Of a stretch of 64,000 nucleotides of DNA, positions 1 to 64,000 are shown one piece after another. Source of the stretch: Tubulanus polymorphus (lineage: Eukaryota > Animalia > Nemertea). A program made the translations under genes and the position numbers. The notes beneath the pieces were generated by a model, which was not told where the DNA came from, ran no database searches, and saw nothing but the letters and a program-made list of their open reading frames with translations. Each line of letters opens with the position of its first letter. Within the stretch, counting starts at the first letter, position 1. The stretch covers positions 14,230,485 through 14,294,484 of the forward strand of contig NC_134027.1 in NCBI RefSeq assembly GCF_964204645.1, written 5' to 3'.

Positions 1-1452
1 GGTCGGCGCTTGTAAATCGCCTTGCCGAGTGTCTCTGGAATTCTCCAGGATTCGAAAACCTCTGCGATGATGCCGACCAGTGCGTTTGTTATAAATTTGC
101 TCCCATTTTCTACTCGTTTAGTCGACACTCTTCGCAAATAAATGTCTACTTAAACTCTAGTTATGGACACAAAACCAATCTTAGGACAAAATATACATTA
201 GCACAATCGCAGTGAATACAAAGACCTAGAATGCTGTAATGCTGTCGAGGGGGAGTTTGACACTCCGCCGATTTTAGTATGATGAAATAAATTGAAATAT
301 GAAAATATAGCTGCAAAGCAGCGACAAAAGGTTTCTGCCTTGCTGGTTTAAATGTCACATTCGCCAGCGCACAAAGATTTCCCCAATTCTTATAATAATT
401 CTTATCAGTTTAAAACGTACGACTTTTTTGAAGAAGCGTGGGGGTACTCGCGGTACTAGGGCTACCAAACGAAAAGTTCTGATGTACCTTTTTTGTTGCT
501 TTCATAGTTCTGTTGAGAGTTGCATGAACTAATCAATCGTACCTGTTGCCATATGGCACATGCGTGTATATGTACTTATACCATGTTTCTGATGTGATCC
601 AGCTTTGCAACTGAACTAAATCATGTGTACTCAATAAATGTTAATTGATTTCAACATGCATTTGTAAAGCATTTTGATAATATCACATCACTAAAGATCT
701 TGATTTGTTCTATTAAGAACTCTGAATCTTAATCTGATAGGTTGATGTGCTGAACAAAAAACAGAGAATATATCACTGTTAATTGTAAAATTGTTAAAAT
801 CGATAAAATTGTGTTGAAATATATCAAAACATACATATGTAGATCACTGATATATCACTATTATCAATATTATTATGTATTAAATCTATTCTGGTCCTGG
901 GCCGCTGTTGATACTAGATTTTAAGGACTTCTAAATCCATACTAAAAAAAGTAATGGACAACAAACCTAGTGAAAGTTTATGCAGCCGAATAAACTGAGT
1001 AGTCACTTCGTTATTAGAATCAAACACAATTTGTATTCTCTCCACTAGTATTTGCACAACCTGGTTTACGATCAAGCTCAAAACCACTTATGGTCACAAA
1101 CAAATTTTCAATAAGTGTGAAGATTTGTAGACCTACCTCTAATAACAATAAGCCTCTGGACGAAGTTATAATGTGTTTATGGATTACGAAACCATTAACA
1201 AAGCTCAACAGCTGAAAGACAGATGGACATACAGACACATTCCATTGATTCAAAACGTGTATTATATTGTATGGCTGGGCTGTTTGGTGAATAGAACGTT
1301 GTAAGGATATCTACCATGTCGAGAATTACCTGCTTACAATAAAAATCCTGGCTGTAAGAAAATCCATATTTAATATGACCGTACGACCAACACTATTGAA
1401 AACTATAAATAAAATGTCCATAAGCCTATAGAAATAAAAAGGAATGTTAAAA

Positions 1453-1529
1453 TGCGAGCAGAGCCCGGTTTCGATCAGGCGAAATACTGCACGTAAGACC
1501 AGCACGTTGCCCACTGGGCTATAGGGTCT
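1453..1529 (-). mobile_element. tRNA-derived SINE-like head (degenerate)
   Basis: Minus strand GACCCTATAGCCCAGTGG (A-box-like) ... GATCGAAACC (B-box-like); no good cloverleaf. Confidence 0.4.
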
Positions 1530-3505
1530 ATTCATTTAGCCACTCATAAAGCTATTATATGATAGAACTCAATGTAGCTTAGATATTAGATTCATGCCTA
1601 CATACATTCTTGTTTGCTCTTTTGACATGGTAAAATTCTTTTAAGCAAGATTATTTCATAAAAAATTACTATACACAAATCCGAAATGGTCAGACACTAA
1701 GTTATATTTCTTTCAGAATTGAAAATTTTGTTATAACCTGTTAGTAGTCGAATCTGAGAGGAGTTACGTTTTATTTGTCTCGAAAATGGAAAAGGTTTAA
1801 GTCATGAGAATTACTAGAGGGTTTCTGCGAAGCAGCAGAACCCTAATTACTGCTGTAGCAACACATCTATCTGCATCTATATCCTGTGATCTAAACTGCA
1901 AATATAGTTTTCAATCATTATGGACATTTGCTTTAGCAAAGTCCATTTTGGTATCGCATACAAAACTTTCTTCCTATGGTACAAATTAACTTCCAAACGA
2001 GGCTTAATTTCTCTTCGGAATTTTCAAAACATTCAATGCATTAATAAAAGCTCTAACCCTATTGAATTTCATCGGAATTCGTTGCTTATTTATCAATTTA
2101 ATTATTTATTTGTTGTTGGAACTACATTTCATTTCGGAAGAACACATGCCCTTTTACGTATATTCATGCTTCAGACACGTGCTCGTTACATACTCGCTGC
2201 TATGTGATGTATTGATCTGTGCATGTACATTTGTATATGACAAGCGCGCCTCATGCGTGGCCTGGTTTAAGTTTTCATGGAAACTGTAAATGATTCAACT
2301 GCCAGGGTTCGTCGCTGCTGGCCGTGATAAGCAGTGAATTTTATAGAAGGGCAGTAAAATTGGGAACTTGGAAATTGTTCAATTTACGAAAATTGATTGT
2401 CTATCAAACTTCATACACAGTGTATAGAAATCGTCTCACTATGAGTGTGGGGAGAGTCTATTTGAGTCAATGGGGAAATCCGCTACCATGATGAATCGTC
2501 ATGCAGTTGATCGTATCAATAGACAGATTTTCATGAAATCTTCTGGATTCAATCGAGGGGGACATCTTAGGCCTTTTTGATTACTTGGAGCACAGATTCT
2601 CTGAAATTCTGCCAAAAATTTCATGCCGAAGATAGGTAGGCCTATGGGTTTGCATTCATAATTCGAAAAAGATGTTTTTTTCTTGATATTTCCAGCATCC
2701 TTATTTTCGATCTAATTATCTGTAAAAAGTCAGTCTTCTCCCATCATTTGAATTCAATCCAATAGTTTTCACTATTTTTCATTTGTTCTGCTTATCTCTT
2801 ATCTAAAGTACCAATGTTTAATTTTGATGCTGATTAAGCATACACTAATGTAAATTTAGTCCATATTAAGAATTTTGTTTCTTGTTTATTTTAGCATTGG
2901 AATCGATTATATCTAGAAATCCTATGAGTTAGTTCTGAAGTGAGACATTAGATCGAAATTTCAGCCATTTTCTTTTTGTTAAATGCTCGGGATAAATGCT
3001 CTTATCCCGGTGATAAAAATCACCAGGATAGTGAAATGTATTTACCTTTTTAGATAAATTTTTGCACATGTTAAGTATATTATGTCTTAAAGAGATCACA
3101 TACTGGTATTACTATATGTTGATACAAATACTGAATAATATTACTTTTCTAGTGTCCCACATACTGTACTTGTTGTAAATATTGTGTTTTTTTTCCAGCT
3201 CAATAAGCATTGTACCCTTCGGTACGAAATAAAGAAATTAAATTAAATCAAATTTACAACAACCTGCATGCTGCATTGTTGTTACGATTAATGTTTTATG
3301 GACCACTTCATGGATTTGTTTTAAAGCCAAGCCCACCTAATATACCTAAAATAGTAAAATGGTGACTAAACCAAAATTGAGTTGATGAAAAATATACAAC
3401 AATATATGCTTCAGCAACTGTCTATCATCCATGGGACAATGAACCTAAAGTGAATAAAGCCCACCTGACCTCATTTGCTCATCCTAAATTTGTTTATTCT
3501 CTTAG

Positions 3506-3724
3506 ATGGGAGCTGAAATAGGTGCCACTGCTATATCTCATTTGGAAGAGATATCTGATAATGGAATTTTAGAGATGGCTCGTAATAATTGTGTTGCTGT
3601 TATCCTGCCAACTACGGCTTATATACTACGTCTTAAAGCACCACCTGTAAGGAAGATGATCGATAATGATGTTGTGGTTGCTCTAGGAACTGATTTTAAT
3701 CCCAATGCATTCTGTTTATCAATG
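3506..3724 (+). CDS. AMDHD1: Imidazolonepropionase (amidohydrolase domain-containing 1), internal exon
   Basis: ttag acceptor before 3506, GT donor at 3725, phase 0. Translation GAEIGATAISHLEEISDNG...VILPTTAYILRLK...ALGTDFNPNAFCLSM matches HutI/AMDHD1 motifs (SHLEE, LPTT, GxDFNPN). Confidence 0.95.
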
Positions 3725-3892
3725 GTCAGTAGAATCCCTCTTCTTTATGCCAATTTGTTAAATCTGTTTTGATTAATTCATATGTTGGATTAAGTATTTG
3801 GGTTAAAGTGTAGCATTAATTTTTTCAAATTATTGAGAGCATAGGAATAACCTTTTGAAATTCTCTGTGATAACTTCGACAAATTGAATCGC

Positions 3893-4791
3893 TTTTTAGC
3901 CCACTTGGGACTTTAGTGCCAGCGGGCTATTGCGTTCACTTTACGTCCGTCCGTCCGTCCGTAGACGGAATCCAGTTATTTTGGGAATTCAATGTAATGT
4001 TTTGATATTTGGGTTACACATGTATCTACCCTTGACACATCTTCAGCCCAAAAACTGGCCCTGTCAGAATCAAGATGGCTGACTGGCAGCCTTTGTTGTT
4101 TGCCAAAATCAGCACATTTTACACATTTTCGAACTTTTTGAGGGAAATTTTGAAGATGCTTTGATCAATTACCTTGATCTTTCATATATAGTTGAATCCT
4201 CCAAGGGCCCATCAGCATTAGAAAAATTGGGTCGATCGGACTCAAGATGGCTGTCCTATGACCTTTTTAGTGCCCAAGAATGTCAATTTTGACCCGAATT
4301 CTGAGTCCTGTAGCTTCCTACTGGTTTTCCATTTCTCATCTCAATTTGTGATGGGTATTCTTTGGAAACGGATGTTTTATACCTGAGACAGGTATTTTTG
4401 ATCAGCCAATTATGGCACAATTGGTGGCCATCTTGGTGTCATCAGGACTCATTAAGGTGGGAAGTTTTTTCACATTATATTGATATCTAAGCATATTTTG
4501 TAACCACAATGAATTAGAAAGTTGTAGCTCATAACGTGCCCTATGATTTTAGTGAGTTTCAAGGTCATTGGTTTTTGTATATGGCCACCAGGGTCGTTGA
4601 ATAATACAATAACTTAGTATTTCTTCTATGTTATATTTGTATCTATGCATATTTTGTCACCACAATCAATTGCAAAGGTGTACTTCATGACACCGTCTAT
4701 AATTGTGGTGAGTTTTAATATTGAAATTGTTAGATTGTTGAGCATTTGAAACCACTTCCCAAGTGGGCATGGTGTCCCTGGACCCCTAGTT
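3893..4791 (+). mobile_element. Non-autonomous Helentron-derived element (HINE/DINE-1-like), family B
   Basis: TTTTTAG start, subterminal IRs GCCCACTTGGG / CCCAAGTGGGC, (GTCC)n microsatellite, ~170 bp degenerate internal repeats (CAAGATGGC at ~4071 and ~4243), short 3' hairpin then TAGTT. Confidence 0.7.
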
Positions 4792-5356
4792 AAATCTTGG
4801 TTATTACCACAATCTGTGAGAGTTACCATGGTAATGCATTGCAGATTTTTAATGATTGCCCTCATATTATTGCGTTCACAAGGGTTCAGAGTTGCAACAG
4901 CGACCTTGACACATGAAGTATCCAGGTGTGCAAATTTTTTATTACATCATAGTACTCAACATAACCAACACCCGGCAGTCTGGCGATATGCATGCAGAAA
5001 GATTAAAAATCTATTCTGCGATGTATTTTCAATAATGTATATCAAAAGTTGCATTTTGAAAACTGTACTTAATGCATACAATATAATATTAATTGGAAGA
5101 AATGGCGTAGATTAGAAGATTAGATTCCAAAACTTGATTGGTGTTTATCATCAATTACCTCTAGTCAAAATGGTTGTCATCATGATAAACAACGGCAAAT
5201 TTTCTTTAAGTGGATCTGGTATAAAATGTATTACAGTAGAATAATATGCATGAGTCAGATCACTTTTTATCCGTCGTCCATCCATAGATGAAATCCAGTA
5301 ATTTTGGAAGTTTAGAAGACTCTTCAATGGATTGTCTTTATCTTTGATTATACATG

Positions 5357-5918
5357 ATTAATAGGGGTAATGGGCTTTCAAGCCAAAGGCCGAATGGTCG
5401 AGCTCATTAAAAAACAAAACATTAAAAGTAATTTAAAACTATAATATATTTTCATAACCGTGTGCATTTTATATTATAACTAAATATTTATTCTAAGATA
5501 TCAATAATTTAAATTTTAAAAGCATATTGTATTAAATCAATTGGTCGCTCCACTTCGCAACCGCTCCGTTCCGCGACCAATTGATTTATTTACAATACAC
5601 AAATTCATATAATCAAATATATTTTAATAATAATAATTATTCTATTATTCAACTGAAATACACACGGTTATGAAAATATATTATAGTTTTAAATTACTTT
5701 TAATATTTGTTTTTAATGAACTCGACCATTCAACCTTTAACCTGAAAGCCCATTACCCCTATTACTCTTAAAATGTTCATGTAAATGAATAACATTTAAA
5801 TTGACAGATTATTCAATATAAAAGTATATATTTACAACATTATTTCAATATTCATATTTGTGTGAGTTAGATTTTTAAACATTAAAAGTGTTAGTAAAGT
5901 GTTATTGAAATAATGCAT
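5357..5918 (+). repeat. Left TIR of Polinton; first 410 bp (5357-5766) form an imperfect palindrome
   Basis: Near-perfect reverse complement of 22197-22758; a second inverted copy of the terminus ends at 5766 (CCCCTATTACT). Confidence 0.95.
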
Positions 5919-5972
5919 GATATAAATCATTGAACTTCTAAAATCAATTTAAAAAAAAAATTTAGTATTAAA

Positions 5973-8900
5973 ATGGAAGCAAATAAGTACTACTGCCCAA
6001 AATGTAATATCAATATAGATAAATCCCAAAAATCAAGACACAATAAAACTAAAACACATTTAGAGAATAAATTGAAACTAGAATATAAAGATGATATATT
6101 AGAAACTAAATTAGATGAATTAAAGAATGAAAAAGAAACATACAAACGTGATACATGTAATCAATCATTCAGTGATAAAAGATATTATAAAGAACATTTA
6201 AAATCTAAAAGTCATATTAGAAATAAGAATAATGATATTTTAGGTGAAGATTATTTTGATAAAGATAATGATAAGAAACAGAAGACAATTAAAAGCATAA
6301 AAAATAAATTAAACAATAAAAGACCATACATGGAAGATGTAAGAAATTATATTAATTCATTAGATAATCAAAAAGATATAGAGATGACCGAAGCATTTAA
6401 AAGTGATATTGGTCCAGCAGCTATCGAGTTTAAATTTCATAAAGGAAAAACATTAGAAGAAAATAAAAAACATTTAGAAAATATGAAAGAAATTATAAAA
6501 ATAATAACTGATGTTGAATATCCTTAAATTAGTATATCTTCTAAAGTAAAGTTTATAAAATCTGAAGATAAACCAATATATAATATAAATTCTCATTCAC
6601 AACATATTATTTCAAAACAACATATAGATGATAAATTAGATAAATTTTATAATGAAGTAAAAACTAAAATAGAAGAGAAATATTTTGAAGGATCTGGTTT
6701 AATATTTGATGAAATAATATTTATGACTTTACATGTTTATAACACAAAATATAATAAGTTAACAAAATCAAAACCAATTGATGAAAATAATGTATCATAT
6801 TATAAAGAACCAGATATTGAAGCATCGAGTTATATTAAACTACCATTTAAAACTAATGCTGTTATTAATGTACAAAATGAAGATGATAAATGTTTTCTAT
6901 GGGCTATAATAAGTTGTTTACACCCAGTTGAAGATTATAAACAACATAGTTTTAGATTAACAAATTATAAACAATTTGAAAATAATTATAAGATAGATAA
7001 GTATCCTGTTATAATTAAAAACATCCCAAAAATAGAAAGAGATAAATATAAAGATAAATTTATTTGATTTAATCAAATTACCAAATACAAAAGGTAACAA
7101 TATAAAACATTATACATTAGAACCTTTATACCTATCAAAAGATTATGATTCAAACGATGTTATAGATATATTATATTATGAGAATCATTATATGTGGATT
7201 AAACAAATCAATTTATTTTTTAAATCAGAAAATGATCACCATAAAATATATCTTTGTAGAAAATGTTTACATAAATTCAGTAATGAAAGAACATTATTAA
7301 ATCATAAACAATTATGTGAAAATCATGATTATTGTAAATTAGTTTTACCAAATGAAAAAGATAAAATATTAGAATTCAAAAAATATGATTACAAAAATAA
7401 AGTACCATTTGTAATATATGGAGATTTTGAATCATTAAATAAAGAACTAACTGATCAAGATAGAAAAGAAATATATTATAAAAGAAAGAAATTAAATTCT
7501 AATGAAAATGATTTTTCAGATGAACCACCAAAAACAAATACTATTAAAAAGATTCATCAATCAGCTGCTGCTTTCGGGTTATATATTAAATCTGATTATC
7601 CAGAACTAATTGAAAGTGAATATTATCATTATAGAAATGAAAATGTTATCAATCATTTTTGTGACTTATTAATTGAATATGAAATAAGATTTAGTAAATT
7701 ATTGAATACAAATATAGAAATTATAATGACAGAAGAAGATAAAGAAGAATTTGCGTTTACAGATAAATGTTATTATTGTGAAAAGATATTTAATTATAAA
7801 GATAAAAAAGTAAGAGACCATGATCATTTGAATGGAAAGTTTAGAGGCGCAGCACATGAGAATTGTAACTTACAAGCTAAGAAAATTAACTTTGTACCAG
7901 TTATATTTCATGATCTATCAGGATATGATGCACATTTATTTATCAAACAGTTATGTCATAAAATAGAAGAAATTAATAATGAAATAGAAAGATTAAATTC
8001 AAATAGATCAAAAGATAAAATACCAACTTATAAATTTAGAATGTTAGCTAAAACATCTGAGAATTATATATCATTCCAATTTGGTTGCCTAAGATTTATA
8101 GATTCATATAGATTTTTAAATAGTTCATTAGATAACTTATCAAAATCATTAGTTGATGATGAATTAAAGATATTAAAACAACATTACCCAAATAATGATG
8201 ATTTTCAATTAATGAGATATAAAGGAGCAATTCCATATTCATTTTATAAATCACATAATGATTTCAATATGAGTTTCAGGTGTATTAGGTGATAGATATT
8301 TCAATGTAAATGATAACCCCGGATATAAGTTATTATATATAGATGCAAATAATTTGTATGGTTGGGCAATGATGGAACCACAACCTTATGGAGTATTTGA
8401 ATTAACTGAAGTTTTACAGAATGAAAATAATGATAAATTTGATTGGAAGAAAAGAATTCTAGATATTGCAGATGATTCAGATACTGGTTACTTCTTTGTT
8501 GTAGATTTAGAATATCCTGAAGATAAAAAATTTAAATCTAGAAATCTAGCTTACTGTCCCGAACATAAAACTGTAACACATGAAGAATTATCAAATTATC
8601 AAAAAAGAATTAAACCCGAAAATCATATTCATACAGAAAAGTTAATGGTAACTCAAGAAGATAAATATAATTATGTAGTACATTACAGAATGTTAAAGTT
8701 TTATCTAAAACAAGGAATGATTCTAAAAAAAGTACATAGATATATTTCATTTAGTCAATCTAAGTGGTTAGAAAAATATATAGATTTTAACACCAAACAG
8801 AGAATTGAAGCTAAAACTGATTTCGAAAAAGATTTCTTCAAGTTAATGAATAATGCATTGGTAAGACTTGTGAAAATATTAGAAATAGAAATGATATTGA

Positions 8901-9666
8901 GTTAGTCAGTAATGGTAAAAGGATAAGGCATTTACAATCATATCCTAAGTTCATTGGTAACAGAATATTTGATGAAAATTTAGCTGCAGTTAAAATGAGA
9001 AGAACATCAATGAAATTTAATAAACCAATCTATGTTGGCGCTTCAGTTTTAGAATTATCAAAATTACTAATGTATGAATTCTATTATAATGTATTACAAC
9101 CACTTTTTGGAGAAAAGCATATAGAAATATTATATTTTGATACTGACACTTACATATTAAAGATAAAAACTGATAACATAACTGATGATTAAAAAACATT
9201 AAAACATCATTTTGATTTCAGTAACTATCCTAAAAATCATGAATTGTTTAGCAATGATAATAAAAAAGTTCCCGGTAAATTCAAAGATGAATTAGGCGGT
9301 GAAGAAATGATTGAATTCATTGGTATTAGATCTAAAATGTATTCATATAAAACTAAAGAACATGAAGCTAAAAAGTTAAAAGGAATAACCAAAAGTGTAG
9401 TAGAAAAGAATATTCATTTCAACATCAATTGTATATTCAGTGAAGAAGTTAGAAAACATAAAATGAGATGTTTAAGATCTGAAGATCATGAAATGTTTAT
9501 TGAAGAAATTGAAAAGATAAGTCTAAACCCATTTGATGATAAAAGATATATTTTAGATGATGGAATTCATACAGTTGCTTATGGATGTAATTTAGATGAA
9601 TACTTAAAATTTAAAAGAGAAGAAACAAAAGAGAACGAGATAATGAAAAGAATTCTAACGTGTTAA
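5973..9666 (+). pseudogene. Protein-primed family B DNA polymerase (pPolB) with N-terminal C2H2 fingers, EGSG/terminal-protein region, OTU-like segment and EndoVII-like insert; disrupted
   Basis: Six ORF fragments join through in-frame stops and frameshifts: EGSG, NEDDKCFLWAI, VIYGDFES (ExoI), RDHDHLNGKFRGAAHENCN, HDLSGYDAH (ExoII), YIDANNLYGWAM (motif A), FFKLMNNA (motif B), YFDTDT (motif C), GKFKDE, RSKMY. Apparent internal deletion near 8270 (ExoIII region missing). Confidence 0.93.
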
Positions 9667-9695
9667 TCAAATTTTAATAAAAATATGTATTATAA

Positions 9696-10049
9696 ATGGA
9701 GAGTAAACAAACACACAGTGAGAACAACAAATTATTTCTAGATAGAATTAAAGATATAACAAATGTAAAATCTGTAGATTATAAATTCAAAAAGTTAACA
9801 GAATTAACAATCCATAAGAAATATCTAATTACAGATATTGTTACAGTTACTAATAACTATGGAGATAAATTAGTTATACACTTAGAATATGAAGGATTAA
9901 AAGGAAATACATATAAATTCAGAACATATTTACCGGATAGATTTCATAGATTTTCAAGTGAAGATCTAGAAGAATTATGTTCTGGTGATTTCTATTTCGT
10001 ATACAAAGGTAAGAATGAAAAAGGGCATCATGAAATAGATTTCGAATAA
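9696..10049 (+). CDS. Small Polinton protein, possible OB-fold ssDNA-binding protein
   Basis: Intact 117 aa ORF right after pPolB; beta-rich pattern KKLTEL...Y.I.....TNNYGDKLVIHLE...TYLPDRF; function inferred only. Confidence 0.45.
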   Translation: MESKQTHSENNKLFLDRIKDITNVKSVDYKFKKLTELTIHKKYLITDIVTVTNNYGDKLVIHLEYEGLKGNTYKFRTYLPDRFHRFSSEDLEELCSGDFYFVYKGKNEKGHHEIDFE

Positions 10050-10063
10050 AATATGTAAAATAA

Positions 10064-10827
10064 ATGGTAGAATTAAAAGAATACAGAATATTTGTTGATT
10101 CTAGAAGACTTACTAATTACAAATCACATAATATACTAGTACAATTAGATAGAGAATTCAAGAATTGTGTAGATTTAAAATTAGTTAATATAAGTTTATG
10201 TAATTCTTTTTATAATATATCGAATAAAACTATTGAACATAGAGCCTTTTGAGTTTTTAATAGACACATAGATTCATGGGTCTATATATATTTAAAACCG
10301 GGGTTATATAATTTAGATACATTAGCACAAGAAATTAATAGAAAAGCCTGGCACAAATTAGGTAGTAGTTCTGGGTTTAGTATTAGATTTTTAAAAAGTG
10401 ATAGTTCTGATGGAATCAAGATAAGTGTTGTCTAATAGTGAAAAACATAAATTTATGGTAAAAAAAACCTATAGCTAAACTGTTAGGAATTCTTCCAGAT
10501 AGATCTTTTACAAATATTGATGCTGCTACACCAAACTTAATACCTTACACGCATTTTTATATTTATTGCAATTTAATCGATCCTACAAAAACATTCGAAG
10601 CAACTAAAGATATAACTTGTAATTCTGGTTTACTAAACATTTTACCATTGAAGAATGTTAAAGAATTTGGAACGCAAATAAATTATAATTTAACAGAATG
10701 TGATTTCAAACCATGCATTCCTCGTTTTAATAATTTTAGATTAGAAATTAGAAATCACAATGGATATTTAATTGATTTGAATAACTTTCCTGTAATTTAT
10801 GAATTAGTTATAAGATGTAAAGAGTAA
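10064..10827 (+). pseudogene. Minor capsid protein (penton, single jelly-roll), disrupted
   Basis: N-term RIFVDS...LKLVNISLCNSFYNIS, then LKPGLYNL; C-term FYIYCNLID...LLNILP...FRLEIRNHNGYLIDLNNFPVIYELVI*; stop at 10250 and a frameshift. Confidence 0.75.
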
Positions 10828-11186
10828 TTTTTTTCACTATATAAATGAATATAACTGTTGGACCGAGTATATGTTTTGGGTTTGATTTTAAACATGGTAA
10901 AGAAATGAGAATTAAACTAAATGATGTAATTACTGATATAAAAAGTAAATCATTTAACAATGCATCAATGATTAATAAAGAAAATTATGATATAGAAAAA
11001 GTAATTGATTTAATTAAATCACCTTAAGAATATTATGAATTAAATGAATATGGAATTATTGATGATAATAAAAACATATTAACCAAAATATATGATAATC
11101 ATAAAAGTAGTAATGAAATAAATGTTGAAATAATCATAAATAAGTTAACTAAATATTTTGAAGATAGTAATTTTTTTGATAAATAA

Positions 11187-11408
11187 ATGAGTGATAATAA
11201 GTGGATAATAACTGGATTATATAATGGCGCATTACTATCAGTTGGAACTGTTGGTTATTCAATGGTATTAAAAAAAGTATTCAAAATGGGAAGTGTTAAT
11301 GTTGATAGATTTGATATAAATGATATTTTAAAATTTACGTTAGCAGTTACTTTATCTAATTTAACTATTGATTATTTGGAAAAACAAAAATATATTCCTC
11401 CCATATAA
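11187..11408 (+). CDS. Small hydrophobic Polinton protein
   Basis: 73 aa, two hydrophobic segments, TAAATG start. Confidence 0.6.
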   Translation: MSDNKWIITGLYNGALLSVGTVGYSMVLKKVFKMGSVNVDRFDINDILKFTLAVTLSNLTIDYLEKQKYIPPI

Positions 11409-11432
11409 ATGCGTAATTATTTTGCTAAATAA

Positions 11433-11858
11433 ATGGCTTCTGCAATTATAACTATTATAGGATCGGCGATTGTTAACGCTTTAGCATTTACTGGTGGTGG
11501 TTATTTATTCAAGCATATTGATAAAAATGGTTCATTAACAGAACAAAAAAGAAATAACTTAGCATTAGAGAAATATAATAAAGCAGCAGAAGAATATAGA
11601 GAAAAGAGGCAAAACTATATGGATTATATTAACAAGGAATTATATGATCAGAAGATTTCACATAGAGATTTTCAATCAGTTGATGATGCAATGAGTTTAT
11701 ATAACGCGGTAACCAATAAAGAAAAATTACATCTATACAAACCTAAATTATCAGATTATTATACCCCGAGTAAAGAACAACAGAAATATGAAATAATATG
11801 GATTTTAGGCGGAACTGTTATTGTTATATTTGTTGCTTATAAGTTTACTAATAAGTAA
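11433..11858 (+). CDS. Polinton membrane/coiled-coil protein
   Basis: 141 aa; N-terminal hydrophobic helix (IIGSAIVNALAFTGGGYLF), coiled coil, C-terminal TM segment. Confidence 0.7.
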   Translation: MASAIITIIGSAIVNALAFTGGGYLFKHIDKNGSLTEQKRNNLALEKYNKAAEEYREKRQNYMDYINKELYDQKISHRDFQSVDDAMSLYNAVTNKEKLHLYKPKLSDYYTPSKEQQKYEIIWILGGTVIVIFVAYKFTNK

Positions 11859-11874
11859 TTTTTTTGCTAAATAA

Positions 11875-12285
11875 ATGGAAGATAAAGTTGATAATATTGA
11901 TATTATTCCTCATGATATAAATAAAGCTAAATTAAAAACATATTTAGAAAAACAAATATTAGAATTTGAAAGTGACTTAAAGATAAAAAAGAAAAAATAT
12001 TTGATTATAAGTGGTTCGGTTACAATTAGTTCTGTAATAACATTTCTAGCAATATTCAGCCCATTAACACCTTTAGGTATATCAATTGGCGTATTAGGAT
12101 TAAGTTCAAGTGTTTTAACTGGTATAAGTTCAAAATTGAATATAAAAAGTAATAAAGAAAAAATTAAAACTAATATAAAAGAAATTAATAAATTAAAGAA
12201 TACACTAGATTATATAATAAGTTTAAATGGTCATATAACAGTTGAAGAACAAGATAAATTATTAAAAGAATTAGTTAATTATTAA
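11875..12285 (+). CDS. Polinton two-TM coiled-coil protein
   Basis: 136 aa; hydrophobic hairpin flanked by Lys-rich coiled coils. Confidence 0.65.
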   Translation: MEDKVDNIDIIPHDINKAKLKTYLEKQILEFESDLKIKKKKYLIISGSVTISSVITFLAIFSPLTPLGISIGVLGLSSSVLTGISSKLNIKSNKEKIKTNIKEINKLKNTLDYIISLNGHITVEEQDKLLKELVNY

Positions 12286-12301
12286 TTTTTTAATTATATA
12301 A

Positions 12302-13641
12302 ATGGGGTTTCCAAAAGCTTTCCAATATAATAAATCAATTAAATATAATATTCCTGCAATAGATTTTAAGAAAAATATTACATATAAAAATGTAGTTTTA
12401 AATTCATTAACTAATTTAGAAATTTATGTTACTGAATCACAGTTTTTAATTTCTAAAATGGAAAATATATTTAATACATATGAAGTTACTTTTACTCGAG
12501 ATGAATACCATATATATAAAGTAAAATCTAATATGAAATATTGGCAGAACCAATTAGATTTTGCTGTTTATTGTGCAACAACAGGATGTGGAATAAGTTG
12601 GAATGATCATTTAAATAACTTAGATAAAAATTTGATGTATTCTGATTTAGATTAATTCACACAATATTTAGATTTCACACATATTTTCAAATCAGAATAA
12701 TATTAAATGAATTAGAATGTCCTTCACCCGGGTCTAAATATTTTAAAGAATTGGATAATAATATTAATCTATCTAAGTTTTATAAAATATGTAACGAATT
12801 TAATATAAATATTAATTCCGATTTTAGAGCGCATGGTAAATTGCAAGGTGTTGGTGAAGAGTTTGAAATAAAAAGAATTGATTATATGCATAGAATTGGA
12901 GCTTATCATAATTATAAAATTGATAATAATAATGGTTGGGTTAATTTCATTTTAGAAAATGGTGAAGGTTTTACAAAATCAGGTATACAAAGAATAAATC
13001 AATCTATTAGAACTTATTTAATTTGTATTCTAGGTGCGCAAGTTGAAACAAGATCCCCAATAATTGGAAATGATAACACTTCATTCGATGCGCAGAAACA
13101 ATTCAAAGTATTATTTGAAGATTCTATTCATAATGATAAAAATAGATCGATTCCAGAAAACATTGTAAGATATCAAAATTATTTAGATAAATCACATGTA
13201 AGACTAAATTATTGTATAGGCCCTAATCTATTAATTATTTCTAATGATTTAGTACTAAAGATGGGAAATATAATTGGTTATAATAATCTAATTAAAACTG
13301 CAACAATAAATAATTCATTTGGATTAAATGATATAAATAAAAAGATTATCACTGCTCCAAAATTAATGGAAGGTGAAAAAAATAAAAAACAAATTCAATC
13401 AACAGAAACTAAAACTAATAATATTAAATTAAATAATGATTCTAAACCGGATTATAATACATCAGAAAATATTAGAACTGATAATATTCAACATGAAATA
13501 ATTAAACTAAATGATGATAATAAATCCCATGAAAATACTAAATTAGCTTTATCTTGTATAGGAATTGTAATCGGAGGAATATTATATTTTAAATTTGAAT
13601 TTTGTTATTATGTAAATGGCAGAAGGCGGAGAAGATTATGA
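12302..13641 (+). pseudogene. Conserved-looking Polinton hypothetical protein with C-terminal TM, frameshifted
   Basis: Two ORFs in different frames; motifs WQNQLDFAVYCATTGCGIS and GFTKSGIQRINQSIRTYLICILGAQ. Confidence 0.6.
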
Positions 13642-15074
13642 AATGGGAGACATGGGAAATAATAATGAAGGATATATTGATGATGATTATAATGATGCAG
13701 AAACTAATATTGATGATGGTACTGAATCAGCATATAATTCTAATTTAGCAGATAGTGGTTCTAAGGCCCCATCAACAGAGGATTATATTAGAAGAACTAG
13801 ATCGAGAATAAATCCTGAAAATGAAAATCAAGGTTTATCAAGACAAGATTTAGAAAATAATGAATTTATATATAATTTCCAACCTGTATTTGAAAGGTCT
13901 GGGTATAATATAAATGATAGAGGCGCCAGACTTTTAGTAGAAAATTTAAAACTTTTTAAAGGTAAATATTATTATCATTTGGATGGTGATTATTATATTG
14001 ATATCACTAATCAAAGGACAAGACTAACTAAAATATCAGCGGAATCAACTTTGAAAAATTTAGAAACATTTAGAATTAAGAGAATAAGTAATAGTAATGA
14101 AATAACTGATGTTACACAAAAAGAAAGAGATGATAATATGCCAGAATTGAGTCAAAGAATTGATGACTTATTAAAAATAATCAATAAAAATTCAGAAACA
14201 GAAACAACTTCTGAACAGAATAAAACTTCCAAAACTAGTAAACTTAAATCAAACGAAGTTCAAACTGAAAAACTTTTACCGAATGGATTACTTGATGCAA
14301 CAGATCAAGAAATAGAAGCTTTAAGTATGTTTTCTAAAAAAAACAATTAGAGAAATAATAAGTATACGAAATGAAGCCGATAAAATTGCGCGCGAAAAAA
14401 ATATTAGATATAATAAAATTAAACCTTTAGAAAATAGATTATTTGACACCAGAAAAGAATTAGAACAATTAAAATTAGATAGAGAATTTAAAGTTATTGA
14501 AGAAATTGAATTTAAAAAAAGAAATGCATATTTAGAAAAAGAAATTGATGATTTAGAATATAACATAGAATTTCAGAAAGAAAAAATGGAATTATTATTA
14601 AAATCATATGATTATTGTATTAATAGATTAAAAGTTGTTGTTAAAGAGTTAATACTAAAACCAAATTCTGACATATCACTAAAAGATAGAATAAAATTAT
14701 TATTTAAGTTTGAAGGAATAACAATTCTTTCAATTCTAACAGCTGTAACTATGTTATTTACAACAATCGGTTTAGCTATATCAAATGCTTTAAAATCTAC
14801 TCCTACTCCCAATAAACCGGATAAACCCCCGAATGATAATAATTCTATACAAGATAAAGTTAAGGATGGTTTAAAGAAATTAGCAAAATATTTATGGGAA
14901 CTATCTAAAAAATCTGCTGCAGCTTTACCAGGAATTATTGCATCAATTGTTGGTTTTATATTGAAATCTGCAGGGAATATTATTAACTTTGCTGCTGAAC
15001 ATATTATTTTATTTTTAATTACAGTTGTAAGTGCTATTAATTTTGGATTAGTAAACATGATAAAAAATAAATAA
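13616..15074 (+). pseudogene. Acidic N-terminus/coiled-coil/C-terminal membrane protein, frameshifted in A-run near 14340
   Basis: ORFs 13616-14350 and 14586-15074 are linked by an open coiled-coil-like frame; C-terminal hydrophobic helices. Confidence 0.6.
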
Positions 15075-15094
15075 TTAATTTTTTTGTTAAATAA

Positions 15095-16342
15095 ATGAGT
15101 GGGAGTTATATCAATCCTTCTAAGAATCATAGAATATCTAATGCTATTAAAGCAGACAGATCACATCATATAATTACTCATAACCCTTCTAATATTAATC
15201 CCGATGAAACTTTATATGTTAGAATTCCTCGATTAACACAAAATACTTTTTATGTTCCAAATAGTATTTATTTATCAGCCGATATAAAAGTAATCGGTAA
15301 TAATAATAATTATATTGTTGATAATGTTGGAAGATATTTGATTAAAAAATTAACTATAAAGATTGGTCCAGAAACAGTTTTCTCATTAGATGATTATAAT
15401 TTATTTATGCATTATAAAGATGTATGGTTAACTAAAGAAAATAGAAATAATATGATTTTTCAAGGCATCCAATCAGAAAACCAAAATAAATTAAGATCAG
15501 AAGCTAATAGCGCAATATTAACTAATGCTGTAGATAAATTGATAAAAAGTATATATGGAAGCAAATATAAAATTCCATTAGACTTTGAATTGATGAATAA
15601 CAATGCACCTTTATATAAATACGCAATTCAAGAAGACGTTATATTCGAAATAACATTTGCTCCTGTAAATGAAATTGTATTATCTAGCGTTAATAAAGAT
15701 ATGGGTTATAAATTATCGAATATATGTTTAGAATATGATACAGTTACTGATGAAAATATTTCAAGTATAATTCAAACTCAATATAATCAAGGATTTTCAT
15801 TATTATATGATTATATTGATAAATTTAAAACTGTAACTATTAATGCAAATGATGAAATTATTAATGAGAATATTAACTTCCCAAGAAGATCTATTAAAGG
15901 TATATTAATATTTTTTACTATTGCAACATATACTAATGGCGCAATAAATGTTGATAATTATTATAATCCTGAAATAACAAAAGTAGAAATAACTATCGAA
16001 GGAATAGCAAATAAAATATTTTGTCAAGGAATGAGAATGATTGATCAATGGCCAGAAATTAGAAAACATTTTATGAATGAAAAAGTGAAATCATCTGAAA
16101 ATTGTAATATTAATCAAATTGATTATTATACCGGTAATAAATATGCATTATGGTTAGATTTTAGAACAACAGAGGATAATTCATTACATGGTTCTGGAAA
16201 AAAATTACAGAACACTAAAGATGGAATACAATTATTCATGACAAAGAATAAAGGAATCAAAAATTTCAAAATGCACATTTATATTATATCTGACGGGCAA
16301 TTAAATATTGTAAATTCTCAATTAAATAGTGTTATGTATTAA
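15095..16342 (+). CDS. Major capsid protein (double jelly-roll), intact ORF
   Basis: 415 aa beta-rich ORF (HNPSNINPDETLYVRIP, NVGRYLIKKLTIKIG, YKIPLDF, LSNICLEYD, PRRSIKGILIFF, YYNPEITKVEITIEG, ALWLDFR); size and position fit a Polinton-like MCP. Confidence 0.8.
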   Translation: MSGSYINPSKNHRISNAIKADRSHHIITHNPSNINPDETLYVRIPRLTQNTFYVPNSIYLSADIKVIGNNNNYIVDNVGRYLIKKLTIKIGPETVFSLDDYNLFMHYKDVWLTKENRNNMIFQGIQSENQNKLRSEANSAILTNAVDKLIKSIYGSKYKIPLDFELMNNNAPLYKYAIQEDVIFEITFAPVNEIVLSSVNKDMGYKLSNICLEYDTVTDENISSIIQTQYNQGFSLLYDYIDKFKTVTINANDEIINENINFPRRSIKGILIFFTIATYTNGAINVDNYYNPEITKVEITIEGIANKIFCQGMRMIDQWPEIRKHFMNEKVKSSENCNINQIDYYTGNKYALWLDFRTTEDNSLHGSGKKLQNTKDGIQLFMTKNKGIKNFKMHIYIISDGQLNIVNSQLNSVMY

Positions 16343-16378
16343 AATTTTTACTTTAATAAAAATATATATATATAATAA

Positions 16379-16954
16379 ATGGAAGGAGGTAAAGTACATA
16401 AACATATTCCATACACCGATACACATGAAAATAATGATGGTTTATATTATGTAATACCTTGTAATATAGCTTTGATATTTGATCCTATTTTCAAAATTTA
16501 TAAAACTAAACTAATAGAAATCGATAATAATAAAAGTGGTGTTGTTGATAATTTAAGTAATGTAATTGATAATAATGTAATACCTTCTACATCTAATAAT
16601 GTAATACCTACTACATCTAATAATGTAATACCTTCTACATCTATTAATGTAATACCTTCTACATCTAATAATGCAATAATATTAAATGTTAGTGAAAATA
16701 GAAATTATTGTGATTATTGTAAAGGTGAATTTTCAAACGCTCCATCAAATTGGAATAATCATATGAATACAAATTCACATATTACTAATGTTATAAAACG
16801 TGTTGGTTTAAGAGAATTTATAGAACACCCATTTAGATATGTTACAAAGTTTGTTTCAAATCAAAAAGTAAATGGTAAAGAATTATATGAAGATTTATTA
16901 TTAGCAACACCTAATAAAGATGAATTAGATATAACCGATGCTAATGAAATATAA
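16379..16954 (+). CDS. Hypothetical protein with (NNVIPSTS)n repeat and C2H2-like finger
   Basis: 24-bp tandem repeat at ~16570-16670; CDYC...HMNTNSH motif. Confidence 0.55.
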   Translation: MEGGKVHKHIPYTDTHENNDGLYYVIPCNIALIFDPIFKIYKTKLIEIDNNKSGVVDNLSNVIDNNVIPSTSNNVIPTTSNNVIPSTSINVIPSTSNNAIILNVSENRNYCDYCKGEFSNAPSNWNNHMNTNSHITNVIKRVGLREFIEHPFRYVTKFVSNQKVNGKELYEDLLLATPNKDELDITDANEI

Positions 16955-17619
16955 GGACCAAACACTGTAAATGAAATATTAGGAGCAAACACTAATAAAG
17001 ATAATAATGAAAATACAGGAAAGCGCATTGATAATAAAGATTATATGAAACTTAAATCAGAAGATAAAGATATAGTTGATATGACTAATAAGTATATCAA
17101 TAAACCAATTATTTATGAAGATACGGTAAAAAGGGTGAAGAATAAGTACAAAAATAATAAAGAATTTGAAGAAGAAAATTCGGTAGAGAATTTGAATAGA
17201 TTGTTAGGGTCTGATGATGAATTGGAGAGTGATGATGAAAGTGATTCAGAAAGTGATTATCTAACACTCAAAAAGTAATAAACGTTGAAAATTGTATAAA
17301 ATAATAGTAAATAAAAAAGGGGGGTTTAAGTATTAAGGTATCTAATACGTATCTAATACGTATCTAATACGTATTTAATACGTATTATTTGAAAATACCT
17401 TAAATTATATTTTTTTTAAATTTATATTAGAAACCTCAGTAATAATAAATAACCTTTATTATTTTCAAACTTATTCATATATTAGTTGAAAAAAATAAAA
17501 ATAAATTGGTTGAAAATTGTATGAATTATATTTATTTTAAAAAAGGGGGTTTTAAGTATTAATGTATTTAATACGTGTTTAATACGTATTTAATACGTAT
17601 TAGATAGATATATAAATAG

Positions 17620-18228
17620 TTATTTTATAAATTTATATTCATATGGAAATTGTAATCTCAGTAATAATTTTGAACCTTCATTATTCTTTAATTTATTCAT
17701 ATATTCATCATGTAATTCAGTAGGTATAATTTGATTTTCTTCCAATGATTGTTGCATAGATTTTTTATCTTTGTTATAAAATAAAACTAGAAATCTTATA
17801 TTCTCCCTAAAGTCTTTAACAATTGAATTATATTTTTGATTTTAAACCCATGTTATCCCAAAATGTCTCCCAGAGAAAGCTAGATAACATAACTCACTTT
17901 CTCTAACTTTTGAATCATGTAAATTTGCGCAATCATCTATAATGAATAATGTATTTGATCCTTTATAAGTATCAATTGCTATTTTAATACAATTATCTAA
18001 ATTTTCTTTTACTGTTTTAGGATTTAATATAATAAACTTTTTTATCTTAACTATGTCTCTATTATATGTTTTATTCATTTCATAAGTAGGACAAAATAAT
18101 ATTATATTATCAAAATAATTCTTATAAATAGTTTCTAACAAATCTAATATGAAATGTGTTTTACCACAGTTTGTTACACCAGTAACTAACATATTATGCG
18201 GTTCACATATAAATAAATCTTTATTCGT
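17620..18228 (-). pseudogene. A32/FtsK-like DNA packaging ATPase
   Basis: Walker A GVTNCGKT, Walker B FIIDD, SGRH motif; in-frame TAA at 17842 then NQKYNSIVKDFREN; probable start mutated ATG>ACG at 18228. Confidence 0.9.
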
Positions 18229-19333
18229 TTATTCTTTTAATTTTACTAGATAAAATCCATTCATTAAATTTATCACCATGTCCTTTATATTTCACCAAAG
18301 AATACTTTTTTCCTTTAAGAGTTTTTGTTTTCAATACTTTTTCTATTTTGTATTCTATTTCATCTGGATTTGGTACAAGTGATAATTCTTGTTCATAGAA
18401 ATAACCTAATATTTCTTCATCTTTTAAATCTTCTAATTTATAAACAAATGGTTTAGTTAATATTATCTTTTTAATCTTGAATATTTCTTCAGTAAAATTT
18501 GGAGTATAACCTTTATAAAATGTTTTTCTATATTTAGATATTCTAACATGTTGTCCAATTTTAAATTTTGGTTCTCCGAAATCAGGTGTAACAAACACAC
18601 CATACAAATTATTCCAAACTATTTCTGAATTATCTTCTTTTCTAGCTTGTATAGGTTTCATATTTATAGAACTATGTTTAGAATTATTATAACCTTTCAC
18701 TAAATCATCTAACACATCGATATATTTATATGTTTCATTAGCAGTAAAATATTTCCACATTCTAGTTTTCAATGTTTTATTAAACCTTTCTATAATAGAT
18801 GCTTTTTTATCTGAGTGTGTTGAAAAATATTTTACATCGTTATCAGATAATAGTTTTTAAAAATGTTTGTTATAAAATTCCTTACCTTCATCAAATTGTA
18901 TCTTATCTGGAATAGCTTCTTTAAATATAGATTTAAAAGCATTTGTCACTTCTATTCCAGTTTTATTTTTGATTGGAATTGACCATGCGTATCTACTGAA
19001 TATGTCTATAACATTCAGTATCCAGAAATATCCTTTGTTGTATTCCTCTAAGTTCTTCATGTCAATTAAATCTGCTTGCCATTGTTGATCGATATATGAA
19101 ACCATAACTTTTCTTGTTAAATAAGTTTTATCCATTTTCCTGTGGATTTGATATGTTGGTTGATTTTGTAACCATGATTTCAATTCACTATATTTTATAT
19201 CACCGTGTGGGTGCCGTACGGCACCATTTTCATTATCAGATTTAATTATATTCCATAATTCTGAAACGTTAGAATATGATACTTCACTTTCTGGGTTATA
19301 ATATAAATCTCTTAAATATTGTTCTTTTTTCAT
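18221..19333 (-). pseudogene. Retroviral-like (rve) integrase with C-terminal chromodomain
   Basis: WQADL, IDIFSRYAW, QFDEGKEF, IIERFNKTLK (DDE); chromodomain YKIEKVL...LVKYKGHGDKFNEWI; single in-frame TAA at 18857. Confidence 0.93.
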
Positions 19334-19339
19334 CTTCTT

Positions 19340-19708
19340 TTAATCCATTAATAATAATCTTGGGTTATTTTCAATGGTTTTAGGATTTGACTTATTTTCT
19401 GGTATGATAGGTTTATTGTCATTGGAATCATATTTATCATCAGATTTGAATTTTGATTTATATATTACACCAGATAATATAATAACTGTTACTAATCCAA
19501 TTGTAATATATAATTTATAATTACTTCCAGCATTAGAAGAATTAGATGGATTATTATTTGAATCAATATAAGATAAAGTCTGTGATTCATTTATATCAGT
19601 TAATTTCTTTTTCTTAGCTTTTTTTAATTCTGAAGATCTTTTACCTAATTCTCTTGCCCATTTGATTTGTTTCTTGGATCTAGCCTTTTTCTTAACGCTA
19701 TCACTCAT
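19340..19708 (-). CDS. Basic N-terminus plus single-TM Polinton protein
   Basis: 122 aa intact ORF, TAAATG start overlapping the upstream stop. Confidence 0.6.
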   Translation of the reverse strand: MSDSVKKKARSKKQIKWARELGKRSSELKKAKKKKLTDINESQTLSYIDSNNNPSNSSNAGSNYKLYITIGLVTVIILSGVIYKSKFKSDDKYDSNDNKPIIPENKSNPKTIENNPRLLLMD

Positions 19709-20303
19709 TTATTTTAGTTAATTTTTGTTCTGAATCATTTTCTGTTTCGACGTTTGGTTGTAGTACATCTGTTTCATTCTTACCTGAATTATATTCCATA
19801 GGCTTGATGTTCGAAAATGTTATGACGCCAGTAGAAATTAATGTCATAACCGATCCTAATTGAAATGAAGCATAACCAACCCATTTTTGTAATTCAGTCA
19901 TAACTAAATAGTCATTTTTCGAATCACTATATAATTTATTTTCATCATCAATTGGTATTAACTGGTTACATAACTTAGAATAACATTTGACAATACCATC
20001 TGAAATAGAATCATTTATTCGGGCTAATCTTGCCTCTTCATAAATCTTAAAATATTTTATTACTTTATCTGGTTTCATAGCATCTAGTTCTTGATAAGTT
20101 AAAATTTTTCCCAAGAAACCCTTAGATTTCCCGCCAGCAATTAATAATTGAAGATGATGCTTACAATATAAATAGTTTTCATAATCAATATTACAATTAA
20201 CTTGAGCACAATTAGTTACAACTGTATCTTTATTATCACTTATACCCAAATCATCTAATGTCTTTTCAATATCAATACTATTCTTACTCGATTTCTTTGA
20301 CAT
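19701..20303 (-). CDS. Polinton hypothetical helical protein
   Basis: 200 aa intact ORF with TAAATG start. Confidence 0.6.
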   Translation of the reverse strand: MSKKSSKNSIDIEKTLDDLGISDNKDTVVTNCAQVNCNIDYENYLYCKHHLQLLIAGGKSKGFLGKILTYQELDAMKPDKVIKYFKIYEEARLARINDSISDGIVKCYSKLCNQLIPIDDENKLYSDSKNDYLVMTELQKWVGYASFQLGSVMTLISTGVITFSNIKPMEYNSGKNETDVLQPNVETENDSEQKLTKINE

Positions 20304-20639
20304 TTATATTAGAGAAAAAAGCGAAAAAAAATATAAGTATTATAAAATGATACCAGTATCTCTTTAGATTAATACTAGCTTAGTTAAAGGTAAAGAATTT
20401 TAGTATTAGTTATTGTTTTTTTAGTATTTTTTATTTGTGATATAAAGTATTCTCTTTTGAAAAGAATTGTAAAAGAAAATATCAAAAATTAAAATAGAAA
20501 TAATGGCTAGCTGAAGTTATTGTTTTTTTAATATATTTTATTTGAATTCTATTTGATATCACCACGTGGGTGCTGTACGGCACCATCTCACTACTTTTGT
20601 TTATCTATTAGGAGCAGTAATTATAACTGTCCAGATAAG

Positions 20640-21110
20640 TTATTTCGGATCCTTGATATCAAATTCCTCAACATATTGTTCATTATTTGGATCATTGTTC
20701 CATTGATCAATAAATTTCTTTGCCTTTGTTAACTGTTCTAAATATAACTGTAAATCTAGTTTATTAGATTTGATTTGATTTTCTTTCTTTTCTAAAGGCC
20801 TTAAATTTTTCCAACCCCAAATAAGTTTTTTATTGTATTCAACATTCATGTTAAATTTAGATATTTGTAACACGTGATCAATATGGTAATAATCCCCATA
20901 ATTATCTTATTCATTTTATCATCGAATTGAAATATAATCCATGATTTGAGAAATTCATCTGAACAACCCAATAGATTAGATAGTGTTTCTGAATGTGTTT
21001 CTTTGTTGAATAATTGTGTTAATCTAGATCTTAAGCATTGTTTCAATCTAAAATTAAGATCTGTTTCATATCTTTCTCTCATATATTCTGTCACATAATC
21101 ATTATAAGCT
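20640..21110 (-). pseudogene. HNH-type endonuclease resembling those of large DNA viruses, frameshifted and 5'-truncated
   Basis: Joined reading: DLNFRLKQCLRSRL...LLGCSDEFLKSWIIFQFDDKM / NYGDYYHIDHVLQISKF...WKNLRPLEKKENQIKSNK. Confidence 0.7.
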
Positions 21111-21149
21111 TCTCTATTATCTTCTCGATATTGTTACAATACCCGCGTC

Positions 21150-21485
21150 AGATGCGGACATACAGGCGCGCTTTTGCTTAATGCACATGTGTTAATCATA
21201 ATTATATATTCATTCTATAAATTCTGAAAAATAGAAACAACACATGCGTTACATGCGTCACATGCGGCCATTTATGGCCGGTTTTGCTTAATGCGCATGC
21301 GTTAATCATAATTATATATTCATTATGCAAATTCTGTAAAATAGAAACAACTGAACATAGAAAATTCAAACGCATTCATGTCCTCGTCACATGCGTTACA
21401 TGCGTCACATGCGGCCATTTATGTCCGGTTTTGCTTAATGCGCATGCGTTAATCATAATAGAAACGACTGAACATAAAAATTCAC
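21150..21485. repeat. Three degenerate direct repeats (~110-150 bp) inside Polinton
   Basis: Core CATGCGTCACATGCGGCCATTTATG.CCGGTTTTGCTTAATGCGCATGCGTTAATCATAAT repeated. Confidence 0.85.
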
Positions 21486-22196
21486 CATTCAGATTTACAC
21501 AATACATTATACAAGTTGTTCAGTCGTTTCTTCCAATACATCATTTGATTTCTATAAATACAATTTATAATTACAAACATTTTTTCAATTGCTGGTAAAT
21601 ATTTAACTACATCATCAAATGTTAAACTTAATCATTGGAGTCCTAACGTTTTTGAAATTCTTATATAGTTTCTTCGTCGATCTTTTGGTGATTCTTGTGT
21701 TTCTTGTGCTAATTTCTATTGGTTCGATATCCATTGCTGTTGATTCCTCAGTCAGAAAGAGTATCTTGAGTTTCTCTATCACTTCTTGATGCGTATGGCG
21801 TTTTATTAATCTAAAAGATATTAGCGGCAACTCTAGCCATCTACAAGATATACTAAATACACTTAAATATATCTAAAGGTTTCATATTTAATAGCCCTAA
21901 TAACTACAAAAAACAGTACTTACATTTAGATTTAGAATTGTAAACTATAAACTCCTAATTTCGTTTCGAGAGATAGAATATCCTGAGCGTAATGTTACAG
22001 CGCCTGTTCATTTCCTGCCACGTCATCTGGTTCCGGCACACCTTTCTAGAATTTTCTCTACACGTTTGCATATGTCTCATATGTCTCGGCGTCATAGTAA
22101 CAGCTGTAACAGCTGTGAATTTATAGATTTATTCCATAGCTCTCTACATGGAATGTATATAGGCTCAAATAGAATCATGTTCTAGTATAAACAGCT

Positions 22197-22758
22197 ATGT
22201 ATTATTTCAATCACACTTTACTAACACTTTTAATGTTTAAAAATCTAACTCACACAAATATGAATATTGAAATAATGTTGTAAATATATACTTTTATATT
22301 GAATAATCTGTCAATTTAAATGATATTCATTTACATGAATATTTTAAGAGTAATAGGGGTAATGGGCTTTCAGGTTAAAGGTTGAATGGTCGAGTTCATT
22401 AAAAACAAATATTAAAAGTAATTTAAAACTATAATATATTTTCATAACCGTGTGTATTTCAGTTGAATAATAGACTAATTATTATTATTAAAATATATTT
22501 GATTATATGAATTTGTGTATTGTAAATAAATCAATTGGTCGCGGAGCGGAGCGGTTGCGAAGTGGAGCGACCAATTGATTTAATACAATATGCTTTTAAA
22601 ATTTAAATTATTGATATCTTAGAATAAATATTTAGTTATAATATAAAATGCACACGGTTATGAAAATATATTATAGTTTTAAATTACTTTTAATGTTTTG
22701 TTTTTTAATGCGCTCGACCGTTCGACCTTTGGCTTGAAAGCCTATTACCCCTATTACT
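22197..22758 (-). repeat. Right TIR of Polinton; last 410 bp (22349-22758) form an imperfect palindrome
   Basis: Reverse complement of 5357-5918; inner AGTAATAGGGG at 22349, outer CCCCTATTACT at 22758. Confidence 0.95.
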
Positions 22759-22805
22759 TACATGTGTCTATCACAGAAACATTCCTGCTGAATATTATTA
22801 TTATA

Positions 22806-23551
22806 AGGGTTTCTGCTGCCTTCGCAGAAACCCTATTGTATTCCTGATTATTATTATTATTATCATTATTATTATTATTATTATATTCTTTTTCACACTG
22901 GATCTTACTGAAAGGATATAAACAACTGTAATTTACTTTCACTGTCGGTGAAACCATTCTGTATCAAAAGTACTACGCTGCATTGACAAATACTGTATAT
23001 AATATTAATTAGAATTGCACTGTTTACTCACTGTGAGCCTCTAAACATCGAAATTTAAGCCCGATTCAAACAGTATCGATATGTATTGTATACATGTCTT
23101 ATTCCCATAGCGCTTACGTGTGTTTGTGTGTGTGTCCTTATATTGATAGAGCTGAGTTGTTCTAGATCTGTAGTAAACACAGTGATATTTTTATCTCCTC
23201 TAAGAGTCGATTGTTGAAGTAGGACATTGCTCGACTGAACGCAACTGAGGAATTTTTATGGCCTTGTTTGTGTCGAATACACATTAAGTAAGAGAGCATC
23301 ATATATAGCTTCGAATTCGGCAACACAAGATAGAGAGCATCATATATAGGCTTTAATACTTCGAATTCGGCTAGTAACAAGACTATTGAGTAACGGATTT
23401 ACTTGAAACTCGGTGTCATTTCCCCTAACCTTGGTACATTAGAACTTTTCGCGTAGTAGCCCATGTGGATCAATATAGCCATGTTATCAGCTGACCCCTA
23501 GATGGCGCTCCTTATCCAGCAGAAACCCGTTATCGCTGTTTTGCAGCTATA
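22806..23551 (+). mobile_element. Helentron-derived non-autonomous element (family A), short copy
   Basis: 5' hairpin AGGGTTTCTGC-TGCCTTC-GCAGAAACCCT, (ATT)n microsatellite, 3' GCAGAAACCC plus GCTG-TTTT-GCAGC hairpin. Confidence 0.75.
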
Positions 23552-24568
23552 CTATTATTATTATTATTATTATATTCTTTTTTACACTGGACGTATCGGC
23601 CCCACTCCGCGCGGTTGCGCCACCGGGGGGGATTTACGCGAAGCAGCAGAACACAAACACGGCCACTCTCTCAATTTTCAATGATAGAAATCGTGTGTGC
23701 ATTTCAATTATTTCGGCTGTTAGGGTTTTAAGGCATAATATAAGTTGATGATGTGATATGGCGATGTTAATAAATGATAATTCCGCAGTGAAGCTAGTCA
23801 CGAACTGTGCCGATTGAGTGTACAGCTGCCAAAAACACTGAAATGTGCGTAGTTGCGTAACTATTTGCAGTGAATTGCAGACGAAACATGAAGCCTTAAC
23901 GGCCGTTTAAAAAAAAATTATACCAATCGCAATTGTAAAATAAAAATGAGATAGAACCTAAGTTAAAATTCTGGCCATTTCTAAAATGTTATTAATTATT
24001 ATTACTAATTTTTAGTCAGTGCGGAACGTTTAGTTTTCCAACAATAATGAGGGGTGGTAGGTAGTCATGCAATTCAAGTCATCATTTATTACACGTTACT
24101 TCCGTGTTGTTGAAAATCTCGCGAGTCCTGGACTAAACCCCAATGAACAATGTGATCTGTGTGCTGGCCACAAATGCACACAGATCACACTACACTACCC
24201 ATTACACACTCCAGTACCCACAGCTTTCATATATCCATCCAAATATTTAGTGGCTTTCTTCCTGGATCTTACTGAAAGGATATAAACAACTGCAACTTGC
24301 TTTCACTGTAGGTGAAACCATTCTGTATCACAAGTACTACGCTGCATTGACAAATACTGTACGTAATATTAAATCAGAATTGCACTGTTTACTCACTGTG
24401 AGCCTCTAAACATCGAAATTTAAGCCCGATTCAAACAGTATCCATCTACGTATGTGTATTGCCTACGTGTCATTCCCACAGCGCCTCCTCAATACGTGTG
24501 TTTGTGTGTGTGTCCTTATATCGATAGAGCTGTGTTGTTCTAGATCTGTAGTAAACACGTAAGCAGTA

Positions 24569-27500
24569 CTGCCCTAATTTGACAAAATGCTGTATGTCCG
24601 ACACCCCATATTTTTTCTAATTCAACATTTTTGTTTTTTCCACAGCCATCCTACAATATATGTCAGAGATGTTCACAAATGGGTAAAAATGTGTATATAA
24701 TCATGTATTACCATGTGATAATGGTATCCTATGAAAATAATTTGTTTTTTGTTTTTTTAGAAAAAAATACATACTTCAGTTTGTCAAATTGTTTAAGTCG
24801 ACGCGTTAGATGTCGTCCTGTAGTATGTTTAAGTTACTGCATTTTGTCATAAAAAATTTAAGAGATGCCGCTTTCTGTAAAAGCAGCTATATAAAAATAA
24901 ACTAACAATATGCTTTAAGTTGAAATAAAATAATTTAATTTTAACTTTGAATAATTTCATTTGAACAATTTATCAATGAAAATACAGTATGTAATTTCTA
25001 ATAATTTATGCAGTTATGATTTCGCCAATTTAAACCATTTGAATTTTCACTGAAAAATGATTTCTAACAGTTTAGGCGGTAATTTCTCAAAACAGGGTAC
25101 ATTTCAACAATTTTTTTATTTAATAGTCTGCATCAATTAAGTCGGCCGAATTTTCACTGACAAATAATGATTGCCAAAAACTCCTGCGATTTTCAGGCAT
25201 GATTGGGCAGAGCTTGTCAATAATATCTTGCTTCTTTCTTGAAGGGATACCTCTCGGCTGGGATCGAGCTCGGGAATAAGTCTGCCCTTCAATCATCTTA
25301 GCTGCTATTTTCTTTTTCAAAAACAACCCAGACATGAATTCTTTTGCTTCATACTTCTCTTTCCAATACATGCTTACTGATTCACTTCTGAAACTAACTA
25401 TCTTCACATTTGCCAACAACGGCTTATTTGTATATTTGCCGCTGGATGTCTCATTTTCATACAAAATGAAATCAGCCGGTGACATGATTATACTTTTCCC
25501 ATAATTGTCAATAATTTTGATAAAGTCGTCAAAGTCGTAAACGTTTTTTTGGGATCTCATCCCAGTTTCGACTTTCGAATGAAAGGTATCCACACTCATG
25601 AAAGTATGGCCTTTTTCTAAGTATTTAATAGTTACTGATTCTACATTTGGGTTTACATTTGCCTCCCAACAGAGAGCCGTGTAGAGGGTCCAGTTTTTGT
25701 TTTGAGCCCCACAGTTATCACAGTAAAACTGGAAATGCTTTATATCTCTATGATCTCTAATGACTTTTATAAAGGTGCTAGAGATATCTTCGTCATTACG
25801 ACCACTCACGCCCTCATGCCAGATAATGCCCATGGGCTTAATCTTTGAATAATTTTTCCCTAGAGGTGCAAAGGTTTCATTAAAAACTACTAACCGCCGA
25901 GTAAATATTGCAGTTTTTACCCCTGGTAGTCTGGGTAACATGATTACTTTTTCAAGATCTACTGAGCATACTACTAGAGTGTCCCCATTGAAGGGTACTT
26001 CTGCATCATTTCTATACATTTCACGGGCCTTTCGAGCATTTTCTGTATGTTCCGTCCATTCACTACACAAGCTACAATCATTTGGTGAGACACAAACATG
26101 CTTTTCATGGGCCAAACAGATTTCACATTCTTCTTCGCCCAAAACAGCAAAACTAATCTTCATATCAGCCACGATACGCCTATAAGTGTCGTATGATACT
26201 TGATTGTCAGCATTTTTTATAATGTAATCCTTGTGCATCTCAGTAATGTTTATTTCGTTTGTAAGGTATCTCGTGTGAGGGGCATGTTCCCGCCTGTAGT
26301 GTGAGCAATGGGGATTGAAGGATTCTATGTGATTCTTAATCAATTGCCTTTTTTCATCTGACATTGCATGTTTAGGCGTATGCCTGCCTCTTTTATCGGG
26401 TGGTGGTGAGAATGATTCCATACCTGGAGATAGCTCACTAAGAACACTTGTCAGAATGCGATCTGATGTGTATCCCAGGGTCTTCAGGAAAAAATTCTGG
26501 CAAACCGTTTGGGATGTATTATTCACATCAGGCATGTGGAATTTTCTGTATTGTGTTTTCTTGCCGCCTAGTCGTTTTGTTGGGTATATTTTAACATGGT
26601 TGAAAACCCATGCTCTCCTCCTATCATCTTCCTCCATATCCCAAAACAATTCATGGATAACAGCTCTTCTTGCTTCAGTAAATTTTTCATTACACTTTTC
26701 ACGGGTGCATTTGCACGTTTTCAAAAGTGGATGTTCCGCCTTTAATTTAAGAAATTGATCTCTTTTGCTGAGGCGTTTTCGCTTTTTGGAACCAACAGTT
26801 TTGGCTTGTGGAGATTCATTGTCAGGTTCACCAGTAGCAGCTGCTGGGGGTTGAACTTCATTAGACTCACCGGCAACAGCGACACGTTGCACTTGCAAAT
26901 CTCCGGCAGGCTCATTATTATCAACTCGGTTTTCTGGCTCGGAAATAGAAACTTGGATAACGGGCTCACCAGTTTGGTTGGAATTGCCTATCTGTTCAGT
27001 AGGCCTTTTGGTATTTTCTGTCCATGGTTTTTTCTGTAACTCCGTGTACGTATTATTTCCTGGTGGCGAATAATTGACAATTGTTGGTTTTAAAGGCGCA
27101 GGTTTTGGGGCATCTATCACGCCTTCCTCTCTTAAAGCACTGAAAATCATTGAGAATGACAGCTGAGCCATCTTCCAAGTCCTGTAAAATAAGAGTGAAA
27201 CCTATATAAAAAGCCCTACATAAATGAGCCGATTTTGTACACTTTAGTGTCAAATTATCAGTGTATAACGGCTGTCATTTTATTTTGGTTTTTGAAACAC
27301 AGATCTTACCTTGAAATGTATTGCTCTTGTAAATGAAAGCCTAAAAAATCTTGCCTGTTCTAAAATGCTAGACCTCAAACAAAAAAATCCTTTAATTGCA
27401 ACAATTAAAGCTGTTTGATTTTATAAAAAAAACACTACTTTACTTTTACAAAATGAAGTATGTTGTCAGAAAAAATTGACAAAACGCAGTAAGTCACAAA

Positions 27501-27726
27501 CATACTTCATTTTGTCAAATTATGGATACATACTTCAGTTTGTCAACTTTAATACCAATTGCTTAGGTAACATACTGCGCTTTGTCAATTTATATCTCAA
27601 AAACTATAGGAGATATTAATTTTAGGTTTCCGCCATTGAAAAGAGCGGGTTAAGTTTACCCAGAATCCATAAAAAAGTCATTTTTTGAATTTTTCGGACA
27701 TACAGCGTTTTGTCAAATTAGGGCAG
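24569..27726 (-). mobile_element. Sola (Sola1-like) DNA transposon, apparently intact
   Basis: 33-bp TIRs CTGCCCTAATTTGACAAAA(T/C)GCTGTATGTCCGA with 1 mismatch; 4-bp TSD AGTA (a single AGTA occurs at the related empty site near 38460); subterminal CATAC..TTTGTCAA repeats. Confidence 0.85.
25120..27171 (-). CDS. Sola-type DDD transposase, 683 aa uninterrupted
   Basis: VCQNFFLKTLG, CSVDLEKVIMLP, DNCGAQNKN, KYLEKGHTFMSVDTFH motifs; putative 5'UTR intron 27183-27310 (GTAAG...TTTACAG). Confidence 0.85.
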   Translation of the reverse strand: MAQLSFSMIFSALREEGVIDAPKPAPLKPTIVNYSPPGNNTYTELQKKPWTENTKRPTEQIGNSNQTGEPVIQVSISEPENRVDNNEPAGDLQVQRVAVAGESNEVQPPAAATGEPDNESPQAKTVGSKKRKRLSKRDQFLKLKAEHPLLKTCKCTREKCNEKFTEARRAVIHELFWDMEEDDRRRAWVFNHVKIYPTKRLGGKKTQYRKFHMPDVNNTSQTVCQNFFLKTLGYTSDRILTSVLSELSPGMESFSPPPDKRGRHTPKHAMSDEKRQLIKNHIESFNPHCSHYRREHAPHTRYLTNEINITEMHKDYIIKNADNQVSYDTYRRIVADMKISFAVLGEEECEICLAHEKHVCVSPNDCSLCSEWTEHTENARKAREMYRNDAEVPFNGDTLVVCSVDLEKVIMLPRLPGVKTAIFTRRLVVFNETFAPLGKNYSKIKPMGIIWHEGVSGRNDEDISSTFIKVIRDHRDIKHFQFYCDNCGAQNKNWTLYTALCWEANVNPNVESVTIKYLEKGHTFMSVDTFHSKVETGMRSQKNVYDFDDFIKIIDNYGKSIIMSPADFILYENETSSGKYTNKPLLANVKIVSFRSESVSMYWKEKYEAKEFMSGLFLKKKIAAKMIEGQTYSRARSQPRGIPSRKKQDIIDKLCPIMPENRRSFWQSLFVSENSADLIDADY

Positions 27727-29433
27727 AGTAGTGATATTTTTATCTCTTCTTTCTACGAATCGATTGTTGAATTTAGGACATTGCTCGACTGAACGCAACT
27801 GAGGAATTTTTATCGCCTAGTTTGTGCTGTATGTTAAAGAGCATCATATATTGCTTCGAATTCGGCAACACAAGAGCATCATATATAGGCTTTAATACTT
27901 CGAATAGTAACAAGTAACAAGAATATTGCTAGTAACAAGAATATTGCTCAACGGATTTACTTGAAACTTTCGTGAGATGTACGGAACTCAGGTACCTTGA
28001 GGTAAGTCTCAGGGATCTTTGATCTTCGTTCATCCACTAGGGGGTGTTTTACTTTTAAAAATTCTGACATCGAAAAGTTAGAGAAAATTTTTTGTCCTTG
28101 ACTTTCCAGCTTCGGGCGAGCACGAAAGTTGTTCAGGACAGCCCGGAGGCTAAAAAAGTCAATGGCACGCCCTATCTGCGATTAACCGTTTCGGCTCTAC
28201 AGGCTTGAAAATGGGACCCCAAATTTTTCAATGAGATTTTTGCTCCTAGCTCCTTAACCGTTGGAGATAGAATCGTGGTTGCAATGAGTGATCAGTAGCC
28301 CTTGACAAGACGCTTGTATCGATGTATGGTATAACTATGTAACTCATATGGTTCTCCAGTAGCGCCACCTATAAGACGCTGGAAAACGCATTTTCATCTA
28401 TATCGACTAAGAGAATCAATGGATTTCTATAAAAATTCATTCACATGTACCTGGTTACTAAATGCAACGAACCCCTCACATGATTAGTTCCTATTTTAAC
28501 CACTAGGGGGCGTAAATTTTGAAAAGTCATTTCAGCATCCATTTTTCGCATGTAATGCGGTCTGGTTATTATGAAAATCACAAAACTTGGTATAAGTACA
28601 TAGAAATGTGTGTAATATGCCAACCTGCATGATTAGTTCATACAACCTTGGAGTAATCATTTGACTGGAGAGAGCTCGCCTATTCATTCGCTATACACAC
28701 TGTGGCCTATTCATGTAGCACCACTCGCGTCGCTTAACCGGAAGCTTTACTACCAGTATGCGCAGACGGGCTCAATCGAATACGACCTATTTAACGCATG
28801 CGCAGTTGTTACAAATATGTCCGCGCCGTTGTGAAGATTTTATTGCAAAAAGAATTGTCAAAATCGACCGATATTTAAGGAAATTACAGATTTTTACCGC
28901 GCTTATCACAAACAGTACTCAATTGAATGTAAGTGAAAAAGAATTCTTCATCAAATTAAAACCCGATTCTTCCGGATAATGGCACATACATCATATTAAA
29001 GATCGAGAGTTGATGATAATGAAATAGTAAATGTCTGTGTGTTGCGCTTCGTCGCGAAATCAATATTTGTAATGAAAATTCCCTAGTTACTGTGGTGGTA
29101 ATACAATATCCTCACTGATGATAGACTTATCATTTCTGGCCATTGGCGTTGTTGCTTTGCCAGAATCAGATTCAAAACCGCTTTATCTAGTTAATTATAT
29201 TCCTAGTCTATTTGTATCTCTCAACATATTATTATTCACTTACTTTTATCTTTTTTTTTCAGTTAGACTTTTGTTATGATTGCTTGTTTTGTTTGCATGC
29301 GAGTCTGGATGGAGTGTGTCATATGATTTTGAGCTATGGAAGGTTAGCCTATCTTCAATTATTGCAAACATAGGCTTTTCATCATACAATTAACAAATAG
29401 TGTTTTTTAATATGTGCTTTTATATTTTTGTAG

Positions 29434-32422
29434 AGGAACATTCATGCATAGCTTTGTTTTGTCGGATATGTGGCCAAGAACGTGCACTGATCGCCGACGG
29501 AAAAAAACAAATAAACAAGGAAACTCATCAACGAGATATTAACCTAATATGGAAAAGTGATGTGAAAAACAATCCGTCCAGTTATCCTCCGTATTTATGT
29601 AAGTCTTGCGACTCAATAATAAGGCGATGGCGGAAACGAAAAAATTCAAAAAAGAGCCTAATAACGTTACCGTTGAAATTAACGACTGGACCGATGATAA
29701 CGTTACGTGTCATAGCTGCATCCAAAATGTTGACAGTCTTTCCCAGGAATTTCCGGACAGTTTTGTACAGAGATTTAGTGAACTATTTAACCAGAACCAA
29801 TTTTTTGTCAATGTGTCCCAGGAAAAATTAGCGGCGTCTAAAAATGTGAGCCTGAACGATTTGTGTAAATACGTTGAGATAAACAACGATTTTCAGTGTG
29901 CAGTGTGGGTCTATGGTCACGAGATTGACCTCGAGAAGTTTCGAATTCCGAAATGTGTGTCGGCTGATGAAGATTTAATGTTATTTGTGAAACTTGTATC
30001 AAGCTGGAATGTATGCGCTGGAATTGCTGGATTTTCTGATCTATGTCGATTGCGTGCTCCGACTCCAACAGCTGTTTTTACAGATCGAAGTGGTGAGACA
30101 GTTGCCAGAGAAGAAGTTAATCCAGTGCAGTGTATTCGCCATGTCAACTGTGATTATTTTTCCTTAAAGTTATTGTGTGATGCCTGTGAAGGATACAAGT
30201 CGACTCTGAGAAGTCTTAAATCTAAAGCTGAGAAGAAAGTTGAATCCAAACCGACTGCATCATCTCATCATCGAAATGTCCAGAGCAGATTTATTGATGA
30301 AAATGAAAAATGTGCAACAAAATAGACAATTTTGGAAAAAAAGAGCAAAGTCATTATCAGCAAAAATTGAGCAGGAAATTGAAAACAAAGGAGTGAATTT
30401 GAAATCTAAATTAGATAAGTCATTGAGCCAAGTCATCCAAGATAACCCTCCTACACCTGATTCAATTGCTGAATTACTCTGGCAACAGCAAGTGACATAC
30501 AACAGCAAAAGCGAAAAAAGGCAGATGCGCTGGCACCCGTTACTCATCAAATGGTGCATTGCTCTGCAAGCCACATCGAGCAAAGCGTATGATCTTCTCA
30601 GAGACTCAAAAATTCTCGATTTGCCACACAAAACAACCTTGAGAGACTATACACATCACCTAGATACGAAAATCGGATTTTCACAGCAAATCATGGAATT
30701 CATAAAAGCGGACATTTCTTTTGATTGCTTACTAACTACCCTTTGAGAAAAATGTGATCATTGCTTTTGATGAAATAAAAATCAAAGAAGGCCTAGCATA
30801 TTCTTCCGAGACTGGAGAATTAGTCGGATTTGTGAATTTTGGAGACTATTTAAATGAAATTGAGGAGTTAGATTCCGAGAACACTTCACCTGCCCATGCA
30901 ACCCATTGTATATCATTCATGGTTCGTGGTATTTTCAAACATTTGAATAATGTATTTGGATATTTCCCGTGTGTTGGGTTCACCAGTCACCAACTATACG
31001 TTTCAGTGTGGGAAGCCATAAAAATTTTGGAGATTAATGGCTTCCATGTAAGAGGCATTGTATCCGATGGAGCATCAGCTAATAGAAAATTCTATCGAAT
31101 GCATGGTTCGGAAGAATCGCCTGAAAATGATATATTCTTCTCGTCAAACCGATATCGTCCGGGATCGAAAATATACTTTTTCTGTGATGGACCTCATTTA
31201 ATGAAAACAACCCGAAATAATATAGAGAACTCGAATTGGCATAATAAGACAAGGAATTTAGAGGTAAAAATGAATGTAAAATATGTTGGCTTATTGATCT
31301 TCACGTTCATATATTCATATTTTTTCAATTATATTTCGGTACAGTTGAATGGTCTGCCTATTCAGTGGACTCAATTGATCAGATTGGTGGAAGAAGACTT
31401 GGGCATTCAAGTATTTAGAGATGAAAATGGTGATTTTCAGGAAAACAGAAACAATGTTGGCCAGTTGAGGACACTTCCACGACTGGCCGATGAACACTTA
31501 CGTTTAACACCAGGATCTCGTATGGATGTAAAGCTAGCAGCGCAGGTACAAATTCTTAATGAAACTTATCTTATATTTATTTATTTTATGATACTAGTAA
31601 AACTCTCCACGATAAATTATATTTTAGGTGCTCAGTGGCTCTGTTGCTTCAGCCCTAAAACTGAAGATTGATAAAATACATGAATCGATTTTTTGATTGC
31701 TTGAATGTGTCAAATAGTGTTGATAGTATCCGTCAACGCAATAAGTATATTGCACCATTCACAAGAGAAAACCTGGACAGATTAGATGTAAGCATAATCT
31801 CGGAGTCAGTCGTGCATTCAGTTAATAAACTTGGTTGCTAAAGATTGCAAATTTTTTATTTCTCATTTTTTTCAGTGGTTGGAGAATAAATTCATACCAT
31901 TCTTTGAAAATTGGGAAATTCGGTGTCTCCGAAAAGTCGATTTGCCAATCGGATTACGAAGAAGAATGTGTTTAAGTCGAGAAACACTTGAAGGACTGCG
32001 AATAACTGGTAAGTTTCATTGATGGATATCATATTATTTATTACATAAACAATTACACTGTATGTACATATACATAATACATTGTATGGTTTGAAATCAA
32101 AAACTATATGAAATGCTTTGTTACAGTCAAATCCGCTGTCAATTTGATTAAAGAGCTTTTGAACGAAGATGGTGTACAGTACGTATTGACAGCAAAATTT
32201 AATCAGGACCCGTTAGAAATATACTATAGCAAGGAACGTAGATGTGGAGGCTCAAATGATAACCCGTCCGTGAAAGAGTTTCAACAAAATGCAGGAAAAC
32301 TGCTTGTTGTATGTTCCAAGACAATAAAAGGTTCTGCGAGAGGAAACTGCACAATCGTTCAAGAAAATGGCGAATCAGTCATCAATTCAGCACCTATACC
32401 TAGACGAAAATCAACTCATTAA
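29434..32422 (+). pseudogene. P-element/THAP9-like transposase, spliced, several frameshifts
   Basis: RWHPLLIKWC...SKAYDLLR...LPHKTTLRDY, AFDEIKIK, ATHCISFMVRG, VSDGASANRK, CDGPHLMKTTRNN, RMDVKLAAQ|VLS, FFDCLN, NQDPLE...GGSNDNPS; GT-AG introns at 31264-31344, 31546-31627, ~31787-31875 and ~32009-32126. Confidence 0.9.
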
Positions 32423-32433
32423 ATGGTAAAAAT

Positions 32434-34076
32434 TCAATGACACTCATTCTGAGTTTTTAATTTTTTTCTTAAACATTTTTCTCGTTTTTTGGGAGTTTTA
32501 CCATCTTTCTGTGACAGGTACATGTACGCGCGACTGAAAGCATGAAGTCGCACTGTAACCCAGCAGTCAACCACTTTAGCGAACAACGAATCTTTAATTG
32601 AATCACATTCTGTATTTGCCACTAGTAATGACCAGCTTGTTTGTATTGAATCGTCATTCAAAACTGTCTCTTCAACATTTGAACGCAAATCTTGACGAAG
32701 TCTCATAACATTATTTGTCTTTAAGATTGGATTAATAATGGTTTCTAACGTTTCAAAGAACCTGTATGCAGTCGCTGACATCTCGAATAAACCCCCCCTG
32801 TTCACAATTTCTGTCCATTTCTTGGTATATACCATGAAATTTTGTGTACTTGACACTCCCGGAGACACTTTCCATAACTTTAATAAGTTCGTAAATATAT
32901 GTGCACGTTGATTTTTACATTTTCTGTAGTGATTAATCAGCTTGGCACATACATTACTACCCAAATAGTACACAACTTGCTTTTCAGTCTCTGTCAAGGT
33001 CAAATTACCTGCATTTATTTCCAGTGATTGTTTATCATAATTTGTGTACCTTTTTTTCAGAATTTCTTTAAGAAGATTTTCAAGAATTATCTGTATGAGA
33101 AAATGGTCACTACCCATGGAAGGAGTTTCTGATGCTGTTTTGAACCTTTGTATAAAATTCATGGCTGGTGCCCAAGAAGCTACTTCATGAAATTTCGAAA
33201 AGACTGCGATTTCTTTTTTTGGAAACTGTGTTTCATTGTCTCCCGCTGTCACAGCAATCCAAATTTTTTCCAAAAGTTCTGTTAACAATTGATTTAAAGT
33301 GTCTTTATAATTCGGGTTTTCAGTTAATTTTAAAACTGTGGTAGCATTTTCCAAAAGTTCCGAATTATTTATATCCGAGTTAAGAATATCCTTTACAGCA
33401 TCACAAAATAGCTGAATTTTTTCCTGTTGGAGCTCACTCAATGAATATTTTGCCTTGTCTGAAAATGAAATAATATGATGTTAAAATATTATTATTATAT
33501 ACTATATAGAGCAATTAATTATTAATATTAAATTATTATTAATGCAAAAAATAATTATTTTAAATCACCATGCGGGAATACTTACTCTGAAAGTTCTGAG
33601 TTCTTTTTTTCGTTTTTTTTTACTGTTGGAACATTTGATTTCTTCTGAGATTTTACTTGAAGCTCTTTGACTTTGTCATCCTTTATCGAATTTGAGGAGT
33701 CTTTCAGAACAGTGTGTTCAGCAGCTTGCCCTACAAGAAAGAATAAAATATCTGTACTTACAAACGATTATTTCGTGAAGATGATTAGATCCAGATGGAG
33801 AGACAGAAAATTAAGAAATGACCAACCTTTTTTGCAATTGGAACACAGAAAAACTCTGGCGTTCTCTTCCAATCGTTTTTTCAAATTCGGCACACATGGC
33901 ATATGATACCAAACTGTGCTGCAAGCGTGTGATTCACACGCAATGATATCGACCAATTCTTGAGACTGACATGAACAGTAAATTTCAAATAAATTCGAAA
34001 TATCACTGTCTTCAGATTCGGAATTATTCTCAAAATCAGATTGACTAAACCCGTACGCGATGTTATCATTCGCCAT
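32434..34076 (-). CDS. Second transposon gene: N-terminal PHD finger plus helical domain (exons 34076-33827, 33730-33586, 33458-32434)
   Basis: PHD C4HC3: YCSC...IACESHACSTVWYHMPCV...FLCSNC; canonical GT-AG introns; last exon open for 335+ aa. The exon 2/3 join is 1 nt out of phase, probably an indel in the A-runs at 33604-33621. Confidence 0.75.
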
Positions 34077-34856
34077 TTTGTCCAGTGTTATTTACTAGTT
34101 GCTAAGCGCCGAGTTACGCCGAGTGCTGACGGAAATTGCCGAAGTCGAATCCCCGCCCACTGTGTAGCAGGTGCGCGATGATTGACTGCAACTATGATAA
34201 GCTGCGCGAAATGAATAGGCGAGCTCTCTCCAGTCAAATGATTACTCCAAGATACAACTACCACCAGGGGACTGTGAAAACAACGATTTCTGCTCCTAGG
34301 TTCTTAACCGTTGCAAATAGAATCGTTGTTGGTATGTGTGGTTAGTAGCCCTTTACAAGACACTTGTATTGATGTTTGGTTTAAGTAGATAACTCATATG
34401 GTTCTCTAGGAGCGCCACCTAGAAGTTGCTGGAAATGCATTTTCATTGGTAGCTACTAAGCGGATAAAGGGATTTCTATGAAAATTGATATACATGTACC
34501 TGGATATAAGATACAACGAATCCCTAACTAACATAATTAGTTCCTATTCTAACCACTAGGGGTGTTAATGTTGAAAACTCATTCTAGCATCAGTTTTTTC
34601 GATTGTAATTCAGTAGTATGCTAACCGGCAAATTACCGGCCACTTGGGCATGGTGAAAGTACCGCATCTTCGTTATTCTCGGTGTCATTTCCCCTAACCT
34701 TGGTACATTAGAACTTTTCAGTTGTATCCCATGTAGATCAACATAGCCATGTTATCAGCTGACCCCAAGGTGGCGCTCCTTATCCAGCAAGGCATAAACC
34801 CGTTATCGCTGCTTTGCAGCTATATTTATTATTATAATAATTATTATTATTATTAT

Positions 34857-34960
34857 TAGGGTTTCTGCTGCCTTCGCAGAAACCCTATTGTATTCCTGCT
34901 GATTATTATTATTATTAGGGTTTCTGCTGCCTTCGCAGAAACCCTATTGTATTCCTGCTG

Positions 34961-35003
<43 letters not shown>

Positions 35004-36875
35004 TCTTTTTCACACCGGATCTTACTGAAAGGATATAAACAACTGCAACTTACTTTCACTGTCGGTGAAACCATTCTGTATCACAAGTACTACGCTGCAT
35101 AGACAAACACTGTACGTGATATTAATCAGAATTGCACTGTTTACTCACTGTGAGCCTCTAAACATCGAAATTTAAGCCCGATTCAAACAGTATCCATCTA
35201 CGTATGTGTATTGCCTACGTGTCATTCCCACAGCGCGTCAGTGCGTCTGTTTGTGTCAGTGTCCATATAAGCAGTGATAGAGCTGGTGTACTAGATCTGT
35301 AGTTTTTTAGTATCTTTATATATATGTGGCGCACTGAATGGGGTCAGTCTCGAGTGAACGCAACTGAGGAATTTTTGTGCCGCATATACAAGCAATAGCA
35401 TCCTTGCAGTAACTTCGCTGGATAGAGCTAATGAATGCAGCTACGGTATCTATACGCGCGAGCCTGGATGGCTATATTCTGTTAGCATTACAATATTCCT
35501 TGACGGATTTTCTTGAAACTTTTGTGAGATGTACGGATCACAGGTACCTTGAGGTAAGTCGAAGGGATCTTTGATTGGGGACCCCGTTCACCCACCAGGG
35601 GGCGTTTTACTTTTGAAAATTCTGACATCGAAAAGTTACTCTGTGAGAACAATTTTTGTCTTTGAGTTTTCAGCTTCGGCCGAGCACGAAAGTTGTTCAT
35701 AACAGCCTGGAGGCTAAAAAACTCAATGGCACGCCCTATCTGCGATTAACCGTTTGGGCTCTACGGGCTCGAAAATGGGCCCCCAAATTTTTTAATGAGA
35801 TTTTTGCTCCTAGCTCCTTAACCAGTGGAGATAGAATTGTGTTTGCAACGAGTGACCAGTAGCCCTTGCGAAGACGCTTGTATCGATGTATGGTATAACT
35901 ATATAGCTCATATAGTTCGCCAGTAGCGCCACCTATAAGACGCTGGAATACACATTTTCATCTATATCAATTAAGGGTATCAATGGATTTCTATAAAAAT
36001 TGATACACATGTACCTGGTTACTAAACGAAACGAACCCTCATATGATTAGTTCCCATTTTAACAACTAGGGTGCGTAAATTTTGAAAAATCGATTTCAGC
36101 ATCCATTTTTCGCATTTAATGCGGTCTGTTTATTGTGAAAATCACAAAACTTGGTATAAGTACAAAGACATGTGTGTAATATGCCATCCTGCATAGATAG
36201 TTCATACAACTGCCACCAGGGGACTGTGAAAACAACGATTTTTGCTCCTAGGTGCTTAACCGTTGGCGATAGAATCGAGGTTGCAATGTGTGGTTAGCAG
36301 CCCTTTTCAAGATACTTGAAGTGATGTATGGTTTAAGTAGGTAACTTATATGGTTCTTCAGGAGCGCCACCTACAATTTGCTGGAAATACATTTTTATTC
36401 ATATCTACTAAGCGGATAAAGGGATTTCTATGAAAATTGATACACGTATACCTGGATATGAGATACAACTAACCCCTCACATAATAAGTTCCTATTCTAA
36501 CCAGTAGGAGGCGTACATTTCTAAAACTCATTCTAACATCCGTTTCCTTACGTGTAATTCAGTCATTTTATGATACACCTAAACAAAAACCTGGTGTGAG
36601 TACATATACATAAGTATAGTACGCAAACCGCCAAAATTAGTTCATACAACTGCCACTGGGGAATGGTAAAAAATACTGTATCTTCGCTATTCTCGATTTC
36701 CTCTAAACTTGGTACATAAGTACTTTGCGCGTGGTAGCCCTTGTGGGTCAACGTATCCATGTCATAAGTTGACCCCTAGGTGGCGTTCCTTTCGGTGAAA
36801 TGTTTGCATGCACCCTTGTACGACATTGTATCCAGCAAGGCAGAAACCCATTATCGCTGCTTTGCAGCTATATTT
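34857..36875 (+). mobile_element. Family A Helentron-derived element, complete copy with duplicated 5' hairpin and ~440 bp internal tandem units
   Basis: 5' hairpins at 34857 and 34917, (ATT)n, internal units at ~35800-36240 and ~36240-36680, 3' GCAGAAACCCATTATCGCTGCTTTGCAGCTATATTT. Confidence 0.8.
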
Positions 36876-39375
36876 AGGGTTTCTGCTGCCTTCGCAGAAA
36901 CCCTATTGTATTCCTGCTGATTATTATTATTATGATTATTATTATTATATTCTTTTTCACACTGGATCTTACTGAAAGGATAAAAACAACTGCAACTTAC
37001 TTTCACTGTCACCAAACCATTCTGTAACACAAGTACTATGCTGCATTGACAAATACTGTATATAATATTAATCAGAATGCCACTGTTTACTCACTGTGAG
37101 CCTCTAAACATCGAAATTTAAGACCGATTCAAACAGTATCCATCTACGTATGTGTATTGCCTACGTGTCTTATTCCCACAATACTGCAGTACGTGTATTT
37201 GAGTGCGTATCCGTATATGCAGTGATAGAGAGCCCTGTTCTAGATCTGTAGTAAAAAGTATTTTTATCACTCTACGAGTCGATTGTTTTGCCGTTGAAAT
37301 AGGACATTCTCGAGTGAACGCAACTGAGGAATTTTTATAGCCTTGTTTGTGCCGCATATACGTACGTACAAGCAATAGCATCCTTGCAGTAACTTCCCTG
37401 GATAGAGCTAATGAATGCAGCTATCGATACGCAAGAGCCTGGATGACTTTATTCTTCTGCTAGCATTACAATATTCCTTGACGGATTTACTTGAAACTTT
37501 CGTGAGATGTACGGAGCACAGGTACCTTGAGGGATCTTTGATTTGGGACCCCGTTCACCCACCAGGGCGTGTTTTACATTTGAAAATTATGACATCGAAA
37601 AGTTACTGTGAGAAAATTTTTTGTCTTTGACTTTTCAGCTTCGGGCGAGCACGAAATTTGTTCAGGCTAAAAAAGTGAATGGCACGCCCTATCTACGATT
37701 AACCGTTTGGGCTCTACGAGCTCGAAAATGGGCCCCCAAATTTTTTAATGAGACTTTTGCTCCTAGCTCCTTAACTGTTGGAGATAGAATCGTGGTTGCG
37801 ACGAGTGATCAGTAGCCCTTGCGAAGACGCTTTTATTGATGTATGGTATAACTATATTACTCATATGGTTCTCCAGTAGCGCCACCTATAAGACGCTGGA
37901 ATACGCATTTTCATCTATATCGACTAAGGGTAGTAATGGATTTCTTTAAAAATTGATACACATGTACCTGGTTACTAAACAAAACGAACCCCTTATATGA
38001 TTAGTTCCCATTTTAACCACTAGGGGGCGTAAATTTTGAAAAATCGATTTCAGAATCCATTTTTCGCATTTAATGCGGTCTGTTTATTATGAAAATCACA
38101 AAACTTGGTATAAGTACAAAGACATGTGTAATATGCCATCCTGCATAATTAGTTCATACAACTGCCACCAGGGGACCTTGAAAACAATGATTTTTGCTCT
38201 TAGGTCCTTAACCGTTGGCGATAGAATCGAGGTTGCAATGTGCGCATAGTAGCCCTTTTCAAGATACTTGTATTTATGTATGGTTTAAGTAGGTAACTCA
38301 TATTGTTCTCCAGGAGCGCCACCTACATTTTGCTGGAAATGCATTTTCATTGATAGCTACTAAGCGGATGAAGGGATTTCTATAAAATTGATATACATGT
38401 ACCTGGATATAAGATACAACGAATCCCTAACATAATTAGTTCCTATTCTAAACACCTAAGCAGTAGTGTTACTTTTATCTGTTCTACAAGTCGATTGTTT
38501 TGCCATTGAATTGGGACATTGCTCGACTGGATGCAAATGAGGAAATACTCCGCGTGTTTTTTCACGAATCATCGTTACAAAAGCACCGTCAGGACGTAAA
38601 CATCGAAAATTTAGCCCCATTCAATGGGGCGACATGTTTCTCGAATCGTCATCCCGTAATCAACCCGCAGGCCGATTGTCACTTCGATTATCAATTCAAG
38701 TATAAATGAACTAATTTATTGCCGCAGACTTCACATTCAGCCGCGGTCTTCAAACAGTAAATTCTAACAATAGCCCATTTTCCTCATCAAATCATACTAC
38801 GAATCGACTTGTGTCACTACATCATTGTTCCGGGGATCAGCTGTGAGTTTCTCCTCATCATGAGAATCAAATCGAGTACAAATTAATTTATTACTACCAC
38901 TGATTTGGCTGCAGGCTTCAAGGAGTTAGTTTAACAATACCTATTTTTCTTTACCAAATTAACCGTGTATTTACTAAGATAAATCTTTAGTGTATCATAA
39001 GTCGTAGGCCTAAACTAAACACGCCGAAGTCGTAGGCCTAAACTAAACACGCCGAAGAGATATAGCGGAGAAAAGCTGTTGTGTCGACGAGGTATCAAAA
39101 TAAAAGAACATATTACTGTATTCATCAGCGGGCTTCAACCTCTATATCAATACCATCAATACTCTATATTTCCTACAGTGCATACCGATCATTGTCAAAT
39201 GCACAAGGTATTTTCTAAATACAAGTATATAACACACTCCTATCCGTATGCTGGACTCACACTTGTCATTCGGAGTAAGCGTTTGCTGTGGGGCAAAGGA
39301 GATCGTTCGCTGTGACGGTTGAAGTGTTTATCGAGTTTTACGCAACCTTAAGGCTTTAGGCCTACCGGTACTGAG

Positions 39376-40476
39376 CTGTGTTGTCATATCGCGGAAAGAC
39401 GGAATCGCGGAATTTTCCAAAAACGCGGAATTTCTTCATAAACGGGTTTTCCCACAGGGATACCCACTGTCGGACAGGGCACCGGACCCAGCTTTTCAAC
39501 ACTGGGAATTAGTATTTGATAATTTATTATATCGCTAGTCAACAATAATGGAGAACCTAGGCAATACGTGCTTTGCGAATTCAGTGATACAGAGTATCGC
39601 TGCATTAACTGAATGAATACAAATCGATGGTACGTAAACGTAGGATTTGTGACACCATGGGTCATTCTCAAGGACTCACTTCCGAGTTAAGATTTGACTC
39701 TGGTCTCTGGATTTAAAACATCGGAAATGAATTGATTCTAAGTGACTCAGAGTTAACTCACAACTGTGGAACTGGATCGATGTCAGACGAAAATAAATAT
39801 ACATTATGTATATTTCATTCTGGTTTAGGATTGTTCATGCGTGTTGTGTGTCTACATTGTTGTTATACGCGAAGAATGTGGTTTATCTTTTAGAATTAAA
39901 TGATATGAAAGATTATAAAATGGTTTCGTTTTTTTAATGTTTACTTTGTGACTGCTATAACATATATGTTCCTATGCTGATTATTTGGATCAAAAGAATC
40001 TTATTCGTACCAGTACTGGACGACCGTAAAATTATAATGATTTCAAAGGAATTGGAACCGGTACTTGTTTGGTCGTAGGATTTCGTGTTTGCAACCATCT
40101 ACAACTACAGTCCGACACCGCGAACGTGCTCAATATTTATCTGATAATATTCGTTTCTGAAGTTCTCAAAAAGTCGATGAACTTCGATAGCCGAAGTTTG
40201 CCTAGTAGAAATAGACATTAGGTGCCTGGTCTCTTTCACCTCACTTGATTCTGACTTCTTCTACAGGTGGCAGCCAGTCAACGGTATCGTAATATAATGA
40301 TTCCATATAAAATTGCCTGCAAATAATGGGATTCGAACCTTAGTCGTTGCATCGATCGGTCCGGTGCCCTGTCCGACAGTGGGTATTAACCCGTTTACTA
40401 TTTAAAGTAAAAATGAAGAAATTCCGCGTTTTTGGAAAATTCCGCGATTCCGTCTTTCCGCGATATGACAACACCG
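39376..40476. mobile_element. Non-autonomous TIR DNA transposon (~1.1 kb)
   Basis: Long TIRs (GTGTTGTCATATCGCGGAAAGACGGAATCGCGGAATTTTCCAAAAACGCGGAATTT...); 9-bp TSD GGTACTGAG, single in the empty site near 62820. Confidence 0.88.
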
Positions 40477-41080
40477 GGTACTGAGCTTTACTCTCTCAAA
40501 CAATCACAGTATGATTGTTGCGTTTATTAACGGACTGATTGGATTGAACTTCAAAACAAAATTTATGATATTTAGGAGGGTTGTTATTCAATAGGCATAT
40601 GACCAATCTGTCCGGATGTTAGGCCTACGCATATACATAGGCTTACATAGGCTAGTAGCCTCTACTAGGTTAAAGCTAAGTTCACTGTATAGGAGGAATC
40701 AGATTTATTAAAATGCATGTTAATTAGTGATTAACTGGTTCTGACTTGCAAGGATCAATCACAATTATAAATATTTCCGTCGAGTACTATACCCTTTCCT
40801 ATGGTTTTTGCCAATATTTTCTAAATTTGGATTGATCGCCAATGGTTTTTCTATACGACCCCGCCCTGCGGTATTGCATTTTTTTTCTTGGCGTTCTCGC
40901 AGTAGAACGCGCTGGATTTTTTCGCCGTAAAAAATCTGGGAATTAGGATATTAGGGAGTTTTCACTCTCATAACGGTGAGTCCGTTCGGTTTGGGGGTTA
41001 TCCCTGGTTTCTATTTTTCCGTAAGAATTTTATTTACAAATAAAATTTGATTGAATTGAATTGATTTGTGACAGGATAAT

Positions 41081-43284
41081 TATGCCACCCCCTCCTAAGG
41101 GTCAACATCGTGGCGGGGAGGGATGCGGGCATTTGTTTGGCGCCTGGGACAACCACGATTCGTGTGCGTCGTGCAGCATAATATGTGCAAGGAGCAATCC
41201 TTGCAATATTTGCGAGGTGTGGTCCGAGGCTTCGGGCCGATAAGGCTCTTAAACTAAGAGATCGTCGTCGAGTTAGTAGGGATTCGTCGGTTTCGGCCAA
41301 CCGACGTTTCTAATCCTGTTTCTTATCGTAAAGCGGAGTGGTCGCCGGTCGTTCTGGTACGATCGGCTTCCCAACTCCTTCACCGGGGAGGAACGCTGGT
41401 TCACCGGCACCGGCCTCCGGTCATTCACCGGTCTCTGGTCGTTCACCGGTTCGGCCAGTTTGGCCGGTTCAGACTACATGTTCGAAACCGAGCGCGCGCC
41501 GCGGTAGTCGGGAACGGCCCACACCGGGTCCGGGTCGGGCATCGGTCCGGTTCGGTCCGGTTCAAGGCACCGGTCCGGTCCAGACGTCGTCCGGTTCAAA
41601 ACATCCGGTACGTTCATCGTCTGATTCTGAACGTCGCTCCGGGGATAGAGCTCGCTCTCCCACTAGATCTAGACGCCGTGAGCTTAATAAACGAGCAAGA
41701 TCTCCTTCTCGCAGATCAAGGTTTGATCGCGAGAGGGACTACGATCGTTATTGTCGGAAGTTTCGCCGTCGGTCTTCTCATCGTTCGTCGACGTCGGTTA
41801 GCGATGAAGGCGATTCTTCTAGTAGGTCTCGATCCCGTTCGAGGGACCGTCACCGAAGTCGGCATGATCGTCGGGATACTGGAAAATTCCTGACTCAGAA
41901 GGATTTCCATGTATTTGAAGAGAAAATTTTAAACTTGTTATCTTCGTCGCAACAGGTTGCTGCAACCTCTACAACAGGTAAGCCTATTCCTGATTGTCCG
42001 GTTAGAAGTTCGCCAGCCCACTCAGTTCTTCGGAATTCTGACTCTGAATTCCTGGATGCTGCGGTAGGGTCTGATTTCAATGAGGATCCGGTCCCAGAAG
42101 CGGCAATTCCTTCTGGGGTCGTTCCTGTCGCGAGCAATTGTGGGTTGCCCCAGACGATGGGGGCTTCCCTGGCTCGCCATGTATCTCCGTCCCGTTCAGT
42201 TTTATCCGAACCAGCGGGGGACATGCCATTTAGAGCGATGATAAGTGAGTTCTTTGTCAAGCACGGGGCAACTTGCGCTAAGCCCACAGCAGCTCCTCTG
42301 GTCGGTGAGTCAATGGAAGCTTATCGCCCTCCGGACTCCGATCTTAACGTTTTACGGGAATCGTCAGCAGTTTCGAGAGAATGGGCTCGATTGGATACGC
42401 AATTATGGGGTGAATGTCGGCCTGGAACATTTTCATTTCCCCCTCCAGAACGGGGTATGAAATCTGGGAAATATTTTAGTTCAACCGATCCACCTATAGG
42501 CGCATTTCGCTCGGCGTATTACGCAACTCCAGGTGCTGTGGATCACAGTCATAACTGCCTGGATGCTGATTATACTTTGATCAGCCCGGATACTGTTACA
42601 GCACAGTCGGGTATTCGTTTGCCTAAGTCCGGTTTGGTGGCCATGACGTTAATCCTGGACAATCTTACCAGAGTTGGTTCGTTTCAAGATATGGCACTTA
42701 AGGTGTTGACGGGTGAGCTTCGCGAGACTCACGCCGCCGTTCATGCGGGCTCGGACCCAGAGTCAGTTGCCCTAAAACTGGAGGGAATGGACCAGATTAT
42801 CCAATCTTTGGCTCGGTCTGTTTCGCATGTAATTCCGTTGTCGGTTCGGGGTCAGGCTAATCTTATGTTAGCCTCCCGTCAGTCAGTGATGGACTCCAGT
42901 TCCAAAACTCGTCTACCGAATATGGTGTCCAATGCTTTGCTGAGAGCCCCATTGGGGACGTCTTCACGTCTCTTCTCCAGTTGGTGCGCTCCCGTTTCCG
43001 CAGAGCTGAGGAAGATTCAGGAGGTTCAGGCCAATTCCAACTCCCGAACTCCGTGGAAAAAGCGTTCTGGTCCGACGCCGGCGGCGCAAGGTTCGGCACG
43101 GACGCAAACAGGACCATCTCAAACTTCAGCGCTTTCTCAGGCGGCTTCGGATGCCGGTTGGAGAACTAGCGCGCAACTTCAACAATCGTGTCAAGCCTCG
43201 CCCAGTCGTAATAGTTCCGGTTCGTATCGAGGCAAGGGGAAGGCTCCAAAAAGGGGCTCTTCCTTTCGGAAAAACTCGAAATGA
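41081..43284 (+). pseudogene. DIRS gag-like ORF1 (Cys-rich N-terminus, SR-rich region)
   Basis: CGH...DNHDSCASC...CARSNPCNIC zinc module followed, after a frameshift, by the 648 aa SR-rich ORF. Confidence 0.75.
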
Positions 43285-45219
43285 ATTCTTGGGACCAGTG
43301 GGAGGTTGTCTGCAGAAGGCAGCAACCCACTGGTCCGACCTTTTTGGAGATGGTTGGCCCTCCCGGGTCGTCTCTCGTGGCTACCGTCTCCGTTTCCTAA
43401 GGCGACCGCGCCTGACGAGGTCACCTCCCGACATGCGGCCAAAACAAGGTCAGGAGGCCTTAATCTCTCCGGCTCTCAAGGAATTGGCCGAGAAGGGAGC
43501 GATAGAACCAGTTTGCAACGAAACTTCTCCCGGCTGGTTTTCTAGAATATTCATGGTACCAAAGGCCACAGGGGGTCAACGGACAGTGATAGATCTGCCA
43601 TCCCTCAATCGGCACCTAGACATTCCAAGGTTCCGGATGACCAAGCCCAAGGACGTGATTCAAGGGCTCCGTCCGGGTCAATGGGCGGCTTCGTTGGACC
43701 TGAAAGATGCTTACTTTCAGGTTCTAATTCACCCAAAATCTCAGTGATTTCTCAGGATAAAGTGGAAAGGCCGCCGGTTCCAATTCAGGTCTCTTCCATT
43801 TGGCCTCAGTACGGCCCCGTGGGTTTTCACCAAGTTGGTCAAGTCAGTTCAGAAGGTACTTCAGTCAAGGGGTGTTTGTTTACCTCAACGACTGGTTAAT
43901 AGTCGCGAATTCGGCTCAGGAATGTCGGGAGGCAATGACCTCAGTCTTGGACTTAGTCCATCAGCTAGGGTTCCGCGTAAACAGGGAAAAATCTCAGTTG
44001 ACGCCGGCCCAACAGTTCACTTATCTCGGCATGGACTTCGATCTCCGAATCGGCAAAGTCTTTCCGTCTATGGCTCGAGTAGCCAAACTTCAAGAAGCTG
44101 TAGCGGGAGTGTCCACAACCCCGGGAACAGCTCGTTACTGGTCACGGCTTCTAGGCTCCATCAGCTCCATGGGTCTGGTGGTGCCCTTAGGCCGCCTCAG
44201 AAGCAGGCGCTTGCAACAATATTGGAAGGTCTTCTGGTCTCAGTCAAAGGGCAACTGGGAGGCCTTGATTCCCGTACCTCCAACCGATCTAAGTCCGGAT
44301 CTTCAGTGGTGGGCGGCAACTACGAATCTTCGGCTCGGGGTGTCACTAGCCCCGTTAGAGGCTCCAGTTCGTGTATTCACGGATGCCAGTCACCAAGGAT
44401 GGGGGGCACATCTGGAGAACCGAGTCAAAGCCGGGAGATGGTCTCGCTACGAGGCCACCAACCACATAAATTTCCTAGAAATGCTGGCTGTGTGGAAGGC
44501 CCTGAAGTTCTTTCACAGGAGAGTGGAGGGCCACCACGTTTGGTTAGCCACAGACAATTCAACAGTGAGGGCTTACCTTCAGAACCAAGGGGGCACTCAC
44601 TCAGAAACCCTCACAGGTCTGTCGGCCGAAATTCTTCTTTGGTGCCAGACAAAGGGCGTGTCCCTGACTGTGGCACATGTTAGCAGGGAAAAGGAACGTG
44701 ATGGCCGATGCTCTGTCTCGTCGAGGTCAGGCTATTGCGACAGAATGGGTTCTCCACCAAGAAGTAGCCGATCGGGTTCGGGGCATGTTTGGCAATCCGC
44801 TGCTGGATCTGTTTGCCACCCGGTTCAATCGGAGAAGTCCTCTGTTTGTGTCCCCGTTTCCAGACGCGGAAGCGTGGGGGGTCGATGCCTTCTCTCTGGA
44901 CTGGTCGGGGATGCATGCGTATGCGTTCCCGCCCACGCCAGTCCTGCCGGGCTTACTGGATCAAATAGAGAGATCAGTCAATTGCAACATAGTTCTGGTA
45001 GCACCATGTTGGCCGGCTCAGAAATGGTTCCTACCACTTCTCAACCTACTGTGCGACAACCCCAGGATTCTTTCGAATTTCCCATCGCTTCTGTCTCAGG
45101 GGAACTTTCGGCATCATCCAAACAGCCAGTGGTTAAATCTGATCGCCTGGCCATTGTCCAGCGATCCTTGTCAGCTCAGGCTTTTCAGAACAGGCTGCCT
45201 CCTTTATCGCAGGTTCTAA
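43151..45219 (+). pseudogene. DIRS pol: reverse transcriptase, RNase H and Dam-like methyltransferase domain
   Basis: LDLKDAYF, PFGLSTAPWVFTK, YLNDWL (YLDD mutated), FTDASHQGWGAH, HINFLE, TDNSTV, DLFATRFN, DAFSLDW, YAFPP; stops and frameshifts. Confidence 0.92.
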
Positions 45220-46200
45220 GCGGCCATCAACAAGTACCATTTACGATGCCAAATGGAGTCATTTTGCGGATTGGTGTGCTGCAGGGGAAATTGATCCATG
45301 CTCACCCTCTGTAGCTCAATTGGCAGATTTTTTACTGCACCTATTTGTAGTAAAAGGTTTGCAGGTCATAACTATTAAAGGTTACCGCTCCGCGATTTCT
45401 CATACATTGCGTGCTTCTGGATGGCCAAATGTAGCAGGGGATCATCGGATATCCCAGCTGGTTGCAGGGTTTTCTATTTCCCGGCCTCGGGTACCAAGGA
45501 CAGTTCCACCATGGGATCTGTCTTTTATTTTGAAGAAGTTAATGGAGGCTCCATTTGAACCTCTTTCAGCAGGGTCATTTGCAAATTTGTCAAAAAAGAC
45601 TGTATTTTTACTGTTCTTGGCTTGCTCGGCCCGTCGCTCTGAGATTCATGCGCTTTCAGTCCGACAAGGTCATATTGTCTTTAACCCAGCGAAGGAATTT
45701 GTTTCGCTGCGGCCTGCTTTGGAATTTTTGGCAAAGAACCAACGACCAGGCTCGGTTGGGCGTCAATGGCGAATTGAAGCCCTAAAACATCGAGTGGAAC
45801 CGGGCATCCCGGACAGGACTTTATGTCCTGTGCGGGCGTTGTGTTTCTATTTAGATCGCTCTGCTTCATGGAGGGGTTCACGGGAGCGATTATTTATTCC
45901 GCTGCTGGATCACCTAAAGGTGATATTTCACGGGACACAGTGGCCCGATGGGTCTCTTCACTGATCAAGGACATTTTATTGAAGGAGAATCTTTCCTCGG
46001 AGGGAGTGGTTTCTCATCAAGTGAGGTCTATGGCTACTTCCTGCGCAGCCTTTTCGGGTGCTCCGTTGGAGAAAGTCTGTCGGGCCGCCTTTTGGTATCC
46101 TCCATCGACATTCACGTAATTTTATTTACGGGATGTTTCAGGCCAGTTAGGCTCATTAGCTTCACTTGGTCCTGTTGTCATGGCTCAAGGTGTCCGTTCT
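45200..46200 (+). pseudogene. DIRS tyrosine recombinase
   Basis: TIKGYRSAI, PPWDL, ARRSEIHAL, LCPVRAL, HQVRSMATS, AAFW..STF..FYLR; frameshift near 45905 and a stop. Confidence 0.9.
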
Positions 46201-46922
46201 TTCCGATCGGACCCTTTAGTGTAGAATATTTATGTTGCATTATCAGGATCACAGGGGGTGTATCCTTGTACATAGTTTGGGCTCATATCTGCAAGTATTA
46301 ATTTCGCAAAATTCTAGGGGGGGCCCCTGAGCTGGACGGACTCACTGTGGCCAACCGGTCTTCCCTGTGCTACAGTGCTCCATTCCGTGCTTGGGTAAGT
46401 GCTCTCTTTTTCCCTCTTACCTTGCGTTTGAGCGGTGGTTTTTCTATCTACCTATCCCACCATCCTTGTGCTAGGCTAGTCTAGCAAAAACCATAGGAAA
46501 GGGTACAGTACTCGACGGAAATATTACAATTTTTGGAACTAAAATTTGTATTTCCGAGTAGTACTTACCCTTTCCAATGGTGGGAATCCCGCCCACCTGC
46601 CCCGCATAGCTGTTTTTTTGGTCTGCTATGACGTAAAAAGATGGCGGATTTCGCCGGTGGCTAAATGCAATACCGCAGGGCCGGGTCGTATAGAAAAACC
46701 ATTGGCGATCAATCCAAATTTAGAAAATATTGGCAAAAACCATAGGATATGGTAAGTACTACTCGGAAATACAAATTTTAGTTCCAAGAATTGTAATTTT
46801 ATCGCCAAAAATGAAGATTTTTTTGAAAATTTAGTCTGAGCAGACAGCTTTATAAGCCAGACTTTTCATTTGAGTTTTTTCATCATAAATGAAACTGGTA
46901 TTTCATTAATTCCTATGACTTA

Positions 46923-47249
46923 AGCCCGGCGTAGGTCGGCCTTGCAACGGCTTGTGACTCACAGCGACACCATTCACTATGACCGCCAGCGACGATTATG
47001 TCGCAACGACTCATCGACCTACGCTCCCTTGCGACGGGTTGCGACTCAGCAACGCCAGTCACAAGGAGTCGCACGTGTTCTACTTTCTGCGACGCAATAC
47101 AACTGTCACAACCGACCTACGCGCTCTTGCGACTGGCAGAAACTAGTCGCACACAGTCGCTGACAATCTTATCGCAACCGACTTGCAGCGAAACTTGCGA
47201 TGCAACGCGAGGATCGCATTGCTTCACAAGGCCGACCTACGTCCGGCTT
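46923..47249. mobile_element. PIF/Harbinger-like MITE
   Basis: TIRs (A)GCC.GG.CGTAGGTCGGCCTTG / CAAGGCCGACCTACG.CCGGCT flanked by TTA/TAA; TCGC/GCGA-rich interior. Confidence 0.65.
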
Positions 47250-47289
47250 TAAGTTACTGCGGAGCCCCAGAAATAGACCTTTCGCTTGA

Positions 47290-47785
47290 AGATTCTTTCG
47301 TCGGAACAAAATTTATTTTGTTTGAAACAATAATATTCTGTTCGATTGAACCAATTTGAAAAAATCTTTAGAACAAAGTTGAACAAACTTTTTTTTGTCC
47401 ACACGAAAGGTTTTCGTTCGAACAATCGTTCAATCGAACAGAATCGTTTTAATTTGAACAGAATTTTCTTGTCAGAACATTAAGTTTTTCGTCCGAACAA
47501 GTATATTGTAAAAAGTTTTTGTCCGAACCAAAAGTATTAAGTATTTCGTTCAATCGAACAATCGAACAGAATTGTTTTCATTCAAACATTTGTTCGAAAA
47601 AATTGTTTTCGCTCAACCAAATTTTTTTGCCGGGAAAAAAAGTTTTCAACAATAACATAGCTTTTTATTCGAACACATTTTTTTGTCTGAATGAAGAAAA
47701 GTTTTGGTTCAAACAAAAGGCGTATTGTTCGATCGAACAGAATTGTTTTCATTTGAACAAGATTTTCTTGTCGGCTCATTAAGCG
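47290..47785. repeat. Degenerate GAAC/GTTC-rich repeat array
   Basis: Recurrent TCGAACAGAAT(T/C)GTTTT and TTGAACAA units. Confidence 0.6.
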
Positions 47786-48514
47786 TGTTCAGGTCGTTTT
47801 GGAAATTTACTCGGTCTGGTATATTTTGGATTACTGTGTATGTCATTCGTCAGGAACATTAAACAGAAGACGACTTAGGATACTACCTTGCGTGACTCCA
47901 CTAGTTAGACCGACTTATTCCAAGATGAGGCGTTCCGTTGATTTCAGCTACAAGTTTTCATTCAGAGATAATGCTGAGCCATTTGGGCGACCTATCATTG
48001 ATACTGTTTCCTAATGGCCTGTTTAGTAATGGCTGATGTTGTGCCTTATCAAATGCTTTGTCGAAATCCACTATTGAACAGGATTCTAAGACTGTGCAGA
48101 AAACCCGTTATTGCTGCTTTGCAGCTATATTTTATCTTGATCTTATAAATATTTTTGTATTCCCCATGGTGCATAGCATGAGAAAAGTCGATTGGACACA
48201 AGATGGCCATCGTGTGACCTTTTTCGTGTCCTGAAAGGTCATTTTTGCCCTAAATTTTAAGATCTGTAGCTCCCAAATAAATGGTTCTCCGTTTTTTCAT
48301 TGAAATTCTCGATGGTTATACTTTGAGAAGAGCTCTGAAACATATCAGACAGTTTCTTTGATCAGTCAAGCGAATCAGCCATCTTTGTGTCATCACTCCG
48401 CATTTGTAACTAGAAAATGGTTTCTGAGGAAAGTATTGACAGGTTTTAACATACAGTCTTAATATTTGATAAATTTAATCACTGTCAATTTTAGCACTTT
48501 TTCTGTGGGGTTTC

Positions 48515-48735
48515 AGCGATCAAAAGTGTGAGTAAAGTGTTAGCAAAATAATTTAGATATGTAATATCAAATATAAAGGAATAACTATATATATTTATTA
48601 TAAAAGTGTGAGTAAAATAATTCATAGTGAGTGAGTAAAAAATAAAAATAAATACGAGCTTTCGAGAATTCATTTTTATTTTTTATGAGCTTGACCTTTC
48701 GACCTTTGGGTTAAAACAAGACTTATCTTATTACT
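48515..48735. mobile_element. Relic terminus of a third Polinton-like element
   Basis: AAAAGTGTGAGTAAAGTG subterminal motif and ...TGACCTTTCGACCTTTGGGTTAAAAC...TTATTACT end, similar to 22715-22758. Confidence 0.55.
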
Positions 48736-48869
48736 AGTACTGTACAATAATCAACCCAAAGAACGTTAGAAGCATTTTCGTGTAAAAATTACGATTTATT
48801 TTTTTTTTCTACCTTTACAACGAAGTATCAGATACAACGAGGTTTGACTGTATAGATAATGTTAGAATT

Positions 48870-49400
48870 TCGGGTTATGCTCCTGGTGAAGATCAGAAAC
48901 CATTGACTTTTTTCCAAGACAAAGATGCAGAATACCTTTCTTTTATGATAAAAAAAACTTCACCTGCGGTCTGATGACAGAGGAGTTGCTAACTCGGTTC
49001 CTAATATCTTTTATGAGGCATGTAGAAACTCCAGATGAAGCAAGTTGGAGATGAAGGTACAGTTGTTATCAAGAGAACTACTTATTAGTTCAGATCCTGT
49101 AACCAGTGCAAGGTATTTTCGATTAACCTGTTCAGAATTTTCCTAAAGTGGTTACAGTGATGCCCAACCACCGGGGGAATGGATTGATAATGTCTACAGA
49201 GTTTTTCAGAGTCTACAGAGTATTCCTACACAGGGATTTGCTCATATTCATCTACTGGCTTGGGTGAAAGATGCTCCAGAGTTTGAAATTTGAATAGACT
49301 CAAATCATTCTCATGATTAAGATGGATTTACCTTAATAAGAAATAATGCTGCTAGTTTAGTTACAACAAGACCACACATATGTAAGAAATTATTATCTTT
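48870..49400 (+). pseudogene. Helitron/Helentron Rep (HUH) relic
   Basis: Remnant peptides APGEDQKP...FQDKDAEYLSF, LISSDPVTSARYF and GFAHIHLLAWVKDAP (HUH motif). Confidence 0.75.
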
Positions 49401-49549
49401 ACAAAAACGGGTACCTGAGTCGAAACAATCGAAACAAACCATAGAACACATATAACTCACTGTAAGTTGTCAAGATTAATTAGTGCTATTTCTTCGACTT
49501 CTTTTTCTGTACAAAGCACTGAATTGTTTTTATTCCTCATTAACAAGTC

Positions 49550-49654
<105 letters not shown>

Positions 49655-49799
49655 ATACATAAATATGGATGCATAGTCGACAAGATGTTAAAATATCTAG
49701 TGAAGGATAGCCCAATGGAAAGCAAGAATGCTTGTTTGAAGCATTGGGCCACCTTAAAACACACACAATCACTCCCCTCGCATACAGATTCATACAAAA

Positions 49800-52700
49800 A
49801 AATAACATAGATCAATGAAAAGGCGGATTAATGTCATGTGTAACAATTACCAGCAGTTTTACAATCAACAAATAAACTAGTTTTATGATTGATAGTTCTA
49901 TGGTCTACTTTTTAAATCTAGATTTCATTAAATCGATCGTAGTTGAGAGTTTGATGTGTTGGTTTCGATTTTGCCATTTTATTGTTATTAGGCGCAGAAA
50001 GCTATTGCTGAAAGTACTCGTTTTATGTTGATCCATACGTGGTTCATTTCTTTGTCTGGTATTATGATCGTGGATGAAAGAGTTGGGTTGGAAAAATTGA
50101 CGAATCCGTTGTTGTAGATTATTATGCGTAAAATTAAAGCCTTGTTTTAAAATTTCAAATTCCAAAATATCCAATTTAAGTATTCTCAGATCTTTGAAAA
50201 GTCGATCCGTTGGTGCATTATATTTTTCACGTGAAATCATTCTTGTGGCTCTTTTCTGCAGTTTAAACAGTCTATTTACATTCGATTTAAGGGTCAATGG
50301 TGCCCATATCATTATACCATACATAAAGTGACAGTGTATATAACTGAAATATAGCATCTTAAGGTAGTATGTGGGTACAATATGTTTGATACTGTTTAAT
50401 AACAAATGTTACTAGAAATCTTATTACATAATTTGTTTACAAAACTATTCCAATTCAAATGTTGATCAATATCGATACCCAAAAATCTAGCAGACGTTGA
50501 TAGTTTCATGTCTTTATCATTTATTCTTATAGTATAGTCCTCATTATTGATTCGATCATTGTTTCTAGGTCTAAAAAGAACAATCTCAGTTTTGTCTATG
50601 TTAAGCGTCAAATTGTTGGCGGTAAACCAGTCATGTAGGATGGTTGGGTCATGACTCAAATCGCATATTGTATTTACAGATTTACCTATCATCTGTACGT
50701 ATCATCTGTAAATTGAATTGATTTACTTTTTTTTCAAATCCAGATGCATATCATTTACATAGATAAGAAATAATAGTGGTCCTAAAACCGATCCCTGAGG
50801 AATTCCATAAGCAATATTATTCGATTCCGACGTTTCGTGTAAAAATGAGATACATATGTATGTCGGTTTGTTAAGTAACTGCAAAACCAATTTAAAGGAA
50901 TACCTCGGATACCATACATGTACAGTTCGTCAATTAAATATTCTATATTCAAACAGTCAAATGCTTTACTGAGGTAAAAAAAGCGGTTAGAGTATAATTA
51001 TCATTTTTAAAACCTTAAATGATTCTACCTATCAGTTCAGTTATAGCATTATTAGTGGAATGTTTAGGTCTGAAACCATACTGACTTTCATATAGGATTG
51101 AATGTTAGGTCAGGTAACCATATAATCGTTTATGAACTAGCTTTTCAATAACTTTACTGATTGAAGGCAACAGTGGTATAGGTTGTTAGTTCGAAAATAT
51201 ATTTTTATCGCCTTTCTTGTATAGAGGGATAACTAAGAAAGTTTTTAGTACATCGGGCAGATGTAAGCTAATGGTTAAGCAGTGATATGGCTCGTAGCTT
51301 TTAGTATAGTATTGTTGATATTGTCGTGCCCACATGAAGTTTTACAATCTAGAGAAGCAATAGTATTATAAACTTCATTTTCGTCCGTAGGAAAAAGAAA
51401 AAAGTTGCTATCACAGTTATGAGGCATGTAATTGAACAATTTCATTGATCTAGGTAATTTCTTAGAGAGATTTTCACCAACAGTACTAAAATATTTACAG
51501 AACTCATTACATATCAGTCGATTATCATTATATAACATTCCATTAATATCAAACTCGTCTGGTGTAGTTGATTTGTCATGTGTTTTATTTACCTAAAATG
51601 ACCTTCATGGTACTCCAAAGTTTACGGCTGTTTGTTTTGAGATTAAGTTTTTTTTTTGCTGTAGTATTACTACTGTTAGGTTTTCTTTTGATACTGTTGT
51701 AAGTGTTCCTATAGCGTATATATGTTAGATATTTCGGATTGGATTTATCTACTCCGATAGCTTTTTCATACAGTTGGCGACACTTGCGTGAACATTTGTT
51801 TAATAGCTATTTTACAGTTTATAGAACTTTCTGGTGCACGTTGCTCTAATACGTTATATATTTCCTTTATTAACAATTCGCATGCTGAATTCTTATCCGA
51901 ATGATATACGTAGGGAAAATTCATTCCTGATAAAGATTCAATAATGTTTTGTAATTTAGAGTTATTCAAATTCCGTGATTTTATTGGGCAGATATTTTTC
52001 TTTTTGGGAGGATTTTAATATATACTAAACACAGAAAGTGATCGGAAATATCTGATATGATGATACAAGAGTAAACCTGTCCTTTTATATTAGTATTGAT
52101 ATAAATATCGTTAATGAGTGTCGCTGTACTTTTGGTGACCCGTGTGGGGCGAATAATAGTCGGATATAATCCGTTAACTAGATTGTTATCCAAGAATTTT
52201 GCCGTATTGGCATGGCTTTCTATTTTGATTAGATCAAGGTTTTTGGGCTGTACCAGTAATTATTGTCTTATTTTCATTTTTCGCTTTACTGATTATGTTA
52301 TTGTAATCATTAATGAATTGCGTTTCATTAGTACCAGGTATTCGGTATATGTCCCCAATAATCATGTTATCATGTTCAATGAATATTAATTCAAACTGCC
52401 TTTGTTTGAAGATATTTAGATCATTTCTTTCTATAAATAACAGCTCATTTTTTTAAAAATGGCTACACCTCCACCGGTCTGACCGTGCCGATGTTGTTCA
52501 ATTAGGCTAAAACCTGGGATGCGACATTTACACTTGTTTCTGTCAGTAATTAAATTTTCACATAACGAAATTATATGTATCTTGCAATTTTGTGATTTAC
52601 AATTAGCTATTAAATTTCGAAGTTGATCGATTTTATCTTCTAGCCCACGTATATTGAACCGTAGAATATTTAGCCCATTCTTTCTAGTGTCGAGACAATT

Positions 52701-52800
52701 GATATTATTAATATCTGTATATGGACAATTATTTGATAGTGGCAGTTCATCTGACACTTCATTTAAGCATCGTTTTTCGTTGTTTAGTATAGTAGTTATT
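49800..52800 (-). mobile_element. Decayed non-LTR retrotransposon ORF2 (APE endonuclease plus RT; CR1/L2-like)
   Basis: FNIRGL, GGGVAIF, PTRVT..TATLI.DI, ISDH, GIPQGSVLGPLLFLIYVND, FTDDT, WF.AN.LTLNIDKT, FLGIDIDQHLNW, LQKRA; many stops. Confidence 0.9.
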
Positions 52801-53459
52801 CATTCTAGTCCATTCTTATTTAACATTTACATTTTTTCATGCAGAAACGTGCTTATGAAACTCAACAGATATCTGTTGTAAATGAGGTTCTAGCAACTTA
52901 AGCGTTTCTCTGGTCACTTTGTGCTGGCAGCTCAACGAACAAGATTTGGCCCTCTAACATTCAAAGTACCAGCAACAACTACTTGAAAATAAACGAAGAT
53001 CATTTTGATTCACTTTCCAAAAATTTCAGGAGAAAATGGCTGTTAACACCTTTTTACAGCCATATACTGACGTTGGTGTTAACACCTAGAGGTTAGTGTT
53101 AGTTGCAATGGAAAACCAATTGAAATTCTCACCAAGATAACACTGCCTTGATATTAAGGTCCGTGTTAGTGTAACACCAATACTACCTAGAACTGGCCAT
53201 ACTAAACACCGTCAGGAACCCACGTGTTATCCTAAACACCTTCAGGAAATTAAAATATAGATTGAATGGATAATGTAATTGTAAAGTTGAGGAGCGTGGC
53301 CCTGCCAGAAAACGAACCGTCCAGGAAGAGTGGGGGTCCTTGAGTTTGGAAGGCAGAAAAGGAAAGCAAATTTGAAAGGACTCTTGAAAATACTAAAATG
53401 TTGTTTATTCACAATCTGAGAAATTTACAAATTAACTCAATATCGCTAGTAGGAAATGC

Positions 53460-55154
53460 AATATCACTAGTAGACAATCTTTAATTATTATGTTAAAAAA
53501 CTTAATTTGAATTATACAGTTTATTGTTAAGCTCATGAATATATCTATGAGTTTTTAAACTCTTTAAATTTTTATATCTTTTATTACATATTTCGCAGCA
53601 TTTAATATTATTAATTCTATCTGAAATATAATTTATGTTTTCTTTTAATTCAGCGTATCTAATTTTACAATTATCATAGAATTCTAACAACTGTTTTATA
53701 GTATAAATTGAGAAAGAAAATAAACCTGAAAGCATAATAATTGATTTAATATTCTGTTGATTTTTAGTTATTAGATGTAATAAGTTTAATACCTTACTTT
53801 CACTCATTTTTATAGTTAAAATATATAAAATAAATTAAATTAAAAGATGCTGTTTTAATCCTACAAATCATTTAAATCAATAACTTTTTTATTGTAATTT
53901 TTTCTGTGATTGTTTCCATTTAACTTCTTTAACTTTTTACTCAATTTTATATTTTCATTCATCAGATATTTACTGATATTTTCATAGTAAAAGTATAATG
54001 CAGCCAATATTAACCCTCCTGCTACACGATAATGTTTCAAATCACTTTTTCCAATTGGAATGCTGAAACCATCCATTTATTTAAGAAAAAAATAAAAGTA
54101 ATTTGATATATCTTATTTTGAATATGAATATTTAGAGTTGAATTATTATTTTTGAGTTATGATATTTCTATTTAAGATGGTGTGATTTATTGCTTCGAGT
54201 ATATTATTTTCCACAATTAATTACATAACACTTTTTCATTAGGTTCATATTTAGGCGTAACAATTTCATTATCCAAGTTATATTGAGTTCCCACATCTTT
54301 GAATAATTTTTCATTATCTAAATCACATTGTATACCAATATTTGATGAATTTTCATTATACATAATTTGTTTATTATTAAAATTAAAATAATATACTTGT
54401 CTTTTTTCAATTCTTAAGTTAATCAAATCATTATAATCTTTTGAAAGTATCAAATCATCATTTCTTTCATTGAAAGGAGTTTGAAGTATATTTACTATGT
54501 TTTCATCTAAAGTTCCTTTATAATTTAAAACTGTATTGAATATTTTAGGATTTTTAATGCCATTATCAAAAGTATCTACTAGTTCAGTAATTAAATATGT
54601 TTCATTTGATGATATTTGATTAATTATAGTAATATTTTCAATTTTATAATGTCTTGCAGACACTAAATTTGTTGCTGAAATATAATTTCTAATGTTAAAC
54701 TGTGAAAATAATTTATTGGCTTCATTGATTTCGATTTTGAAGTTGGGTTCGTCTTCTTCTTTCTTCATTTTAATAACAAAACTTTTATTAAAACTCATTC
54801 AAATATAAATATTCAATGATTTAAATATGAATTATTTCACTCACACTTTACTCACACTTTTTATGCTTGAAAATAAGAATTTAACTCATATAAATATAGA
54901 TATTCACTGTTTTGAATATGAATTTTTTTACTCGTTAATTACTCACACTTTTTATGTTAAAAATTGATTTTTTATCACTCGAAATCTATATTTGATCTTA
55001 TTTTTCTAGATTATTATGCTAACATTTTACTCTCACTTTTTAAACATGAATATTTTAAGAATAAATGGGAATATGTTGTTTCAAGTTAAAGGTTGCATTT
55101 TCTACTCACTCGACCTCTCAACCTTTGGCTTGAAACAACATATTCCCATTTACT
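53460..55154 (-). mobile_element. Truncated second Polinton-like element end (three AT-rich ORFs plus hairpin terminus)
   Basis: ORFs 54217-54798, 53861-54076 (TAAATG start) and 53502-53807 (C2H2). Terminus 55060-55154 folds back on itself and ends in ACT; the CATGAATATTTTAAGA context is shared with 22334-22349. Confidence 0.7.
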
Positions 55155-56367
55155 GTGATTCACAGATGTTGGAAGTAAAAGCCTCTCTGAGCAAAAGGTT
55201 TAAAATGAAAGACCTAGGTGAGTTGGTTTCTGGGTATAGAATTCAATGTAAATAATGACTGTATTCAGCTTACTCAGAAACAGTACCTACTAAAAGTGTT
55301 TGAGAGGTTTCGCATGAGTGAATGTAAACCTAGGTCCACCCCATCAGACCTGAAACTAGAATTTGATTCCGAATCTGAGCCATGTGATCAAAAGTCGTAT
55401 AGACAAGCTGTGGGAAGCCTCATATACGCGATGACGTGTACGAGACCTGATCTGTGTTGGATCGTGACCATGTTGTCTCAGTATTTATCTAAACCTACGC
55501 AACAACACTGGACAGCCATCAAACATGTATTTAGATATATATAAAAGGTACTATTGATTATGCTTTCGAAAATCATCCGAAAGTCTTAGGGTCATAGGTT
55601 TTTCGGATGCAGACTGGGGGTTTGGCTCATGATCGACGTAGTATCAGTTTTGCTCTATCAGTACGGTTTTGCTCTATCAGAAAATGGCACCGTTACATCA
55701 CGGAAAAGCAGAAAGCAAGCAAGTGTAGCTCTGTCTACCTGTGAGGCAGAGTACATGGCCTTATCCCTGGCCGCACAAGAGAGTATCTATCTCTTGTTAA
55801 TTTCTAAAAGAAATTGACCCTGAAGAAAATTATTACCCTTCAACTTTGTATGAAGACAATCAAGGTACCATTGGTCTGGTGAAAAGTCCCGTAAACCACC
55901 AAAGGAGTAAACATATATGTATATATTAGGTATATAACATATATAGGTATCACTTTATTAGGTCCGAGTATGCAATGGAAAAATTGAAATATTGTATAAA
56001 CCAACAGAATGTACGATTGCAGATATGTTTACGAAAGCTGTATCAAAAGTTAAATTGAATCAATTTTGCGAATTTCTATTTGCCTAAAATGGAACGACTG
56101 TACCACACAATACGACTGAACGTATACACTTAATCAAGTGGGGGTGTTGATATATCATGTGATCAAGTGTAAAGGGCGCCTAAGGATAGAGGATTATCTG
56201 AAAAGATGTCTTTAACATCTGACACTGATCACTATCTGACGTAGATTCGTTTGTTTTTATTCCTCTTTAGGCGATGCAGTTATCAAATACATGGATATGA
56301 ATTTGAATCTTTTAACTTGGGAATTTCTCGATGTTACTTGATGGATGTTATTTTCTAAAATCTAACA
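55155..56367 (+). mobile_element. Ty1/Copia 3' fragment (RT, RNase H) with PPT and 3' LTR (56145-56367)
   Basis: FKMKDLG, YRQAVGSLIYAMTCTRPDL, FSDADWG, VALSTCEAEYMAL, EDNQG, RSKHI, IADMFTKA; AAGTGGGGG then TGTTGA...CTAACA. Confidence 0.88.
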
Positions 56368-57411
56368 TATAATAAAACAGCACTTTTTCTCATGCATGCT
56401 CCTTTTTAAGTCTTGGTGAATTCTTACCTCGCAGAACAAAGCATCGGTCCGTCCCCATATTAGTCTAACCATTAGATGTCTAATCAATTTTTTCAACCTA
56501 ACGTAATTCTTATCTGTGTACTGGTTAATAGTCAGGTGAGCAACAAGACAATTGGTCTTTCATATTTTTGATGTGAAACAGATTTTACTTAGTCTTGCCT
56601 GCATTGGATCATAAGGTGACTCCAAAAACCTTTCTCTCCAGGGTCCAGTACAGGCGAACATTTCTGGTATCATTTTCACACCGGGGACAGTGAACTGATC
56701 ATATTAGTTCAGTTATTCTATCAATTGCTCGTGCTATTTAAATAGAATCATTGTATTGAGGGCTGGGGCCATTTAAATCTTCTGTCTCGGCCCTCGTGCA
56801 TTTTCCCGCAGTTGCGGATCCAGGGCCATTCCATGACTACAGCACTGAGAAATAAAAAGGGCACCAACTTTGATTAAATTTTCGGTGAAATTGACTAGCG
56901 ATTGATTGCATGTGGAAATGTTCATTCCTCCAAGATATTAGATGAATGATATTTCCTAGCCCAAATTTTTGGCTCAATGAGCAGTGGCCTTTTTCTCCTT
57001 TTCAGTGATTTAAAGTGCTTTGGGCTCCTGGTCTATTTAAATAAGCACAATCTACGCTAATTGCTGGGCAGCATATGTAGTGGAGTTTCAGACAGGTTCA
57101 GGGGGCAGATCAAAGATAAATGTCTAGAGATGCATGATAGATAGCATGATAACCGGGGAAGTGGAAGTCAAGTAGACCTCAGGACCCAGTTTCATAATTC
57201 TATGTAAAGAAGTTTCATAATTCTATGTAAAGATGTAAAAACAATAAATGCTTAAGAGAGCTATTTTCAGTTGCGGAGTCCAGAACATATGATTATAGTG
57301 CGCAATACTACACTTGTGCTCAAAAAGAACTAAACGCTACACGAGTTCCTTGCGAATTGAGTTGATATATGGTATATCAAGGTGATTTACTATGTTTTAA
57401 ATGTTTTTTAG

Positions 57412-57572
57412 CCACTGGTGATGCATCTAGCTTGTGTGAATTTGCATATGTCATTGGAAGAAGCACTGGTAGCTTCAACTTTAAATGCTGCAGCCTCTTT
57501 GAAGAAATCACACACACATGGATCAATTGAAATAGGAAAATATGCCGATTTGATAGTTTTGGATGCACCTAG
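57412..57572 (+). CDS. AMDHD1: Imidazolonepropionase penultimate exon
   Basis: tttttag acceptor; PLVMHLACVNLHMSLEEALVASTLNAAASLKKSHTHGSIEIGKYADLIVLDAP(R); GTAAG donor at 57573. Continues in frame from the exon at 3506-3724. Confidence 0.95.
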
Positions 57573-57657
57573 GTAAGTTTTTACATATCTCCTCAACAAC
57601 CAACCGAATTGTAAAATTTATATTACTAAATTTAATCTAATCATACTAATTTTGTAG

Positions 57658-57739
57658 ATGGGAACATTTGGTTTACCAAATGGGTGAACAAGACCGTGTG
57701 ATAAAACATGTGATCAAATCTGGAGACGTAGTTTTTTGA
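57658..57739 (+). CDS. AMDHD1: Imidazolonepropionase last coding exon
   Basis: tttgtag acceptor, phase-2 join giving R-WEHLVYQMGEQDRVIKHVIKSGDVVF-TGA, typical AMDHD1 C-terminus. Confidence 0.93.
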
Positions 57740-57838
57740 AGAATAGTAAATTAATGGAAGAGACTACTTCAGAATAGAAAAACTGAAAATCTAAATCTAT
57801 GTTGATGTTGGTTGGTGAATACAGAGTTCATAGTATTA

Positions 57839-58001
57839 CAGTGGAACCTCGGTACTGGATCAGAAAATATGTTTGTTATAATCGATAGTTCAGTATATCC
57901 AGTATGAAATCAATTAAAATTCTCTTACTTGGGACTCACTTTTATATTTGTTATATCCGATGAATTGTAGTATCTGAGCTCATTATAACGAGGTTCTACT
58001 G
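57839..58001. mobile_element. Tc1/mariner-pogo-like MITE just downstream of the AMDHD1 stop
   Basis: TA|CAGTGGAACCTCG ... CGAGGTTCTACTG|TA. Confidence 0.75.
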
Positions 58002-59839
58002 TATTGCGTTTCTAGAAATAAAAAAAGAAACATCCAAATTTCAATGTAAGGCCAAATCAAAGTTTATGTGTATTGACAATCTCCTAGATTTTTTGTAGGT
58101 TGGTAGGAAAATTATATTATTTTTTTCAAAAATATTTTATTCAAAAATGAATGGGAAACATACTAATACCATAACACAAAATTCAATAACTTGAAAGTTT
58201 ATTAATGACTGAGAAAAATACGTATTGCATAATTTTATCTACAATGAATTAGATATAAATGATATAATATGAAAGATCAATAAAATTATTTTGAATTTCA
58301 AATTTGAGTATATTAATTATTGAATTGATTTACCAGGCAACCAGTCTAGTCTTGATATACTGGTGACCTTGTCCACAATCAAAAAGATGTTAATCAAATG
58401 ATATGCAAATTTATAAAAAGATATAAAAAAAGAATAGCAGCGATGACGGGTTTTCTGCAAAGCCATTCAGGATGATGGGAATTGTAGAAAATTTGAATAT
58501 CGATACATAGAATAAAATGCATTGGCAGATTCGAACCTAATATGCAACCACTGTGTAAACGTCCAATGTGATTCAGCTTTGAAACCGAACTTATGCGGAT
58601 GTACAATCAATAGAAATGAATTGCGTTCAAGCAAAGGCCTAAAAAGTCTTTAGCTAAAACTTGAACTCTATTGTAAATTCTGGGGGCTGGAAGTAGATAT
58701 CCCTAAATCGTGTATTGTTGGATTTAACAAAGCAGGTAAATTAGACTGCACAAATAGCTACATTTTTAAAGATTATGTTATAGATTGTGTTAAAAGTTGC
58801 AATTATCTGCGTTTGAACATCTAGGAATGGCAAATTTAATCTGCTACAAGACTCAATGTTGAGTAAGGGTTTAAGAGGGCTTTTCAATTTAATCAAAATG
58901 CCATCAAGGATTTATGTATTTTACAACAACTACACCTTTTTAATAGTAAAATTGCTGGCGTTTGCAGACGTATTCAATCCGAGTATAGACGGATTTACCG
59001 TGTTCAGTCGTATTTGTCGTAATTATATTATTCCTGCTAGAAATGTAATTTCCGTTTTTTTGTAGCTACTTATCCTTCAAAATACGGAAAATTTCCGGGT
59101 GGAAGAGGGCTTGCAACTTTTACAAATTCCAGATATAGGAGGAAAAATCCGTTAAAATACGGAATTATGTAATCCGAATACTTGGGAAAAACACATCCAA
59201 CTGCAGAAGTCCAAAATCCTTGAAAATTCATCATTGATTCTGAAGCATTTCAAAGATCGACGTTAACTTAACCGATCAGAATGAAATCCGATTCAGAATA
59301 ACCATCATTCAAAATCACCTGGATGAAGCAGACATCGTTCATCCAACAATTTAACTCATGTTGTGAATTAAATTCTTTAAAACAAAATATATTTCCCCAT
59401 TAAACAATTACACCCGTACAATGTAAAGTAACAAAAATAACTTGCCAAAAACCAACTTAAGAAGTGATTTTCAAATTTCTACAAAATTTTAAATTCAGAT
59501 ATTAGAATAATTATTGGTCCACCTTATTTACTTACTTCAAATTTACTTACTTCAATACCAGTTATTATCAAGTGTTGACTAAACGTTCGTTAAAATGCCA
59601 AGAAAATGTATTAAAATATTTGCTAAATAACCAGTATCTCAACCATCACACCTCTCAATTATCACACTTAAACATAAAGACACATGTGAATTTTTGAGAT
59701 GAAATTATCAATTAATCCTTGAAATTAATGATCTTAAAGATTACTTATTAATTGTTATTCGGTTATCCACGAAGATAGGTAACAGTACATAAAAATCCCT
59801 TTCATGGATCCTAAAGGAGCATAATGGATCCTAAATATG

Positions 59840-62355
59840 ATTAGCTAAAGCTTTAGCCAGTCGCATGACCTTCCCAGGTGTTTTCGTCCTATCATCATGG
59901 TACTTCACCATGAACCTGAAATAGAAATAGCAGAAGTCAAATTAACTAATTGCTTTGCTGTAGCCAGTTTGGTTTTGACTTTCATTTTGAATCCCGGAGA
60001 TGCCTGGAATGTTCAAGTAAGACAAGCTCCTTGACAACTTTCCACACAGGATAATGAGTATCCATATGAAATCAGAATACAATGTACAACAATAATACAA
60101 TATGTAAATACTAACTCTAGTCAAACACCTTAGGCTTGAATATAAGGTCCAATGACAATGTTAATATTGCTAAAATATGATTTTTTCTCATGGTTAGAAC
60201 AGCACAGCCACTATGAAAGAATTATAATCCAGCTTATTCATTATCTTATTCCTAATACATTCAAAGTGAACTGTATGTAATGGCACAGCATACATACCTC
60301 TGAAAGAATTCAAATGAGTTGGTCAGCTTCGGATCGTACTTAATATCGAAATTCAAATACGTTATAAACATTGCTTTAACTGCATCTGTTATATTCGCCA
60401 CCTCCATCAAGGGAAATTATGTATCTAGCATCATCTGAAAAGGTATTGTTTCGTTATCAATGACATTCTAAATACAGTCTCTGAACAGTTAAGAGTATCT
60501 AGTGGTAACAGGTAAAAATATCACCGGTAAATATCCCCCGGTAAAATCTCCCCCCCCCCCTCTGTCAAACTAGTGTATACAAACTAGATAAAACCTTTAT
60601 TTCATATTTTTTCATTACTTTTAAACTATATTTCTTATAGAAAGTGACCACTAGGAGTGGTCTCTTTCTATAAAGACCGGGGGGATTTTTACCTACATTC
60701 GGACCTAATTGTTCCATCACAGTTGATCTAGAATTTATACCAATGTAGGCCAAAGTGTTTAAAAAGCGCGGTTACATTATAGGTATATATTATTATAAAT
60801 TGATTGAAAATTATTACAAATTGATTGAAACTGTCTACTTACTTCCTTCCCCAACACTTATTATAACCGGGGTTTTTGGTAGTACCTGAGAACCTAGCTC
60901 AGCCTGGAAATAGATTGTGAAATGAATTCATAGGATGAAAAATCAATTACCCAAAATTAGTATTGGTACTGGTATAGTTTGTGACAGCTATTTTAATCAT
61001 TCATTTTATTTCAATGAACATGTGAAATGTTTTCTTACCTCGGATACTATTATACTTTCTGTAGGTTCTTTGAAGTAATCCCCTAACATCTTGAAAGAAC
61101 TTTCTGTGCCCGTTATCTCATATCTTCTGTCACTAACTGCTTCCAGATATTTTTTCAATTCATTACATCTACTGTCAATATTTTGCTCAAATGCATCTAA
61201 CTTTATCCCGGTAAGGACTTCCGTAAACAAAGCATAGTATGGCAGCTCAAAGAAATGAGGCTATTCAATCTTAATAGCTTGAACGCTGGCATGGTCACAA
61301 CGGATCTGAGAAAAAATCGCCGAATAACACTTTGTTATCATGTTTTCTATTTCTGACGAATGCCTTCCACCTGCTTTGTATATTTCCTGTAGTTTATCTT
61401 AAAAGTTCGCAATTGAAGCACTATCGGTCTTAGCAAATTTATAACTGCTAGGCTTGTCACCGTCATCACTTTTCCGTTTACGTGAATTCGAGGAATTAGT
61501 TTTGACTCGAGTGTCTTGATCTCGTTGATTCTCAAACGAACTAATAAGCCCAACCACACCGGTAGATATAAGTTGATCCCCCAGACAAAATTTAAATGCA
61601 CTTGGGTACTTGGATGTTAATAATTCTGCTACCGCTCTAAACTCACTTCTACCCGGCTTCTCAACTGCTTTCAAATATTCATAAGTGATTCTCACTAATA
61701 AACTTCGAAACTTAGTTTGCAGTCTATCCCTAAGCCCTTCTGGAAATTTTTCAAATGGATCCAAATTTCTCAGATTTCCCTCTCTAGTAGCAGGCTCCTT
61801 ACTAAAGGAGCTGGATTGTGAACTCAATATTAATGTGCTCTGCAAAGAAGCACTCTTACAAATAAAATATAGAAAAAGTACCGGTATATTATTTCTAATG
61901 TGGTACTGGATGATCATTATGGGCCCTCGGGGTGAAACTTTTGAAAAATATGGTCTCGGCATTAGCAAGAGAAAGATACAAGTGGTGTAACTCATGTAAG
62001 TGTATGATACATGTAACTTTATAATTTTCTTGCAAAAATATCTGTAGGACCCCTGGATGTGGGCAACTTATTTTCATACATCAACAAATGGAAATCCCCA
62101 AGCATGGTGAATTTAACACAGGCAATTTTCATTACATTTTCAGTTATAAAAATAAAGAAAATTAACAGAAAAAAAATATTTTGAATACCAAAGAGTTAAG
62201 TCTGGCTAACCTTCGTTTAGCAGTTTGACATTAAAACATGATCCCGGCAAACACATAGGAAATACATCTTCATCAACCTCACACTCATCTTTCGTTAATA
62301 GAACGAATTCATCTGGACTCAAACCAATCTTATTAGACACTATAAGAGATGAGAA
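59840..62355 (-). pseudogene. Spliced, decayed SAMD3-like transposon-associated accessory gene
   Basis: Fragments LLTKDECEVDEDVF, KPGRSEFRAVAELLTSKYPSAF...G..GLISSFEN, ELPYYALF, AMFITYLNFDIKYDPKLTNSFEFFQR; GT-AG junctions; truncated by the repeat at 62360. Confidence 0.5.
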
Positions 62356-62359
62356 CTTC

Positions 62360-64000
62360 AAAAATATAGCTGCAAAGCAGCGATAACGGGTTTTCTGCAC
62401 AGTCATAGAATCCTGTTCAACGGTGGATTTCGACGAAGCATTTGATAAGGCACAACATCAGCCATTACTAAACAGGCTATTATGAAACAATATCAATGAT
62501 AGGTCACCCAAATGGCTCAGCAGTTATCTCTGAACGAAAACTTGTAGCCGAAATCAACGGAACGCCTCATCTTGGAATAAGTCGATAAACACTTCAAGCG
62601 ACACAGCGAACGATCTCCTTTCCCCCACAGCGAACGCTTAACGCTACTAGCCTATGTAGGCCTATGTATACGCGTAGGCCTATTATCCGGACAGATTGGT
62701 CGTAGGCATATTGAATAACAACCCACCTAATTATCGTAAATTTTGTTTTGAAGTTCAATCCAATGAGTCTGTTAATAAACGCAACAATTGTACTGTGTTT
62801 GTTTGATACAGTAAAGCTCAGTACCGGTAGGCCTAAAGCCGCGTCAAACTCGATAAACACTTCAAGCGACACAGCGAACGATCCCTTTCCCCCACAGCGA
62901 ACGCTTACTCCGAATGTCAAGTGTGAGTCCAGCATACGGATAGTAGTGTGTTATATACTTGTATTTAGTAAATACCTTGTGCATTTGACAATGATCGGTA
63001 TGTACTGTAGGAAATATAGAGTATTGATGGTAATGATATAGAGGTTGAAGCCCGCGGCCGAATAAAGTAATATATTCTTTTATTTTGATACCTCGTCGAC
63101 ATAACAGCTTTTCTCCGCTATATCTCTTCGGCGTGTTTCGTTTAGGCCTACGATTCCCCGGTACACTAAAGATTTATCTTAGTAAATACACGGTTAATTT
63201 GGTAAAGAAATATAGGTATTGTTATACTAACTCCTTGAAACCCGCAGCCAAATCACTGGTAGTAATATATTAATTTGTACTCGATTTGATTCTCGTGATG
63301 AGGAGAAACTCGCAGCTGATCCCCGGAACGACGATGTAGTAACACACGTCGATTCGTCGATGTTTACGGCTCGACAGTGCTTTTAAAATCTAAAGTAGTA
63401 AATTTCCAGTATATCGGTAATAGGATTTGATGAGGAAAATGGGCTATTGTTAAAATCACTGTTTGAAGACCGCGACTGAATTTGATATCTGCGGCAATAA
63501 ATTAGTTCATTTATACTTGAATTGATAATCGAAGTGACAGTCGGCCTGCGGGTTGATTTCGGGATGACGACTCGAAAAACATGTCGCCCCATTGAATGGG
63601 GCTAAATTTTCGATGTTTACGGCCCGACAGCGCTTTTGTAACGATGATTCGTGAAAAAACACGCGGGCTATTTGTAGATCTCAGTGAGCTGAACGATATT
63701 ATATGGATTGTATATGAAACAGCGGTAAAAACCAAAATGGTGAATTGTCGCGGGCGACAAAACCAAAATAATGAATTGTCGCTGGCGATAAAACCAAAAT
63801 GGTGAATTATCGCGGGCGACAAAACCAAAATGGTGAATTGTCGCGGGCGACAAAACCAAAATAATGAATTGTCGCGGGCGATAAAACCAAAATAATGAAT
63901 TGTCGCCAGCGATAAAACCAAAATAATGAATTGTCGCGGGTGACAAAACCAAAATGGTGAATTGTCTCGGGCGACAAAACCAAAATGGTGAATTATCGCG
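62360..64000 (-). mobile_element. Family A Helentron-derived copy (3' part, inverted)
   Basis: AAATATAGCTGCAAAGCAGCGATAACGGGTTTTCTGC 3' end; reverse-complement match to 38540-40660 and 47910-48132. Confidence 0.75.
63728..64000. repeat. 31-bp minisatellite (about 9 units, runs off the window)
   Basis: AAAACCAAAAT(GG/AA)TGAATTGTCGCGGGCGA(C/T) head-to-tail. Confidence 0.95.

Follow-up and report, generated by a model that had tools for sequence, protein, structure and literature searches.

Why should both terminal inverted repeats (TIRs) of a Polinton open with a second, inverted copy of their own terminus? The question is raised by an element of the nemertean Tubulanus polymorphus, which lies in a stretch of 64,000 nucleotides (contig NC_134027.1, positions 14,230,485 to 14,294,484) analysed here as a whole and referred to as the window. 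An initial annotation of this DNA had described a fold-back cassette at the start of each TIR and had offered three ideas for it, namely a local panhandle origin for the protein-primed polymerase (pPolB), flip/flop isomers and an excisable mini-element. Both cassettes are found where that annotation had placed them, with the length given there, at the start of TIRs of about 561 bp (Table 1).

Table 1. Features of the element, of its left fold-back cassette and of a truncated sister element, in window coordinates.
Feature	Position	Strand	Remarks
Polinton/Maverick	5357..22758	.	17.4 kb, about 23% GC, several broken genes
Target-site duplication, left copy	5351..5356	+	6 bp, TACATG, matches 22759-22764
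Target-site duplication, right copy	22759..22764	+	TACATG, matches 5351-5356
Left TIR	5357..5917	+	11 substitutions relative to right TIR
Right TIR	22197..22758	-	
Left fold-back cassette	5357..5766	+	410 bp
Right fold-back cassette	22349..22758	-	410 bp; loop 22543-22566
Outer arm, well-paired part, true terminus	5357..5468	+	1287 loose-ended reads with mixed flanks before 5359
Inner stem	5533..5588	.	16 bp perfect (5533-5548 with 5573-5588); closes loop 5549-5572
Inner arm, inverted copy of terminus	5657..5766	-	flush to last base; rarely a real end
Post-cassette part of TIR	5767..5917	+	length varies among copies; deletion joints, e.g. 5796-5923 (266 reads)
Polymerase gene	5973..9666	+	in six pieces; domains read from intact relative L001
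Double jelly-roll capsid	15095..16342	+	against PBCV-1 capsid: Z 21.1, rmsd 3.7, 323 aligned
A32-type packaging ATPase	17620..18228	-	in pieces; PF04665, E 8.5e-10
Retroviral-type integrase with chromodomain	18221..19339	-	two open frames; PF00665 E 1.2e-7, PF00385 E 0.002
Fold-back of truncated sister element	55060..55154	-	95 bp, 36-bp arms, z -12.5

The element is a Polinton by its boundaries as well as by its genes. The duplication of the target site (TSD) is perfect on both flanks, the TIRs are 98% alike, and the ends are of the AG...CT type, AGTAAT... corresponding to (AGT)2 with one letter changed (available text of PMC8097293). The integrase, the A32 ATPase and the double jelly-roll capsid are all encoded; the PF00665 score of the integrase is slightly below the curated cut-off because the gene is split. 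Polintons/Mavericks, which include the polintoviruses and adintoviruses with their TP-vOTU-Exo-Palm polymerase, are described in the same available text as having TIRs, a 6-bp TSD, AGT-type ends, pPolB, an rve integrase, an A32 ATPase, a double jelly-roll capsid and a length of 17 kb, in all of which this element resembles them. It differs in the inverted duplicate of the terminus with which each TIR opens. A maturation protease was not detected by sequence: among 26 frames Pfam gave no match for a Ulp1/adenain protease, a minor capsid protein, a Rep/HUH gene or a resolvase.

The polymerase of the window is 75% identical to the intact genes of two relatives, referred to as L001 and L004. The N terminus of the L001 polymerase has an LF/PAD-like terminal-protein fold (Z 8.1, rmsd 2.9, 104 aligned), which is followed by an OTU fold (Z 7.5, rmsd 3.4, 99 aligned). 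A protein-primed polymerase with terminal-protein and vOTU domains is accordingly predicted for the element by way of L001, the window gene itself being broken, and this layout matches the account of polintons in the accessible part of PMC11161782. The window polymerase also contains an endonuclease VII-like domain.

Some other features of the element are recorded here. A small gene (9696-10049) is situated 3' of the polymerase in the window and 5' of it in L001 and L004. A weak AT-rich palindrome (66%) occupies 17339-17606, where two convergent gene blocks meet. The broken frame at 20640-21133 on the reverse strand is HNH nuclease-like by eye, has no Pfam match and has kin frames in L001 and L004; three direct repeats of 102 nt are found upstream of it at 21140-21498.

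The left TIR folds with -128.9 kcal/mol (z -19.8), and none of 100 shuffles folds as well. The loop is 24 nt long and GC-rich, and the first 46 bp or so of the outer arm make up an end motif that is common to the relatives. From the tip towards the loop the two arms agree in 23/24, 19/26, 56/60, 42/68 and 21/23 columns. The outer pairing and the inner stem had been taken for two separate stems; as read from the sequence, the whole cassette is one old and decayed inverted duplication of about 190 bp. Letters that tell the arms apart (outer AAGCC, inner AGGTT) are present in both TIRs, which upholds the earlier view that the palindrome is older than the integration. The further claim of four identical ends holds for three, which start with AGTAATAGGGG, while the left outer end has a private change, T at position 2. 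No TSD is present around the cassette alone, and no Rfam family reaches its gathering score on the cassette (best E 0.54).

The substitutions between the TIRs are unevenly placed, 5 of the 11 being in the first 48 bp (5357-5404 / 22711-22758; p 0.001). The left outer arm, unlike the right one, agrees with the inner-arm letter at positions 16, 39 and 48; these sites vary within the family according to the reads. A spaced direct repeat of the GGTCGA type is located at positions ~31-46 of all the ends (5383-5402 in the window; also in L001, L004 and L005). It is likely to be a protein-binding part of the origin, and it may resemble nuclear-receptor half-sites.

An assembly artefact could have produced such a structure, and raw Illumina reads bear on this point. 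The reads are those of run X6, of which 12% was used; its study, P3, is not the one that supplied the best-matching contigs. Depth rises from ~5x in the host flank to ~720x in the element interior and ~1320x in the cassette centre, and the loop and the inner end are covered at ~1300x. This raw-read depth establishes that the cassette is real and family-wide, and corresponds to about 250 cassettes and 137 elements in the host if the flank is single-copy. The ratio of cassette to interior is 1.84, or ~1.8 cassettes per element. A further run, X1 (share 0.05), gave 7 short records. Over 4900-6700 the contig depth of element relative to flank is far higher in X2 than in X3, two runs of the same study; contig depth is not copy number and enters none of the copy counts given here, but free element DNA may be amplified in X2.

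The same reads distinguish the two ends of the cassette. At the right cassette, depth past the inner end is 93% of that inside, and past the outer end it is 5%. The outer end has 1583+235 (=1818) loose read ends with mixed flanks (agreement 0.34-0.38); the inner end has no loose-end row among the best 6 of 164 rows, the smallest of which holds 199. From depth and loose ends together, solo cassettes, elements ending at the inner terminus and inversions of the whole cassette each stay below ~10%. The inner end is thus seldom, if ever, used for integration, and the proposal of an excisable 410-bp mini-element, or of a second integration end, is not borne out. Nor do the reads, which concern integrated copies only, support flip/flop isomers as a regular product: there is no loop-edge joint among the best 15 of 24 joints (smallest 4 reads), and among the best 40 variants just two single loop positions vary. 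Opposite-strand joints between matching arm positions amount to 1.4-2.5% of depth; either infrequent exchange between the arms or template switching during PCR could give rise to them.

Sister groups are also represented in the reads, with only the first 40-57 nt of both arms in common and with 199+237 (=436) inner and 474 outer loose ends, whose tails look like mirror images by eye. Joints that bridge the arms over 11 or 32 other letters correspond to much shorter cassettes, and the reads point to additional cassette size classes in the host. Between 5937 and 6086 the depth remains close to that of the TIR, and at 6086 a tail common to 313 reads sets in; in one subfamily the TIR seems to extend into the 5' part of the polymerase gene.

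A second fold-back is present within the window itself, at one end of a truncated, AT-rich sister element (53480-55154, reverse strand). Its outer-CC/inner-TT mismatch and the start of its post-cassette sequence are identical to those of the main element, and the part of the post-cassette TIR beside the first gene is likewise shared with it. The end at 55154 has been placed by TIR likeness only, because no polymerase is left. The other end of this element is missing; it sits in a region of copia-type reverse transcriptase (PF07727 at 55218-55541). One of its three frames has a C2H2 finger, and none of the three matches the 144 loci or the main element.

Relatives were fetched by polymerase (123 loci), and only a few of them have a readable end. 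L004 carries a 257-bp cassette of which both ends are present. L001 starts inside its cassette, the outer arm being lost at the contig start, with a 16-bp stem and an inverted terminus that ends at base 120, from which a cassette of ~175 bp is estimated. L005 has the same 46-bp end motif without an inner copy, and the distant L013 (simple ends, 5/6 TSD letters) and L069 also lack it. A search for an inner copy at 11 ends, belonging to 9 elements, was positive for 4 (0/200 shuffles) and negative for 6, with L082 borderline (4/200). In L023, L082 and L101 the end coincides with the start of a record or locus and may differ from the true terminus. Siblings of the element thus do carry the inner inverted terminus, in the reads, in L001, in L004 and at the sister end, and the sister lineage L005 is without it.

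In a polymerase tree of 15 rows, with one frame from the window, the window groups with L001, L004 and P0123 in a clade (100/99) to which L005 is sister. The polymerases of the clade are 75-78% identical. The fold-back therefore marks a clade, on the basis of all three members with a readable end and of one close outgroup, L005. Its lack in L005, L013 and L069 indicates that the cassette is dispensable for this type of polymerase. The endonuclease VII-like domain is also present in L005 and in L090, both without a terminal fold-back, and a tie between that domain and the cassette was therefore abandoned. Cassettes occur in at least four lineages and range from 95 to 410 bp, with the form kept and the sequence not. 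CCACTTCG stands in the loops of the window (5550-5557) and of L004 (315-323), the rest of the DNA being not alignable; the loops of L001 and the 95-bp form do not contain it and have nothing evident in common with the main loop. L004 has in addition a direct second copy of the first 17 bases of its terminus at 948-964, between the small gene and the polymerase.

Several other candidates have been set aside. The palindromes upstream of the polymerase in L076 (~520 bp) and L090 (~180 bp) are intergenic, that of L076 recurs in L064, and neither is a terminal cassette. The one shared by L076 (2719-3242) and L064 (15188-16673) is a decayed palindromic repeat that lies within a distant Polinton and recurs on another contig, and is probably a small transposon. 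A palindrome in L045 overlaps the polymerase match at the contig start and is a probable assembly product. The 24-nt end pattern gave 0 stretches in viral contigs and 0 in metagenome contigs, and capsid queries found no relative in the viral contigs. A looser end pattern matched 21 viral loci, none with a fold-back beginning at the match and all comparatively GC-rich, and these are regarded as chance matches.

The two arms of the cassette have changed jointly. Differences between outer arms at positions 1-28 are mirrored in the inner arms in 8/9 cases between the main and sister elements, in 9/13 between the main element and L004 and in 11/13 between the sister and L004. Within the family, the inner arm has 11 variable columns and the outer arm 10, of which 6 coincide and show the same two letters in both arms (7e-5 under uniform chance; read variants, unphased, 22 rows from the best 40 of 174). 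The CC/TT pair and the post-cassette bases that the main and sister elements have in common argue for one origin followed by concerted change, and not for repeated fresh duplication.

The arms also have a fixed polarity, position 27 being C in the outer arm and T in the inner arm of all three lineages with both arms. In 12 of 13 arm transitions (9/10 when shared ones are counted once, p 0.02) it is only the strand with its 3' end at the terminus that forms a G.T pair. This strand folds better in the main element (-123/-118 as against -112/-105 kcal/mol), and likewise at the sister end. L004 has 9 transversions among its 12 mismatches and strands of equal energy (-69.4/-69.5), so that the strand argument is suggestive only. 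The G.T bias comes mostly from one family, and decay of a less constrained inner arm towards T could mimic it.

We propose, with a probability of about one in two, that a displaced single strand folds back at its 3' end, which provides protein priming with a duplex origin and repair of the tip with a template. A putative local panhandle origin is in this sense the best of the three ideas of the initial annotation. The duplication would have arisen once, in the ancestor of the clade of the window, L001 and L004, possibly when the polymerase turned back and copied its own end. One strand would be freed by strand displacement during replication, or by excision in single-stranded form, and its 3' end could pair flush with the inner arm 0.1-0.4 kb away and not with the other TIR 17 kb off. 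The terminal-protein polymerase would then start on the folded hairpin, while trimming and refilling of the 3' end, along with patch repair of the stem, would copy letters between the arms. Lasting mismatches would keep the arms unequal, such that only the outer arm works as an end.

The proposed role agrees with the conservation of the tip, with the mirrored changes and the polarity, with the disuse of the inner end and with the retained terminal-protein domain. The DNA read is that of integrated copies, from which we infer every mechanistic step. Trimming and refilling of the end alone cannot explain the mirrored variants at columns 78 and 105, which lie beyond the lasting mismatches. A flush 3' hairpin could moreover be extended as a primer, which the proposed role must suppress. 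Precedent for its parts is available in the accessible texts on other systems: the 3' overhang of Streptomyces telomeres folds back and is extended for repair before protein priming (PMC5449611), and restart on displaced strands is currently explained by a panhandle model (PMC11886824).

Among the alternatives, the one that survives best, unlikely as it is, is a neutral relic, in which a single copy-back accident has hitch-hiked with the element and the arms stay alike through gene conversion or mismatch repair of the hairpin, with no benefit to the element. The free variation of cassette length and loop and the elements that do without a cassette (L005, L013, L069) are what such a relic would leave. 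The pattern of conservation speaks against it: the tip and the loop-side stem are kept (23/24, 21/23) and the middle decays (42/68), and 36 bp of the end stay flush even in the 95-bp form. The cassette has also outlived 22-25% divergence of the polymerase in all three clade members with a readable end, and the fixed mismatch persists where blind conversion should erase it.

It is more doubtful that the cassette serves for excision alone, by extruding as a cruciform or a lagging-strand hairpin and being cut, which would free the element with folded 3' ends and no loss of terminal letters. The cutter could be the endonuclease VII-like domain within the polymerase, the integrase or a host resolvase. 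An inner copy flush with the terminus, the better folding of the 3'-ending strand and the presence of that nuclease domain suit this explanation, which is weakened because L005 and L090 hold the same domain without a terminal fold-back. Extrusion is inefficient for an imperfect stem with a loop of 24 nt, and the footprints of solo cassettes that excision should leave are not above ~10% in the X6 reads. Moreover, such domain insertions are taken for relics of inteins or homing nucleases in the accessible part of PMC11161782. Excision can also be joined to the proposed role: the cassette would extrude as a hairpin, the cut would leave a folded 3' tail as origin and tip template, and the mismatch at position 27 would mark the sole usable end. 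We hold this joint reading as a tentative one, to be placed after the neutral relic and ahead of excision alone.

Self-priming in the manner of parvoviruses, with a folded 3' end as primer and a dimer junction that is resolved on one side only, is improbable. It would account for a 3' end lying flush on a template that runs on into the element, and the lasting mismatch is reminiscent of the asymmetry at the left end of MVM as far as it is described in the available text of PMC1185569. A model of this kind has been proposed for the virophages of Halocafeteria (10.64898/2026.07.28.741278), whose palindromes, in the available part of that work, are mostly with non-pPolB elements. Here the terminal-protein and vOTU domains are retained, no Rep/HUH or resolvase gene is found in the 26 frames, and the joints listed from the reads include neither a loop flip nor an element-cassette-element joint.

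More improbable still is an RNA hairpin, by which a transcript running outward from a TIR promoter would form a long stem-loop (a regulator, a source of small RNA or a terminator) and G.U pairs would explain the strand bias. The favoured strand is indeed that of the outward transcript and the bias is of the wobble type. On the other side stand the Rfam result, the fact that 0/6 of the listed runs are recorded as RNA, and the stem flush with the DNA terminus, of which an RNA role has no need. It is hardly credible, lastly, that each TIR harbours, or is formed by, an independently mobile MITE with Polinton ends, since the cassette has two element ends but neither a flanking duplication of its own nor many free-standing copies, the reads pass its inner end with no mixed flanks listed there, the ratio of cassette to interior is 1.84, and the post-cassette sequence is common to lineages.

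Protein-primed systems offer one comparison for the proposed fold-back origin. Adenovirus, PRD1 and the bidnaviruses likewise replicate by protein-primed strand displacement, and their displaced strand is thought to regain a duplex origin (available texts of PMC11886824 and PMC4938981). Their panhandles pair the two ends of a genome, whereas either end of the present element can fold onto itself; for adenovirus and PRD1 the panhandle is said to lack direct evidence (PMC11886824), and bidnaviruses are described without terminal palindromes (PMC4938981), both as far as the available texts go. Streptomyces telomeres (Tpg/Tap) are alike in that a folded 3' single strand templates repair of the terminal bases, followed by protein priming. 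They are bacterial, contain several short palindromes in 170-180 nt and have Tap as a dedicated primase; a 13-nt palindrome serves there for the repair of 4 nt at most, and copying starts internally (PMC5449611, in its available text), whereas the cassette is one long duplication and its terminal protein is part of pPolB.

Hairpin telomeres form the other point of comparison. Those of poxviruses have an imperfect terminal palindrome with lasting mismatches. Parvovirus telomeres are alike in both respects in the available text of PMC1185569. The element differs from both in its open integrated ends with a TSD, and in the reads, where flip and flop do not occur in comparable amounts. No Rep/NS1 or resolvase was found among the frames searched; the endonuclease VII-like domain is present, but also in relatives without a cassette.

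The initial annotation had described fold-back ends as typical of parvo- and poxvirus telomeres. This was overstated, as terminal palindromes inside the TIR and beside the TSD, the nearest published case, are in print for Halocafeteria seosinensis virophages and for one PLV subtype (10.64898/2026.07.28.741278, in its available part). Those palindromes also belong to rve-integrated viruses of the same supergroup, and a hairpin role in replication has been proposed for them. In that text they measure 52 nt in the figured subtype, with a gap limit of 10, are accompanied mostly by non-pPolB genes and are read as self-priming; here the cassettes measure 95-410 bp, belong to a pPolB element with a terminal-protein domain, and have joint arm change and fixed polarity across lineages. 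Neither 'palindrom' nor 'hairpin' is used in the main text of two surveys of Polintons, one of vertebrates (PMC8097293) and one of nematodes (10.1101/2023.08.22.554363), and no such TIR is reported in the available parts of PMC11296320 and 10.1101/2022.07.28.501842. Our literature search found no pPolB Polinton described as having its terminus duplicated within the TIR, the 2006 founding paper, Repbase and the bioRxiv supplements, which may mention palindromic TIRs, being outside its scope.

The initial observation is thus confirmed, its interpretation is upheld in part, and the cassette is a new architecture of Polinton ends with a plausible, putative role in the restart and repair of single-stranded ends. 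Excision of Polintons, maintenance of their tips and restart on displaced strands are the questions that self-pairing ends address. A self-pairing unit as small as 95 bp, a sister lineage without the cassette and the intact polymerases of relatives make up a natural pair with and without the structure, and the 95-bp unit is short enough to serve as a substrate in the test tube. The cassette links protein-primed ends to hairpin ends, two kinds of ends of linear DNA that are usually kept apart. If it should be a relic, it still documents concerted evolution between the arms of one TIR.

Follow-up and report, generated by a model that had tools for sequence, protein, structure and literature searches.

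A P-superfamily transposon copy in Tubulanus polymorphus with a short transposase gene and a convergent gene for a predicted P-type C-terminal domain

Introduction

P elements are taught to be transposons with a single gene, and to our knowledge the C-terminal domain (CTD) of their transposase is known from one structure. In the Drosophila P transposase this domain sits between the RNase H and GTP-binding domains and makes many contacts with transposon and target DNA (PMC7776569). Target-site duplications (TSDs) in the superfamily are 7 or 8 bp (PMC3698922); 1360/Hoppel and Galileo combine a P-type transposase with a 7-bp TSD and are described as intronless, and Galileo has long foldback terminal inverted repeats (TIRs). 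Two-gene transposons are known from other superfamilies. In RAGL/ProtoRAG elements the TIRs enclose a convergent gene pair, and the partner protein can bear a PHD finger; RAG1L is Transib-derived, with a 5-bp TSD and CAC termini, and RAG2L consists of a kelch propeller and a distinct PHD (PMC7204232). Second element-encoded proteins also occur in Kolobok Kol0 (KolX, a ballast-fold protein; PMC9587614), MuDR (MURB), PIF/Harbinger and CACTA, and interaction between accessory protein and transposase has been reported for the last three (PMC12973397); in the accessible parts of these sources, the partners are not described as a split-off domain of the element's own transposase.

Here we analyse an element within a 64,000-nucleotide stretch of Tubulanus polymorphus DNA (the window). 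It shares with the Drosophila melanogaster P element 87-kDa transposase (PDB 6P5A/6PE2) and THAP9 the helix-turn-helix (HTH), a split RNase H fold with DDE and D(2)H motifs, an insertion domain and a predicted all-helical CTD fold, as well as TIRs, a TSD and a spliced gene. It differs from them in that the CTD is predicted on a separate, opposite-strand gene, together with an additional helical domain of 146 aa and a finger that is optional; in comparison with P, a putative zf-AD-like domain lies at the THAP position, the TSD is 7 rather than 8 bp, and the 42-bp TIR starts with CT. Unlike 1360/Hoppel and Galileo, it has introns and two genes. No published description of a two-gene P element was found in a search of titles and abstract openings, with Repbase and survey supplements outside its range, and a term search of 10.1101/2021.09.26.461848 returned 0 matches.

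Results

The element is bounded by TIRs of 42 nt each (left, 28647..28688, + strand, first letters CTTGGAG; right, 34210..34251, - strand), which TIR comparison found to be 100% complementary to one another, and by the 7-bp TSD ATACAAC (28640..28646 and 34252..34258), recognised from the matching flanks. The empty site was also observed directly; ATACAAC is single in three copies of the host repeat that lack the element inside the same 64-kb window, and in DNA run X5, 145+159 raw reads pass directly from 28639 into 34252, with 7 letters shared. An earlier note, made from the letters of this DNA, had proposed an element delimited in just this way, and both its ends and its TSD, which are those of the P superfamily, are borne out. 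The window copy was inserted in a tandem repeat unit, and this one site gave no hint of promoter targeting.

Both termini carry CTT at their outer ends, in a CT..AG pattern. Together with the P-type Pfam matches and the 7-bp TSD, these termini led us to reject membership of RAGL, which has a 5-bp TSD and CAC. For Kolobok, the TSD is TTAA. Membership of Kolobok Kol0 was rejected on termini (CT..AG, not RR..YY; PMC9587614), on the 7-bp TSD and on a partner that matches the P CTD.

The spliced transposase gene lies on the + strand. An intron (29342..29433; GT..AG, X2 joint 29340-29432) precedes the first clear coding exon. The large exon (29434..31263) encodes, by Pfam, PDB match and alignment A4, a zf-AD-like zinc domain, a linker domain, a P-type HTH and the first RNase H half, with the catalytic residues D (30769), D (31066) and D(2)H (31186-31197). 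Three insertion-domain exons span 31345..32008 (31345-31545, 31628-31787 and 31876-32008; X2 joints, GT..AG and homology), and the final exon (32127..32422) supplies the E of QDPLE (32216), a GNC motif, a basic tail and the stop. Contigs of run X2, which was taken as RNA solely from its splice joints, skip four + strand GT..AG transposase introns, one of them 5' of the zinc-domain exon, plus ORF2 intron 2; the joints back introns 31264-31344, 31546-31627 and 32009-32126, and intron 31788-31875 is based on GT..AG and homology only. DNA run X5 gave 0 reads at the X2 joints.

Pfam matches to PF12017 (E 5e-5), PF21787 (E 1e-19) and PF21789 (E 1e-8, in the final exon) were all at or above cut-off, and the zf-AD match of the N-terminal zinc domain (E 5e-5) fell below it. 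No THAP domain was matched in the transposase pieces scanned, among which the true start and region 28689-29433 were covered only in part. The large exon matched 6p5a_A (E 0.0043); D111, D151 and H154 are invariant in alignment A4, as is QDPLE in alignment A5. Pfam, alignments and 6p5a_A thus identify a P-type DDE transposase with a D(2)H motif, and the reading of a spliced P-type gene in the earlier note holds. The insertion domain, through which cleavage depends on GTP in the P superfamily, was found at its expected place.

The transposase stops 51 aa past NDNP and 72 aa from QDPLE, and no C-terminal domain was found downstream of the final exon; the single polypeptide with a CTD in cis that characterises canonical P elements and THAP9 is not present here. 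An early stop had been noticed before, at about 40 aa after the catalytic motif; the truncation stands, the distance does not. Intact tails among relatives are equally short, at 72-76 aa from QDPLE (74-76 aa in L002-L007 and L017). Beyond the stop, one X2 contig splices a likely 3'-UTR intron (32426..33060, + strand, GT..AG; 0 X5 reads), because of which a transposase read-through transcript antisense to ORF2 is likely.

The second gene, ORF2, is read from the - strand. Exon 1 (33827..34076) was assigned by domain matches and contains the ATG, an acidic N-terminus and an ING-type PHD finger (33834-33977), in agreement with the N-terminal PHD proposed before; it is followed by intron 1 (33731..33826, predicted GT..AG), by exon 2 (33586..33730), a lysine-rich linker supported by an X2 joint and run comparison, and by intron 2 (33459..33585; X2 joint 33458-33586, CT..AC). 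The remainder encodes a family-wide helical N-domain with FH and Q motifs (33025..33458; alignments, model pLDDT 84), the predicted P-type CTD (32503..33003; YYLGS, NRGGLF and WVTVR) and a basic LRKKL tail 3' of it, up to the stop at 32434. Every ORF2 motif of the earlier note was located in frame 33480-32434, and its coordinates for the convergent spliced genes were confirmed: the transposase stop ends at 32422, tail-to-tail with that of ORF2 across a gap of 11 bp, so that two convergent genes lie within the TIRs, as in RAGL elements.

The window copy is disabled, and neither full protein can be made from it. Frame changes occur in the transposase near 29640-29660, 30260-30330, 30731 and 31662, at the last of which the window has 29 nt fewer than run X1; ORF2 has a 1-nt excess between exons 2 and 3, and the A-run at 33613 in exon 2 is one base longer than in runs X3 and X4 and in a single X5 read. 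Frameshifts in both genes are absent from the earlier note.

When the predicted ORF2 fold was compared with 48,161 chains, the best match was the Drosophila P-transposase CTD (6p5a_B; Z 11.1, rmsd 2.8, next match Z 8.1), although the model consists entirely of helices and, by the tool's own warning, a Z below about 13 may reflect a common arrangement. The alignment spans the whole domain (118/118 residues, identity 16%) and corresponds to model residues 154-320, whose CTD fold is predicted. A second structure comparison again retrieved 6p5a_B for ORF2, and Foldseek with the ORF2 model gave 0 matches at E<=0.001. The helical N-domain alone reached a best Z of 6.5, with none >=8 among the same chains, and was given no structural assignment. 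By sequence the link is weak: profiles A1 and A3 did not retrieve P transposase from PDB sequences, PF12596 was not matched in the window's ORF2, and in 5 of 50 ORF2 homologs it was matched below cut-off (E 9e-4 to 0.02). Taking the 6p5a_B match together with the short transposase tails, it is well supported that the predicted P-type helical CTD is encoded by the element in a separate gene and was split off from the transposase, as had been proposed. A search for fused ORF2 forms of 777-2215 aa yielded 1 match among 7,995 scored (P0005), with lengths of 600-776 aa covered by a separate search only and fused canonical transposases checked within the best 150 of 5,904 profile matches. P0005 was rejected as a fused form; it combines Pao retroelement domains with a tail resembling ORF2 and seems to be a merged gene model.

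The gene pair recurs. Using profiles, a P transposase was found convergent with an ORF2-like gene in 12 of 17 related loci, several of them near-duplicates (L002/L003, L005/L007), and tblastn with window-only queries recovered the pairing in 10; in the five loci where no transposase was found, about 450 nt or less lies downstream. L018, located via its transposase, is a complete relative with 50-bp TIRs, a 7-bp TSD and both genes, and in L019 a short transposase was found, with no sign of ORF2 in the next 1.4 kb downstream. The ORF2 profile matched 704 protein clusters at E<=1e-30 and gave 5,904 matches, the best 150 of which are all 136-493 aa. The suggestion that the second gene might be a one-off capture fails on these counts. 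Identities of transposase and ORF2 are correlated (rho 0.63), which, from 21 non-independent pairs of partial sequences, is no proof of co-evolution. Relatives were not found in viral contigs with A5 or A3, and a search of the ESM Atlas with P0001 returned only PHD clusters, scoring 0.78 or less.

The closest matches of the PHD finger are in the ING family, and its spacing (C-x1-C-x10-C-x4-C-x5-H-x2-C-x16-C-x2-C) is ING-like and unlike the RAG2L pattern. The Tyr and Trp that are critical in the ING3 PHD (PMC5000080) are retained as Y33 and W56 at the same 23-residue spacing; relative to the ING cage (Tyr/Ser/Met/Trp), the Cys4-His-Cys3 core, Tyr and Trp are kept and two of four positions are changed (Ile for Met, Glu for Ser). 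The finger probably binds H3K4-methylated nucleosomes. The domain is missing from the complete element L018 and the TIR-bounded L003, neither of which has room for it, and among the best 150 of 5,904 homologs it occurs in one, a crinoid protein lacking the cage Tyr. This Antedon protein, found on two contigs as a pair of nearly identical copies, has the domain order of the window's ORF2 (acidic N-terminus, PHD, basic linker, helical domain, CTD) and clusters with it (SH-aLRT 93) in a quick tree with long branches, built from 50 rows (40 random from 65 full-length matches plus 10 chosen). A Branchiostoma (lancelet) homolog has a C2H2 finger in the same slot. Because of these absences and this replacement, the PHD finger is an optional rather than a defining trait of a variable N-terminal slot as read from the homologs, and the defining role given to it in the earlier note is not supported.

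Discussion

We regard the element as a variant of the P superfamily in which the CTD is encoded in trans and the N-terminal slot varies. The window holds a disabled copy, and the CTD predicted from its convergent gene probably completes the working transposase by associating in trans with the catalytic protein. By analogy with the Drosophila CTD, ORF2 would supply contacts with transposon and target DNA in trans, and the family-wide helical N-domain likely docks on the catalytic subunit, replacing the lost covalent linker. The N-terminal slot holds a PHD finger here and in the crinoid, a C2H2 finger in the lancelet and nothing in L003 and L018; the PHD of this copy may bias the site at which the complex acts, outside the core mechanism. 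A wider reading is possible, though we hold it only tentatively: that these elements form an undescribed, widespread P branch with an obligate two-subunit transposase, whose CTD subunit is a plug-in targeting module that gained, depending on the lineage, an ING-type PHD as histone reader or a C2H2 finger, gene fission and not capture providing an independent route to the RAG1/RAG2 design, in which a catalytic subunit is paired with a chromatin-reading partner.

Alternatively, ORF2 could derive from the CTD and now act as a regulator, either as a repressor competing for the ends or through antisense control, the short transposase acting alone. Alternative splicing of Drosophila P gives rise to a truncated repressor (PMC7776569), and the X2 contig implies a transposase transcript that extends into ORF2 in antisense by at least 640 nt, so that the RNAs could pair; we nevertheless consider this unlikely, since the many CTD-DNA contacts in the solved complex, as that source describes them, are hard to reconcile with activity after outright CTD loss, and short transposases continue to be accompanied by ORF2, with its core motifs invariant, where pairwise identity is only about 22-42%.

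Less likely still is the full claim of the earlier note, an obligate two-subunit, PHD-guided transposase paralleling RAG1/RAG2 with histone reading integral to it. The convergent layout inside the TIRs, the retained Tyr and Trp of an ING-type PHD and the clustering of the Antedon homolog speak for it. The parallel goes no further than the layout: RAG2 is unrelated and combines kelch and PHD domains (PMC7204232), whereas ORF2 is predicted to be a detached transposase domain. A RAG2L-like partner with a six-bladed kelch core and a RAG2L-type PHD was rejected, as the ORF2 model is all-helical and its PHD ING-like, and both the patchy distribution of the finger and the insertion into a tandem repeat unit, with no promoter-targeting sign at this single site, count against the claim. 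It is very improbable that the PHD exon represents captured cargo or forms a small gene of its own, unjoined to the CTD protein: splicing of intron 1 was not seen in X2, whose sole spanning contig retains it, but the intron is canonical (GT..AG) and in phase, its indels among copies (+1 and -2) are as expected of non-coding DNA, and the Antedon protein shares the domain order.

With a CTD probably joined in trans, the natural split, which has persisted in hundreds of diverged protein clusters, offers a direct means of testing the role of the CTD and the way in which an interface stands in for a linker. It suggests two-gene control of the transposase, which is attractive for split or retargetable tools, and many unnamed helical database proteins of ~330 aa appear to be transposon subunits. 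If it is true that a swappable N-terminal finger steers insertion, this would be a second, independent cut-and-paste enzyme that gained a chromatin-reading subunit, comparable with the evolution of RAG.

Boundaries and target site

The P-type DNA transposon under study occupies 28647-34251 of the window (5,605 bp), with perfect 42-bp inverted repeats at both ends, and is inserted within one unit of a ~1.95-kb repeat. ATACAAC flanks the element on either side; because the motif occurs once in each of three further copies of the target repeat elsewhere in the window, and because 304 raw reads of the DNA run X5 join the left and right flanks directly, sharing 7 letters, the 7-bp duplication is a true target site duplication (TSD), and the terminal inverted repeat (TIR) and TSD boundaries proposed in the earlier note were confirmed. 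No second copy of the element interior was found in the window; the presence of further copies or alleles is indicated by X5 reads at 90-99% identity and by loose ends at the two termini, where the flanks are mixed. An internally deleted sibling, in which 29375 is joined to 32594 and most of the transposase is gone, was seen in sequencing runs X1, X3 and X4 and in one X5 read. In many reads and contigs, the outermost 15-21 bases of the left TIR (28647-28667) are joined directly to the outermost 16-20 of the right TIR (34232-34251), with 0-19 letters between, giving tiny palindromes of ~35-60 bp, one at a contig depth of 662 in X2; these could represent non-autonomous derivatives of minimal size, or else short related repeats.

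Two convergent spliced genes

The + strand gene is, by sequence, a P-type transposase, matching the Pfam P HTH (PF12017) and the N and C parts of RNase H (PF21787, E 1e-19; PF21789, E 1e-8). The first RNase H exon piece matched chain 6p5a_A of the Drosophila P transposase structure (E 0.0043), the first clear coding exon gave a zf-AD match below the Pfam cut-off, and Pfam detected no THAP match in the pieces scanned. X2 contigs skip four GT..AG introns on this strand (~29342-29433, ~31264-31344, ~31546-31627 and ~32009-32126), none of whose joints occurred in X5; from these joints, X2 is inferred to be an RNA run. Frame changes near 29650, 30260-30330, 30731 and 31662 disable the window copy; at 30731, 4 bases kept in X2 are missing from X1, X3 and X5, and at 31662 X1 is longer than the window by 29 bases. 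Counted from the Q of QDPLE, the transposase ends after 72 residues; it is indeed short after the catalytic motif, with a distance past NDNP of 51 residues rather than the ~40 first estimated.

ORF2, on the - strand, comprises exon 1 (34076-33827; acidic start and PHD finger), exon 2 (33730-33586; lysine-rich linker) and exon 3 (33458-32434; the remainder), which are out of frame by one base in the window copy; at 33613, one base of the window is missing from X3, X4 and a single X5 read, and two from X1 and X2. Intron 2 was spliced in X2, as were the transposase introns, and the two stops lie 11 bp apart, bearing out the tail-to-tail arrangement of spliced genes described earlier.

Predicted fold of ORF2

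An AlphaFold2 model of ORF2 exon 3, built from an alignment of 31 sequences, was all-helical (pLDDT 81). Against 48,161 PDB representatives, its best fold match was 6p5a_B, residues 617-734 of Drosophila P transposase, with an rmsd of 2.8, 118/118 residues aligned to model residues 154-320, and a Z of 11.1, a value reachable by chance for helical proteins; the next-best match reached Z 8.1 over 76 residues, and a repeat search again placed 6p5a_B at the top. The match is credible because the target had been named beforehand and the entire domain is covered. Foldseek with the ORF2 model gave no match at E<=0.001, ORF2 profile searches of PDB sequences did not find the P transposase, and PF12596 did not match the window ORF2 protein, appearing in 5 of 50 homologs, all below cut-off, and in 1 of 15 family members (E 0.08). 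On the predicted fold, with weak sequence support, ORF2 credibly contains the C-terminal domain (CTD) absent from the transposase, which upholds the proposal that the P CTD was split off into the minus-strand partner. The first 146 residues of exon 3 are predicted to fold into a helical domain of their own (pLDDT 84), for which no clear structural match emerged.

Pairing across the family

Scanning metagenome contigs with the ORF2 alignment yielded 17 loci. In 10 of these (L001-L007, L009, L011 and L017), window-only transposase queries found a match downstream on the opposite strand, weak in L001 (HTH, E 5e-4); profiles, built partly from the 17 loci, extended this to 12 by adding L010 and L016, which lie outside those profiles. 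The five loci without a match have ~450 nt or less of downstream sequence, and L002/L003 and L005/L007 are near-duplicates. Intact transposase tails end 74-76 residues from QDPLE (type GN-x-R...P-K-R-K-R), with stop-to-stop gaps of 70-108 bp; the tails of L010 and L011 are damaged. Searching the other way round, from the transposase tail, gave two loci. One (L018:2363-7595) is an entire element of 5.2 kb that carries both genes and has perfect 50-bp TIRs and a 7-bp TSD; the other, L019, shows no ORF2 over the 1.4 kb downstream, a stretch in which retroelement-like frames were read by eye. Among 1.84 billion, the ORF2 profile matched 704 clusters at E<=1e-30 and 5,904 at 1e-3, the best 150 of the latter being 136-493 aa long. 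Transposase-ORF2 pairing is a family trait; a one-off captured ORF2, which the earlier note held would count against its reading, was looked for and did not hold. A rival reading, in which ORF2 is regulatory, we consider unlikely.

L018 and L019 lie in records titled bacterial/archaeal MAGs, but the introns in their P genes make eukaryote DNA assigned to the wrong bin the likely source. At L009:4800-8100 (-), past the P transposase, there are pieces of a further long gene that looks transposase-like.

The PHD finger and its slot

The best PDB matches of the PHD were ING-family fingers (Png2, E 5e-6; Yng1; ING1; ING4). In ING3, a Tyr and a Trp have been shown to be critical for H3K4me3 binding (PMC5000080); the ORF2 PHD keeps both at the same spacing, with Met to Ile and Ser to Glu changes. 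The PHD finger of the partner was found in exon 1 and did not extend family-wide: its pattern occurred in none of 19 loci searched, and in L018 and L003 the interval from terminal repeat to ORF2 is too short for a PHD exon. Among the best 150 of 5,904 homologs it occurred in one, from Antedon mediterranea, where two large contigs each encode a nearly identical copy of the protein; the count is a lower bound, since a PHD exon lying upstream escapes single-exon gene calls. In a homolog from Branchiostoma belcheri, a C2H2 finger takes the place of the PHD, and the start is acidic. A quick tree placed the window ORF2, Antedon and Branchiostoma proteins in one 5-row clade (SH-aLRT 100), the two PHD proteins grouping together on long branches (SH-aLRT 93). 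The PHD is optional in the family, and an integral RAG-like histone guide, which layout and finger might evoke, seems quite improbable.

ORF2 intron 1 was retained in the sole X2 contig spanning it, so the evidence that the PHD is linked to the remainder of ORF2 is the gene model together with the matching order of the Antedon homolog; that the PHD exon is unjoined we regard as very improbable.

Relation to known systems

The element has the transposase type, D(2)H, TIRs and 7-bp TSD of the P superfamily, a TSD length described for 1360 and Galileo (PMC3698922). Unlike P and THAP9, which are single polypeptides, it carries the CTD in a separate gene. The RAG1/RAG2 parallel survived as layout only; RAGL membership was rejected on the 5-bp TSD, CAC ends and kelch RAG2L of those transposons (PMC7204232), as was Kolobok Kol0 membership (PMC9587614). 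No two-gene P element was found in the literature searched, Repbase and most subscription journals lying outside that search. New here are a variant that bears a PHD, an N-terminal slot that varies, and evidence of splicing in both genes.

Other elements in the window

A broken Polinton/Maverick-like element (5359-22756) has 560-bp TIRs at 98%; it contains polymerase-like frames in fragments, pieces of an integrase (rve, E 1e-7) and an ORF that resembles a capsid gene (Pfam E 0.017). At 25120-27201 (-), an open frame of 693 aa, which matches DUF7869 (E 2e-6) and, weakly, BEN, is likely another transposase-related gene. The ~1.95-kb host repeat (34843-38455) carries a GGGTTTCTGC hairpin and TAT microsatellites, is of high copy number in reads, and resembles Helentron-associated repeats. 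A GC-rich retroelement (40790-46754), inside large inverted arms (38543-40659 / 62361-63673), has RT/RNase H-like frames that overlap with recombinase-like ones, and is bounded by inverted ends of 92 bp; by eye it reads as DIRS-like, with no Pfam match in the two frames scanned.

Proposed mechanism and transcript overlap

In the Drosophila strand-transfer complex (PMC7776569), a flexible, disordered linker ties the CTD to RNase H, and the CTD lies against another subunit's GTP-binding domain, gripping transposon and target DNA. A break in a linker of this kind can be tolerated structurally; the short transposases of the ORF2 family stop at its position. We favour, as probable, a two-subunit transposase in which ORF2 would supply the CTD in trans. 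The family-wide helical domain would give the docking formerly provided by the linker, and the N-terminal finger would be a lineage-specific add-on, here likely biasing the complex toward H3K4-methylated chromatin.

One X2 contig, itself no proof of a single molecule, skips 32426-33060 (+) at GT..AG, and therefore the transposase transcript would continue antisense through ORF2. Both transcripts likely overlap, sense to antisense, over 32426-33458 via this 635-nt 3'-UTR intron, an overlap that could feed small-RNA control.

Follow-up and report, generated by a model that had tools for sequence, protein, structure and literature searches.

The window, a stretch of 64,000 nt from Tubulanus polymorphus (NC_134027.1, 14,230,485-14,294,484), contains a broken two-gene transposon of the P superfamily at 28647-34251. 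In our reading, to which we assign a probability of about 0.8, a zinc module of the RAG1-NZD/Chapa type replaces the THAP finger of its transposase, and the transposase tail is encoded by a convergent gene that carries a PHD finger. The products of the two genes likely form one enzyme, and the module likely binds the element ends. The evidence shows the ends, the 7-bp duplication, the P-type HTH, RNase H and GTP-binding parts, the fusion of module and transposase in relatives, the homology of the module to that of RAG1 and of gene 2 to the P tail, and a single branch holding all module carriers.

Ends and insertion site

The element is a cut-and-paste transposon of 5.6 kb. Its perfect inverted ends and its target duplication (42 nt and 7 bp) agree with the terminal inverted repeats and 7-8 bp duplications of the P superfamily; PMC3698922 gives a 7-bp duplication also for 1360 and Galileo. 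The terminal features are as follows.

28640..28646, no strand: left target-site duplication, 7 bp, with the identical 7 letters 3' of the right end
28647..28688, + strand: left terminal inverted repeat, 42 nt, complementary to 34210-34251 at 100%
34210..34251, - strand: right terminal inverted repeat, pairing with 28647-28688
34252..34258, no strand: right target-site duplication, repeating 28640..28646

Sequence on both sides of the element (window 27774-28646 and 34252-38600) belongs to a high-copy repeat whose units recur about every 1950 nt. In other copies of this flanking repeat, the 7-letter target is present once, at an empty site. The empty site was also found in X5 reads, 370 of which join 28639 to 34252 and share the 7 letters. 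Related loci L027 and L052 are likewise flanked by 7-bp duplications. Loose ends with unlike flanks were seen at both termini of the element, pointing to probable insertions at further sites.

Structure of the transposase gene

The + strand encodes a P-type transposase of six exons, predicted from sequence, with four breaks.

29336..29342, + strand: predicted first coding mini-exon with the start codon, GT donor and AG acceptor, phase matching
29434..29645, + strand: first (C4) finger of the NZD/Chapa-type module; His and Cys at the N-terminus, last helix very basic
29639..29654, + strand: break 1, two A-runs, frame one base short, gapless in all versions compared
29648..29719, + strand: C-terminal half of the second finger (Trp, Asp replacing His, CxxC) in the transposase frame
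29720..30322, + strand: conserved Cys-rich middle domain lacking a Pfam match, then a coiled coil; break 2 at 30274
30210..31263, + strand: P-type HTH and N-terminal part of RNase H, including catalytic Asp motifs one and two; break 3 at 30731
31345..32008, + strand: GTP-binding insertion in three exons (31345-31545, 31628-31787 and 31876-32008) with GT-AG junctions; break 4 at 31662
32127..32422, + strand: last exon with the catalytic Glu motif (TNP-like_RNaseH_C, E 1e-8), a stop shortly past the GNC motif and no C-terminal domain

The first exon that the initial annotation had sought is thus predicted 5' of the zinc module. It is followed by a predicted phase-1 intron (29343-29433), whose acceptor ends at 29433, just 5' of the zinc-module exon. 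The HTH and the N-terminal part of RNase H matched Tnp_P_element (E 5e-5) and TNP-like_RNaseH_N (E 1e-19). Both RNase H profiles, N and C, were above cut-off, indicating a P-type RNase H DDE core. The GTP-binding exons of the window were identified by motif only, and relatives pass the TNP-like_GBD cut-off. Pfam gave no RING or RAG1-core match in the window frames scanned, and the core is P-type rather than CMC- or Transib-type. A canonical P or THAP9 transposase has the C-terminal domain in the same polypeptide; here that domain lies on the convergent gene. The early stop after the catalytic Glu is common to the full-length relatives examined.

Three of the four breaks are missing from some sequenced copies. 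At break 2, five of six X5 reads have 8 more letters; at break 3, all seven X5 reads have 4 letters fewer; at break 4, an X1 contig has 29 more letters. Break 1 is present in all copies compared. With all four break lengths corrected, the gene would have 886 codons, close to relatives with 887 and 889 residues.

The middle domain (window 29720-30220) is rich in Cys and His, spans about 170 residues and separates the N-terminal module from the coiled coil. It matched nothing in Pfam below E 0.1. It is conserved in module-bearing relatives and in other relatives.

The zinc module is related to the RAG1 NZD

The initial annotation had proposed a zinc module of the RAG1 and Chapaev type where P elements have THAP. 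The window peptide alone gave only zf-AD in Pfam, below cut-off (21.7 vs 28 bits), and had no match as a single PDB query, so the identity of the module was settled through relatives. A search with the RNase H part returned 61 proteins, three of them already annotated as RAG1_imp_bd. When a profile of ten P-type N-termini was compared with PDB, the best match was the mouse RAG1 NZD (21WB, E 1.3e-10), indicating sequence homology to RAG1 89-223. Full-length RAG1 came next, followed by ZADs at 4e-4 (ZNF276 ZAD) and 0.011. The N-terminal profile retrieved 1830 proteins from 1.84 billion representatives; among the best 150 of them, 41 extend into the P-type region. RAG1L and RING-bearing proteins were among 57 other profile matches scanned.

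Joined with X, the two frames of the window reached 54.3 bits against a profile built from 12 carriers of RING-bearing or RAG1L type, a test that is not fully independent, as these carriers were found via a profile containing the first part of the window peptide. The maximum of 1000 shuffles that kept the C/H positions was 21.1 bits (mean 1.7). The piece after the shift contributes only about 5 bits.

THAP was matched by none of 31 P-type module carriers and was found in none of the 8 window frames scanned; sister lineages have THAP in that slot. A module in the place of THAP, as first proposed, is supported.

ZADs bind one zinc and form dimers. A generic ZAD-like single finger for dimerisation, with a likeness to RAG1 that stems from shared ZAD ancestry of the first finger, was considered as an alternative. 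The zf-AD score of the window peptide agrees with it, and 12 of the 31 carriers also scored best on zf-AD, below cut-off. A zinc-free model of the module (pLDDT 82; 60-69 in the second-finger part) retrieved ZADs over the first finger (Z 7.4-8.6), and several module carriers have no second finger. However, 21WB outscores the ZADs on the family profile by six orders of magnitude, in an alignment that covers both fingers. The RAG1_imp_bd cut-off was passed by 7/31 carriers and the zf-AD cut-off by none. All eight RAG1 ligands are complete in 15/34 P-type domains, and swaps between His and Cys indicate a real second zinc site. We consider the single-finger explanation highly unlikely. The likeness to ZAD lies in the fold of the first finger, whereas most full P-type carriers here have ligands for a second zinc. 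As to the fold searches, three of them did not list 21WB, and zinc-free models match the NZD NMR fold poorly according to 10.64898/2026.01.24.700457, where a basic patch at helix 4 is given as the feature separating NZD from ZAD. Taken by sequence comparison, homology of the window module to the RAG1-NZD/Chapa type is supported.

Zinc ligands of the second finger

According to 10.64898/2026.01.24.700457, the RAG1 NZD ligands are four Cys, then a His plus His-CxxC. The first finger of four Cys is present in the window copy and its relatives. The second finger of the window copy departs from the RAG1 pattern. An Asp stands in place of the second His before the last CxxC, and the N-terminal His is one residue off, so the copy does not have the type I finger, which takes an N-terminal His together with His-CxxC. 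In 7/34 P-type domains, a Cys precedes the first CxxC by five residues; six of these domains lack one His, the window copy among them. The window copy, P0015, P0073 and P0096 have this Cys variant in common, and the residues concerned are candidates for a type II-like site. In the window copy, the second zinc is predicted to be held by the last CxxC together with the His and Cys at the N-terminus, a two-plus-two arrangement like type II of the preprint. Some other P-type carriers have lost the second finger. It may have been lost or re-liganded several times later on.

The one-base shift is shared by both sequenced versions

The zinc peptide starts at 29434, with the first-finger CxxC pairs at 29460-29471 and 29598-29609. 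The last CxxC (29708-29719) is in the next frame, which runs on into the transposase. The peptide and the 1-nt shift in an A-run were located at 29434..29730, where the initial annotation had placed them. An X2 contig is identical to the window over 29432-30074, shift included. A diverged version on an X4 contig has 7 other letters and 0 gaps over 29493-29689, and 14/14 X5 reads of this version have substitutions and no gap at 29654-59. An assembly slip was ruled out as the cause, both sequenced versions being equally one base short. An intron spanning the shift was also rejected: the only strong donor would cut a CxxC, and there is no acceptor before the Trp.

Both sequenced versions of the element are broken; in the diverged one, a separate stop lies at 29876 (15/15 X5 reads). 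Since both versions are dead, an old deletion shared by them is the simplest reading of the shift. The synonymous excess between the versions is weak: in the transposase frame over 29668-30166 it amounts to 9 of the 22 changes that were listed, and 13 further differences fall outside that list.

A programmed shift (-1 frameshifting or slippage) would yield a short zinc-finger repressor in addition to the full transposase. The retention of the shift in both versions, whereas the three other breaks are missing from some copies, is consistent with it, as are two in-frame slippery heptamers at the shift and three proteins (P0009, P0011 and P0031) that start near the shift point. However, the downstream stem-loop is no better than shuffles (z 0.20) and is disrupted by variants, and one version has a defective second heptamer. 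The separate stop of the diverged version and nine loci that encode the module region in one frame also argue against it. A programmed shift is very unlikely, and the old shared deletion is retained as the simplest reading.

Fusion in relatives and history of the module

The fusion of module and P-type transposase was confirmed in intact relatives. Nine of 80 metagenome loci encode both in one frame, and in three of them this frame is complete, free of introns and 900-910 codons long; a further locus is broken. Fusion proteins were also found in named hosts: lancelet, starfish, brittle star and hydroid.

In a tree of the catalytic region (65 rows, after 51 truncated and 6 near-duplicate rows were dropped and one row was relabelled for a second-finger remnant), all 31 module rows fell on one side of one branch with support 100/99. 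A quick tree of 122 rows gave the module clade a support of 91. The carriers were set apart from THAP-bearing and other N-termini, with THAP in sister P0055; the THAP labels were assigned by motif, and P0055 alone is backed by Pfam. The tree is unrooted, has no outgroup and samples mainly around the module clade. As all module carriers lie on one side of the branch, a single acquisition by the P-type clade is likely on these sequences.

In the tree of the module domain, 4 of 54 inner branches were starred, and P-type rows interleaved with RAG1L and RING-bearing rows. With this poor resolution and an unrooted transposase tree, the trees give neither donor nor direction of transfer, and the relevance to the origin of the RAG1 non-core region, put forward with the first description of the module, does not follow from them. 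On sequence grounds, the module likely moved between unrelated transposases, with the P-type clade as a third transposon lineage carrying it.

P-type elements might themselves be the donor, with the two-finger module arising in them or being relayed by them to the ancestors of RAG1L and Chapaev. The interleaved rows would fit this, and one-finger and two-finger forms both occur in the P-type clade across cnidarian and deuterostome hosts. Yet the one-finger forms lie dispersed among the two-finger ones, as expected of losses, the carriers make up one branch among THAP and other N-termini, and the domain tree is too weak for any order. We regard a P-type donor as improbable; acquisition by one P-type ancestor is the reading that we keep.

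Repeated NZD modules without a transposase core occur in P0065, P0066, P0067, P0072 and P0077, which are long proteins of low complexity and possibly domesticated. The C-terminal end of P0065 is the P-type middle domain. A sister clade (P0022, P0028, P0033, P0041, P0043-P0045 and L013) has a short basic N-terminal motif that is neither THAP nor NZD. Viral contigs were screened for relatives and gave 18 pattern matches, none of which was a relative.

A convergent gene encodes the transposase tail

The initial annotation overlooked that the transposase has no C-terminal domain and that a convergent second gene (gene 2) encodes this tail. Gene 2 is predicted to have three exons and to encode a helical protein with a PHD finger.

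32434..33458, - strand: last exon of gene 2, helical bundle and detached P-transposase C-terminal domain (about 32503-33003)
33586..33730, - strand: predicted linker exon, one base out of frame at a homopolymer near 33613
33827..34076, - strand: predicted first exon with the PHD finger (PHD E 0.018, below cut-off)

Contigs vary by 1 or 2 letters at the homopolymer near 33613. At the equivalent position in gene 2 of L007, PHD was matched with E 3e-9.

The gene 2 family profile had a sole PDB match, 6p5a_B (E 6e-5), the C-terminal chain of Drosophila P transposase. Tnp_P_element_C was found in 4 of 20 gene 2 members. A model of gene 2 overlays residues 617-734 of P transposase with Z 12.0 (next 7.2) and rmsd 2.2 over 118/118 residues. 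With Foldseek, the same model gave nothing below E 0.001 and did not retrieve the P tail; gene 2 of the window as a single PDB query had no match. The profile and the overlay show that gene 2 is homologous to the P-transposase C-terminal domain. A weak search among 7990 candidates gave no longer protein with a fused tail.

Gene 2 is convergent at 21/80 loci, upstream at one and on the transposase strand at none. At L022:3692-4720, a homolog lies upstream of the transposase in divergent orientation. Where 2.5 kb or more of downstream sequence is available (n = 23), gene 2 is present at 14 loci and missing at 9. It is paired with module-bearing elements (L003, L005 and L007) and with THAP-type elements, so the split likely came before the exchange of THAP for the module. 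At L027:4093-5112, L048:3683-4708 and L059:2922-3935, all in the THAP clade, the N-terminus of gene 2 is a C2H2 finger and not PHD.

The tail of Drosophila P is attached through a flexible linker and touches both transposon and target DNA (PMC7776569), making a split at that point plausible. In the sequence of events that we propose, the tail would have been split off first, since gene 2 is also present in THAP-bearing sisters; a single ancestor would then have exchanged THAP for the module. THAP in Drosophila P anchors the enzyme at sites next to the ends (PMC7776569). The module may have taken over this role, with its basic last helix binding DNA near the element ends. Gene 2 would supply the DNA-contacting tail in trans, giving a two-subunit enzyme, and its PHD finger might act as a reader that steers the enzyme to chromatin.

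Gene 2 could instead be a passenger, derived from the tail but by now dispensable for transposition, such as a regulator. Its N-terminal addition varies (PHD in two elements, C2H2 in 3/20 members), and its absence from 9 of the 23 long loci is also in line with a passenger. On the other side, no transposase examined carries a tail of its own, the Drosophila tail makes many DNA contacts in the structure (PMC7776569), and the pairing of transposase and gene 2 is kept across NZD, THAP and other clades. A passenger is rather unlikely; we prefer gene 2 as a probable subunit of the transposase.

Comparison with known systems

Drosophila P transposase (PDB 6P5A/6PE2), THAP9, 1360 and Galileo share with the element the HTH, the RNase H split by a GTP-binding insertion, the DDE motifs and the terminal inverted repeats, and the tail domain of gene 2 is homologous to that of the superfamily. 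The element differs from them in three respects: NZD takes the place of THAP, a further conserved domain lies in the middle, and the tail is encoded by a separate convergent PHD gene.

RAG1 and RAG1L have a homologous two-finger module (PDB 21WB; Pfam RAG1_imp_bd), and P-type relatives keep its order of His, CxxC, CxxC, His, CxxC. The P-type module is the short form without the vertebrate helix H2, as described for invertebrate RAG1L. Unlike in RAG1 and RAG1L, it is on a P-type and not a Transib-type core and is accompanied by no RING; the window copy also has Asp for the second His and the extra N-terminal Cys. Chapaev (Chapa types I and II) has the same N-terminal module, and the predicted two-plus-two ligands resemble type II of the preprint, but the catalytic superfamily of the window element is different and RING is missing. 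ProtoRAG/RAGL likewise has two convergent genes within inverted repeats, with NZD on the transposase and PHD on the partner. However, gene 2 is an all-helical detached transposase tail and not the RAG2 propeller, so the common layout is an analogy.

According to Kapitonov and Koonin 2015 (PMC4411706), no further transposable element is known to carry the Chapa domain, and 10.64898/2026.01.24.700457 names Chapaev as the one lineage besides RAG1/RAG1L to keep NZD consistently. The origin models of both sources rest on that restricted range. The P-type module clade is a counter-example to both statements. The supplementary table of structural hits in 10.64898/2026.01.24.700457 names sporadic lancelet proteins, which may include P-type carriers. 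Our literature search, with Repbase, Repbase Reports and subscription journals outside its scope, gave no description of NZD together with a P transposase and gene 2.

A whole P-type clade with the module suggests that the module moves between unrelated transposase superfamilies, which makes it a weaker marker of common descent. The clade also offers a handle on NZD function, an open matter for RAG1, as the module sits in the slot of a known end-binding domain and the THAP-bearing sisters are a natural control. The split tail, if true, makes this a two-subunit P transposase. A wider scenario would be an undescribed ancient clade of two-subunit P transposons that converged on the ProtoRAG layout, with its NZD as donor or relay for the RAG1 and Chapaev module and the His/Cys swaps as a record of second-finger evolution; it is a speculative and doubtful one.

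Other features of the window

Another DNA transposon, unrelated to the P-type element, lies at 24569-27726; its inverted ends are 33 nt long, and it has subterminal repeats. It contains an open frame of 693 codons (25120-27201, - strand) with a weak DUF7869 match; comparison of this frame with a RAG1L protein gave no similarity. In the region 6001-20000 of the window, the GC content is 21-25%, and the GC and AT skews are both strong, with a switch of sign near 18000.
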